Under the pieces are notes generated by a model. It saw only the letters and a list, made by a program, of their open reading frames with translations, was not told the DNA's origin and did not search any database. A DNA stretch of 64,000 nucleotides from Podarcis pityusensis (lineage: Eukaryota), in NCBI GenBank assembly GCA_964106645.2, contig OZ067045.1. One strand, 5' to 3'. Each line of letters starts with the position of its first letter. Position 1 is the first letter of the stretch. Positions 1 to 64,000 of this stretch are shown in pieces. A program made the translations under genes and the position numbers.

Positions 1-2158
1 CATCTGTTTCAGCAGAACTAAGAATCCACACCTGACTCTCAGTGAGAGGCCAGATTCTCCAGTAAGGAACTGAGGTACCCCCCTCCACACTCCTAGCTGA
101 CAATGAATGAATTTGGGAGGAGCTGGTTTGGTCACCATCAAGCAGCTTGTCCAATTAGTTGCTAATTTCTGTCTCAATGGCTGACATATCTGTCTGCTCC
201 CTGTGTTGCAAACACTCTGCCAATAGAAAGCTGGCTCAGCAGGCCAAAGGCTTTCTAATTCCCTCTTTTCTCTATTAAAGTTTCCGCCTTTCTGACTTGA
301 ACATTTCTCTTTTGTGCTTTTCTTTGAGTACACTTTCAAATATTGTTTAAAAGAATTTAATGGTAGAGGCTCAAATATCAAAGAATTAAAAGGAAAGGCA
401 TGGTTATACCTACTGGGCCTCATTCTGCAGGGAGTCCAAAAAATTCTGGTTTTCATATGGCATCCCTTAAAAATCATTTGGACGAGGGTTTTTCAAAGCA
501 GCAGAAAACTCTTTCATATAGAAACAAGCTGCCCAGCAAAGCCCTTATTAAATGGCACAGAGCTCACTCTGATTTCTCTACAGTTGCTGCTGCTTGGCTT
601 GGCAAGCTTCTTTTTGAAGGACAGAGGCCCTCTTCACTTCTTATCTTGAATGAGACTAAGGACATTCCAGATAACAATGGCTTAGTCTAGATTGTTAAAG
701 TCTCTTCCTTAGGGGCTACCTACCAGGTTGCAGTCAGTTTTACAAACCTCTCTATTGTTAAACCTTTCGGTTAACTGGGGAAAATACACGACAAACCTTC
801 ACTCTAATAAGAACCCTGTGAGGGAAGTTGCTAAGGAACCCATTTTAAGAAAGGGGAACTGAGACAACTTGCTTGAAGCTGCCTCAGAATATGCAGCTCA
901 GTGGCTACTTGAACCCAGGTATGGCAGATGCATATGCAACACCACAGCTGCTTGCATGGAGCTGTGGCAAGTCAACTGGTCCATGTGAAAAGCATGAGTC
1001 GTTAAGAAGGTCTGAAAACACTCTTTCTGATTTGAAGATAATTAAAGCAGGGTAAGAAGAAGAACAGCTAAACACCTGTAACCAGCAAAGGTAACACAAG
1101 AAGCAATTGATTATGATTTGGTTAGATTATTCCTCTCACGATATAGAACATAAGAAGAGCCTGCTGGATCAGGCCAATGGCTTATGGGGAAACTGGCAAG
1201 CAGGACTTGAGTATTCCAAGCATTACTGCCTCCAACCATGGCGGCAGAGCGTAGCCCTCATGCCCAAGGGTGTGGGACGGGCTCGTGAATCTTTAATAGG
1301 CACACTGAAGAGCGGAATTTGGCTGAATCCTCCAGCAGTGAGAAGGAGTGTCTGTGGAGGCTCCGTCTTCTACAGAGCTACACTTTGAACCCAGAATCTT
1401 GCTCCAGAAGGCCTGCAAGTGTCCCTTCCAACTCTGGGGATCCCAAGCAGGATGGAAATGAGTGTTCTGAAAAACATCTTTTAATGGTATTTCTCATGAA
1501 TAGACAAGGAGGCTTAATATGCATTTATTCATACTCCTAGAGAAGTCTCACCAAATTAGGTCAGCTGAAGCAAGGCTCTTATAAGACCTGACTTACTAAA
1601 ACAGTCAATGCATTTTTTAATTCCTTGCAAAAAGTTCTGCTATGCTAATGCCCTGCAGGCCATCCGGGGACCTGATTAGCCTCTCAAAAGAGGGTCTCAT
1701 ACAAGTCAGCCAGGAAGGCAGAAGGGCACATAATGTCTTCTGCACCATCAACACAAACTGTGATGGCTCCTTCCAATAGAGTGCCATTGGAGAACTGTCA
1801 TTTTGGGAAGGTACCAAGCCTTACTTCGATGTACAGTATTACCGGGTGCAGGATGGCTTTTCATGAGGTGTTAGGGGAAACTGCAACACTAAAGTTTCAT
1901 AACACCAGACATGCACAGTTATCAACATTTATAAACAGGAGGGTCTGAATGTTCAATGTGTCTCTTTCTAAGCCTTTGGACTTCAGCCACCAGCTTCAAA
2001 GGAGAAACAGCCTCAGGCTGGAGAGCCAAAATTAGCCCTTTGGACTCCCCCTAGGCCACACAGCTGGTTCAGAGCCCCAAGAGGCTTTCGGGAGCAAGAT
2101 GGAAAGCAGAGAGAGAGAGAAAGAGCTGGATGCTTTCCTTGTACTGGTGACCTTACAC

Positions 2159-2296
2159 CAGGCATAGGCAAACTCAGCCCTCTAGATGTTTTTTGAGACT
2201 ACAATTCCCATCATCCCTGACCACTGGTCCTGTTAGCTAGGGATGATGGGAGTTGTAGTCCCAAAACATCTGGAAGGCCGAATTTGCCTATGCCTG
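2159..2296. mobile_element. Palindromic hAT MITE (138 bp)
   Basis: TIRs CAGGCATAGGCAAA / TTTGCCTATGCCTG; near whole-length fold-back; 8-bp TSD CCTTACAC/CCTTACGC. Confidence 0.9.
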
Positions 2297-4150
2297 CCTT
2301 ACGCTCTGAATCCCTGGCAACCTCTCCCATGGCTTTTATGTGGGCATCCCTAGCTTATCTCACGATGGAGGTGTAAGGGTTCTAATTTGTTCTGCTTTCA
2401 GACTGTGGATTGCTTTCATTAATAAGCATGTCTGTTTCCTTTAGGACTCAGAAGAGTGGTTGCCAGAGGAGTTCACTGGACGCCTCCTGAGCATCCGATG
2501 GGAACACTACTAGCAGCCCTGGTATACACTTTGTGACCCTCCAGTCCTTTGTAGGCATGTAGCCCTCAGAAAGGACACCTTCACAAGATTTGCCTGGGAG
2601 TTAAAAAGCTGCCTATCACCCAAATATGCATCTGTGGTCCTTGAGATGATGCAATGTTGCAGGACACGGTAGTATGAGAGGAGCTGGGATGGGTGGAGAG
2701 CATGGTTTTCTTTAATTCCCCCAATACCCTTGCGAACAATTTATTGTCCCCTCCCATAAATGCAACACAGATCAATTAATGAAAAGACGATCCTGATCAT
2801 GCTGGGTAAACTGTCTTGTTCTTCTTTTTGTTTTGTTTCGAGTTACCCATTAACTACCTAAAGACAGTTGTAATTAAGCAGTATATTAATTGTCAAAATA
2901 AAAACGCAATTTGGCCAGCCCTGAACTCCCCTGGCACTCCCTCTTCCACCCTGACCTTTTCCAGCTACTTGTGGCACAAGAAAACAGCCTGCATGGGCAA
3001 CTGCTGGACCCCCTTTTCCCAGGTCCAGGAGAAGCAAAGCAGCTGGCAGTGCTTCGCCCATTTCTCCTCCAATGGGCACCTGGGTAGGCAGGAGGGCTGG
3101 CTGTTGGCTGTCCTGTTTGCACAGTGGGCAGCCCAGTCATCATTCTGACTCCTGGGCTGAAATCCAATATCAGCATTCTATTTGGGAGTGCAGCGAGAAG
3201 GATAATAGATAGACACAGCATTTTATAAAACCAAAATTGATAAGCTCCATCAATGCCATCATTCAGCCAGTAATAGATGAACTATTGGAGCCCATTCAAA
3301 ATGGAGCCTGTAACAAAGGCAATAAATCAAAATAATGTGGTAGTTAATTATTCTTTTGCCTTGTTCTGGCCTGCTGCACAGCCGTAAACCTCAGCTTTTC
3401 AAAAATGCTGTCCTTGGCTCTGAATTGCAGTATAAACCAAGCTGGGATTTTATATGCAAACTTGAAATACATAGCACTTTTTAAATCCCTTACTCAAACC
3501 CCTTTACACATTAGAACTCTGATCATGCCTTGCAATTTTCAGGGCTTTTGCTGTTGATATCAGTATTGCAACTCTTCCTCCAAGGAGCTGAGTGGTGTAT
3601 GCGGTTCTCTTTCCCTCACAACAATCCTGTGAGGTAGGTTAGGCTGCAAGAGTTTCATGGCTAAGTGGCAATTTGAACCAAGGTTTCCCCCCAGTCTGAG
3701 TCCAATTCTCTAACCGCCACTGCAGAATGGGTTGTTGCATAGCCAGAAGTAGGGAATCTGCCCTGATATGCTTCTCCTTCCCAGCAGTCAACATTCCTAG
3801 GCAAAGCAAACAGAACTTCATTTCAGCATCTGCTCCACCTTGACTCCTACCAGATTTAGAGAGCTTCACCACAAACCATCTTACCTTCCTGTTGCCTGCC
3901 TGCATTTTTTTTTTTAACTATCTATGAAGAGTTTGGATAACTCAAAAGCCTTGCAGACTCTTTTGTGGACATTTTGATTGGTCCTATTAATGGCATCATC
4001 GAACTGTGGATTTTGGATTTTTTATTGTGGCCCAATCTATCTAATTGTGGAGATACAGGCTTTATTTTTATTTTTTTAAGAAATACAGTGGTACCTCTGG
4101 TTACGTACTTAATTCGTTCCGGAGGTCCGTTCTTAACCTGAAGCTGTTCT

Positions 4151-4744
4151 CTTTTTTTTGCATTTTATTTATTTATTAACATTCTTATATTACATCAGTA
4201 AACATTGTCATATTATATTACAGGACTTACTATAATATAATTTCCAACATGTATACAAAAGTTATATACAAATTTTATATACCGGTACCTAAAAAGAAAA
4301 TTAAACAAACAAAAAAAGAAAGAACAAAGAAAAAACAAATTTTTCCAAAAATCATATATATACCAACATACTAGACTTCCTGTCTTTCCCATTGTATATT
4401 CCTTTTTTACAAATGAATGTACTCTTCTTATTATACAGTGGTACCTCGGGTTACATATGCTTCAGGTTACATATGCTTCAGGTTACAGACTCTCCTAACC
4501 CAGAAATAGTGCTTCAGGTTAAGAACTTTGCTTCAGGATGAGAACAGAAATTGTGCTCCGGTGGCGCGGCGGCAGCGGGAGGCTCCGTTAGCTAAAGTGG
4601 TGCTTCAGGTTAAGAACGGACCTCCGGAATGAATTAAGTACTTAACTCGAGGTACCACTGTAAATTTCTTTACATATTATCTAATACATTCCTATATCAA
4701 TATGTGCTCTTAGTCTTATTTCTCAACTCAGTCTCACTCCAACA
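4151..4744 (-). mobile_element. L1-like 3' retroposed fragment
   Basis: On the minus strand it ends in AATAAA plus an A-run; flanked by 12-bp TSD TGAAGCTGTTCT (4139-4150) / TGAAACTGTTCT (4745-4756). Confidence 0.7.
4436..4660 (+). mobile_element. Tigger/pogo-like MITE nested in the L1-like fragment
   Basis: Same TIRs and TA TSD as the 4086 element; opposite orientation to it. Confidence 0.92.
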
Positions 4745-6998
4745 TGAAACTGTTCTTAACCTGAAGCACCACTTTAGCTAATGGGGCCTCCCGCGGCTGC
4801 CGCGCCACCACCGTGTGATTTCTGTTCTCATCCTGAAGCAAAGTTCTTAACCCGAGGTACTATTTCTGGGTTAGCAGAGTCTGTAACCTGAAGCGTCTGT
4901 AACCTGAAGTGTATGTAACCCGAGGTACCACTGTATATGTAAAATGCCTTTCAAATGTTTACTTGGATTTAACAAGAAATAGCACTTAAATAAACTGGGT
5001 TGTCGGTGGTCTGCTCCTCCATCAGAAGAAAACTGAATGTGTAACAGACTCCCTTCAGAATATCCTGAGGCAAAATGTGCTTTTGGCACACTTGACAATA
5101 TGGAAGAAACAGACACCTGCTGTTTGGTGTTTTGATAGACCAGCACTGAGGCCTGCTGTTTCTCAGCTTGTGAACTATAGAGTGGGCAGTGGGGTGGGGT
5201 GGAAAGCGGAGGGCACCCTGTGGCGCTCCAGATATGTTTGGCTCTCATCATCCCAGCCAACTGGCAATGCAGGCTGCAGGGGCTAACGGAAATTGGAGTC
5301 CAATGACTTCTGGAGGGCCACAGGGCAGTTACCCCTGCCAGACAGAGGCTCTAGTGATCCATTTCTCCTCCATTTTGTTTTTCAACCCAAGGAGCCAGGG
5401 CAGGAGGAGGCTGTGTCTAAGCAGAAGGAGGGCAGGCAGGGAGAGGCAGCAGCTTCCCCCTTCCCCCTCCTGTTGTTTTCCAGTACAAAATATCCCCCCA
5501 GAATCTTTTTCACCTGCACAATGAAAGTTATAAGGCTCCCAACCAAATATATCACACAACTATAAGCATGCGAAGGAAACAATGGGTTTCCAGTGACAGT
5601 ACCTGGGGTGGGGTGGGGGTGGGGTTTGAGAGGGATTGGTGGCTATGAGGAGGCACTTACTCCTTCCTTAGCCCTGGGTCATCCTTGCAGATCCCCTTGG
5701 TTATTTTAAAATGTCTCCCCTCCCTCATTGGGTTCCAGAGCTGGAAGTGAGGCCAGCCGAGGGGTGGGGCTTTTGGGGGGAGACGTGGACTCAGTTGTAG
5801 GGTAGCTGAAGGGGAAAGGAATGAGTCTTCTTCCCTTTCCTGCCATATTCATTTTATTAATTTATTTTGAATATTTCTAGATTGCCCCCTCAGGGTAAAA
5901 GCCTCTCAATCCAATGCGGCCCACATACATACTTGAAAATATCAAAACGAAAACCATCCACTTATATTAACTAACTTATATAAACTAAAATAGCCATCTA
6001 AAGGCATTAGGCAGCCCCAGCGGGCACACACGTACATCCTGTAACATTTAAAACAATTGCAAGGAAGTCAAATGCTGTTTAAACAATAGGATGCTAAAAA
6101 CTCAACTCAATGTTTCAGCTGAAAGCAGATGGAAGCAAGTGGGTTTTCAAGGCTGGTTCAAAAGCTAGTGATGATAGAGCCAGCCCTATATCCCTTCAGA
6201 TGGGATTCCACAAGTATGGGGCCAGCATCAAGGACCAGCTCTACCATTAGGCAGAGTGAGGCAGGAGACCTCAGGCAGCAGATGCTGAGGGCTATGGATC
6301 AGACAGAACCACCTATACCATGCAGTCCACCCAGCCACCCAAAAAGCCCTCAGGTGCAGAGGAAGACACTGTCCCACCAGCCAGTGTGGAAGCAGGATTC
6401 ACACACCAGTCCAGTTGGCCTCTGCATGTAGAATAGGGGCAGCATCTTGGCCTTAGGCAGCAAAATGTCTTGAGCTGGCCTTGGCACTCTATTTTGTCCA
6501 GTGTGAGTTTGGGACCAGATGCTTGCTGAGTCTATGCTCGCATTGGCCCTAAGCAATTTTGTACACAGGGCCATCATGGGCTCTGGGAATCTCAGCAGTC
6601 CTGAAGATGAGTCCTGCTGGAAAGTCTGAGATGGGTGAGGCAAGTGTTTTCTTAAAGCAGGTGGCATTGTGTAATTGATCTCTGATGGGCCCCCAAGGGA
6701 GAACCTTTAATCAGGGGAGGTTTTACTGGCACATCCCTGTGGGGTGAGCAGCCAGTGAAAGAGTGTGGGATAGGGTGACACAGAGCAAGCCTGCAAACAG
6801 GGAAGGTTAAGCCATGGCTTTGGAAAGGAGAAAGTGTGAGCAATGAGAAGATGGAGGACGCTAGAAAGAGACCTTGCATGTTCACAAGAGCAGTCGGAAA
6901 CTAATAAACCACATTCACACAACTTTGAGTGAAACACAGTCAACATAGTTAAATTAATGTACCCCCACCTCCAACACTTGTTATATGTAAAGTAATTA

Positions 6999-7257
6999 CA
7001 GTGGTACCTCGGGTTACAAACATTTACAAACATCTCTGGTTACAAACACTTCGGGTTACAAACTCTGCTAACCCAGAAGTAGTACCTCAGATTAAGAACT
7101 TTACCTCAGGATGAGAACAGAAATGGCGTGTCGGTCAGCGGTGCGGCAGCAGCAGCAGGAGGCCCCATTAGCTAAAGTGGTACCTCAGGTTAAGAATGGT
7201 TTCAGGTTAAGAATGGACCTCCAGAACGAATTAAGTTCGTAACCCGAGGTACCACTG
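6999..7257 (+). mobile_element. Tigger/pogo-like MITE
   Basis: TIR CAGTGGTACCTCGGGTTAC, TA TSD; same family as the 4436 and 36375 copies. Confidence 0.92.
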
Positions 7258-9904
7258 TACTTTAACCCATGATTCTGGAGGCCTGCCTTACACATGAAGC
7301 AAAGTGAGTACCAGTTCAGAACACACAAGTAGTTGCTACTTTTGCATGTGTCCTTATGAACGTGGTGGGGAGGGGGAAACTTGCTGCAGATAGAAAACTA
7401 GTGTATCAGGGTTTGGCCTCCTGTGCTTGGCTTCTACATGTGGGAAATTACTCAGAAGTACACTAATGAAATGCAGGACTCTGCAGGACTGTATTCCAAA
7501 GTTATGTGCAGTTTTCTAGCTTGTGAGTGGTTTACCATCCTGTAGTTTGGTTGTGAGCACCACCCCCATCCAGCTTTGCTGATGCCATTCTTGCCCCTGG
7601 GTTGTCCTGCATGCCTCTGAACCAAGAGGGAGACAAGGAGGAAGTGGCTGACCACCTCAAGGGGCTTCAGGAAGCACCAAGGTTGAGGTAGGACATAACT
7701 GGGTGAGAATCCACCATTATTAGGATCTCCAGATTTTGCATCCTCTGCGACATCAGCTGTTGATGCAATGAAAATGATGGTGATGCTTTGAGCACCCTGA
7801 GTATATTGTACATGGCTTGATTCATCAGAAAGATAGATAAGATAGAAATTGCAGGGGTCCTCCGATATAATAATGGGATTACTAAGCAGGGACAGTGTAA
7901 TTTCATACTGATGCCAAGTCCTTGGTTTCTGCTCTGATCATTGCAAGTGAGGTGATGTAACTGAAAAGCTGTGCTTAATGATAAGTTGCCAAAATGATTA
8001 TATTAATAACAGGTTAGATCTCCTTAGCTCCCCTGGGAAGACCCCCCTCCACACATTGAATCACCCTCAAATTACACGGCAACAACATATCATTTATGTC
8101 TGTGTATGTGTGTTTGTTTGCGGGGTGGGGGTGTCGTGTTTGTTTTTAAGCTGTGCTTACTTGAATTGACAAAAGGTGTCTTGGTTGCATTCACCCTTTA
8201 GCTATGTATCCTGCTCAAATTTAGAAGGAGGCCAACCATGGTTGGAGGGGTGAGGAGGGGTACATAGGAATTACAGGGGCCAATCTGAAATGCAGTTCTT
8301 TTGGGCACTCCGTCTTTCTCTTTCTCCCCCCCCCCTCTTGTATTCCTCATACCTGCCTTCTCCAACTTGGTGCTGTCCAGGAGTTCTGGACTGCAACATC
8401 CATCCACCCCAGCCAGCACATCCATGTTCCCATCACCCCCAGCCTCAGATGGTTGTGGGGCTGGTTGGGTGTTGATGAGAACTGTGGTTGAAAAATCTTG
8501 GGGGCACCATCCTGGTGCCACAAGTAAAACTGCCTTACGAATCTTACCAATAGGAGGGACTGAGAGGGACTCCAGCTTGCTCCTGCTTGCTCACCAGAAG
8601 TGAGGCAAGGCCTGGAGACTCAATGAGATCAGGCTAGCACTACTTAGACTGGCTTTTTCTTCCTTGGTGTGTCCTCCTTGGCCAGTGAGGTCAGCTGACA
8701 GTGTTCAGGTTGGAAGGATAGTCTAGGGTGCCCTGAGTCCACTGAGCCTCATTTACCAGCTTTGCTGATGGGCTGAAGTCCTGGTGGTACAGGAGGCAAG
8801 CTGCTGCAAAGTGGCTGCAGGAGACACCCTTGTTGCCTTACAGAAAGTCAGGAGGGGGGTCTTGCTTTGCTGCCTCCTCTACCAATCAGGCATTTAGGAT
8901 AAGGCCCCACATGGCACCGCTTTGACAACAAGGTATATAATCCACAATGCTAACAAGGTCTAGCCATACTCAGACATTCTGTTCAGAGTGAGTGAGAATA
9001 AGTATGCTCTGCCCTGCCCGCCCCCCACCATCAATCATCCTTCATGAGCTGAAGGATAGTGCCTGAAGCAGGCAGTCTTTTTCTGTCAATGCAGCCTTTC
9101 TGCATGGTACAGAAATCAGGGAAGGAGGCTGTTTACCCAAGGAGAGCAGGCTCCCCACTTCAAAAATTATCCCTCTAATGCATGGGGGGTAATGATGAGG
9201 TGGTGGGGAGAGGTCCTCCCTCTCCTTCTTTAGGATGCCTGAACAGGGCTATGTCTTGCTGCCTTTAAAGAGTGAGCCTTGTAATATTATTGCCATGCTC
9301 TAGTCGCATCCCAGGGGTGGGATTGTGTTGCTGCTGGAAAGTCAGAATCCCCTGTGCCCTCAAAGAGAGAGAGACCCCCCTGAGGGAGAGCAAGGGAAGT
9401 CTTTCTTTTACTAAATGCATTTCACGGAGTGGCTCTTAATCTCACGGAAGGAGCAAGAGGTTGAGCTTTTTGAACAACGCAAGGAAATACGATCACAGCA
9501 GCTTAAACCAACTAACCAACCATACCTCCAGGGGTTAAGTGGGGAAGGTACAGGGGTCTTCCAAATGTGAGATTGCAAGAGAAACAGATGGACTTGTGAA
9601 GTACAGTTGACAAATGCAAACTGGGTATCTGGTGCAAAATATTGCAGATGTCATGCGTTATCTAGAAAGGTTGCTGGAACTCAAGAGAGGGTCTGCAGTC
9701 ATAGTACTGATTTTTTGGGAAATGTGGTTCACAGTTAGCAAATTAAAGCCCAGGACACATGAAGGCAGCAATTTTTAAAATGTTACCTTTCCTGCCTACA
9801 GGGCCAAATAGACAGATAGAGCCACAAAGTCTTGAACACTTTGTGAACAGTCCTGGAATCAATTCTTGATGAAGAGTGATCTAGAAATATTTGAATCAAT
9901 TGAT

Positions 9905-10545
9905 TAATGTCTGGGTGGGATCATGGTCCCAAAGGGCTGCCTTTGAAAGCAGTCTGGAAATTTCCTCTGGTCCAAAATACGGCAGGCAAGTTTGTTAACT
10001 AGGACTGCATGGCATGGTAATGTTACACCAGTCTTTTTTGCTCTGCTCTGTCTTCCAGTCCATTTCCGGGCCCAGTTCAAAGAGCCACCATTAATCCATT
10101 CACCTTTAACAGCTTGGGACAAGGTGACCTGAAGGACTGTCTCTTCCATATATACTTACCTGGACATCAATATCTTCTGAGGTCCTTCTCAGGGTCTCCC
10201 CAACAAATAAGGTAATGCAGCTAGTTTATAGGGAGAGGATCTCTGTGGTGACTTTCATTGCTTATAGAGCCCCCTTTTTATGTTTCCTGGGTTTTCAGTC
10301 TTAATATATTTTAGTGACATTCAGATCTTTGGTATATTCTTGGAGTTTTAAGACTGATGACATTTTGGTGCAGCTGTGAGCTCTGTCGTATTGATTTTGT
10401 ATTTTGCTGGTAGTTTTCTGCTCTATTAGATTTTGTGGTGCTTTTATGGTTTTATTATCCGGCTTTATATTTATTTGCTTTAATTTTTAGTGGAAGCCTC
10501 CCAGAGAACATATGTTATTAGGCTGCCATAAATAAACTAAATAAA
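9905..10545 (+). mobile_element. L2 LINE 3' fragment (other L2 pieces at ~29745-29895, 55470-55900, 62745-62840)
   Basis: ccggg cccagttcaaagagcca..., T-rich 3'UTR, gtggaagcctcccagag...aaataaa tail. Confidence 0.65.
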
Positions 10546-11366
10546 AGATGCCAGCATGCCTTCCTTCTCTAGGAGGGGCAACGAGGTCAGCTTCCTCCTT
10601 TTTTGAGAGCTTCCAGGCTGTTGCTATTTTGGGGTGGGATTCGGTTCATATACTGGCCAATTCAGGTTGTGCTTGGGAGAATGTCATGCAAAAATAAAAC
10701 CCCTCGTCCCTGAAAAGATCAGACATTCTGAGATTCGGGAAGTGATGGGGAAATGCACCAGCAAGTGTAGACTAGCATTTGCTTGATGCACCATTGTCAG
10801 AATAAATGCTCATTAAATAGTCAACACTGCTTAATTTCCCTGCAAACAAATCAGGGTGAATAATCAATAAACAAGCCATCTGGAAGAGGACTTGCTCGGT
10901 GCACTTTAGCCACAATCCAGCAGTGAGTTATGTGAGCTTATCCCCAATCAGTTTCTGTAGGCTTAAGCTTGCCTCGCCCCATAGGAGATCACGGACTCGA
11001 GTGAGCTGAAAACACCACCCCACTTTTCGCTCCTCTCCCGTCAGCATCTGCCCAAGGTGAATGTTGCTCAGTTCCTTCTGACGTACAGACTATGGTCTGA
11101 CCATTTTGCTAGGATTTTTTGTTTCAGCTGCTTTGAGTTTCTGAGTTAGGGCTGGGGAACGTCTTTTCTATCAGGGACTGCATAACCTCAGAGGCAATCA
11201 GGTGGGGCGGAACTGCATGCTGACAGCTGAGGCCATGGTCAAAATTGGCTGGAGTTTACAGCACTGCAGGATTACACAGTGCCCCCCCTCTCTTTCTTAC
11301 ACACAGACAGAGCAAGGAAAAGTGGGCCTGCAGTTCCTGGAGGGCCACTTGAAACTAAGCCGGGGG

Positions 11367-11403
11367 CTGCAGGTTGTCCTGCGGGTTGTCCTGCAGGTTG
11401 TCC
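11367..11403. repeat. 12-bp tandem repeat x3 (CTGCAGGTTGTC)
   Basis: Direct reading; one substitution in unit 2. Confidence 0.9.
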
Positions 11404-13131
11404 ACTCTTCTAAGGAAAAGTGATATACAAATGCAATAAAACTCCACCCCTGGATTTCTGCTCCTTGTTTGTCCTGAGGCTGCTGCAACCATGGAGAATC
11501 ATAAAGTAGTCAAGCAGTCACAGAGACCGGTCCATTGTTATGCAACTGGCCCACCCACCCACATGCTTCACCTTCCCAGCCCTTTGATCATCCACGCCAT
11601 GCACAATATGCCACAGAAACTCATTGTTTTGAAAGCACATGCTCCACTTAAGTGGCTCCAGCAAGAAACCCACCCAGTAGCACACCACAGGGGAGCATCA
11701 TGCACACCCTACCGCATACTGGGGTGTGCCTTCAGCCAGTTCATCTCAGAGGAAATTCTCTTCCCTGTCACCGGTGTGGCAACTGGTGTAGTCAAAACAT
11801 GCACATATATAGGGTGGGGGAATTTAATTTATGAAATTTTTGGTTCTCTTTCATTTCATAGGACAAAAAGAGTCAGAAAAGGACCTGATTAGATATATCC
11901 ATATGGCCCCAAACCATGTGAACCTCTTGCCTCCTGCAACAGTATCAGGGAGACTGTTTCACCCCTACAGCTGAAATTCTTAAAGACCACCTTCTTCCAA
12001 GTTCTGCTTTTTCTGAGCATATCCCATCATGGCTGGGAGAGGAGGTGCAGCAAAGGGCTTAAAGAGTTTCAGGATATGCATGTATCTGTTACTGCCCCTC
12101 TCCCACAAATAAAAACCTTTTTGGATTAGCATTCTGAATAGCAGCCATCTGTTCCTGTGTTGTGTTAGATGTTAACAGCCACCACCTCAGGCACCCAGTG
12201 GCTTACCTCATGTGAATTACTTGTAAGCGGTGCTTAGAGGCAGGTTTGCAGCTATCTAGAGTAAAATCCTGCTATGCCGTCTTGACACAGTGACTAGTGG
12301 GGAAAACATATTGTACACAGAATTCTCCAGAGCTCAGATCAAAGGTTTCTAAATGATAATGGACACCCGCAGGGGGTGTTATCAAGACATGGTCACAGGA
12401 CCCTTTACAATAAGGCAAACTCCCATCATACTGCAATCATTGCCCTTCTCTACAGGAGCACATGTTTAGCTGCACAGGCACACACAACCCAACAGGAAAA
12501 GCCGCCTCAACTCTTCCTAACATAGGACAGGATCTCTAACCAGACTTACTTATAGTGGCAAAAAGTTTATGAGCCTCCAAAGTTTAAGAAAATAAACACC
12601 AGGAAATCTAAAACAGAAGACTGAGACTATACTACTCTAAAACATATTGAATTCTACCAAATGAAACACTTTTCAACTTGCCCACACCCATTGTGCCCAC
12701 TCTCATCAGAAACATTTCCACTCCTCTCTGCTCACTCTTTGTTTTTTTTTAGTATATGTGCTGCCGAAGCGAGCACATCTCTGCTCACTCTTTGTCTCAC
12801 TATTTCCAACTCTCATTTACTACAGCTAACAAAAGTGAACAATTTATAAAACGTAGACACTTAAAAACCAACAGCAACCCAACAGTAAAAAGAACAAGCA
12901 ACAGAAACTACCTTTCTGAATTCTGTCTTAAAAACCACCTTATTGCAGCCTTTTAAATAAAAATTCAGGCAAAGTAGAAAGAAACTTAGCATGCCTACTG
13001 ATTAGCACTGGCCATTTTAAGCCACTGATCAATCTCCTCCAGCCACATGTTGGCACCAAGCAATAAAACATCAGTTGTCCCTAAAGGTTAAATGAACAGA
13101 AGTTTGTGTCCCTCTTTTCATTCTCACTGAC

Positions 13132-13222
13132 CATCAGCATCATAATGTTTCCAGATGTCCAAGAACTGGGAGGCGGTGAGCTCTGCCAGGTGCAGATAAG
13201 GGGGCTGCTGCTTCCCTGCCAT
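13132..13222 (-). CDS. CALB2: Calretinin coding exon 1
   Basis: Minus strand translates MAGKQQPPYLHLAELTASQFLDIWKHYDAD+G, matching the recalled calretinin N-terminus (human MAGPQQQPPYLHLAELTASQFLEIWKHFDADG). 91 nt, followed by phase-1 donor G|gtcagt. Exon 2 was not found in 1-13131, so it probably lies left of the window. Confidence 0.97.
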
Positions 13223-13262
13223 GAGCGAACTGGTCCTCAACCGTGTTGCTCTCTTGTCTGTG

Positions 13263-13283
13263 TTCAGCACCAGGAACTGTCCA
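13263..13283 (+). promoter_or_regulatory. RE1/NRSE-like element in the CALB2 5'UTR
   Basis: TTCAGCACC-AG-GAACTG: perfect left half-site, canonical 2-nt spacer, degenerate right half (consensus GGACAG). Confidence 0.4.
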
Positions 13284-13318
13284 GCTGCCTCTCCAGCTCC
13301 CTCGCTGCCCTCTCTGCC

Positions 13319-13324
13319 TTTATA
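13319..13324 (-). promoter_or_regulatory. CALB2 TATA box
   Basis: TATAAA on the minus strand ~100 nt upstream of the CALB2 ATG, implying a TSS near 13290. Confidence 0.75.
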
Positions 13325-13354
13325 AGCCTTTCAAAGCTTGCAGAAGGAGGCAAC

Positions 13355-13371
13355 GTCCACTAGAGGGCACA
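13355..13371 (+). promoter_or_regulatory. CTCF-like motif in the CALB2 proximal promoter
   Basis: GTCCACTAGAGGGCAC matches the CTCF core consensus CCASYAGRKGGCR. Confidence 0.65.
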
Positions 13372-13413
13372 CAGGCTGTTGAGGAGGCGGCGGCGGCAGC
13401 AGCAACGGAAAGA

Positions 13414-13479
<66 letters not shown>
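13414..13479. repeat. Compound (GT)n(GA)n microsatellite
   Basis: Direct reading; ~90 bp upstream of the CALB2 TATA box. Confidence 0.95.
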
Positions 13480-13480
<1 letters not shown>

Positions 13481-15007
13481 GTAGGTCTGTGCCAGTGTGT
13501 GTTCTAATCTGGAAGTTCTACAACCTAATGAAAGCAAAGTACTTGGGTGCATGACAGATGACAGGGAGGGAAGTCTGCATGAAATATCTGAGTTACATCC
13601 GTTAAACATGTGCAACTCCTGGTTTCTGAACAGGGCAGCTAATCATCTGAGACAGTCTTCATAGTTATCAGACAGACCATGCATGGTCTGCCCCCAACAA
13701 AACCCACTGAAAATAATGAAGAAAAGCCATGTCATTTGTCTTGGGACAGTGGCAGCAGATGGCAGGATTGGCATAGGGATTTGTAGCATTTTCCGGGAAT
13801 GGAGAGGGCCAAAAAACAGGAGCAGGTGTAGCTGCTCCTGAGAAGTGATTCCTTCTCTGCCTCTCTTCCCCTGCAGCCACACAACTGGAACCTTTGGACA
13901 CCTTCCACTACCAACAGAGGATATCTGAACCAAACTGCAATTAGTTCTATAAGATTGTTCACCCCAGAGTTTGGCACATTCAGCATTTTGGACAGAGGAG
14001 ATCCCAAGTATTTCAGACTCTTGCCATGACCTTATCTGACTGGGAATGTGGCTACTGCTCCCTTGACATCCAATGATATACATGGGGTAGTTTGGGGGGT
14101 GGCATGCAATACGGTTAATCAGTGGGAGACTTTGCCGTAAAACTGGTGAGGCAGCAAATTGAGGGCACGTTTCCTGGGCATCTGGAGGGCGCCAGGTTGG
14201 TGAATGCTGGACTGCATCATGACTCAGTCTTGCAAGGGGAAAGCAACTGCAAGAGGCACCCTAACTTCTCCTGGGAAAGGGCTCCTCAACTGGCACCTGC
14301 TCACTGAGGAGGACATTGCCGTAGCCCCCTCTAACCTCCAAGGGCCAGCTGCTCCTATCCAGTCCTTTGCAGTACCAGGATTTGGTCAATGGGCTCAGTC
14401 AATCACCCCAACTGCAGTTTATCCAGCTTTTCACAATATTGTGGCAACAGAGGCCATTGGCTCCCCCCCCCCCGGGCTCCCTCTTTTCCGGGGTCATCCA
14501 TTTTCTGCTGGCTAGTCACTCAGCCAGACAGCCAGTCCTTGTGACAATGGCACATTGCAGGAAAGGTCCCTGCTCCTCCTCCCTCCCTCCCTCTAATTGC
14601 ACTGCCTCCTCTCTTTCTCACGCACACTAAGCATCACTTGACCCCACCAGCCCTGCCAGCTGGCTCATTTTTCACAGAGAAGAGTCCCTGCTTCCGCTAA
14701 CTCAGAGGTCGCTGGAGGATGCTGGGATCACACCATCCTCTTGCCGAAGGTGTCCCATTAGTGCAGTAGGATTCACCTAAATCTCTGGAAACAGAGCTAG
14801 AGGAAGAGGCATAGGGCAACTCTGGCCATAAGCTTTGCATTATGCACCAGAGCAAAAACTGGCATGTGCAAGCAGCCTTCAGACAGACAGAGAGAGAGAG
14901 AGAGAGAGAGAGAGGGCACAGCAAAGCAAAGCAAAGCAGAACTCTTCCGGTTCTGCTCCTTCTCCTTCTAAGTTCCCCATCCCATCCCTACATTATGTCA
15001 TGGGTAC

Positions 15008-15594
15008 CAATTTTGATGAAATTGAACAATAAGCAAAATTTACTCTGCCGGATGCAGAGTACAAAACTGTCAAAAGAAGGCAGAGAGTACACACACACCC
15101 CTATGATGGGACAGCACCTGAAGCCTTAGCCTTAGATGAACTTTCTCTGAGAGGCAAGTTTAGGGTAAATTCATTTATCCCTGTCATGCATGCTCTTGAA
15201 GCCAACCTAGACAGAAGAGCAAGGGGGTATAGGAGTGTACAGGAGTACGGCTAGCTATTTTTCATTTTGGGTGAACCTGCAAGCAACCGAGGAGCAGATT
15301 CACAATGGCATTGAGATTATTGATGCAAGAGTATCCAAAGGATGTTGACCTTAGTCTAGTCAATGAACTTTGCATTTCCACCTGTATGTCAAACTAGGTC
15401 ACGATGAAAAAGAAAATTTCAGCCACCAAGATATGTATCAAATAACATCCCAGGAGAAAATTCAAACAGCTTTTGCAAATGTGGAAACAATTTTCAGATT
15501 GTTCCTGAGTTTAATGGTTACAAACTGTACTAGCGAAAGATCATGTTCTAGACTAAAAAGGATAAAGAATGATCTACGGTCAACAATGTCCCAG
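15008..15594 (+). mobile_element. hAT transposase C-terminal remnant (dimerisation domain), disrupted
   Basis: ...AFANVETIFRLFLSLMVTNCTSERSCSRLKRIKNDLRSTMSQ fits the hATC motif ERxFSxLKRIKxxLRSTM; upstream fragment KFRVNSFIPVMHALEANLDRR; stops and frameshifts present. Confidence 0.85.
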
Positions 15595-16834
15595 GGTTCT
15601 GGGATGGTTGTGCAAGGTCTCTGAGAGGCTCTCATGAGATCTTGGACAGCCTTGGCCTTGCAAGATCTCAAGAGAACAGAGGGGTTGGTTTGGAGAAGGT
15701 CATTCTGATTTTGCACAATTTTGCCTTTATGCACAACCAATAGGACCATAACCCTCGTGTCAATTGCAATCACCCTGTATTTGATGATGTTGATGATGAT
15801 GATAGGCAAAGTTTTCTATACTGCCTACATTAATACTGCTGTGTAGGAACAACATAAAATCAACAGTAATATTACGTTAATGAAACAATCCAGAATACAT
15901 GCATCACCAGAGCACAGGTGAGCAGCACCAATGCAGCTCTCTCAGCACAGGTGTGGTGTGAGATGCTGTCCCCTTTCAGCCCCCGCAGCCATGTTCCCGC
16001 TGCTGCATTCTGTCCTAGCTGGGCTACCAGGTCAGTTCAAGGGACTGTCCCTCATAGAGTGCATTGCAGTAACCCAAGCTTGGAGGAATGTCCGGTTCCT
16101 GGAAAGGGCAGACAAGCTTTTATGCGAAGAAGAAACCATTATTCCTGGCAACTGCAAGAGGGTGGGTGTTCGAATAAAAACAAAGACTAAAAATCTTGCC
16201 TTTGTTAATGTTTTTAAATGATGCCATGCAGAAGAATTTGTTCTAAGGTCACTCACACAGACCTGCTTACTGAGAATTCATCCTGATTTGTTTGCACAAA
16301 GTTTGTGAGGATGACCTCAACTGTTGAACATCAATTCTGATTTGTTTGCCGGGAGGTTATATGGTGTTGCATCAAGCAATTGTTATCTCTCAACTTTGCA
16401 GTGCATTTCCCCATCACTCTGCTTATTGCAAAAAGTCTTTTTTTGGGGGGGGGGGATGGGTTGTTTGTGGAAGAACACCAAACCAACTTTAACTGACAAT
16501 CTGAATTTGCCTGTAAGTGATTGAATCCACTGGCAACCACCTGGAAGCACCACAAGTATTGTGAGAGATGGCTTCAAAAGTGCATTTTCCTCCTGCTTTC
16601 CAGGTGGCTGGGGGCAACAGTGGTGGTGGGGAGATGAGCCTATCTTCTGGGTTGTGGGGAGGTGAGCAAATAAAGGAGTGAGTAACTTTTAGCATATCTC
16701 CCAGCTTAATACTCCCAGAAAGCGTCTGGTGTTCCTTTGTTTAACTTTGAATTTATAAGTGATTGGGGAAGATGGCAAAGATTTACAGGAAAAGGAGACA
16801 GTAATCCATGGATTTGGTAAGTATTACAGCTTCT

Positions 16835-16885
<51 letters not shown>

Positions 16886-19046
16886 CATTGCTTGTGTTAA
16901 CATGCCTTGCCAAATTAATAGAAGGGATGTTCCATTCTTCCCTCACAAGGCCGAAATAGGGCTTCCCTCCTCAGGTGCAGGCTACCTTTCTTATAGCAAA
17001 AGCTGGATGTTAGCGGTACTTTGTAACTGTTACTCAGCTCTGCCTCCATCCTTAGGGGGAAATACAGGTTTTCTTTGTAGGTGGCAGATAGGAATAAAGA
17101 GAAACCAGATGGTCCTCTTTATTAACAAAGCTGTGGTGAATTTTAGGTGGGGTGCAAAGGGGCGAAAAAGGCAATAGAGGCAATAGAAGCTACACTGGAT
17201 AGCTTTACCTAGTAGAGGGAAAGAATAAAGTCCCACTGGCAGATGGTACATGCAGTAGCGGCCTGTTAGGTGGCACATGGGGCACTGTTGCTCTCCTGGC
17301 TTCCCAACACAAGAGGTCGCTAGCACTTAGCAAGAGGGAGAGGGGAGCGAGCGAGCGAGTGAGATGCAGAGAGTATGGCACAGTGCTGCATATGGTGATG
17401 GAGCCAATCTGACACTCCCACCATCTTGTGCCACACTGCATCATACTCTCTGCACCTTTCCCCTTTCGGTAAGTGCCAGGGGCCCTTTGTGTTGGGAATC
17501 TGGGAGAGCAACAGTGCCCTACCCACACCACCTCACCCGCAAATACTGGGTGCAAGATCCTCTTCCTCAAGTTTTGGATCCTGCTGTTGTATGGCTAATG
17601 TCCAGCTAATGTGCTTCACAGAACTGTTCTCTCTTTTTAAAACCCCACCTAGAAGATGGTCCCATTTCAGGAGAAGAGAGTGAGGTTTCCATAGAGGTTT
17701 CCTGCAGTGCCAGTTATCGTTTGGATTGTTTGCAAAATCTGCTTTCTGACATTTCCTGCCACTTACAAAATATCCAGACCCTAAGCAAGATCTTCCTTCT
17801 TTTCCATCACCTGCTCTGACAACTGCTCTCATCTGGAGGGAAAGTGCATTGCCATGGATACCAGAGGGAAAAGAAGGCAGGTTCCAAAAGAAAATGTTTG
17901 TCAGACATAAATGGTTAATTAAAGATTAAAGGAACACTGAATGGTTCTAGAGTGCTCAGGGGTGGAAAGAAAGAGCTCTCTGTCTCCTGGGGTGAACACT
18001 GAATAGCCGCTCAGGCTGTACAGGTAGCACTAAGTGTCTCTGTGTGGCACACTTCGATGGAGTTGTTTGTTGGGGGGGGCGGAATACAGGAGGGACTAGG
18101 TCTGATGTAGCTTAGTGGTGCCACCTAGAGTGTCTGGGATTCTTACGCCTGAAGTTAACCTTGAATGGACAGCTATTTACTATAATGTACAGTCTCTGAA
18201 TAAATATCTTCCAGCTGAGCTCTTCAAAACAGTGGATCAACTGGTCTCAGCTGGGCAGACCTTTTGAAATGTATGCTCAGAGTGATCAGGGAGCTGGAAC
18301 TAACCTCTCAGTATCAGAGATGGAGCAGATTTCATGATTAGGCCGAATGGCCCATCTCAGAATAGAGCTGTCACTAAAACTTTCCCCATTGTGCTAAAAT
18401 AGTATGGCTCAGCTACATGTTTGTGTTCTAATGCTAGTTCCCAAGGTTCTGCCAAAAAAGCAGAAGAAAGTTACGGGTTTTGAGAACATAAAACTTTCCT
18501 CTTTGTTTATATTTTTTCCTAGAGCTGGGGTAGAGGAAAGGGTCCTGAGGGAAAGGGATTCAGAAACTCCCTCCTACAGATGACAGTGCAAGCTTCTCTT
18601 CTCAGGCTGATAGCAGGGATGGCGAGCGGTGATGATTTTTGGTGGGACAGATGCACAGGAGGAAAGTATTAAACCACTTGCCATAAGCTAGAGTCCGCCT
18701 CCTCCTGCAAGACACTATTCTTAAAGTGGGGAAAGAGCCACATGAAACCCATCCCTGCATTTCGCCTCTCCTCTGTTTTGGGTCTCAGATACAGTATTGC
18801 CTGAAGTCAGAAAGATAGACAGGTGCATTCTTTGCTCTGAGAGCTTCAAATGATAGCTAGGAAGAGGGGGAAAGGAGGGAGGCCTTTGCAAGCAGCTGAA
18901 TGTCTATATTAATTATTAAGGGAATGATATGGCTGCATGGATATAAATATTTCACTCTTTCCAGTTCAGTGCCTTTCTGACAGGGCAGCGATGATCTAAA
19001 GGAAGAAGTGAGGCCTTTTAACATTATTACCATCATCATTATAGTA

Positions 19047-19266
19047 TTACATTTATATTCCATCTCTTCTCCAACGAGCTTGAGGTGGGGTGCACACTTC
19101 TCTCCTCCTCCATTTTATCCTCACAACAACCCTGTGAAGTAGGTTAGGCTGAGAGATAGTGACTGGCCCAAGGTCACTCACAGGCATTCATGGTTGAGTG
19201 GGGATTTGAACCCTGTTCTCCCAGGTCCTAGCTGGACACTCTAACCACTGTACTGCACTGGCTCTC
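19047..19266 (-). mobile_element. Older Squam3/MIR-like SINE (relatives at ~3570-3722, 25548-25745, 53020-53130)
   Basis: Shared core cctcacaacaaccctgtga...ggcccaaggtcac...tttgaaccc. Confidence 0.8.
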
Positions 19267-19562
19267 AAAGTGGTCTCTTCAGTTCACTGGTCTGTTTTAC
19301 AGTGAAAACACCAGGATAACAAGCTCCAGGAAGGAGGAGCTGCTCCATTGAATCATGGAGGCAGAAAGTTCCACCTGCCTGCATTGTATCCGGAGGGCAG
19401 GACACCTGCTCCCCAGTTCCCTGGTCAGCCCTCAGAGCAAGTTCCCATTGGAGCTTGCCAGGCAGAGAGATGGCTCAAGAAGGGTGTCAGGCTACACCCC
19501 TGAGGGAAAGCAGAGCCAATATCACATACGGTACCTAGAACTAAAATGATTTCGATTATGTA

Positions 19563-19564
<2 letters not shown>

Positions 19565-19604
<40 letters not shown>
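19565..19604. repeat. (AAT)n microsatellite
   Basis: Direct reading. Confidence 0.95.
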
Positions 19605-19606
<2 letters not shown>

Positions 19607-21530
19607 TCTTAATATCTGTTTAGCTAGTTGGGACACTGCTTTATACATATTAATTTTATTGTTATTAATTTATTTTTTAATTCCTAAAATTTATACACTT
19701 GATAGTAAAATCTTTTTTACTTTATGGTAAAAAAAACCCAAAGCATTTTACAAAAAGTTTTTTTAAAAAATGAATAAAAAAAATGAAAGACCACTCTTTT
19801 TTCTCCCCTGGAAAGATTAAAAATCCAGAAGTAAACAATTGAAAAGGCTATAAACTGTCCATTTGCTATCCGGGAACTAAACTGGTCTTTGTTAATTTTT
19901 CCCAAACATATTTCCTCTTATAATCCAAAACGAGTTAGGGAACATTTTCTTTAAACATGCTGAAAGTTCAGCCAAGTGTCCATGAGTTATTGTGGACCTG
20001 CTCTGACTGTGCTTATGTAAGTCGGCAATGGGAGAAGTCTATGGGAGTCCACACTGTTGCATTGGAAACATGAAGAAGGATTAGCCATAGTGCTGCCTGC
20101 TGTAGTACTCGTTTTACTTCACTATGCTCCACTGTATATATTTTTCCATAAAATAAATATTACAAAGACATGGGAGTGTTTAACTAAGTCTATTCAGAGC
20201 AGCCCCATTGAAATTAAGGAACCTAAGCTACTGATGTCTATTAACTTCAGCTGGTCTACTCTGAGTAGAAATAGCATTGTATACCATCTCTTAAGTCTCC
20301 TATGTCCTCCCATCCAAAGGAAATGAAAGCCTTTAATGCTGCCCTGGAATTCTCGCTGCTCGGATAAGTGGGGAAGCACTTAACAATGCATTTTTGCTCA
20401 TCTTTTATTAGCAAAGACATTCACTCTTTGAGAAAAGCATGTGGATTTGGGTCACTATCTGGTAAGGTTTGGTTTCACGAAACAAAAATTATTTTAGACA
20501 GCCTGGGGCAAACACAGTTTTGCTCTAAAAGGTTGCTTGACAGCTCCAGAATGGTTTCTATCATGCTAGGTGGGAGTTGAGTCTGAGAATACACTCTGCC
20601 ATCCAACTTTTTGTTTTATTATATATTTTGTGCTTTCATTTTGTTGCATGGTGTAATCTCAAAGCTGTGAACATGTACATTCTTTAGTGACAGGGTTGGC
20701 CACAACAACTATGGGCTCAAGAGGTAGACCAAAGAGCAGCTGTAACCATTGTTATGTGTTGTGCCATATTTGTACCAATTTCCCAAAAATTTCAGTGCAA
20801 AACAGGATGGCAGGTCAAATGCACAATGTACAAATGATACAGACAAGGCCAAAGTTATATGTGGCTAGCTGTGATAGACAGTATATCCTGAAACATTCAT
20901 CAGATAATGCTTTCACGTATAACCTGTTCAGCATAAGTGAAGCTGGTATAATTACCACTGCAACACCCAAAAGCGTTTCCATACATTGATCTCAGTAGGA
21001 GCAGTTGACCTAGGAGGCATTTTGACCTTGGCAACATTACTTCCAGAGCTGACCAGTGACATAAAGACCAGCGGCCTGACATGCAGGGGTAATGGCACTC
21101 CTGCGTTTAGCCCACAGTTCATATTGTGATCCAGGAAGCTTGATCTGACTAAACAGGGTGCACAAAGACAATGTTCTTGCTCTTGTAACTCTAAAATGCT
21201 TACTGTGAACTCTGTCAGTGACCTACTATGTAATATCATTTCCTGGGAGCAGATTGCATATCCCTTGTGCCACACAGAAATGCTCCAGACTGGAGAACCT
21301 GAAACCGTGTTTGTAAACCATCACCTTAACAACATTTGCAAATACGAAGGAGTGGAAAGCCAATACACTGGAGCAAGAACCTTAAGCCTGGTGAAATATT
21401 CAAGTTAAGCCACAAGGACCTAGGTTAGAATAATCATTCCTGGGACTCAAAACTGTTATTTTATCCCCCGTTACAACTGTTGTTGTTGCTGCTGCTACTA
21501 CTAATCTTAATAATGCAGTCAATGAACATT

Positions 21531-21667
21531 GCAAGAGTAGAGCATCTTTTGCATGCAAAAAGTCCCAGGTTTAATCCCTGGTATCTCCATGTAGGGCTGA
21601 CAGAGACCCCTGTCTGAAAGCCTAGCGAGCTGCTGCCAGTCAGTGTAGACTATACTGAGCTAGATGA
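21531..21667 (+). mobile_element. tRNA(Ala)-like SINE fragment
   Basis: gtagagcatc..tgcatgca..gtcccaggtttaatccctgg head; body shared with the 24125 and 48400 copies. Confidence 0.7.
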
Positions 21668-21971
21668 GTGACACCCAAGTCCCCACCTCTCTCTTTCTCT
21701 CTCCCGAGACACAAAAACATTGTTGGCTCCTATGTTTTCCCAAAAGTTGAAAATGTTATCCTTGATGTTGCTAGACTAAAATATTCTCACCTTAATCTCT
21801 TTACTTTTTCATTCGAACACCGTTTTTTAAATCACTGTGCTCAGTGTGAGATTTTTACCATGGAATTAATAGTATGCTGCTAATGCTACTCTAGTCAGAT
21901 AAGGAAGAGGTCAATTTGCTTGTCTGCTACTGAACCAAAGTCACAAATGAAGTGTGGTAGTGTTGAGAAGT

Positions 21972-22034
21972 GCCTGGCGTGCTCTGGTCCATGGGGTCAC
22001 AAAGAGTCAGACACGACTAAACAACTAAACAACA
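21972..22034 (+). mobile_element. BovB/RTE LINE 3' terminus (63 bp)
   Basis: gcctggcgtgctctggtccatggggtcacaaagagtcagacacgact..aacaac; 13-bp TSD AGTGTTGAGAAGT (21959-21971, 22035-22047). Confidence 0.88.
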
Positions 22035-22620
22035 AGTGTTGAGAAGTTATTCGTTCCTTCTGCCAAGATTGTCTAGGCGTGCATGCACTTTCTGTCTCTG
22101 TCTCTGTCTCTCTCTCACACACAGCCATAAAGTACATTCATTGTCTTCTGCAGATTTTTTTTTTTTTTTTTTTTGGGTCAGTGTACAGACATTGTTGTCT
22201 TTATATTGTTGGTAAATTATTTGGTGTTCTGAAAGCACCTTTTGGTAGAATGGTTATAAGCCATATTACATTTTTACAACACAATCTGAAGCCCCCGTTG
22301 CCTTGTGTGAAAACTGAGAACACCTTCTCAGGGACCCTCCTATTGTGGAGAGTACTATGATGTTGTTGGGCTGCGTATGTGTAGCCCCTCCTCCCCATTG
22401 CTTTGGAGATTAGCCTGAGTCATTTGGCAGGGGTGGACTTTGGTAATCTTTCATAATATGGTGCCCTGTGCAAGATCAAAATTTGGTACACCAAAATGGA
22501 TCTTCTCTATTATGGATCTTCTCAGGCCTCAGACAAGCTCTGCACAGGCCTGTGAATTCCTGAATACTGCATTACAGTATAGAGATCAGTTCAACCTCCT
22601 CTCTGTAGCAAAATGACAGT

Positions 22621-22871
22621 AGAAGAAGAAGAGTTTGGATTTGATATCCCGCCTTTCACTCCCTTTAAGGAGTCTCAAAGCGGCTAACAATCTCCTTTTC
22701 CCTTCCTCCCCCACAACAAACACTCTGTGAGGTGAGTGGGGCTGAGAGACTTCAAAGAAGTATGACTGGCCCAAGGTCACCCAGCAGCTGCATGTGGAGG
22801 AGCGGAGACGCGAACCCGGTTCCCCAGATTACGAGACTACCGCTCTTAACCACTACACCACACTGGCTCTC
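22621..22871 (-). mobile_element. tRNA-derived SINE, Squam3-like, young copy
   Basis: Minus strand begins GAGAGCCAGTGTGGTGTAGTGGTTAAGAGCG (A box), has a GGTTCGCGTCT B-box-like motif and a (TTC)n tail; CpGs retained. Confidence 0.85.
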
Positions 22872-23618
22872 AAGGAAATTTCAGTTGTGGTACTTCTTTG
22901 TTTCTCTTTATGCTCCACAGGCTCCAAGTGTCTCTGAAAGGATCTGACAGCCTTATTAGAGGATCTGATGGCCTCAATACACTATCCAAAACCCACAATC
23001 TACCTTTATAGGACCCTATTGGGTAGTGGGAAATTTGATGTGAAAGCCTCTAGAGAGGACTAGAACAGAGAGTTTGACTGGCCATTACACTTGAGACAAT
23101 GGCAGACTGTGTTGGCCTCCAGAAGGTTTTGCTCACAGGCTGCTCCTAATCCAGCAAAAACTTGTATTTCTGGCATATTGGACTCATCATCACCTTTGTC
23201 AGAAATGTCTTTCACCTATAGATACCTTCTAGTGCTGCAGTACACCAGGGGCAGCATTGAGGTAGGTTGTGGGAGGGGGAATTAGTTTGCATCCTCACCA
23301 GTACAATGTATTTTATTTTATTTTAGTTTAGTTTATTTTGTTCTTTCCTTTTAGCCACTGCCAAAACTGGCGAGGTCACCCTTGTAGCACACTATGCTGG
23401 ATTGGTGTGGAGAGCAGGGAAATCACAGTGTCTTTGCAGGCTTGCTGTGGCCCAACTTCCCCAATCAATACTGGTATCCTTGTCGGAGCAAGAACAACAA
23501 ATAACAGTTCAAAAAGAAATTAGAAACCCCAGCTAGTCCAATGTTGCTTTAAGGCGCTTCTAGTCTTCCTCCTCTCACTCCCTGGGGCTAATGGCTAAGG
23601 CTTGCCTGCCAGCCAGCA

Positions 23619-23695
23619 GTTGCCATGGCGCTGGAAGGCCTGCAGCCTTCTGTGTATGCGCCCTGCCAGAGGGAAGGCCCTGTTGCTATGGGAAC
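23619..23695 (+). promoter_or_regulatory. HYDIN promoter region with two RFX X-box motifs
   Basis: GTTGCCATGGCG (23619-23630) and GTTGCTATGGGAAC (23682-23695) resemble the X-box GTTGCCATGGCAAC. RFX factors are established regulators of motile-cilia genes. Confidence 0.65.
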
Positions 23696-23803
23696 CAGAG
23701 TAACAGCCACAGGCCGGCAGGGAGAAAGAAGGCCTAGAAGTTGTGGAGCTGCTCTGGAGGCAGCAGCAGCAGTCGTAGCAGCAGTAGCAGGAGGACCAGG
23801 CAA
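23696..23803 (+). other. HYDIN: Probable HYDIN non-coding exon 1 (5' limit uncertain)
   Basis: GC-richer, GCA-repeat segment next to the X-boxes, ending at a donor CAA|GTAAGT (23804), 3.4 kb before the ATG-bearing exon. Confidence 0.55.
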
Positions 23804-24124
23804 GTAAGTGCTCAGCCAGCCTTTGTCTGCTCTCTTGGTCTGGAATGGCTGAGGATGGGCTGCTGGGCCCTGGGGCACCTGCTCAACGTCCTTGGAGACC
23901 TCCTTGCTCATGTCCTTGCTTGGACTGGTACCTGGCATTTGCACTCAAGGAACTTGTGGTGTGGGGAGAGGGTTGATTAGGCCCAGCCTTTGAATGCATG
24001 CATGGGGCAGGGACGAAAAGCCTCAGTGTTACAGGGAAGGGCCACAGTGAGGGGTGGCCTACTGGGCTCTAGGAAGTAGCGATGGAGGAGGCAGCTGCCT
24101 CGGAAAGATGGGGTAGCATCACGA

Positions 24125-24297
24125 GAGGGTGTGCTTTGCATGCAGTAGATCCCACGTCCCCACAGCATCTGCAGGTAGGGCTAGCAATGGCCCCTGCCTG
24201 AAACCCTGCAGAGCCCGGCTGCCAGTAAGTAGAGATTGCAGAGCTAGATAGACCCAACGGTTTGACTCGGTATAAGGCAGCTTCCTATGTTCTTATG
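24125..24297 (+). mobile_element. tRNA(Ala)-like SINE with CR1-like tail
   Basis: Same body as the 21531 copy; ends ggtataaggcagcttcctatgttcttatg. Confidence 0.7.
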
Positions 24298-24439
24298 AGA
24301 AACCAATTGCTCACTAAGGTGCTAGCACGCTTTTGAATCCAGACAGGTTGTTATAGGGAGTTATTCTGGATTTGAAAGCACAAGGCTATAAGCTATTATT
24401 TATTAAGAATACCTGTAGACTGCTCTTTAGCCTCACACA

Positions 24440-24800
24440 GGGCATAGTTGAACTATGGAACTCCCTTCCACAGGAGGCAGTGATGGCCACCAATTTGGAT
24501 GGCTTAAGAATCATAGAATCGTAGAATTTAGAGTTGGAAGGGGCTCAAGGGTCATCTAGTCCAACCCCCTGCAATGCCGGAAACTTGCCCAACATGGGAC
24601 TCAACATGGGGCTATGAATGGCTACTAGCTATGATGGTTATGCTCTACCTCCATAGTCAGAGGCATTAATGCTTCTGAAGCCCAGTTGCTGGAAACCACA
24701 GATGGGGAAAGGACTCTTGTGCTCAGGTCCTACTTGCAAGCTTCACAGGCAACTGTGAGAACAGAATGCTGGACTGGATGGACCATTAGCTCATCCAGTT
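24440..24800. mobile_element. CR1 3' fragments, one nested in the opposite orientation
   Basis: tggaactcccttccacaggaggcagtgatggccaccaatttggatggct interrupted by atcatagaatcgtagaatttagagttggaagg. Confidence 0.7.
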
Positions 24801-27197
24801 CTTATGTATATGTTACAAGAGACTTTCAAAGCAGCTTACAGAAGTTTCCCAGAATAAATCATATTCAGGTTTAATATCAGGAGCAAAAATTACATGGTGT
24901 CCCTCTGGTGCTAAGTGTTCTGCCTGCCTCCTCCTCTCTGCTGCACTTTTGCTCCTTATCTATTGTGCAACAGCCCTGAGGCACACAAGGGAGCAGGGCT
25001 GTGTAGCTGGATCTCACTCAGGCCATGAAGGAGGCAGGTCTTCTTATAGCTTCTTAAGTGCCTCTAGGTTGGAGTTCATTTATCTCCACCCTACCTCCCT
25101 GTGTCTCATTTCTGAGCCTTCTACCATATAAAGAGGCTGGGGACAGAGGAGATGTAAGCACTGATACCTTCATGTTGAAAGATTTGAAATGGAAGCAGAA
25201 CATGAAAGGAGAGATCTGTTGGAGCTGGGATGCACATTTCAGGGTCACACGCAGTTGAACATCTGTATTATTGCATATAGCAGGAGGCAAAGGTGCTACA
25301 GTGGAATATTGCTACCAATGCCTTTTTGAAATGCCATCTGCTATGCTTTCAAGTTCCTATAGAGCCCTCAGATAGATCACAGTGTTTCAGTTCTTACTGA
25401 CAGGAAAGAGAAAGTGTCAAAAGCAGGCAGGTAAGAAGCTTGCTGTTTGCCTTTTAAATTGTCAGCTGCCATAGATAACCATATGCCTTCCTCCCAAATG
25501 AGCCTACTCACTAAAAATAGCATTTCTTTTCCTATGTATTTTTTATTATGTAGTTATATCCCATCCTTCCTGAAATGAGCTTAGAGTGGCCTACACAGTT
25601 CTCTACTCCCTCCTCCCTGCCCTTACAACAACCCTATCAGGTTGGTTAAGCTGAGAGATAACGATTGGCCCAAGGTCACTTAGTGAGCTTCATAGCTTAA
25701 GGGGGTTGTGAACTCAGGACTTCCCAGTCCTGCTCTGAATTCACTTTCAACCATGCCAACTTCAACTGGATTCTTCTCCAGGGCTCCATTTACCGGTAGT
25801 TGTCTTTAAAGGGGCCTCCCCACACTGTAATTTGCAAGTGTGCTTTGGAATCTGTGCTTCCAGAAATATAATATTTAAGATTATGCAGTGAATAATAAGC
25901 AATTTTTTACATAGTGTAAAGTATTTCCAGTCTGTGTTTGATAATTTGTAGGGGGGGAAATATGAAGACAGGACAGTAGATTCTTATATATTGGCCATTG
26001 AGATGAAATTGGTTACATTATCTGTACAAGGGCAGCAAATAACTCATGGAAGCCAGTTTTTCGTAGCAGATTACTGTACAGATACTTCCAGGCGGAATAT
26101 TTCTCAGGAGTTTGGCATGCTGATTCAGTGCACCAATAGTAATGATGATGAGTGAGCTTCCCCAGCTTGCCTTGGATTGCTCTCCCCCCCCCCCAGCTTT
26201 CTAGGAGAAAGCTTAAAAAAACCAGAGATCACTCCGTTTCAAGCCTGCCCGCTCCCTGTTCCAACAAGCATCTTTTTGAACAACCTTGAGGATGTACTTA
26301 GTTCCTGCTTGGGTGCAGTGAACTTGTTTTCTAGGCTTTTTGGTTTATTCATTGAATTGGGAGGCCTAGAAAACTGTAACTCCTATGAATTGTGGCAGGA
26401 AATTACAGTCCAGCTAAGGAGAGGTCCACAAGACCTTTCCAGTAAGCCTTCCTTGCCATTAAGAGCTCAGTTAAGAGCCCATGATCCCTTTCAAGTAAGA
26501 TGCTCCTACATTCAGATAGAAACTTGCAAGGGTGGTGCATTGTCTGCTGCATCTTCAAACAACCAGGTTCTGTTCTGATCCAAATAAACAGTCCTGGCCA
26601 TTAGCAGATAGCAAGGTGGGACTGGGCGGGTCATCTGACCTCCCTCCAATGAAGTTGCCACTGCATACCAGGATGAAGAGGGAGATGGGAGCAGTGACGA
26701 CAAGGTCAGCGTGATGCTAATGTGCTGGTAGAACCGTTCTGACACTCCTACTAGCACATTTGCACAGCACCAACCTTGTGGTCTCCCCTCTCTATCTCAG
26801 TATGCAGCAGCGACTCAGCTGGAGTGAGAGATGCAGCCACACCGTGTCATCTGCTAATTGGAAAGGGGGGCTCAAGGCACCCGTTACACATCACACAAAA
26901 AAGGGAGTGATAACTGGGTAATGGAAGGCTGACAATTCTCTTGTTATTGGAATACAGACAAACAAAAATCCATGTAAATGAGAATATCAGATCTTGAGAC
27001 TGCTTCTCTACTAATTTTCACTTTGAGTTTCATATTGATATATTTTTGAAGGGAAATAATTGGCAGCCATTCTCAGTTCAGTGATAGTCAGGACTGAAAC
27101 TCAAGCAGAATTGTGAATTCCTGGAGACTTTTTTCTCACTGTTTAAACCAAGTTTGTTGTTGTTCTTATTCCAGAGGTTCTGACAGATTAATCAAAG

Positions 27198-27317
27198 ATG
27201 CTAACAGACCGAGTCCAGAAATCCTTGGGTCCCCACAAGTTCTCAGAAGAATTTCAAAGCAAGGTGGTGGTACCTCACATCCCAAAACTGGTCAAAGAAG
27301 AAAAGAAGCATGCCCCA
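27198..27317 (+). CDS. HYDIN: HYDIN first coding exon (exon starts at 27175)
   Basis: ttccag acceptor at 27174; in-frame TAA at 27189; MLTDRVQKSLGPHKFSEEFQSKVVVPHIPKLVKEEKKHAP (cf. human FQSKVLPPLSPKVV); donor gtatgt, phase 0. Confidence 0.88.
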
Positions 27318-28981
27318 GTATGTTTGCTTGCGCTCAGCTGATCTAATACCTGGCCAAGTCATTGAATCTGCCTTTGTGATAATGACTCCTGAACACCTTT
27401 TATTTTGTCATGCCTTAGAGCTTATCCACATTTACCTTTCCTCCATGCTTTCCAGGCATGGTGAACACTTTAAAGCACCGTGTTCAGACACCCCCCTTTT
27501 TCTCTCTGGAGCTTTCCCCTCAAAAAACTGCTCTTTAAACCTGAATTGGAGCAAATGGCAATCCGTGGAAAATCCACATTGCCATTTGTTGTGCTTCGGC
27601 TTTTAAGACTGGGCTCTTGCACAGAAAGCTCAGGGGGTGGGGAAGTCCTTGAACATTGAGCTTTAAAGTGCGCAACATGCTCGGAAAAAGCAGGACAAAA
27701 AGTAAGTCTGAATAAACCCTTAATGTGAGACAGTAAGCAAAAGACAGTGCATTTTAAATACAATGTCCATTTTAGATCAGGATGGACAGAAAGTAGATGA
27801 GCATCTTCTGGGTGAGTTTGCAGTAGACTGGCAAGGAGGGCTTCTAACTTCCAGCTGTTTAGTGCTAGGAGAGAAAAAAATGTCTCTTCCTGCCCTGCCC
27901 CCCAAATTAGACTGATTGCAGAAATAGTCTGAGGTGACCAGGAGTGCATTTCTGTGCATAACAACTGTGGGCTCAGTTTACTTCTAGTGTTCAAAATTAA
28001 TTCCTGGGCTCAAAATTGTTTCTTTCTAAGACTATGACGTTTGCACCAGGCTGGTAGATCTCAGGGTTCTAGTAGAATAAGAACAGCAGATCCTGCAATC
28101 TGGACATCTGTCCACTCCTGTTTTTGGTGATGTTTAGGCTTTATGTTCTAAAAACAGAAAAACCTGTCACTGATTAAAATACCCCTTAGTGTGTACTGAA
28201 GACCAGAAGGAGACTCATTGAGGCGGAGAGAGACAATGATTCACCAGTATATGATGGATTGTGTGTGTGTGTTGTTAAGTCTATAAGTTTGAGGAAGAGA
28301 GCTTCCGCTGGTTCCCTTTGCTTGTTCTTTTGCTCCCTACATAGGAGCAAGAAGACAAGGTTATCAACACTTGTCAAAACCACTTGTAGTAAAGAGGCAT
28401 GGCAGAAGTCAATAGGAAGGGAGTTCCGCAGTTTTGGGGTAATCACTGAGACAAAGATGCACACAGTTTGATAAATTATTATTATATAATTGCTGTCCCA
28501 CTTTCCTTATTAGTTTGTGAGACACAAAGTGGAAAACGAGCTTATGCTTTTCAAATATTCCCACCCTGTCTCTGGCTGCAACTCTTAGCCAGTTTATTTG
28601 TCATTCTGTACATGAGCCTAAGTCTTTTATTGTGCCCCTCGCCCTTTAAGCATCTAGAGAAATTAGCTCTACCAAAATCCCACAATCTCTCTCTAAAATA
28701 GCAATGGAATTTAATTACTTTGTGCCTTAACTGCTGACTTTGTTCAGCACAAGAGAGAAACCATGCAGACATCTGAAAATCTTGCAAGCAGGTGCCATTT
28801 CCAGCAAGAGTTCCTTTAAGATAGGTTGAATGGAAGTCCTGCATCCTGAATTTTAAATGTTTCAGCAGGAAAATTAATGGAGGTCTAGGATTCAGCAGTG
28901 AACACATATTAATCAGAAGTGCTTAACAAGTAAAGCCTTTCTTAACTCAGGCATTTATGTGGTCTTTGTTTTCAACTGCAG

Positions 28982-29107
28982 TTGACTCCATCTGCCTTCC
29001 TGAAAGCAATGACTCTGACGACGGAGCAGATGCTGGCAAACACCCATGAGGTGCGCCGGCCTCGAATTGTGCAGCTTCTGGACATGAGCGAAACCTCACA
29101 CCAGAAG
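28982..29107 (+). CDS. HYDIN: HYDIN coding exon 2
   Basis: LTPSAFLKAMTLTTEQMLANTHEVRRPRIVQLLDMSETSHQK; AG/GT bounded, phase 0-0. Confidence 0.95.
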
Positions 29108-29838
29108 GTATCTCTTCCACATTCATCCCTATTTATTTGTGACATAACACATTAACATAATTATATACTTGCTGGCTGATGGGAGTTGCAGGCCCAAACA
29201 TCTGGGGGCACCAAGTTGAGGAATGCTGATCTAGTTGTTCAGCCTGTAGATTTGCAGTCCCAAGAGGGTTCTAGTGCCATCATCCAAAAATGTCTGACCA
29301 AAGTTTGCTATGGATGTCCAGTGCCTTTGTTATCTATTTTTAACGCTATATGTTAAAAACTGGTAGTCCACACATTCTTGTACGTTTGATTTAATCTCAG
29401 TTGCGCTTGCTCCTTCCAAATAATTGCCACAACCTTCCTATTCGCTACCATCAACAAGACTGGTAGTTCTTTTTTCTCATGTCTCTGACATGATGCTGAA
29501 AGAGACCCATGGAATGCCTTTATGTGCTTTCATTAAGAGAGGCAGCCACAACAAACTATGCTTGTTGTGGCCTAGGATAAATATTATGGGCTAGTTTCTT
29601 AAATTACTGTCCAATGTATATCTCCAATTACTGTTTATTTAAGGTAATTATTATCATTTACTCCCATAAGTCCTAGAGCTGAATCATGAAAGTGTGCAAT
29701 CCTATGCACACTTTCCTCTGAAGGCAGCCCTGTTTAGGGAAGTTTTTAATGTTTGAAGTTTTATTCTGTTTTTGGTGTTCTGTTGGGAGCTGCCCAGAGC
29801 TGCTGGGGAAACCCAGCCAGCTGGGCAGGGTATAAATA

Positions 29839-29886
<48 letters not shown>

Positions 29887-30276
29887 TATTATTATAGTAT
29901 TGAACACAGGGTGACTTGGTGCTGAGTGAACATGTGTGGGCTTTGGTTCTGAAGTTGGTAATTTGCCAGCAGCAGCAGACTGATTATATGTTGCCTGGTT
30001 AAACAGCCTGGAAGAGACGAACCTATGAAGGCTAAGCAGGAGATAGTGGTACACAACGGCACTGAGGCATAACCAGAGAAAACAGGACTAACCAACCCAT
30101 GTAATAGGTCTGTTGGAATACTACTAGAATGGCATGCTACACTTTCCTGAATGCCTGAAGTTGTACCTTTCCTTTGGAGCAGGATGGCTCCACTCTGAGT
30201 GGCACTGGCCTGTCCTGCTTCCCAGTCCTGCAACTGCCAGGCAGCATTTACATGCATCCCTTTGTGTCTTCTTCAG

Positions 30277-30396
30277 TTCTCTTCTGTTGATCTGGACCAG
30301 TCTCTGTTTCAACCATTCCCGTCAGAAGTGATTTTCCAGAATTATGCCCCTTGTGAGATGTATGAAGTGCCACTAATTCTGAGGAACAATGACAAG
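30277..30396 (+). CDS. HYDIN: HYDIN coding exon 3
   Basis: FSSVDLDQSLFQPFPSEVIFQNYAPCEMYEVPLILRNNDK; AG/GT, phase 0-0. Confidence 0.97.
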
Positions 30397-33334
30397 GTAT
30401 GACATGTCAGTGAAACTGTAAAGTAGTTTTGAGGTGGGATGCAGTGAGAGAAAGCACGATGGCTGGAGCATTCTTTCTCTTCTTCCCAGTGAAATAACTC
30501 TCCTGGCAAACGTTTCAGTGCCTATGTCCCATTTTAACTTCCTCTTTAGCCATTGTTGTTTGCTATCTAGTTGATCTAAGGACTGAGAGGATGGCCTGGT
30601 GAGGCTTTACTGAGGTTTCAATAAAAGTGGTGGCCATTTTGATACCAAAAAAGGTTGCAATGTCATTTATTGTTTCCTATGCCCCTACCATGGTTACTCC
30701 AGGCTTACTGCAACTGGGCTCACAATTCACATATCTGTGATCTATGGGTCTTAACAAGAACCAAAGTAAACAAACTGTCGGTGGAAATGATATATTTATC
30801 TACAGAGCTGCTTTTTCTTTAAATGCAAAGGATTTAAAGGCAGGATACACCTGTATTTTTGATTGCACGTTTTATTAAATGTTGTGAAGTTAAATGATGT
30901 AAGTCCTTTCCAAAAGGGCAACCAGATTCCTTAGTGAAGATTTGTTTTTTTGTGCTCCCTCCGAATGTCATAATCTTTTCAGATCTCATTCTCACAAATA
31001 TATACTGTACAAGGCTTGCTTGATCTTTCTTATTGATTATGACCATTCTGAGATGGCATAGTCATGAAACTGAAGTCTGCTCAGTGCCTGGGATTCCTAG
31101 GAATGCTGCTGTGAGTTCCACCACAGAAGGAAGGAGCTTGTTGAACACTGAAAGTAGAGTAGCCCACAGCTTCTCAACTGGCCATTTTTTCCCTTCATGG
31201 CTCAAAGGCTCCTTCATGGCTCCTTCAGGACTGTGATTTCACCAAAAGTCCTGTGCTGCTGCCTGCAGCCTGTGTACTCTTTGCTTAACTGAGCAATCAT
31301 GATCAGATTACATGCACACTGCATCCCTTATGCTTTGTCCATCAAGTAATAGATTGCCTCCAACTGTCAGAAATGGCTTCCCTGCCCCTCAGCTGCCAGC
31401 ATCCATTTAGCTAGTTTCCTTCCAGCACTTGGCTTTAAGCTGCTGTTGAAAGGAACAGCTGGCCCTTTAGTGGTTGTTTGTGCAGAGTTTGCCCCAAATT
31501 AGCAAAAGTATGACTTACATATTTGTTCTAGTGTTCAATCAGTGTTAAATTTGCTGTCATTTCTAACTTTGCTAAGGAAAGGAATAATGTGTTGAATAAT
31601 TTGGCATTTAATTATAATGTCATGTAGCATGTTTATGGACTGGTTGAAAAACACATCCACCCATTCTGAAATAAACGCTTTGCCTCTGTTCTGAAATTGT
31701 TCCCAAATGTGAGCTGGTGGGGCATTTCACCTAGTCCTGGGAGGGCACTTCAGTGTCAGTCTTTGCTTTCCTGGAAGCTGCTTTCTTGAAGTAAGGTTTT
31801 CAAGCTGTGCTGTGTCAATGAAAGGAGGAAAAACCTGATAGGCCAAAAACATTTACATCTCATTTAGAATATGGGGTTGTATCAGTTGTTGTCTTGTCGG
31901 TGGCTGCTGACTGTCTTTCCCCCTTAGTGCCACCATAATTATGCTTTTCTTTTTCCAATCCTGCATGGAGAATGTGGGACACCACCACGCTGAGAGCTTC
32001 CTCCTGCCATTGGTCCATGTCATGGGCAGGACCCAATGAATTCCCCATTTTCTTTGGGCTGAGAATGGAGCCAGTTTTGATTAAACAAATGCTGCTTAGA
32101 GGAGCATTACACTGCACAGATAACGCATATCCACACTGTACGCCTTCTTCGGTTGCCTGTCTCTCTACCCCCAAACTTCTAAATTTGGCAACTTGTGGAA
32201 TTCCATGTGGGGCAGTGTAGTGCTTGTTCATGATTGGCTTTGACAGTTTACCAGCTCCACCCCACCTGACCCTGACTTTGCTGCATCTCTCTTGGCCCAC
32301 AAAAATAGTTTACAGGAAACTGGAAAGGTCTGGGGGGTGGGGTGGGGGAACACTTGCTAAAAGAGGAATCCAGTGGGAATTGTCACCAGGAAAGTTACAT
32401 TGATGGAGATGAAGCAGAAAACATACTAAAGGAGAATATTGAAGGTCTGAATGTTTTCCTTGATACTTTGCAATAAATGCGCTAGGAATGAACAGAAGGG
32501 CAGCATGAACAAACAAGGAAGTGTAAAAGTAATCAAAGCCCTACAGTTTTGTGATTAAATACTGCACGAAGATGGTGAAAAGTTTAGAAATGCAGCAGCA
32601 TAATAGCAATGCAAACATGTGCAGCCCCAAATATAAGGAAATATGATTTGGAGACAAATGAATACTTTACTGGGAGAATAGCTAATAGGGAGATCACTGA
32701 TGCAGAAGCCCAAAGTGGATGCAATGTGGTTTTGCTAATACATCTTGGGTAATTTTATTATGACAGGGTTTTTATCTGCAGCCTCAACTAAAGAGCACAG
32801 TGTCTATGTCCAGAGGGCACAACACTGAATGTTAGTAATAGAAGAATATTGGAAATAAGACTAAGAGAGATGATGTTTTTTCACAATACCAAAGAGCCTA
32901 GGGGAGATAATTTTGCAAGTTTCTTTCATCCACACCTCAGTTCAGGTGATATATTTGGGTGTGAATTTATTTAGCCCTATTGGTTTCAGTAGGATGAAAT
33001 CATTCTAAAGCCGAGTTGTGGTGAATCAGGCTGCAGTGTAATTAAATCTTATTAATGCTTGCAAACAGACAAGTGTTAAAAATAAATACACACACTTCCC
33101 GCCGCTACATATAAGGTTGAATACAAATGGCGGTCCTTCCTTTCCCATCTGGCTCTGGTGTTTTTCCTGGCTTTTGGGAGACTGCTGCTGCTGGTATTTG
33201 GGTTAGGATTAGAGATATCTGAGCCTTTTACCGTGATGTTTGTGCATATACTAGTCATTGTCCTCCTTACTGCTCCATTGCAGCAGGCCTTTGACAAGGG
33301 TGGTGCTGTGAGCTCCTCTTGATTGCATGGTTGT

Positions 33335-33780
33335 GAACTGTGTGTGGAAGGGACCCAAAGGGTCATCTGGCCCAACTCCTGTAGTGCAGGAATCACGGTA
33401 AAGAATCCCTGACAGATGGCTATCCAACCTCTGCTCTTACTGTCAGAAATTTCTTCCAGCTGTTTCGTCAGAATCTCCTTTATTGTAACTCAAATCCATT
33501 GGTTCGAGTCCTACCCTCCTGAGCAGGAGAAAACAAGCTTGCTCCATGTTCCATGTGGCAGCCATTTAGGTATATGAAGATGGCTATTATATCACCTCTC
33601 AGTGTTCTCCACACTAAACATACCAAACTCTCTTAATTGTTCCTCATAAGGCTTGGTTTCAAGACTCTTTATCATCTTGGTCACCCTCCTCTGCACACGT
33701 TCCAGTTTATCAATATATTTCTAAAACTGTGGTGCCCACAAGTGGACACAGCACTCCAAGGCAGACTAGAGCAGTACTAA
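33335..33780 (-). mobile_element. CR1 LINE 3' fragment
   Basis: ggaagggacccaaagggtcatct..., ctaaacatacc..., tggtgccca...ggacacagcactcc: typical reverse CR1 3' end. Confidence 0.8.
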
Positions 33781-33847
33781 TACTTCCCTTACTGATGTCA
33801 TTGTGGTTTTGCTGCCATTGCTGCACATTTGTTGGTACCATGTATGC

Positions 33848-34441
33848 TGTCAGAGACTGGCTGGATAAGGAAGATTGGTGGGAGTCACCTGTCCAATAGC
33901 TCCCCCCCCCCCGGGAGGGCACAGAAAATGACAACTTAGATACTGGATCCTGGTGGTGGGACACTAAAGAGCAGTCTACAGAAGGGACAAGCTGGGAGGT
34001 GCTAGAAGCAAGGGGGTTGAGTGATCAAGAGGGGTCAGGAGAAGGAGGGCCTTCCAGGACAGGGTTAGAGGCTGAGAGTCACAGTGTGAGCACAGATTCA
34101 GACCGAGGGGACAGTCTCAGCCCTGCTGGCTTGCCTCCTGCTCTGACACCCTGCTCAAGGAGAGTCATGCAAGTTGCTGAGCAACAGGCCAGACAGGCCC
34201 AGAGGAGGAGCTTGCCCCCTTGCTGCAGCCTTTGCCTGCTTGGGAGGAATCTAGAATGAAAGGCTAGAGGGGGAATGGCGGAGCTAGTGGTCAGTTTCAG
34301 CAACGTCTTAGCTGGATTAAGGCAAACCAGAGGACTCTGCTGTGTTGTTATTTTCTGTTAAGAAAAAGTTAATTGCCTTCTGTGCCTTCCATGTGTGTGC
34401 CTGTCCTGTGGTTGACCTGGATCATTGACAGCTCCTTGACA
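33848..34441. mobile_element. Solo LTR (Gypsy-like), 594 bp
   Basis: TGTCA...TGACA termini with an exact 5-bp TSD TATGC (33843-33847, 34442-34446). Confidence 0.8.
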
Positions 34442-34750
34442 TATGCATGGATAAGGGTGGGCTGTCTTGGTGCACAACATCTTGTTTGGTGAGGAGCAGC
34501 AGAGTTACCAGGGATGTTCTCAAGGCTGCAGCTTAGCACTTATTTCTCCAGTAATTCTTGTGCTGCCTCACTTGTGCTTACTGCTGTAAGTGCATAGGAT
34601 TACTTTACCACCACTATACTGATGTAGCTGGACCAGAGGATCAGCCCGTCTAGGCTGCTAGAATACAGAATATATTTCTCACGGCAAGGCTGGTTAATTT
34701 CATTCAGCTGTTTGAATCATGGCAAAATATTTTTTCTGCATTTCTTATAG

Positions 34751-34885
34751 ATCCCTCGGCTGGTGAAAGTTGTTCTGGAGAGTTCACCTTACTTCAGAGT
34801 CATAAGCCCCAATGATGTGTGTAACAAAGTTGCGCCTGGCATGCATTCGACATTCCGCATCCTCTTCACTCCTGAAGAGAACAAG
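34751..34885 (+). CDS. HYDIN: HYDIN coding exon 4
   Basis: IPRLVKVVLESSPYFRVISPNDVCNKVAPGMHSTFRILFTPEENK; AG/GT, phase 0-0. Confidence 0.97.
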
Positions 34886-36048
34886 GTAAGACCATCGCCT
34901 CTCCTGCTGGGAAATCTGTGTTTCTGTTTAAGGCTGCATGGCAAAGAAAGATGCAGAGACTGGGAGCCAAAGAGCCTAAGCCTGAGACTAGCAGGCCTTT
35001 GCACATAGCCCTGCAGTTCAGGCTCACCCTTTGTGGAATTTCTCATTTCCTCCTATTGTCAGCGTCACCCTCCTTGAACACACAGTTGGCAGAAGGACTT
35101 CTCAAACAAAAGGAATAAATCAGAGAAAGAGAAGTTGGTAGTTGGGCATGTGCACTCGGGATGTTTGAAGAGGAACACAATGTATAGGAGCTGATATGCT
35201 AATGCTGCATTCTGCCATCCATTTGCTCATTCTATCTCTGGCTCTCTTAATGAGCTAGTATGGGCAAGGACCAAGGACACAGGTGGCTGGCCTCAGATAC
35301 CCATGAATCTTGTCTAACTTGAACAAATGGAAACATTAAAGAGATGAATAAAAAATTCATTTATTGAGGCCCAAGGATATGGACAAGGCTGCCTTGATCC
35401 TTTGCCTTTTATCATCTTGCACAAGGATCAGGAACCTGTCTCAGCCTGAGGGATACATCTGGGTAACTATTCAGGGACCATGTGCCAGTGGTGGGTGGAG
35501 CCTGAGGCAAGCGTGGGTAGGGCAATGAATATAACTTTTATGTTTGTACAGTGGGTTAGTTTCTACACATATTCACATGGATCCGTTCACACGTAACAGG
35601 AAGCCAAACTATGGCTTAGCACAGTTCATGGGCTCCCAGAGAGCAGCTTGCAACTGCTTTGCTTCACTATTTCTCCTGCTGTGCACTAAGACATGGTTTG
35701 GCTTAGTCTGTTGTCTGAACTCAGGTTCATGGTTTGTCTCCTCCAGAGAAATCAAAACTGTAAGCCAATAACAATACTTGTTTGCAGCTCCTGGTTTGTC
35801 CAGAGAGACAAATCAGCTCCTTTTGTAAAATGGCTCCTGTAGAGTCATTGCAGGTGTTTGCAGCGAGACCCTAATCGGAGGTTGAAGTGAGTTCAGGTGT
35901 CATTTTTCTAGGGCGATTGCGTGTTTCAGTAGATCCTACAATACTATGCTGTTCACCTTGAAGATCTTTTCTGGCATCTGCTGTGGTGGAGGGATGCTGA
36001 GCCCCCAGAAGCAAGGCTTCTCACTTGCATATTATTCTTTCTCTCCAG

Positions 36049-36248
36049 GATTATTTCCATGAAGTAACCTGCATTACTGAAAGGGAAAAGTTTATTGTCC
36101 CTATTCGAGCCATTGGTGCCAGAGGCATTTTGGATTTCCCAGACAAGCTGAATTTCTCCACCTGCCCAGTCAAGTACAACACACAGAAAACACTGCTTGT
36201 TCGTAACATTGGCAACCGAGAGGCCCGCTATCAAATCACTACACAGAG
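36049..36248 (+). CDS. HYDIN: HYDIN coding exon 5
   Basis: DYFHEVTCITEREKFIVPIRAIGARGILDFPDKLNFSTCPVKYNTQKTLLVRNIGN...; phase 0-2. Confidence 0.97.
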
Positions 36249-36374
36249 GTAAAACCTTGAGATTTCTGTCTGGGTTAGAAGGTTTCAGATTATGGAATGT
36301 GACATCAGTAATAGTCAGAGCATGAGACAATGACTCCCCCCCCCCCCCATTTAAATAAACCTTTATTGTATGTA

Positions 36375-36616
36375 CAGTGGTACCTCGGGTTACAGATGCT
36401 TCAGGTTGCAGATGCTTCAGGTTACAGACTCCGCTAACCCAGAAATAGTACCTCGGGTTAAGAACTTTGCTTCAGGATGAGATCAGAAATTGCGCAGCAG
36501 CGGCACGGCAGCAGCGGGAGGCCCCATTAGCTAAAGTGGTGCTTCAGGTTAAGAACAGTTTCAGGTTAAGAACGAACCTCCAGAACGAATTACGTTCTTA
36601 ACCCGAGGTACCACTG
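36375..36616 (+). mobile_element. Tigger/pogo-like MITE
   Basis: TIR CAGTGGTACCTCGGGTTA, TA TSD. Confidence 0.92.
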
Positions 36617-37462
36617 TATTTTCATTTTTCTGTATAATAAAGGAGACAATGACTTCAGTCAAACATGTTTAAAGTTACTGAGCAGGTTGTCATAGGCTAC
36701 AGGAAATATTTCTTGTGCTTTAACCTAGGGGAATTTGGGCCAGCCACACCTTTGAAATAGACCACTGACATGGTTTGGGTCTAACACAGCTCTGCGTAAG
36801 TGAGAGCTAAGAAGGCTGGAGTGCTGGTTCTGTGGGTGTGGCTTAGACTTAAGATATCATTGGCTACCGATGGCTTTAACTGCTCCCTAGCTTTCACTTT
36901 GTCTTATCTAGGTGAGCTCTGCATTGAAAAGAGCTCCCTGCTTATGCCCTTGTACTCCACATGAGTGGGTCTGGAATATCCAGTCTCGGTTTTGTACCTG
37001 CAGCCTAAGGACATAAGAAGATGACCCTGGCTGCTAGTTAAGATCAAAGACTCACCTCTTCAGGCATCTTGTTCTCACAGTGGCCAAAAACATGCATCTG
37101 AGAAGCCCTCAAGCAGTACCTGAGGGCAACTGCAGCAGTTGGTCCACTTGAATCCAGAGGCTGTCTCTGATATGAAGATAGTTGAGAATGGTCAGTGCTG
37201 CTCATTGACATGCCTTGAAAGAGAGTGATAAATACACCTTTTAGATCTCTTTAGCCCTCTGGCTGGGAGTACAAAAGCCCAGTTGAAAAGTGTTACAAGA
37301 TCACTAAACCATGTTAACCAGGCTTGAATAGGTGGCCCTAGTAAAAAAAAATATGAGCTTGATCCTGACCTGACCAAGGTAATTGCAATTAGTTCCCATT
37401 GAAATCTATGGGCTTCAGATTAATTTGTCCCATTGATTCCAGATTTCTCCTTTGCATTTCAG

Positions 37463-37587
37463 ACCATTCTCTATCGAGCCCTCCATTGGGACCCTTGGAA
37501 TCCAAGAAACCACACAATTCACCATTGATTTCCATCCTCAAAAGAGTGGCAACCACTGTGAGGACCTTGTAGTGCATTATGACACAG
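37463..37587 (+). CDS. HYDIN: HYDIN coding exon 6
   Basis: (R)PFSIEPSIGTLGIQETTQFTIDFHPQKSGNHCEDLVVHYDT(G); phase 2-1. Confidence 0.95.
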
Positions 37588-39512
37588 GTGAGTGCAAAAT
37601 AAAAGGATGTATCATTTTCTTTTAGCTTTCTTGTTGTGGAATAAAAGGGTACATAGAATCAATCCAATGTCATCTAGGAACCTCTACTACAGATGCCTTG
37701 CTACTTCCATGGGGCTGCTCTGCTGTCTGAACTGAAGTCACTTCCAGGTGTTTGGCATGAGAGTTGTCAAAGAGCCCTGCTGAAATGAACTGTGGCTGCC
37801 TAACAGGATTGTTTGCAGACTTTTCTGCAACATGCTTCACCTAACCCTGCTTTGCTTTCTCGCCGATTCCTCCCAGTTCAACACAGTTTCTGAAGCAACA
37901 GTGCTCAGTAACCTTTTTTTTTTGTTACCTGCTAGCTGCTGTAATTATGCCAAAGCAGCATATGGGTGTGATACTTCCACAGGCACTAAATGGCAGAAAT
38001 CTCTTCTGTTGGATGACGTTTTCAGAACTGCTAGGACAATGCTGTGAATGTGAATGAAAATGTGAATGAGTTCGTTCAGTCATGTCAAGAGGTACCTAAA
38101 TTGAAGGTTACATCTGATTTGGCGCTCAGACCTTGGCTCCAGCTCAAGAGAAGATCTTCACCCAAGCATCTGATGCAGCAATAGTACCAGCTGTTTGCAG
38201 TTGTCCTGCCAAAGATGCTGTTTATGCCGGAGCCTATATTTGAAAGGTTCCATCACAATGTGGAAAATCCCACTCTGCTATCACTGCACAGCCATGATTC
38301 CAATGTTAAGATGATCCTGACTTACTCAGAGAGAGAAATACCTTTGCCTTTTCACTAGAACCAACCCCTGTGTGCAGCACATGGCACCTGTGCATTAACA
38401 GCCTGGCTTCTCTTCACAGAAGGCTTTGTGCCACTGAGTCCCCTTCAATCCAGACTGCAGACTACCTGGCCTGCATAGCAGGATACCAACATGATTGATG
38501 ATGGCATGTCTTACCCTTTCTGAAGCATGTTACCCAAAAAGATAAATAGGTGCCTGATTCAGGTTTTTCAGACTTCTATGCTGACAAAACAACAAATCAA
38601 TATTGTTATACGCTCAGTCAATTGTCTGCATCAGTTATGCTGAGAAGGCACACACACACATAGTTGAGAACCACAGTAGGTCCAGAACAAGATTGCAGGG
38701 GTTCTCGGCACTTACACAGGGTTTTTTGGGGGGGAGGGGTTGTGGTAGGGAAGGGAATATGGCACTGTTGGTGTGTATCCAACCTGTTATATCCCATCCA
38801 CACTTGTGGGTGTGATATAACCATGTGTGCAGGAAAAAGACAATGCACTCAAACTCACAATTTTTTAAAACCACTTTGAACAATCAGTTTTTAAATCAGT
38901 GTTTAATTTGTGCTAAAGCAGTATTTAAATTTAAGCTCTATTATGCATAACTTTGAAAATATCTTTAAAGTTGTTTTAGGGTGAATTAGAAGGTTGGGTG
39001 GAAAAGCATGATGATAAAATGGTTGCCAGCTAGAAAGACTAGAAATGGCAGCATGCTAAAACAACAATCCAATATTGAATTTGCCCTAAAACAGTTGCTT
39101 GTTTAAGTGCTATTGCATAGTTTACACAAATTATAAACTCTTCTTTGAAAAATAAGCATGTTGATAAAAGGGCTCCACTGGAGAAAGATAATAGGGATGG
39201 TACGCCAAAGTAAATGCATGGTAAATGCTTGCCAGAAAGCTTTATTATTGCCCATGTCAACATCACACCTTTTGAAAGGATGGGAGACAAATGCTAAGCC
39301 TATTACCTGTGGAGATTGCGCTGCTCTTCCACTATTTTCACAAGCCACAAGTATTACTGCTGAGACAATGGCAACACTGGCTGAGGCCTAGACAGTTCCA
39401 TTCCAAGCATCTGTGTTTTGTGGAGCTTGTTGAAAGAAAGCACTTCTCAAAAAATGCAGGCCTTCTCAGTTCTGTAAGTCCTTCTCCATTTCTCATTTGC
39501 TGTCTCTCCTAG

Positions 39513-39714
39513 GGGAAGATATTCATGTAGGCTTATATGGAGCAGCTACAGACGTCAATGTGAGACTGGACAAGAACTCCTTGATAGTTGAAAAAACATA
39601 TATCACTTTAGTGAGCCAGAGGTCTGTGGTTATTCACAATCGGAGTGATATCATTGCGCGTTTCCAGTGGAAGATCTTTGCAACGCAAGAAGAGGAGGAG
39701 CAAAAAAAGCAAAG
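39513..39714 (+). CDS. HYDIN: HYDIN coding exon 7
   Basis: (G)EDIHVGLYGAATDVNVRLDKNSLIVEKTYI...WKIFATQEEEEQKKQ(R); phase 1-2. Confidence 0.97.
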
Positions 39715-40074
39715 GTAAACTTGAGGGCTCTGGATTTGTTGGGTTCCCCGCCCCAAATTTTTTAATTCAGTATTATAGTGAAACATATTCACAATCCTCA
39801 CTTTCAAATTTTATTACACCATAGTTTCATATAATTATACAATGTATTTAATATAACATATAAATACAAATAAAGTGGCCAACTGTTTCCAAATAAAATA
39901 TATATTTAAAAAGAAATCCCTATCAGCTTGTAGTGTTTTATCTTCACGTTACAGAGAAAGTATGCATGGTTTTTAAGAAGTTTAAGGTGTCACATAATTT
40001 GAAAAACAGGGTACTTATGGTAAGTATTTTCTGAACCCTCCTAGTGTGAAACCAAAATGTGTGTTTATCAAGGT

Positions 40075-40420
40075 CAGGGCTGTTCAACCAAGTGGGCTGC
40101 AAGGGTACATTGACATGGATCTTGCAGACCATACACTGCCTTGTGGTGCACAGGGGTGGGGTGGGGTGAGACAAGTGAGGCCAAAATTTGATGCCTTCAT
40201 GCTGCCTTCCCAAAGCTGGCTAAGTAAAGTGCTGGGCTTTAAGAAGGAAATGTGAGGCTCTGGCAGGGTCCTAGTGTCCTCCTTTCTCCTTCCCAAAGCT
40301 GGGGAAGTGCGAACTTGGCTTTGGGAATGAGGCAGGAGGACTCTAGGTCCCTGTCAGAGCCCTCATACCTCCTTCCCAAAGCCCAGCACCTCACTTACTT
40401 GACTTTGGGAATGCAGCATG

Positions 40421-40455
<35 letters not shown>

Positions 40456-40459
40456 CTCT

Positions 40460-40500
<41 letters not shown>

Positions 40501-40572
40501 TGTTACTGAGGGCTGCCAGAGGATGTATTGAGGGTCTCATGTGGCCATCAGGCCACATCTTGGGCCACCCTG
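40075..40572. mobile_element. Non-autonomous hAT-like element with a long internal hairpin
   Basis: CAGGG...CCCTG ends; degenerate 8-bp TSD ATCAAGGT/ATCTTGGT; internal inverted repeat at 40194-40424. Confidence 0.65.
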
Positions 40573-40619
40573 ATCTTGGTCAATGCCTATTATATTATTG
40601 CATGCCACCCCAGTCTCTG

Positions 40620-41088
40620 AGTGGTGCAAGATTGCAGGGGTTCCAGGCACTTACACTGGGTTTGGTTTCCTCAGAATAAGGGACGGCCGAGACTATGGTG
40701 ACTCTACGATACATGGTTTATTTATACATATATAAAACCTGAGCCTACAATGGAGGGACTTACAACATTAAACCCATAAGAAGGTCTTCTTCCAATAGCC
40801 ATACCTTGGATTCCAGCAGAAATCAGGCATGGCTCTTTCACTCAGCTGCTCAGCCTGCCTCTAACCTTTAGCTTTCTCTCACACACACCACCACTATGGC
40901 TTTTGTCCTTCTAACTAACTGCTAGTTGAGGGAGGGCCCACCACCCATTTTAACCACCCATACTTAGGCCATTATGGCTCTTACTGGCTAGTTCAACAAT
41001 TGAATCCTTGCTGGATCCAGGAATTAGAAGGGTCTCAGGCAGTCAGCCTAACCTCTCCCCTCCACACCCAGAAAAAAATCTCACAACA
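40620..41088 (-). mobile_element. Possible solo LTR
   Basis: Minus strand starts TGTTGTGAG and has AATAAA toward its 3' end; a ~37-bp terminal piece recurs at 38688-38724; no TSD seen. Confidence 0.4.
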
Positions 41089-41903
41089 ATATTAAACTCC
41101 AGAACATCTTACAACATTTCTAGACCAGCTACATTTGTGTAACTCTATTGCTCTGTTGATTCTGCTGGTTCCTGTGGCTCTAACAGTGCTCTCAGTGTGG
41201 ACCAAAGCTGGAACTTAACAGGCACCAATCAATGAGCTGGTTTCTTGTGGCTACCTATCAGTGCACAACTTTGCATGATCCCCTCAGCACAACATGCATG
41301 TGCCTGCTGTTTTACCTCACATGTCCAGTCTCCCAGAGTTCGGTTTCCAACTTGCACCAACTTTAGCATGGACAGTAGATTCCTTGATGCTAATGTTGCT
41401 TCTGCACGGGGGAAATACAAAGTTCAGCTACTGGGCCGTGGCAGCAGAGTGTGTGTGGAGTAACTGGGTAACAGAGAAGGAATTCAAGCAGCAGGAGAGG
41501 TGAAAAATGGGCAATCTGTTGGACCCTTCCAACTTTGCACTTTCTGAATTTTGCAGTTCCTGTTCTCCAACCCAAAATCTGTTAAAAATGTTTATGTTAA
41601 GGAAAAGTATGCATTATAAGCCCTGTGTTGGTGAAAGCAACATCTAAAAATGCATGCCATTAAGGAAAATTGCTTGCAAAAATGTGGCCATTAGGAGAAA
41701 CATGCACTAAAGTACTGATAAATTTTATGATGAGTTAAAAACGACAACTAATGCTAGCAGATGTGGAAATGTTGTGACCTGAAGATTGGGAAAATGAGAA
41801 ATGGAAAGAAACTGAAACTGCCAGACTCATTCATCTCTAGCAGCAGACTCTGCTGCCACCAGAGTCTAGAGCTCTCTGAGAGGCACAGAACAAGTGAGGA
41901 AAG

Positions 41904-41934
<31 letters not shown>

Positions 41935-43625
41935 GCAGGTGTTGCTACGAGAATGTGGCAGGATGGCTTGGCTGAGTTGGTGGGCTGGTCCTTGCCTTGC
42001 TGTGGACTTGAAGGCACCTGTGGCTTCCCTAAAGGACCAGGCTGCAGGCAACACTAGCTGTAACCTTCCTCCTTGGTCAGAGTGAGACTTGAGGCCAGTG
42101 AGTGCATGGGCTATATGCCCCAAGGAGAAAGAGAAACAACTTGGGGGAAGGGGGCTCAGAGTTACAAGCCAGGAGCTTCCAGGGTTTCTTCCCTTCTCCC
42201 TCAATAAAAGGGGAATCCTCAAGGATAGGTGCAGGGTGCTGAGAGCGAGGGGAGGCCTTCTCAGACTCTAGCCCCTGCTGCTAAGTCTCAGTGCTGTTGC
42301 CCAGAGGAAGCATGATGTTTGCCCTCCGTCTCCAGTGGGGCTGAAGTGAGGATGAGTTCAGCCCCTTCCTTTCCCTGCTTCCACCCCTCTGGATCTCTGT
42401 GGCTAACACAGCCCCTCCATAACTGCACAATTGGGAAGAAGTGAGAGGGTGATTTTTGTTCCTATGGGGACCCAGATCTGAGCAAGTAATGGGATTTGGG
42501 GCTGAAAGAGAGGTCCTTCACCACAGGATCCACATGTAGGACTAGTTGCCTGGATTTCGAATTGTAAACAGGCTGGCCCTACTGTTAGGCAGAGTGAAAG
42601 AGTCATCTCTGGTGGCAGCTGCTGAGGGGTAGGGAGCAGAAAGAGGTGTGTGAGTCATGTAGCATCCCTGTAAACCCTGCCCCCAGGTGCAGTGGAAGAG
42701 GATGCTGTCCCCTCACTAGTGTTAAAATAAGATCCAGCTGCCAGTTGGTTGGCTCTTGTACTTGGAATTGGGAGAGAGAGTTGGTGTCTTGTCCTTTGCC
42801 TCAGGCAATGAAATGCCTTGGGCTGGCCCTACCTGTTAAGCACTGAAACGTCCAGGCCACAACTTAGGACCTTTTGTGGTGCTGTTGGGGCATCTTTAGT
42901 AAGGGTTCTAGGCCGTGTATGCACAACTTGTGTCCCACTAAGCCAAAGGCAAGTGCCCACCAGAAGGTCCAACAACTTCCTGGGTTTTTTTGGTAGCTTG
43001 CTTGGGACTGCAATAATGGGGGGGGGGGAGTTGTTGAACCCTTGACAGGCTCCAAGGTACATCTGGTGGGCCATGTTCAATGTGGGTGTTTTCCACATTT
43101 TGCTGGTCTGACCTAAGCTCTTCATGGGAAGGTGAATTTCAGGGCTGAATGCAGAGCAGACTCTTCATTTCTGGACACTTTTACCTTATCATGAGAATTA
43201 ATAATGGCTGGAGAACAGCCAGACCTGAAGTGTGACAAAAGTCTGGTCCACCTGACAAAGGGTGCAGCAGGCCCCCTTCTGCTCTTGACATCCCATGAAG
43301 ACATCAGGGAGTCATTCTTCATTCTGGGAGCACCAAGGAGGATAATAATTCAGAGGGACTTTTTAAAAAGCATAGCAGTGAGGCTATTAAATTTACACAG
43401 CTTCTGTGATAACACTTTGGAGGTGTGTAACTGGCTAATGAAGGAAGGGTTCCTGACAAGGAGTGGTTATGAGAGGGATGTTTTGCTCACGATGCTAAAT
43501 GGCATAAGGCCATCTGTTTGTCATGGTCATACTCTATTTTTTGCTTGACTGCTTTGCCAGTGAGAATTTTCAGAATAAGCACCATCTTACTCCATATTTT
43601 CAACTAATTAAAGTTAGCCATGGCT

Positions 43626-43818
43626 TTTATAAAATACTTTACTGAGCAACCTGAAGAATGGCAACTACTGAAACCACAGATTGGACTTTGGCAAACTTAA
43701 CTAGATTGATCTGTCCTGGAGGGGAAAGAGGGGTGAGTTGGGATTTTGTTTTTGTATTCTTTTCTTTCTTTTTTTGTAATTGTTATATATTGGAAATCAA
43801 TAAAACTATATTAGAAAG
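43626..43818 (+). mobile_element. 5'-truncated L1-like 3' end
   Basis: AATAAA near the end, decayed A tail, exact 15-bp TSD AAGTTAGCCATGGCT (43611-43625, 43819-43833). Confidence 0.8.
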
Positions 43819-44124
43819 AAGTTAGCCATGGCTGCTGCATAGATGAAAAAATTATCCATTGTTGAGGAGGACTCAGCCTCATCCCCTACACTTTCCTATT
43901 AGAATGCTAAACCAGGCTTTACTTGAGTAAGATGGTCTTGGTTGTTGAAGGGGGAAAAGAGGACTGCGTATTTGAGCTGAGGCTGATTTTACTAGGCCAC
44001 CTTCATTGGTTTGGCATTTCTTAACTTGCAAGATGGGTACCTCATAACCTTTTAGAATGTGGAGTACTAAACATGCCTGCACTGAGTTGTTGCTGTTGTG
44101 TGTGCGCGCGCTCTCTCTCTCTCT

Positions 44125-44167
<43 letters not shown>

Positions 44168-44255
44168 ATGTTTCATTCTCTTGCCCTCTCAGCATAGTCA
44201 GAATGAGAGAGCAGCTAAGGGAAGAGAGAAGGTCCTAGAGGGGCATAGCCTAGAG

Positions 44256-44390
44256 CAGCTTTCCTCAAGCTGGTGCCCTCCAGATGTTTTGGACTACAGC
44301 TCCTATCATGTCTAACCCTTGGCCATGATGGCTCAGGCTGATGGGAGTTGAAGTCCAAAATATCTGGAGGGGAGGTTAGGGCAGGCTAGG
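44256..44390. mobile_element. Degenerate palindromic hAT MITE (relatives at ~5200-5337, 29170-29230, 54370-54450, 63310-63420)
   Basis: CCTCCAGATGTTTTGGACTACA...TGAAGTCCAAAATATCTGGAGG fold-back, similar to the 2159 element. Confidence 0.7.
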
Positions 44391-44651
44391 GCAGACTCCC
44401 CTAGCCTGCCCTAAGGCCTTGCTAAATTCAAAAGTTGCATAGGATCACAAGACTGCTGCTTGATGTGTTGGCTGTCAGAGCCAGAGGGATGGGTCTCAAA
44501 ATTCCCCCAAATCTTGAAAACCTGCTGTTTATCCTGTAAGCAAATGCCAGTTGTAGCCTGAGAGTTCCAGCCATCCTCATTTGCTCTCCTCTTGGCTCCA
44601 AGTTGCCTATTACATGATCCATTTCCTCCTTTTTTCCCCCTGCGGCTCCAG

Positions 44652-44835
44652 GCTATGCCATACACTGCAGGCCGAGGAAGAGGGTGTGCTGGATCAGCTC
44701 CTGGCTGAGTGTAATATGCATCCTGATCTTCGTGAGCATCTCTCCATTGTCACCCGTACCTTTCAGAACCGCCAGGCCAGGGTGCAGGAAGACTCCATGC
44801 TCTTCAACAATCACGTTTTTACTGTTGAGCCTCTG
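44652..44835 (+). CDS. HYDIN: HYDIN coding exon 8
   Basis: (R)LCHTLQAEEE...LREHLSIVTRTF...FNNHVFTVEPL; phase 2-0. Confidence 0.95.
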
Positions 44836-44956
44836 GTAAGAAACTGTGCCTAGAAATTATGACAAGCATAGGCGTGTCTATGCTATTTGTATGCTGTGTT
44901 CTAAAAAAGCTTTGGGGTATTCTCAGTAATCCTCACCCAAACTTTGTGAGGGAAAT

Positions 44957-45009
44957 TTCCTTCCTTCCTTCCTTCCTTCCTTCCTTCCTTCCTTCCTTCC
45001 TTCCTTCCT
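44957..45009. repeat. (CCTT)n microsatellite
   Basis: Direct reading. Confidence 0.95.
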
Positions 45010-45040
45010 ATTAAAATAGAACAGTGTCAAATTGCATATA

Positions 45041-45281
45041 CAGTGGAACCTTGGTTTTTGAATGCCTTGGTACTCGAACATTTTGGCTCCTGAACACCGA
45101 AAACCCGGAAGAAAGTGTTCCGGTTTTCGAAAATTTTTTGGAAGCCGAACATCCAATGTGGTTGTCAGCTATTGTTTCTGGGGTGCCAGCACCAATTGGA
45201 AACCGCACCTTGGTGTTCAAATGTTTCGGAAGTCGAACGGACTTCTGGAATGGATTACATTCGAGAACCAAGGTACCACTG
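45041..45281. mobile_element. Related Tigger/pogo-like MITE (different subfamily)
   Basis: TA|CAGTGGAACCTTGGTT...AACCAAGGTACCACTG|TA. Confidence 0.85.
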
Positions 45282-45393
45282 TACCTGTTATTCTCCTCAC
45301 GCTGGAGATGGAAGGCTGACCAAGCAATCCTGTTTTTGAGCTATGCTGGCTGAGGGGCTCCTGGATTTGGCAGAATGCAAGATGCACTTCCAC

Positions 45394-45510
45394 CATGGGT
45401 GTAGCCCTGGCAGGGTGGTAGACATCTGTCCCCCTAAATACAAATCAATACAAATTTGAGGTTCTGCCCCCCCAAAAAACCTGCCCCCCAAAATCCTGAT
45501 TGCACCCATG
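45394..45510. mobile_element. Small hAT MITE (117 bp)
   Basis: TIRs CATGGGTGTAG / TTGCACCCATG; 8-bp TSD ACTTCCAC/ACTACCAC. Confidence 0.75.
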
Positions 45511-45759
45511 ACTACCACCAGGACAGATAAGGCCAATGGAACACCACAGGTATGCCAGCAGAATGCTCTGCCATTGCAGCTGTTCTGCCACTAAATATAT
45601 GCCAGCAGAGCATGGTTTAAAAAGTGCAGAGTCATTGAAAGGATGGGGGTAGCATTGGGCAGAAGTCATATTTAACACTTCTTAAAATCATGAGAGCACC
45701 TCCATCAATAGTGGAGCTGTTCACCATCCTTGGACCCAGCACTAGGACATTCCCTCCCA

Positions 45760-46620
45760 TTAAATCATAGCATTGAAAGGGATGAGGGAGGTCATCTCTG
45801 CAGGGCAAGGTGTGCAGCTACAGCATCCCTGGCAGTTGGACATCCAGTCTCTGCTTAAATACCTCCAGAGGAAGAAAGCATCCCACTAGCTAAGGGAGCC
45901 TGTTCCACAGTTGAACAACTCTTGCCACCTGCTTTCTTACCCTTTCCTGTAGTCTGGAGCAACAGGAAACAATCCTTTTCCATCTTCTGCATGACTGACA
46001 GCCCTTTGGATATTTGAAGACCCCTATCATGCCTCCCGTTAATTTGCTCTTCTCCAGGCTAAGCATGTGCAGCTCCTTCAACTGTTCTCACAAACTTTGT
46101 TGCTGTGCTCTTGAGTAGGGGGATGACATGAGAGTTGTATAAAATTATTTGTAGTGTGGAGAAAGTAGACAGATAAATTTCTCCCTCTCTCTTGAAACTA
46201 GACCTCACTGGGGGTCATTCAGTGAAGCTGGATGTTGGGAGATTCAGCTTTCCCTTCTGCTGGCACCAATTAAAACCTTGCTTGCATGCAGGAAAGCTTG
46301 TAATTATTGTTATCTGTGTTTTTCCAAAACAACTTGGATGATGTTGTCATAGAAACTTAGAGCTGGAAAGGGAGTCATAAGATCCTGAAGAACTTGCTAG
46401 ATCAGGCCAGTGGCCCATCTGGTCCAGCATCCTGTTCTCACAGTGGCAAACCCACAAGCAGGAGCAGAGCACAAGAGCACTATCCCTTCCTGTGGTTTTC
46501 AGCAAATGGTATTCATAAGTCCTCTCCATGAATTTAAAGCCACCTAGTTGGGTGGCTGTTACTGACTCCTGTGGGACTGAGGTCCTTGTAGGCTACCTAG
46601 TCCAACCTGCTACTTAAGGC
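45760..46620. mobile_element. Cluster of degenerate CR1 fragments
   Basis: CR1 RT C-terminal-like peptide on minus (ELHMLSLEKSKLTGGMIGVFKYPKG...VVQLWNRLP) plus CR1 tails. Confidence 0.7.
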
Positions 46621-48399
46621 AGGAAATCTGGAACTGAAGATCTCCCACTGGTCAAACTGTATGTGAAGAGCAAGATCTCCAGCAGGGAACCAGTAAATGA
46701 CAAAAGCCAACGAGGCTATATCCAAGATGATTTGTTGTTTTCACTAGTCTGCAGGCAATACTCCAGAAAACCACTGGTGAGTCAGAGCCACCTAGTCAGT
46801 AAGTGGTGTTAGTAAAGAGTTGTTTCTGGGCTGCAAATCTAAGCTCTTTGTGGTCTGGTCTAATCTTGATGCTTGAACAAAGCAACTTGAGGACAGATTC
46901 TGAAACTAAAGGGTTATGGAAAAATAAAGGAACCCAACTTAAAAAAAAGAATATGTTTGTGGAAAGTAAAAAGCCAAACGATCTGAGCATCTTTCCAAGC
47001 CCATGGGAAATAAATGGTTATGCAACTCTGACTTTCAGAGTACATCTCAAATTTAGCTTGATTTGGTTTTGCAAAGAAGCATGATCTGTCAGCAAAAAAG
47101 CTCTGGGGGAAGCCCAGGTGGCTTTTGCTCTTCTAACTGCTGAATAGCTTTGATTCCATTTGCAACATCTATTAGCTGCAAGTCACATTGTGAACATGTG
47201 CAAGCTGACTCCTTGGAAATGGAAACCAGAAGCAAAGGGAGGTAAGGTGTGTGCTGCTATTGCACTGCCCTTGACAGGACATCACTGCCCTCCCCTTTAA
47301 ATATGCTGCTCTGTCAGGAAATTTAACTTTTTATACCCTCTTATCAGATTGTTGCAGCAGCAAATAAAAGCTGAAACACAGCTATACTCAACCGCCTAGA
47401 AAGCCACTTGGCAAATGCATATTTACCAGAGCGAGCTCCTTTTAATTAGCTGGTGATGTATTGCATTTGTCATGAATAAGCCCATAATATTTTGAGGTAG
47501 GCCTGCAAGCTTAGATATTCTGGTGATGACTCCAGCCAATAGGGGAAGGACTGTCTGGGAATGTGTGCCAAGGAGGCAACACTAAGGCAATGAGCTTCTG
47601 ATGGCTCCATTCTTAACAGGGTGGTTTTACCTGGGTGTGTCTGGCTTTCTGGTTCCCTGGGGAAGTCATAGAGTAAAATTCATCTTGAGAACAGGATGCT
47701 GGGAACAAACAGCAATTCCAGTGATGCAATTCTTACAACCTTATTGGGCTGCATCCGAATCTCTGAGAGGTCAGGTAGGAAGGAGCCTGGTAAGCTAGCT
47801 CCATCTGTAAGGGCATCCTTGGTCTTGCTGATTGTGGCATGAAATGAGGGCTATGCAGCCAACCTCTCTGAATCTGTCCTGCTCACTGACCCTTCAATGT
47901 GGGCTGTTATTTTGCAGGCTCTTGGTAAGAGCTACAAGACCCCTGAAATGAAATGCCCACTCATTTGTGTGCACTGACCATCCAGCACACACAGCTATAC
48001 ACCTCTGCTTCCCAGCCCATGTGCGGACAAACTAGCTCATGTGTTTGGTTGTAAGCAGTAAGAGGAAAATAGCATTAGTTCTGATAATCAATATGTTTTT
48101 ATAAAAAACAAGCCATACCAGGTCTTTTTTGATAACTTAATGGATTTTGTGGATAAAGTTCTAAGCACTTGATCCAACCAATATATCTTGACCTCTGCTA
48201 GGCTTCTGTCAGAGGTCTGTGTGACTTTATTGTATGAGGTTTGAAAGAAAGCAAGGTAAAGTAATAATCAGACCAACATTTGATTGGAAAGCCATATCCT
48301 GTGATACACAGAGTTCAGTGTTCCTGTTCTGGTGCCTTAGTCAAATATTTGACGTGGGAGTAGCAACTATGATCTTCAGATTTGTCAACAATACAATAT

Positions 48400-48680
48400 G
48401 CCCCCTGACTGAAACCCTGTAGAGTTGCTGCCAGTCAGTGTAGACTGGGAGGGGGATTTTTGTTCTGTTTTTGTTCTTATTTTCATTATGTATTGTGTGT
48501 GTTTTATATTGTAATTTTATGTTGTGAACTGCCCTGAGATCTACGGATGTAGGGGAGTATACAAATTTAATTTAATTTAATTTAATTTAATTTAATTTAA
48601 TTTAATTATTATAATAGTAGACAATACTGAGCTAGATGGACCAGAGGGCTCACTATGTGTATGACAGTTTCCTAATTTTC
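48400..48680 (+). mobile_element. SINE interrupted by an L2-type 3' end carrying a (TTTAA)n tail
   Basis: SINE body breaks at gtagac and resumes at gtagacaatactgagctagatgg; insert spans ~48446-48616. Confidence 0.7.
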
Positions 48681-49553
48681 AATGTAAAGTGTTACATACA
48701 TACGGTTAAAAAAAAGAAAGGTACAAATATAAAATGGAAGGAAGGCAGCCAAAGATTACTGCAAAAGGTTTAGCAGAGAGAGTTGCTGGATGACACACTG
48801 AGCATGAGTCAGGTGTGTTGTTTCAGTGGCTCAAAAGGTCACTGTCAAGACCATAATGCCCAAGTCTTGGGAAAGGATAGTGCTGCTCCATTGAGGACTG
48901 GTTGGTTAGTCAACAGAGCAATTAAAGAACCTGCTTGGGCAAGAAGGTGGTATCTTCTTCCTTGAAGGAAGGGTTGGGCTCTTAGGGGTGCTTCAGATGT
49001 CTTGGAGGAAAAAGTGAGGTGCTCCATTGAGTCATTTAGCATTAGGGGCTCAGCTCCCACTTCTGCCTTTGTGTCACCTACTCCAGAATTCTGTTTCCAA
49101 TGGAGGCCTGTCAAATGCCTCTGGAAAGCTTACAAGCAGAGCATAAAGCAAATAGCCACAAACACATGTTTGCTGCTGGCACCTGCCACTTGGAGGGACA
49201 CTGTTTTTGAAGATGGAGGTCCTATTAAGCTAGTGGAGCTCTATGCACAGACAGAAGTAGGGAGGATGAGACTTGAATGTGTGAAACTGAGTAAAGATGG
49301 TATGGGAGAGCTTAGCAAGGGGAAGGGGACTTTTTAGAGGCCCCAGGTGCCCCTAATTTTGGGTTGGGAAATTGCCTTGCTGGATCTTGTTGGAATCTTT
49401 GGCCATAGAAGACAGTCCAGCAAATGCTGCACTTCCAGCTCCCCAGGATGAAAGGATTCTTTAGACCTGCTTATGTTGAGAAGGCAGGGCTGGAAGGGTG
49501 GTGCTTAAAGCGTTTTTGAATGACCTCACATATCACTTCCCTTCCATCTTTAG

Positions 49554-49653
49554 GAGGGAGAAGTTTGGCCCAATTCCACAACCGAAATCAGTGTAATCTT
49601 CAGGCCACAAGAAGCTGGGGTTTATCACCGAACTGTATACTGTGATATCTCAG
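49554..49653 (+). CDS. HYDIN: HYDIN coding exon 9
   Basis: EGEVWPNSTTEISVIFRPQEAGVYHRTVYCDIS(G); phase 0-1. Confidence 0.96.
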
Positions 49654-50934
49654 GTATGATATTCCCACCTCACACTGTCATTATGGGATACAGTAGGTGC
49701 TTTCAGAATTCCTGAAGTCTGGTCTCGCACTCTGGTGAGCCAGAGATCAGTAGGCCTCCCAGTTACATCAGATGCCTGCCAGCTTGATTGGGAGATGCCT
49801 AGCACAGTCTGAAGCACATGTTCTATTCTGCTCTGCTTGACAAGAGGAAAGAAACCAGCCCTGAGCATGTTTGTTTGCCCTTTGCAGAAATGCAGTGTGT
49901 TGTTGCAGGCTCTGGACAGGAGCATACCTAGCTATTGGTGAGGTTGGCCCCTGCCAAGGATGCAGGCCCAAGGGGGCATGGAAATTGTGCTGCTAGTGAG
50001 TGTGTGTGTGGGCAGAAGGGCCATGTGAATCTTTCCTCCATTCCTCCCTCGCTCCTTCCATGTTTTGCCACCCCCAACCTAGCCAGAGGCTGAGACCAGG
50101 GTAGCATTGCTCCTGCCACTTCCCCGGCCCAGGCAGCAGCAGAAGGAGGTGCTTATCTCCAGCACAGCCATAGCAGCTCCTGACACATTCCCCTCTCTCT
50201 GTGTGTGGAAATCTTGAATGGAGGAGTGGTTGGGGGAGGGAAGGAGTGTGTAACCCTTTCTCCACAGCCACTTTTTTGTTCCATATCATCTCACCCAAAC
50301 TTAGTTTCTCTCCACGTTGTTTCAGATGTTCGCACCACAAACATTTGGAACACTGAACATGGGTATCAAATGCAATGGGAGGGAAAAATATTGCTGGGAG
50401 GAGGACATATTTGGAGTAGAGAAACAGTAGATAGGGAAAAGACCTTAAGTCCACTTCTGTGGTACTTTGTAATCTTTCAAGAAAACAACCATATCCTTGT
50501 GGGCTTTGCAAGAGCACGTAGAAATGGTATTATGATCAGCCACTCACAATAAGCCACATTGATCCACCAGGATTCCATGGAGAGGGGAAAAGAAATTTAT
50601 ATTTGTTGACAACTTGCTAGCTATTCCTTGAAGAACTTGACTGCTGATCCCCAGTATAGGACTGGGAAGGTCTAATCAGTGGTGGCTGGTGGAAGGCAGA
50701 GAGGCCAGTAGGAAGTGAAGCTAGAGCCAAAGACAGGCAGAGCCAACTAATTCAAGTTTTGCCCCTATCCTCCTCTCTACTTAATGACAACACAAAGATT
50801 GAGGAGGAAAAAGCTGACAGCCAGTGCCAGCAGCCCCTGGAACAGATGTACGAAAGCAGACAGGTGGGGACTGGCTGATGGCAGACCAAGGTTGGTGGGA
50901 CAGTTAAGGGAACAGCCTTAACTGGGTCTTTTTC

Positions 50935-51068
50935 TTTTTAGTATGGTTTATATTCTGCCTTTCTTGCATCTTGGAACCCAAGGTGACATACATGGGAGTG
51001 GAGCAGACTGATTTTCAGGCAGTGTCCTACCCAGCTGCTGATCAGAGCTAGCCTGCTTAGCTTCAGTG
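50935..51068 (-). mobile_element. Degenerate 5S-derived SINE
   Basis: Minus strand gaagctaagcaggctagctctgatcagcagctgggtaggacactgcctg resembles the 5S rRNA internal promoter, followed by an L2-like tail. Confidence 0.55.
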
Positions 51069-52112
51069 GTAAAAACATCTGGAAGGATGGATAGCACTTC
51101 AAATACAAGTACAGCAGAAAACTACACAATTTTCTTCAGCTTTAATAACAACAGTAGTAAAAATAATTTTTGAAGTGCTTAAACTAACTTTAGGTGCTAT
51201 AAGAACATGCATCACAATAGAGGTTGACAACCTTATTTTGACAACAAAATATTAGAAACAAAACTAAGAACTTGAGTGCATGAAAGCCAACTGTAATTAG
51301 AAATAGGCCAGCTGAAATAAAGGAACCTCAACATCCTATTATTTAAAAAGAAAAAGATTCAATTGAATGAATTAATGTGGGCTAGTAATGTATTCTGTAA
51401 ATAAGAAGATATGAGAGAAAATGTACAAAGATACAGAATAGGGGAAGAGAGTTGGAACGCAGGAAGTCACTAGAAAACTAGAGAGGATAACAAAAAAATC
51501 AGAACAGAAGGATATGCAGAAATGAAGGGACCTAATGTAAGGAATAAGGGTTCCTTGCCTTGTACTTTATTTCTGTCTTGCAGGGGATGTGGCAACACGA
51601 GGCCCTGGCATCTGCCCTTCTGTGCTGCCAGGACAGCTGTCAGGCAGAAGGAACTATTGATCTGCCTAGCTGGACCAAGTGATCTTGGGAGCCAATAGGA
51701 ACTTGACTGCCAGGCTTATATAACTGTCCCTCCTGAGGGAGTAACTGCTCTAGAAATTCCCATGCTGCACCTCACTCTGTTGCCTTTCGGAACCTGACCA
51801 CCCCATATGACCATGACTATGTTCTTGCCCCTGGCTGCTCTTATTTTTATTTGCTGCTCTGGACTTTGGCTTCTCCCTGACATACCTATGCCATCACCGC
51901 TGTCCCTTCCCATGGATCATTTGCAGGCCTAACCCTGTAAATCTGTGACAGTCCCACGATATGGAATTATAAGGAGGAAAGAATTAAAACAACTCCCTTG
52001 GCTGGAAGCAAAACAGGGACAGCCGTTTTAGCTGCCAGACACAAATGCAGTGTGTTAGTACACATTTGTGCTAATTACCATGTGTGGTTGTTGCCAAGCA
52101 AACCCCATGCAG

Positions 52113-52115
<3 letters not shown>

Positions 52116-52162
<47 letters not shown>
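52116..52162. repeat. (GA)n microsatellite
   Basis: Direct reading. Confidence 0.95.
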
Positions 52163-52164
<2 letters not shown>

Positions 52165-52817
52165 AGGAACTTTTTAAGGGCTAAAGCAGAGGATTCAACA
52201 AATGGATGTGCCACACAGACTACAAATTAAAGCATCCACTTACACAGTGTGTTTTTTCTTCTTCTATAAAGTATATATACTTTCATCTAAAGACCAGGGG
52301 GAGTGATACTTCCCTGGAAAGCCCACCAGAAAGACTCAGTTATTATTAACCAGGAGCTTTGCCTTTTGAGCAGAGCTCTTCCTCCTACTGTGTTGGGCTC
52401 AAACCAAAGTAGTAACATTAGAGTATGTAGTAACACTGAAGGTATAGGCAACATGATGGATTCAGGACTCCAAGTAAATCAGAACTTGCCTTGCTTGAGT
52501 TGGCTTTCTGGCTATATATCTGTCTATTCAGGTGCTCAAAGTATGGACCTGCTTCTGAGTTTTAGTCCTCTCTGCACCATTTCTCTTGAGTTTGATGCAT
52601 TCATTAGAATATCCCAACATTACATTTTCATGCTTTTTCAGAAATTGATGTAACTTTGAAATTACAACTTGTGCAAAACAGTCCTGATGGTCAGACAAGA
52701 CCCTAGCTGTTATTTCAACTATTTCTGTCAGTCCAGTTTCACTTTTTTGCTTTAGTGCTTCCTTCCACTCAGTATCTTTTGAGTTCATATCCTAAAGGTA
52801 GAGTCTCATCTTCTCAG

Positions 52818-52936
52818 GGCGAGAGACCCGGCTCCCTCTGCGCATCAAAGGAGAAGCCATGGCCCCCAAGCTGCTTTTCAACTTTGACCAGCTGGATGTT
52901 GGGAAAATTTTTGTTGGCTCAGCCCACAGTTATGAG
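52818..52936 (+). CDS. HYDIN: HYDIN coding exon 10
   Basis: (G)RETRLPLRIKGEAMAPKLLFNFDQLDVGKIFVGSAHSYE; phase 1-0. Confidence 0.96.
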
Positions 52937-53308
52937 GTGAGTCCTGTTATTCATCAGAGCTGTGCTCTGCCTTCCTTCCATGAGCTTAGGGCATTCACAT
53001 TGTTTTATGCTTTGAGGTCACTTAGGCTAAGAGAAACAGGGCCATCCAAGGCCATCCAGTCAGAGTCATAGCTGAGTGAGGTTTTGAACTCAGATCTCCC
53101 TGTCTAAAGTCCAACACTTATCTACCTTTGGTTCACAGAAGCCAACCTCCCACATTCCTAGCCAAGGATTATGTAATCTATACATCTGTGATGACGGTAA
53201 CAATAGAATGGAAGTTGGAGACAGCAGCACCAGTTTTAACAGAAATGTAAATGAGTTGCTTCTTTGAGAATTAAGATTGTTTTCATCTTCTCCTCTCCCT
53301 TGCTGCAG

Positions 53309-53532
53309 GCCATCCTTTCTAACAAAGGAGCTATTGATGCCCTCTTCAGCCTGATATGGCCATCCACGGCCCTGGGTGCCTGTTTCACATTTCAGCCCAG
53401 TGAAGGAATAATTGAGCCAGGAGGCCACCAGGCCATTCAGGTCACCTTCAGCTGTACTATCCTGGGACAGTTCTTTGAAGAGTTCAAATTCAGTGTGAAT
53501 GGATCTCCCCAGCCTGTGATCTTAGTGATTAG
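53309..53532 (+). CDS. HYDIN: HYDIN coding exon 11
   Basis: AILSNKGAIDALF...EGIIEPGGHQAIQVTF...VNGSPQPVILVI(R); phase 0-2. Confidence 0.97.
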
Positions 53533-53998
53533 GTAAGCTGGAGAAACGATGTCAATGAGTTTCAAGCATATCCTTAGGGAAGTTTCGAGGTAAAACTGAT
53601 GTTTAAAAAGAAAACATTTTTGTAGAGATACAGACACACAAAGCTATACAGACAACTCACTTTCTGAGGTCCATCACATTCATAACTCAAGAAGGAGGTT
53701 ATGCAGACAGTGGAGGTCCCAGTTCTCTACTGCTGTCTTGAGCTGTAGTCTGGGACACAGATGAGTGTGTGTGCACATATGTGCACATGTGCATGTATAT
53801 CCAAATGCATCTGACGTTAGATTCTGTATTCCACAACAATTCAAGCATAACTCTCTCCCTTGGTCCCCTGACAACCACACTTCTGTGTTGCAAAGGCAGG
53901 ATGGGAGCCTTTGGCCCTAAAAGTTCTGCTAACTACTTCAACTAAAGGTGACTTTTCTTTGAGTCCTGTTACAAAGGAGTCTCTGTTTTCTCTTTCAG

Positions 53999-54066
53999 GG
54001 GCTGCGTCATTGGACCGACATTTCATTTCAATGTCCCATCCCTCGATTTTGGGGATGTCTCCTTTG
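53999..54066 (+). CDS. HYDIN: HYDIN coding exon 12
   Basis: (R)GCVIGPTFHFNVPSLDFGDVSF(G); phase 2-1. Confidence 0.96.
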
Positions 54067-54093
54067 GTAAGTTTGCACTATTTCTGGATTTTT

Positions 54094-54133
54094 GTAGTAG
54101 TAGTAGTAGTAGTAGTAGCAGTAGTAGTAGTAG
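54094..54133. repeat. (GTA)n microsatellite
   Basis: Direct reading; ~28 nt after the donor of HYDIN coding exon 12. Confidence 0.95.
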
Positions 54134-54687
54134 TTGTATAATAATAAATTATAATTATTAGTTAGATTTCTTTAAAAACAAGGCCAGTTGTGAATCCTAC
54201 TTGTAGGCGAGACTGGCTTTAAGGTCATAATAAATGTGTTGCTCAATCAGACCAACATCCATCTAATACTCCAGTGTTCTGTTTCCTACTAAGGGCCACC
54301 ACCCAGGTGCTCACAAAGAGCAGTGCATGGAAATCGTGATGGGTTTGTCCCTTCATACCCAGATGACTTAGAGTAGCCTTCGCCAACTTTTGTGGCCTTC
54401 CAGCTGTTTTGGACCAGTACTCCCATCAGCCCTAGCCAGCATGGCCACCTACTGTAGGGAGTACCAGCCTTAGAGCATGCATATGGCAGGAGTAGAAATA
54501 ATAGGATGGGGAGGGCTAGGTAAGGGCAGCTGAGAGTGTGCTCAAAGTGAGGCATTGGTTCTTCTCCAGGAAATGGTGATTGCGAAGTGAGTTTTAAGGT
54601 GGGTTTTGAAGAAAGAGGTGGAAGCTGTTCTAAGAGAGCCTAACAAAAGTCAATGAGATGGGGGTGGTGAAGAACCAAGAGCTAGGG

Positions 54688-54691
<4 letters not shown>

Positions 54692-54730
<39 letters not shown>
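54692..54730. repeat. (TA)n microsatellite
   Basis: Direct reading. Confidence 0.95.
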
Positions 54731-54735
<5 letters not shown>

Positions 54736-55967
54736 ATAATCTTTAGGAAGGATTAGGGTTGACTGGGATTAGTTTCAGGAAAGACCAAATAAAGTACCAC
54801 TTCAGGCAATGCATAATTTCCTTGTGGAATTCATTATTGCACGAACAAATGACGGTCACTGGCTTTGAATAATAAAAAAGACCAATTAATGTTTTTCAAA
54901 ACCGATTAATATGATAGCTAAATGGACTGCCTCTGAACCTTGGGGGTTCCAGCTCTAAAAACCATCAAATCAATTAGGAAAGGACAGCTGTCTTTCCATC
55001 TTATGGACTTCCAGGGGCATCTGCCTGACCACTGTGACTGGACTAGGTGGACTGTTGGTCTGATCCTCTTGTTATGTTCCCATTGCTAATGTAGCTATTC
55101 AACCCCCCCTGTTCTCCTTGTAGGCCTGTATTTGTTTCCTTCTTCCTGCTGCAAACTCATCTTCCCCAATATATTCTTAACTCGTTATTTCAGATAATTT
55201 CCATTCCAGTGTTGATCCTGGCTCCTCTGTCCCAGCCTCATTAAAGGCAATCTGACGTTTAAATGTGAAATCAATAGTGGTGTGGCTGAAGGCATAATTG
55301 GTGCTTGATATCCACCATAACCTGCCCCATCCTGCCCCATATTCCTGTTATTCAAGAGAACTCATTACTTTTTCTGCACATTTTCCAGCACTCAACACCA
55401 TTTCATTTTAGCTCTCACCTCTTTGTTTTTTATGAATAAATTAAAAATAAAAATCCAATCGAGTCCTTTTTGATGCCTTGGCTGCTGGCTGGCCTACCTA
55501 GAGAGCTGCCTTTGAAGAGTGTTTGGAAATTCCAGCTGGTTCAGAATGTTGTAGCCAGACAGGAATGGTCATGGTGATCAGTACATTGATAACCTCATGT
55601 CTGGATCATTTGTAAAGGCTTTATATATGAGGCTTCCCTTAAAGATGACTTGGAAGCTTCCATTAGTGCAGAACTCAAATCCCAGAATTTTGAAGAACCA
55701 GGTAGGTTCATTGAATCAATTTTGAAAGAACTGCATTGGCTGCTTCTTTGCTTCCGAGCCCAATTCCGAGTGCTGGCCCTTTTAAAACCTTAGAAAGCCT
55801 GAGACCCAAATACATGGCGGAGTTCCTCTTCCCATGTCTTAAGATCTTTGATCAAGGCCCTGCTCTGAGTGCCATCTGTAGTGGAAGTATGTGATGTATT
55901 TTAAAAGAAAAAGCCCTGAGTGGGGAGGGCATTCCAAAGTTGAGCGGGGTGCTCTCATTTGCAAATA

Positions 55968-56320
55968 CAGACACATCTTGGAGATACTGAAGGTTCTTTT
56001 CCAGAACACCACACTAAAGTAATATTGCAATAAAATGAGTCACACAATTTATTTTGTTTCCCAGTGCATATAAAAATTATGTTTACACCATACTGTATAC
56101 TAATCCAGGCCCACCTAGCTGCAGAGGTTGGAGGGAGGAAACCCGGATATAGCCCTTGCCAGCTCCACTGCCATGCCCAGGAGAGGGGTAGTGGCAGGTG
56201 GGGGGTGGCCTTCCTTCCTCTGGAAGTGGCTGGGTTGCCTGCAGCTGTACCCACATCCTCATAAGGAGCAGTATCTGCAAAGCACAATAAAGTGAAATGC
56301 AATAAAATGAGGTATGCCTG
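55968..56320 (-). mobile_element. Tigger1-like internally deleted element
   Basis: Right end reads (minus) CAGGCATACCTCATTTTATTGCATTTCACTTTATTGTGCTTTGCAGATACTG; left ~130 bp resembles the other end of recalled Tigger1; flanks are TA and TG. Confidence 0.8.
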
Positions 56321-57233
56321 TGGACAACATACTTCAAGTGGCACCAACAAGACAATCTTTTTTTGTGATGCGTGACATAGTTTGCATGGTAGTTTTTATA
56401 GTTCTATTTCTATGTTTCATGACATTTTGTTAATCTCTTATGTTAAACTGTTAGTATGAATATTTTTTTACTTATGCCTATTGTACCTATTTGTATTGAT
56501 CTACCTTTTGTGCCCATTTATGCTTATCCTGGAGTTGTCTTGGGTTAAGAGTAATTCAGAGCATGTGGCTCCTAGGCTATACCAACTTTGTTTGCTAATA
56601 ATCAATTTCCACGAACAATTCAAAGTGTTCCACACACACGACTTGGGACCAGGTAGTCTCCTTTTCTCCCACTTGAGCTTGCCCAGCTTTTAAGACCCTC
56701 AGGAGCCTTTTGCTCTGTCCCACCAACCTCTGAAGCACATTTGGCAGGAACTCAAGAGAGGACCTTATCACTGGCTGCTTCTAGGTTCTAGAACGCCTTG
56801 CTAAGGATTTCATTGAACTTCTACTGAGCAGATCTTGACTCACTACTATATATGGGCTTAGGAATTACTTTTAGATTGACAACTGTGTAGATTGGAAATT
56901 AGCTTTGAGAAGTGGGTGGAGGGTTGCCTTCCCTTCTAGCATATGGCTTGGAGTGTCATTTAGGAACCCCACTGTCCTTGCAAACCATGTATGGTTATTC
57001 CTTCAGAACACCTATACCTCTAGATGAAGAGTTGTTTCTACGCATTGAGGAGGGACTGTTGCTATATGACATGGGCCTGTTCACTTGCTGTGTGGGCCGT
57101 TGGCACAAACTCCTTTTCCTAAAAGAAAAGTTGACTGTGTGGAGGAGTCCAAATGACTGTCCTTTTGGGTCACTTTCAGTGCCTTCATGAAGCTCCTTCA
57201 CAATTCCTGTTGGGTGAAAACATTCTCTTGCAG

Positions 57234-57469
57234 GTTTCCCTCACACCCTGTCCTGCTGTCTCATCAACACCTCTTTGGTGCCCATGACCTTTGACCTTCG
57301 TGTCCCAGGAGATGGCACTGGGGAGCCAAGTGTCATGAGTGAGCATCAAGCCTCTGACATATCAAGGCCAACGTGGAGGAAGGCACGCAGTGGAGGGGCA
57401 AAGCCCAAAGAATTTACCATCACTCCCAACCGAGGCACCATCCGCTCACAAGGACTCATGGACATCCAG
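57234..57469 (+). CDS. HYDIN: HYDIN coding exon 13
   Basis: (G)FPHTLSCCLINTSLVPMTFDLRVPGDG...KPKEFTITPNRGTIRSQGLMDIQ; phase 1-0. Confidence 0.96.
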
Positions 57470-59682
57470 GTACAGTGCCACTTATGCTGCTGTTTGTCCT
57501 CAGTGAGGAGCAGGTGGATCTTGAAGTACAGCAAATTGATTATAGGACTTGTGCTGAGGATAGATTGTATTATAAAGGCTTACTAAGCTATGAGGCAATT
57601 ATTGAGTTGCAGAATCACTCACTTGAAAGTCAATTTAAGTTACAGTAATGTTCATACTGTTCTCAGTGGAAAAGCTTGGAGAAACTGGCCAGTGACCTCA
57701 AATGAAAAGAGAGAGAATTCCCCTCCTATATCCAAAGGGCTGCCAACTCCTGCTTCATTTGTAGCATCTTCAGGACTTGGCCTTTTCTGTCTTTTCGTCC
57801 TGCAAAAATAATGCATGTTCAAACTCTGCTCTGTGCTGTTTGAGGCCACATAATGATGCTCCTTACAGAATGTCTCTCGTGCCATCTTTGCCCCCATTTA
57901 TGTTAAACTCCTTTTTCTCTGCCATCACTGTATTAAGGTTGCATCACCCCTCATGGCTTGGGGGGCAAAAGCTGGGGTTACTTGGGACCTCCAACCATTT
58001 TAAGGAGCACAAAAATCTTTCCTCATAAAGCTGCCACTGTCTTGCTCTTCTTACAATTGAAGTAAACAGGTCGCCAATATTTAAGATGTGTCTGTCCAAC
58101 ACTCCTTTCAAAAGAACTCCCTTTAATTGAGGGAGGTGCAAGAACCAGTAGCTACTGGGAACCAGTAGCAATGTGAGTAGGGTTGAGTATGAATTTACCC
58201 CTGGCACAGAATTATAATTATGAAGTAAAATAGTTTTATTGAGGAAATCAGAGTTTACAGACATTTAGAGAGAAACATGAACAAAGAAAAGAACAAAGAA
58301 TGACAGTGTAAATATCTTGCTTCCTGTGTCCCCAATGATGGTCAGGAAGAGGGCAGAAAAATAGTTCATGTTGCCTCTGTGAGTTCATGTTGCCTGTGTG
58401 AGTACAGAGGGGGCTGGATAGGAGAAGGAGAATAATAATAAGTCTGTTGATTGAGTGCACTCTAGGTCTCAAAGGTAGAAGTTGTGTCTCTCTTACTGAT
58501 TTTCACATTTCCATATCTATTACCTATACAGCACTGAGAACTCACAGCCCCCTTTTAATAGAACAATATAGTTGGGAGAAGATGGGATCAACCTGAGTCA
58601 ATCAATCAGAGATGACAGTTCACAGAGGATAGCCATCATATAATGGGATCATCAGAGGACACAGTTCTCTCACCCATTCACACTCCATGCAGATAGTTGG
58701 CTAGGAAGCTATACATTCATCTTTCTAAGTAGTGCATCAGCTAAGAGCACACATCTCACAGGGTGACTAATCCCCATTCATTCAAGGGAAGTATCTGCCC
58801 TCACATGGAGGTTAGGGTTGTTTAAAAAACCAAACTGGTAGGTATCGATATTAAGGTGACCAAACTTTTAAAGATACAGCTTATTTCTGCTGTGCACCTG
58901 TCTCCCCAAATCAGGGGTTACCAGTGTGGAACCCATAGACACACATGCAGCTGCTGAGACTTTCCCTGGTGCCCACAGGATACACTCCCCCCACTGAAAT
59001 TAAACTTGAAAGAAGCATTTCATTGTAATCAATAAAATAGGTTGTCTTGTGTGCTTGTTTGTGGGTGATGATGATGGTACCCCTGCCTCTTTCTTTGTTT
59101 TGCAAATGAGCCCACAGCCCCCAAAATATGTTGAGCAAAATCAGCCCCTGAAAATTTGAGGGGGAGATTTTCAAGCCTCTGAAGACCACATGGTAAAATG
59201 GATGTGGCCAGGACAGAAAATTGGGCATGACCACTTAATTCTGTTTATTATCAGCCTTTCAGAGCCCTCTTCCCCAACCAAAATTCACCCAAATACATTT
59301 TATATGCTCACCAGTATGATCAATAGGTAATGCTCAGTTTCTTCTATTCACTGCTGGCTTCATTGTTTCTCCCACTTTGATGTTCATTCACCTTTGGCTG
59401 CTGAAGGCATCAAAGAAACAATGCTAGTGAAACATCTTACATTGGTTGTGCTGGGTGAGAACTGGCCCACAGTGCTTTGAAGATTGTTAGGGCATGTCGC
59501 CATCAGAAACATTTTGTCGCAATCCTTACCCCTTTTTTCTGTGCCCCAACATCCCAGGGCTACTCTTCTTATATTTTTTTTACATGCCTGCCTTTGGGGG
59601 GGTTGGGATTTGGGCTGGTCAATCACAAGGTTATGAACCTTGTTCCTGTAACCTGAATTCTTTCTTCCTTTTCCCATGGCAG

Positions 59683-59783
59683 GTGACCTTATGTTCCAAC
59701 ACTGTGAAGACGTATGAAACAGCACTAGTAGTGGATGTGAAGGGGAGTGGAGAAGATGTACTGGCTCTCCCAATCACAGCGAG
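59683..59783 (+). CDS. HYDIN: HYDIN coding exon 14
   Basis: VTLCSNTVKTYETALVVDVKGSGEDVLALPITA(R); phase 0-2. Confidence 0.96.
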
Positions 59784-61161
59784 GTATTGCTACTTTGATT
59801 GCTGTCTTTGCTGGAATCATGTGTGTTGTGCTGACCCCATCCTTTGTGCCAATTCTGAATGAGATGGGTATTGCAACAGCATAATTGCCATTGTTTGAGT
59901 ATCTGGGTACAGCAAGATGCAACATAAGAAGGAGTTTGTGACTGCTTCAGTAAGAGCAACCTGAAAATTGCAAGACCTGTCACCTCTGTCTTGCTTTATT
60001 TCTTTGCTTTCTCTTCCCTCTGTGCACTTTAAGTCCTGGTTTCAAAAAGCACTTTCACACTGCCTCTGGTAAGTCAGCCCTGGATGTACAGAAATGGACA
60101 GTGCTAAAAATTCCAACAGGATCTTGAGGAAAACAACCTGGCTTTCTTTCAGCAGAAAAGTGAAAGGCAAAAAGATCCCTGCTAGAGCAGCTCCTCCAAG
60201 GCCAATATCTTGAACAAGTCAGCAGTACTGCATGATGTCACCAGGACCCCGCATCTGAGTCTCCTGTCCCCTTCCAAGTGTTTAAAACAAAGTTGTTCAT
60301 ATATTAGGATAAGCTACCAGCCAAATGCATCTTCAGACTGCAGCAAAGTAAAGTGTGGACATATAGACCATTAGACCTTTAAAATGTGCCCTTATGAGTT
60401 CCAAAATAGTCCCCTTTTCCCCCAGCATAGAAAAAGACCATACTTTTGGTGAGTTAAAAATGGTTAACATACAAACTCTCCAAAGGCCAGGTTCATATGC
60501 TTTTCTATACAGCATTCAGAAAAAGTTGCACAGGCAGTAAAACCTGACTTAGTTACAGCGGTGAAAGTTCCTAAATTATTAGTATAGGAACAGAACAATG
60601 GCCTGTTGGAGCCATGTGGTCTGAGCTTGGAGCAACCAGCTCAGATCTCTTTACATGCTGAGCTTCTCAGATAGACCGGAAGGCAAACAAAGTCTTAATT
60701 ACCTAGTCCCTTCCAAGGTGAGGGGAGTGGATATAGCTAAGCATGGCAGGACAGCTTACTCTATGGTATTAAACCCTTCATGTATTAATTAGACATAAGT
60801 ATGTTGGTAATATGAGGTTGGTTATCCCACATTTTCCAGGCCATATCTGACATTCTGTGCAGCAGGACACTTAACACTCAAAAGGCCAGGAAAGCCAGGC
60901 TGTTAACAAATTGTGCAGGGCAAGATCCCTCTCGATCCCTCTTATTGCCAAGTGAGGGTCTGTGTCTATCGTCTTCACTTTGGATCTGCTTTGAGATGGT
61001 GTACTAGGAACTTGGCCTTTCTGAATTCTAGTGGCCACATGGCTGATGATGAGCATCTTCTTTGTAATGATAGATGAGTAGTTGTTATTCTCTGCCTCCT
61101 CAGTATGGGTCAGATCTAAGCAAGCTTTCCTCTCTGTTTATTTGCTCATGTAACTGACTAG

Positions 61162-61297
61162 ATGCAGCACACCTCCACTGCATGTGGCTAATCCCATCCT
61201 GAATTTTGGACGTTGTTTCTTGAAGTTCCCATACCAGCAGATGGTGAAACTTGTTAATGAAAGTGATCTTCCAGGGTGCTATGGTGTTCTTCCCCAG
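61162..61297 (+). CDS. HYDIN: HYDIN coding exon 15
   Basis: (R)CSTPPLHVANPILNFGRCFLKFPYQQMVKLVNESDLPGCYGVLPQ; phase 2-0. Confidence 0.94.
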
Positions 61298-61655
61298 GTT
61301 AGTTCAGTTGTTTCTATTGTATTTTAAAGGCCCTGAGGAAGCCTACAGATAAAGCTGGGAGTAGAGAGGAAATGTCCAGTTATCACAGTTCCTGGATGAT
61401 TTTATTTGATTTTAGAATATTTGAATCTTCTTAGTTGGAGCTGTTAAGCTACCCAAAATCATGAAGAGCCCTGACATGACACCAACGGTCTGAAACTGAG
61501 TGTTTTGTTATCAAGATCTTTAAAAAACAAAAAAGATGTCCAAACAGATGAAATAAATAGGTTTCTTCACTGAGAAGATGTTGACAGCTTAGCTAGTGAA
61601 AAGTATGAAGCAGCTCTCTCTGAAGGTTTGGTGTGATGCTTTTATCTCCATCCAG

Positions 61656-61820
61656 GAATATGAGAAGTCCCTCACCGTCTTGCATTCCAGTCCTTTGCCT
61701 TGTGGTATCATTCAGCCTCATTCCACTGTTGAGATCCCCTTGGCCTTGGAAGTCCAGGAGAAAGGGCAGCAGGAGGCAGTAGCCTTCATTGCTGTCTTTG
61801 GGAATGAAGTCTTTCCACTG
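61656..61820 (+). CDS. HYDIN: HYDIN coding exon 16
   Basis: EYEKSLTVLHSSPLPCGIIQPHSTVEIPLALEVQ...FIAVFGNEVFPL; phase 0-0. Confidence 0.94.
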
Positions 61821-63517
61821 GTGAGTGAACTAAATGAAGGAGGTCTTCTCCCCTGCCTACTCCCACCCCTTTGCACTCTAAAAATGCTCAGGGAAATGGG
61901 TTGTATATGGTAACAAGTCCACTTCTTTGTAATGTGTGCATGCTCAGAACTAGTATGTCTCTGGGATATTTGTATATTGCAGAAATGAGGATTTCTGGCC
62001 ACAATCCACAATTCTTGAGCTATTTTTGAACATGAAATTGAGAAGCAACAGTTGCCCCAGGTGATTTTGCACTGTTAAAAGCCACAGTTCATCAAGGCCA
62101 GCCAAGCCATTTATTTATGCTCTTCCTAGCCAGAAATCTAAACAATATATTTGAGAGAGATGCCAAATTCTCTAAGTCTAGGACATCCACACCTTACCAG
62201 ATTCAGAAAGGAAGGCCTTTGAGGGGCAGTCATGTGCCTATAGCCCTTGGCAGCAAATGTCCATTCCCATCAGGAACGAGGAAGAGACTGAAAGTCTGGC
62301 TCTTTAAGTTAAAAAGAAGTGACTGCAGGCCCCCGCCCCTGCTTTCTCCTATTCTAAATGGAAACATGAATGGGAAAGTATTTTTCCTCCAGACCTGAAA
62401 TGTGAGTTAAGCACAAAAGAAATGTTTGTTGGTGCTGGAGCAGGACAGAGTTCAGCATTATGATATAATGGAAACACATGATAAGCAGAGACAAATTTAT
62501 GACAAAGTAGGGTATACAGTTCTTGCTCCCATTATGGAGTCTTTTCAGCTTACTAATTTGTTTCATTTTTATGAGTGCCTTTTAAATAGAGATTATTGAA
62601 CTGCAGTATCCTTCTGTATCACATCTGGCTGGTGCATGCAAAATCTTCCTCCTGCTTTTCATAAACTGCCTTCTTTGTTGCATGTTCTGTTCATGCTCTG
62701 GGCTTTGTCATTTCACTGCTAGTAATAATAGTTATTATTTATTTAATCATCATCATCATCATCATCATCGGCCCATCTGGCTGGGTTTCCCCGCCACTCT
62801 GGGTGGCTTCAAACAAAATACTAAAAATACATTAAAACACTAGCAGATCACACTTTGGGGCAGGCTGCTTGGCACTGGGATAGGTCAAGATTAGAGGATA
62901 AACCAGCCCAAGTAGGGCTTGCCTCTGGCAGAATTGGCCTTTTATTGTCACTGTGGACCAGTTAACAAGATCATTGAGACTGATAGCAAACTTCCTTTTT
63001 CTTATCAAGCAGCTAGCAAACAAAGTCCTGTGCAAATGCATTTTGGAGTCTGCAAAATCAATCCTTTTTATTCACGTCAGGTGGGCTTTTAATGTGCAAA
63101 AGGACTGTCTGCCTATATTATATTGGTGAGCATGTGAAGGGCAAGAGCAGTCAGACTCTCAAGTGGAGTCCAGCAGCAGTATTTATTTTGAACTGAGGCC
63201 TTAGGGTTGAAAATGCAGGGCCAAGGTCTGTACTCAGCTTAGGTGGGGACCTCTAACTGAGCCAAATCTTATCAGCCTGAAGATCTCTTTGAATAGAGGC
63301 AGACAATGAGATGCCTTCCAGATGTTGTTGGGAGTCCAGCATCCCCAGCCAGCATGACTCATGGCCAGGGGTGATGGGGGATTGAGCCCAACCACTTCTG
63401 AAGGGCACCACATTGGCTACCCAAGGCCTTAGTACAGTCCCATCTCCCTTTCAACAGCCAGAGCCTGATGCTGACTTTTCATCTTTGTTTCCTGTTTCCT
63501 ATTATTCTCTGTGACAG

Positions 63518-63670
63518 ACGATCCAGCTTGTGTCCTTTGGAGAAGGCCCTGTCGTTTATGTGCATCCTGCTAAACTAGACTTCGGCTCCATCCAGGTTTT
63601 AAAGGATGTTTCTCGGGTGCTCTATCTTTCCAATCAATCTGTTATTCCTGCACCATTTGAGGCACAGATG
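63518..63670 (+). CDS. HYDIN: HYDIN coding exon 17 (gene continues beyond the window)
   Basis: TIQLVSFGEGPVVYVHPAKLDFGSIQVLKDVSRVLYLSNQSVIPAPFEAQM; phase 0-0. Confidence 0.95.
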
Positions 63671-64000
63671 GTAAGCAGAGTGTGGCATGGTTTCTAATGA
63701 AAACTGTGAACGGAAAGGAATTGTATCTATAATAGCCTGTGGTCTGGTTTTATGTGAAGGCGTCTCATTAAACCATCTTGAGCTGAAAGGTCATTGGATG
63801 TGGTTGCACTCTTGTGTTTCTGGGTGGCCTCCAAATGCATGAGACCTTCACTGATATAACTTGATGCTCCTATTGTCTCCCGACCATACCTTCTTGCCAT
63901 TTCCCCTTTCTTCCTTATAGTAGGGATGGTCACTGAGCTCTGCTGGTGTGATTTACATCCCTTGGTAAGCAGAAGCAAGGCATTCTCTACAAGCCTTTCT

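Follow-up and report, generated by a model that had tools for sequence, protein, structure and literature searches.

What has become of CMTR2, the dedicated cap2 methyltransferase, in a lizard whose CALB2 and HYDIN genes stand directly side by side? In tilapia, fugu, Xenopus, mouse and human, a synteny survey found cmtr2 on the upstream side of calb2 (PMC7552167), and in the zebra finch VAC14 and CMTR2 are listed as neighbours in the supplement of a preprint on squamate gene losses. Both sources back the ancestral linkage of CALB2 and CMTR2 on which an earlier reading of this DNA, made from the sequence alone, had relied. In the window, that is, the whole 64-kb stretch of Podarcis pityusensis DNA analysed here, CALB2 (minus strand) and HYDIN (plus strand) are identified orthologues that are directly adjacent and point away from each other over 10.4 kb. 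The interval between them is the scene of a real and clean synteny break, by which both CMTR2 and a second gene, PNP6, were removed from the CALB2-HYDIN locus, an event of a known kind. In the literature searched, CMTR2 and lizards or snakes were not named together in any paper.

The two flanks and the interval between them

The gene models of CALB2, HYDIN and PNP6 were searched one exon at a time; the features of the locus are collected in Table 1. The 31 residues encoded by CALB2 exon 1 are the same, without exception, in the calretinins of Podarcis muralis, Lacerta, Zootoca, the gecko Heteronotia and tuatara. A TATA box also precedes CALB2 in Elgaria, gecko and one bird, at -77 to -101. Positions 1-13131 of the window yielded no other exon of CALB2, whose intron 1 must therefore be longer than 13 kb; in quail, the entire CALB2 gene occupies about 4 kb. 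The records that bear CALB2 measure 84-97 Mb in Lacerta and Zootoca, against 21-50 Mb in most other squamates, sizes that would fit a microchromosome fusion in lacertids, which could favour rearrangements.

On the opposite side, the first HYDIN coding exons were located by short motifs, and fragments similar to the exon at 30.3 kb were found in other animals. The putative first HYDIN exon, ending at 23803, is placed there on the strength of the X-boxes and the splice donor.

Both landmarks from which the sequence-only reading had measured a distance of about 10.3 kb, the CALB2 TATA box and the HYDIN X-boxes, were found again. The longest open reading frame of the interval, when counted from an ATG, is indeed 146 aa, as that reading had stated; the longest stop-free stretches reach 205 codons on the minus strand and 118 codons on the plus strand, on which CMTR2 would be expected. 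No CpG island is present between CALB2 and HYDIN. Nested inverted repeats at 17280-17519 (arms of 59 nt at 81% and, inside them, of 40 nt at 75%) are probably a small non-autonomous DNA transposon, and the segment at 16264-16548, which has a single similar counterpart in the rest of the lizard DNA compared, is probably an old interspersed repeat.

Table 1. Features of the CALB2-HYDIN locus and of the PNP6 genes used for comparison (window positions unless a locus is named)
Feature	Position	Strand	Evidence or remark
CALB2 (calretinin) coding exon 1	13132-13222	-	31/31 aa identity to Podarcis, Lacerta and tuatara calretinin; PDB matches are of the calbindin family
CALB2 TATA box (TATAAA)	13319-13324	-	-102 from ATG
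Conserved non-coding segment, collinear anchor	14542-14811	.	71% to gecko and Elgaria loci upstream of CALB2
Conserved non-coding element, X-box-like motif (17848-17861) and AT-rich core	17783-17960	.	72-78% to gecko, Elgaria
Conserved non-coding segment, collinear anchor	18880-19007	.	73-81% to gecko, Elgaria
Last three gecko-shared collinear anchors	19783-19988, 20035-20169, 20311-20398	.	nhmmer E 5e-11 to 3e-4
Junction interval, inferred former PNP6-CMTR2 site	20400-23618	.	position from bird and fish gene order; remnant of neither gene
SINE-type copies in junction interval	~21536-21666, ~22622-22860		
Two RFX X-box-like motifs, putative HYDIN promoter	23619-23632, 23682-23695	+	motif scan; function inferred
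Putative non-coding HYDIN exon 1 (approximate start)	23700-23803	+	donor GT at 23804
First HYDIN coding exons (~27.2, 29.0, 30.3, 34.8, 36.1 kb)	27187-36248	+	open, ordered, with splice signals
HYDIN exon fixing gene identity	57275-57472	+	mouse HYDIN, PDB 9ijj, E=2.8e-11
PNP6 upstream of CALB2, bird	L003 6229-13271	CALB2 strand	
PNP6 upstream of CALB2, quail	L009 394-7783	CALB2 strand	
PNP6 upstream of CALB2, stickleback	L011 254-6210	CALB2 strand	

PNP6, a second missing gene

Immediately upstream of CALB2, and on its strand, two quails, a further bird and stickleback carry a purine nucleoside phosphorylase gene, whose closest named match is fish pnp6. The bird and fish CALB2 loci extend as far as PNP6 and end before the position of CMTR2. 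Taken with the published cmtr2 linkage, the place of PNP6 next to CALB2 in birds and stickleback makes CALB2(-), PNP6(-), CMTR2(+), HYDIN(+) the most likely ancestral order. In the lizard window PNP6 is absent: the frameshift-aware score of the junction interval is 35, against a null of 36±5, while the same tests recover PNP6 exons between stickleback and birds. The sequence-only reading was right to conclude from the locus that CMTR2 had been lost or relocated, but it overlooked a second absent gene.

How far does this second absence extend? The reported complement of these phosphorylases is PNP6 only in birds, PNP4 and PNP5 in Anolis, and PNP5 in mammals (PMC5386883); PNP6 appears to be truly lost in Anolis, and its presence in fish and birds together with its absence here suggests independent losses in mammals and in squamates. 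In a tree of the last PNP exon (70 columns), whose base is unresolved, the lepidosaur matches form a clade of their own apart from bird PNP6. The case agrees with the differential loss of PNP4, PNP5 and PNP6 described among tetrapods, in that PNP6 is carried by birds and fish, unreported in Anolis and mammals, and absent from the present locus; it differs in that the CALB2-CMTR2 locus and a joint deletion are not discussed in that work (PMC5386883).

The search for CMTR2

Queries for CMTR2 came from a metagenome scan with a degenerate 10-codon motif, chosen to differ from the human residue, which gave 110 loci. One of these, L108, holds a bird-type CMTR2 that is complete in one exon and has 764 codons, counted from the second in-frame Met. 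It was assigned to a bird by reading of its sequence, and was validated by Pfam FtsJ (E=3e-26) and by an Atlas score of 0.99 to CMTR2 clusters. In all, about 70 distinct CMTR2 homologues were obtained from eukaryote contigs, coral-, arthropod-, fish- or bird-like by their sequence, and a CMTR2 profile was built from 70 sequences. Five freshwater metagenome contigs (L021, L032, L068, L070 and L080) carry stand-alone methyltransferases with the CMTR2 motif, of about 300-350 codons, which possibly come from giant viruses or protists; unlike these short forms, animal CMTR2 proteins are 750-850 aa long.

With L108 and its flanks as query, neither tblastn nor blastn gave a match in the 64-kb window. 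Frameshift-aware alignment over the whole interval scored 49 with the bird protein, against 51±6 for a lizard intronic null, and 42.5 with the 70-sequence profile, against 41.7±4.6; within the junction interval the score was 47, against 46±6. A fish contig (636) and a coral-type contig (1056) served as positive controls for this test. An intact CMTR2 is therefore absent from its mammalian syntenic position, as had been claimed, with BLAST, profile and frameshift-aware tests all blank. Decayed, collinear CMTR2 coding sequence on the expected strand was looked for as well, and only null-level scores were returned from the interval, from the junction and from both candidate fossils discussed below. 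Nor is there any scar of a former copy in the form of UTR or coding scrap, since the bird CMTR2 contig and its flanks match nothing in the window; such a scar at the old site is an optional feature of gene relocation. CMTR2 and PNP6 are both absent from the CALB2-HYDIN locus, with no detectable remnant.

Conserved elements and the site of the break

Several non-coding segments of the interval are shared with other lizards (Table 1), and one of them reaches beyond lizards. With a three-lizard profile of the element at 17783-17960, a match is obtained in the PNP6-CALB2 spacer of a bird, 1.3 kb upstream of CALB2 (E=1.3e-6), and this bird counterpart is conserved in quail too. Across the four species no reading frame is held in common; the X-box-like motif and the AT-rich core are. 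The best reading of this segment is a conserved non-coding element that probably regulates CALB2, for which it is a candidate enhancer. The segments at 14542-14811, 18880-19007 and 19783-19988, which are kept in gecko and/or Elgaria, were not detected in birds. Two further matches were rejected as anchors: one to a bird at 19272-19310 was weak and failed with the profile, and one to Elgaria at 21551-21666 reflects no more than a repeat common to both.

The interval stays collinear with gecko up to 20398, through its first 7 kb, and with Elgaria up to about 19300. In the bird, the upstream distance from the CALB2 ATG to the end of PNP6 is 6.4 kb, five times that to the conserved element, whereas in the lizard the element itself already lies 4.6 kb from CALB2. 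On this scale, the old CALB2-PNP6 spacer would account for nearly all of the 10.4-kb interval and, given the gecko anchors that run to 20398, the point at which the block is missing would fall within 20.4-23.6 kb. This junction interval is bounded by the gecko anchors on one side and by the X-boxes on the other. Since the gecko and Elgaria sequences cover no more of the spacer than its CALB2-proximal part, their empty 10-kb flanks are uninformative on CMTR2 in those species.

Relocation, loss or artefact?

Where, then, did the block go? In the lineage leading to this lacertid-like lizard, a block carrying PNP6 and CMTR2 would have departed from the locus, fusing the CALB2 upstream spacer to the HYDIN promoter somewhere in the junction interval. 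CMTR2 would persist at another site, through a rearrangement or through duplication and subsequent deletion of the original, and cap2 would still be made; PNP6 may simply have been lost. That CMTR2 has relocated elsewhere in this genome is held to be somewhat probable, because the gene falls outside a published loss list, is widely retained, and is needed in mouse and zebrafish. The list comprises 53 genes that are unannotated in all 30 RefSeq squamates, and CMTR2 does not figure among those named (PMC13005343), so that at least one squamate probably has CMTR2. The supplement of the preprint on squamate gene losses mentions CMTR2 for the zebra finch only, as far as its available part goes. Being outside the 53-gene list is not specific to lacertids, and could reflect the outgroup filter of that study (PMC13005343). 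Against relocation, the apparent loss of PNP6 in Anolis and the deletion of IL34 show that deletions do occur in this neighbourhood.

A tentative alternative, less probable, is that one segmental deletion took PNP6 and CMTR2 together and left this lizard, and perhaps lacertids as a whole or an even larger group of squamates, without a dedicated cap2 writer, in which case cap2 would be lacking or CMTR1 would stand in for the missing enzyme. Two neighbouring genes are cleanly missing, as such a deletion would leave them, and the published PNP complements (PNP4 and PNP5 only in Anolis, PNP6 only in birds) speak for it too. Segmental deletion is the common route of squamate gene loss, and it includes IL34, which lies beyond HYDIN-VAC14 and is deleted in squamates (PMC13005343). 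The resemblance to the IL34-type losses (Salve, Sonal and Vijay 2026, PMC13005343) is close: conserved flanks have become adjacent, no remnant is left, and the chromosomal neighbourhood, COG4-SF3B3-IL34-MTSS2-VAC14-HYDIN, is the same. The two cases differ in that CMTR2 is not in the 53-gene set and that its absence is known here from the one locus. Viability of zebrafish cmtr2 nulls, whose males are fertile, and redundancy of CMTR1 and CMTR2 in invertebrates would make a loss easier to accept, but the place of CMTR2 outside the pan-squamate loss list (PMC13005343) counts against it, as do embryonic lethality and sterility in mouse and the all-male zebrafish mutants, which suggest selection to retain the gene.

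Could the block instead have vanished from the assembly, through a collapse or mis-join in 20.4-23.6 kb? These 3.2 kb have no outgroup anchor and contain SINE-type copies, which would suit such an error. It is nonetheless very unlikely: there is not a single N across the 64-kb window, 82-83% of sampled interval words are found in two same-species runs from two studies and 32-70% in three related species, the first 7 kb are collinear with gecko, and the loss of PNP6 in Anolis was reported independently (PMC5386883).

The last alternative is a unitary pseudogene, a CMTR2 that died in place and whose remains, at 17720-18405 or elsewhere in the interval, have become too old to see. By simulation, the largest divergence after inactivation at which a dead CMTR2 is still seen is about 0.5 substitutions per site for an entire copy, about 0.4 for a 690-nt half and about 0.3 for a 300-nt piece, so remnants beyond about 0.5 substitutions per site or below 300 nt escape detection; CMTR2 remnants could hide in the interval only if very old or small. 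Two segments resemble CMTR2 by eye, and neither was retained. The one at 17720-18405 is blank in Pfam and scores 41 and 33, which 28-38% of random intronic pieces attain; its core has a conserved counterpart in a bird between PNP6 and CALB2, on the side of PNP6 that is wrong for CMTR2. The other, at 21.2-21.4 kb, has a score reached by 16% of null pieces, and Pfam, PDB and Atlas searches with the candidates gave no match. In view of these scores, a gene that decayed where it stood is scarcely credible.

What the missing gene would mean

CMTR2 is required for development and fertility in mouse, and for female zebrafish. The sequence-only reading had tied the interest of a loss to the sensing of self and non-self RNA by RIG-I. 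That rationale is weakened by a preprint (bioRxiv 10.64898/2026.07.28.741271) in which loss of CMTR2 caused no innate activation in human cells or mouse tissues and zebrafish nulls were viable; the link of CMTR2 to RIG-I is contested. If CMTR2 has only moved, which is the reading preferred here, the locus adds one more synteny break to a rearrangement-prone lizard genome, and is of minor interest. Should CMTR2 and PNP6 instead have been deleted and be absent genome-wide, for which the case is less than persuasive at present, wall lizards or a wider squamate clade would live, go through meiosis and have offspring of both sexes while lacking a dedicated cap2 methyltransferase. Nature would then have supplied an amniote knockout of an enzyme on which embryonic development and fertility depend in mice, and the formation of females in zebrafish. 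A true loss would open the question of what cap2 is for, and of whether vertebrate CMTR1 can substitute as it does in flies and worms; its bearing on the germline and on sex development would outweigh any bearing on RIG-I.
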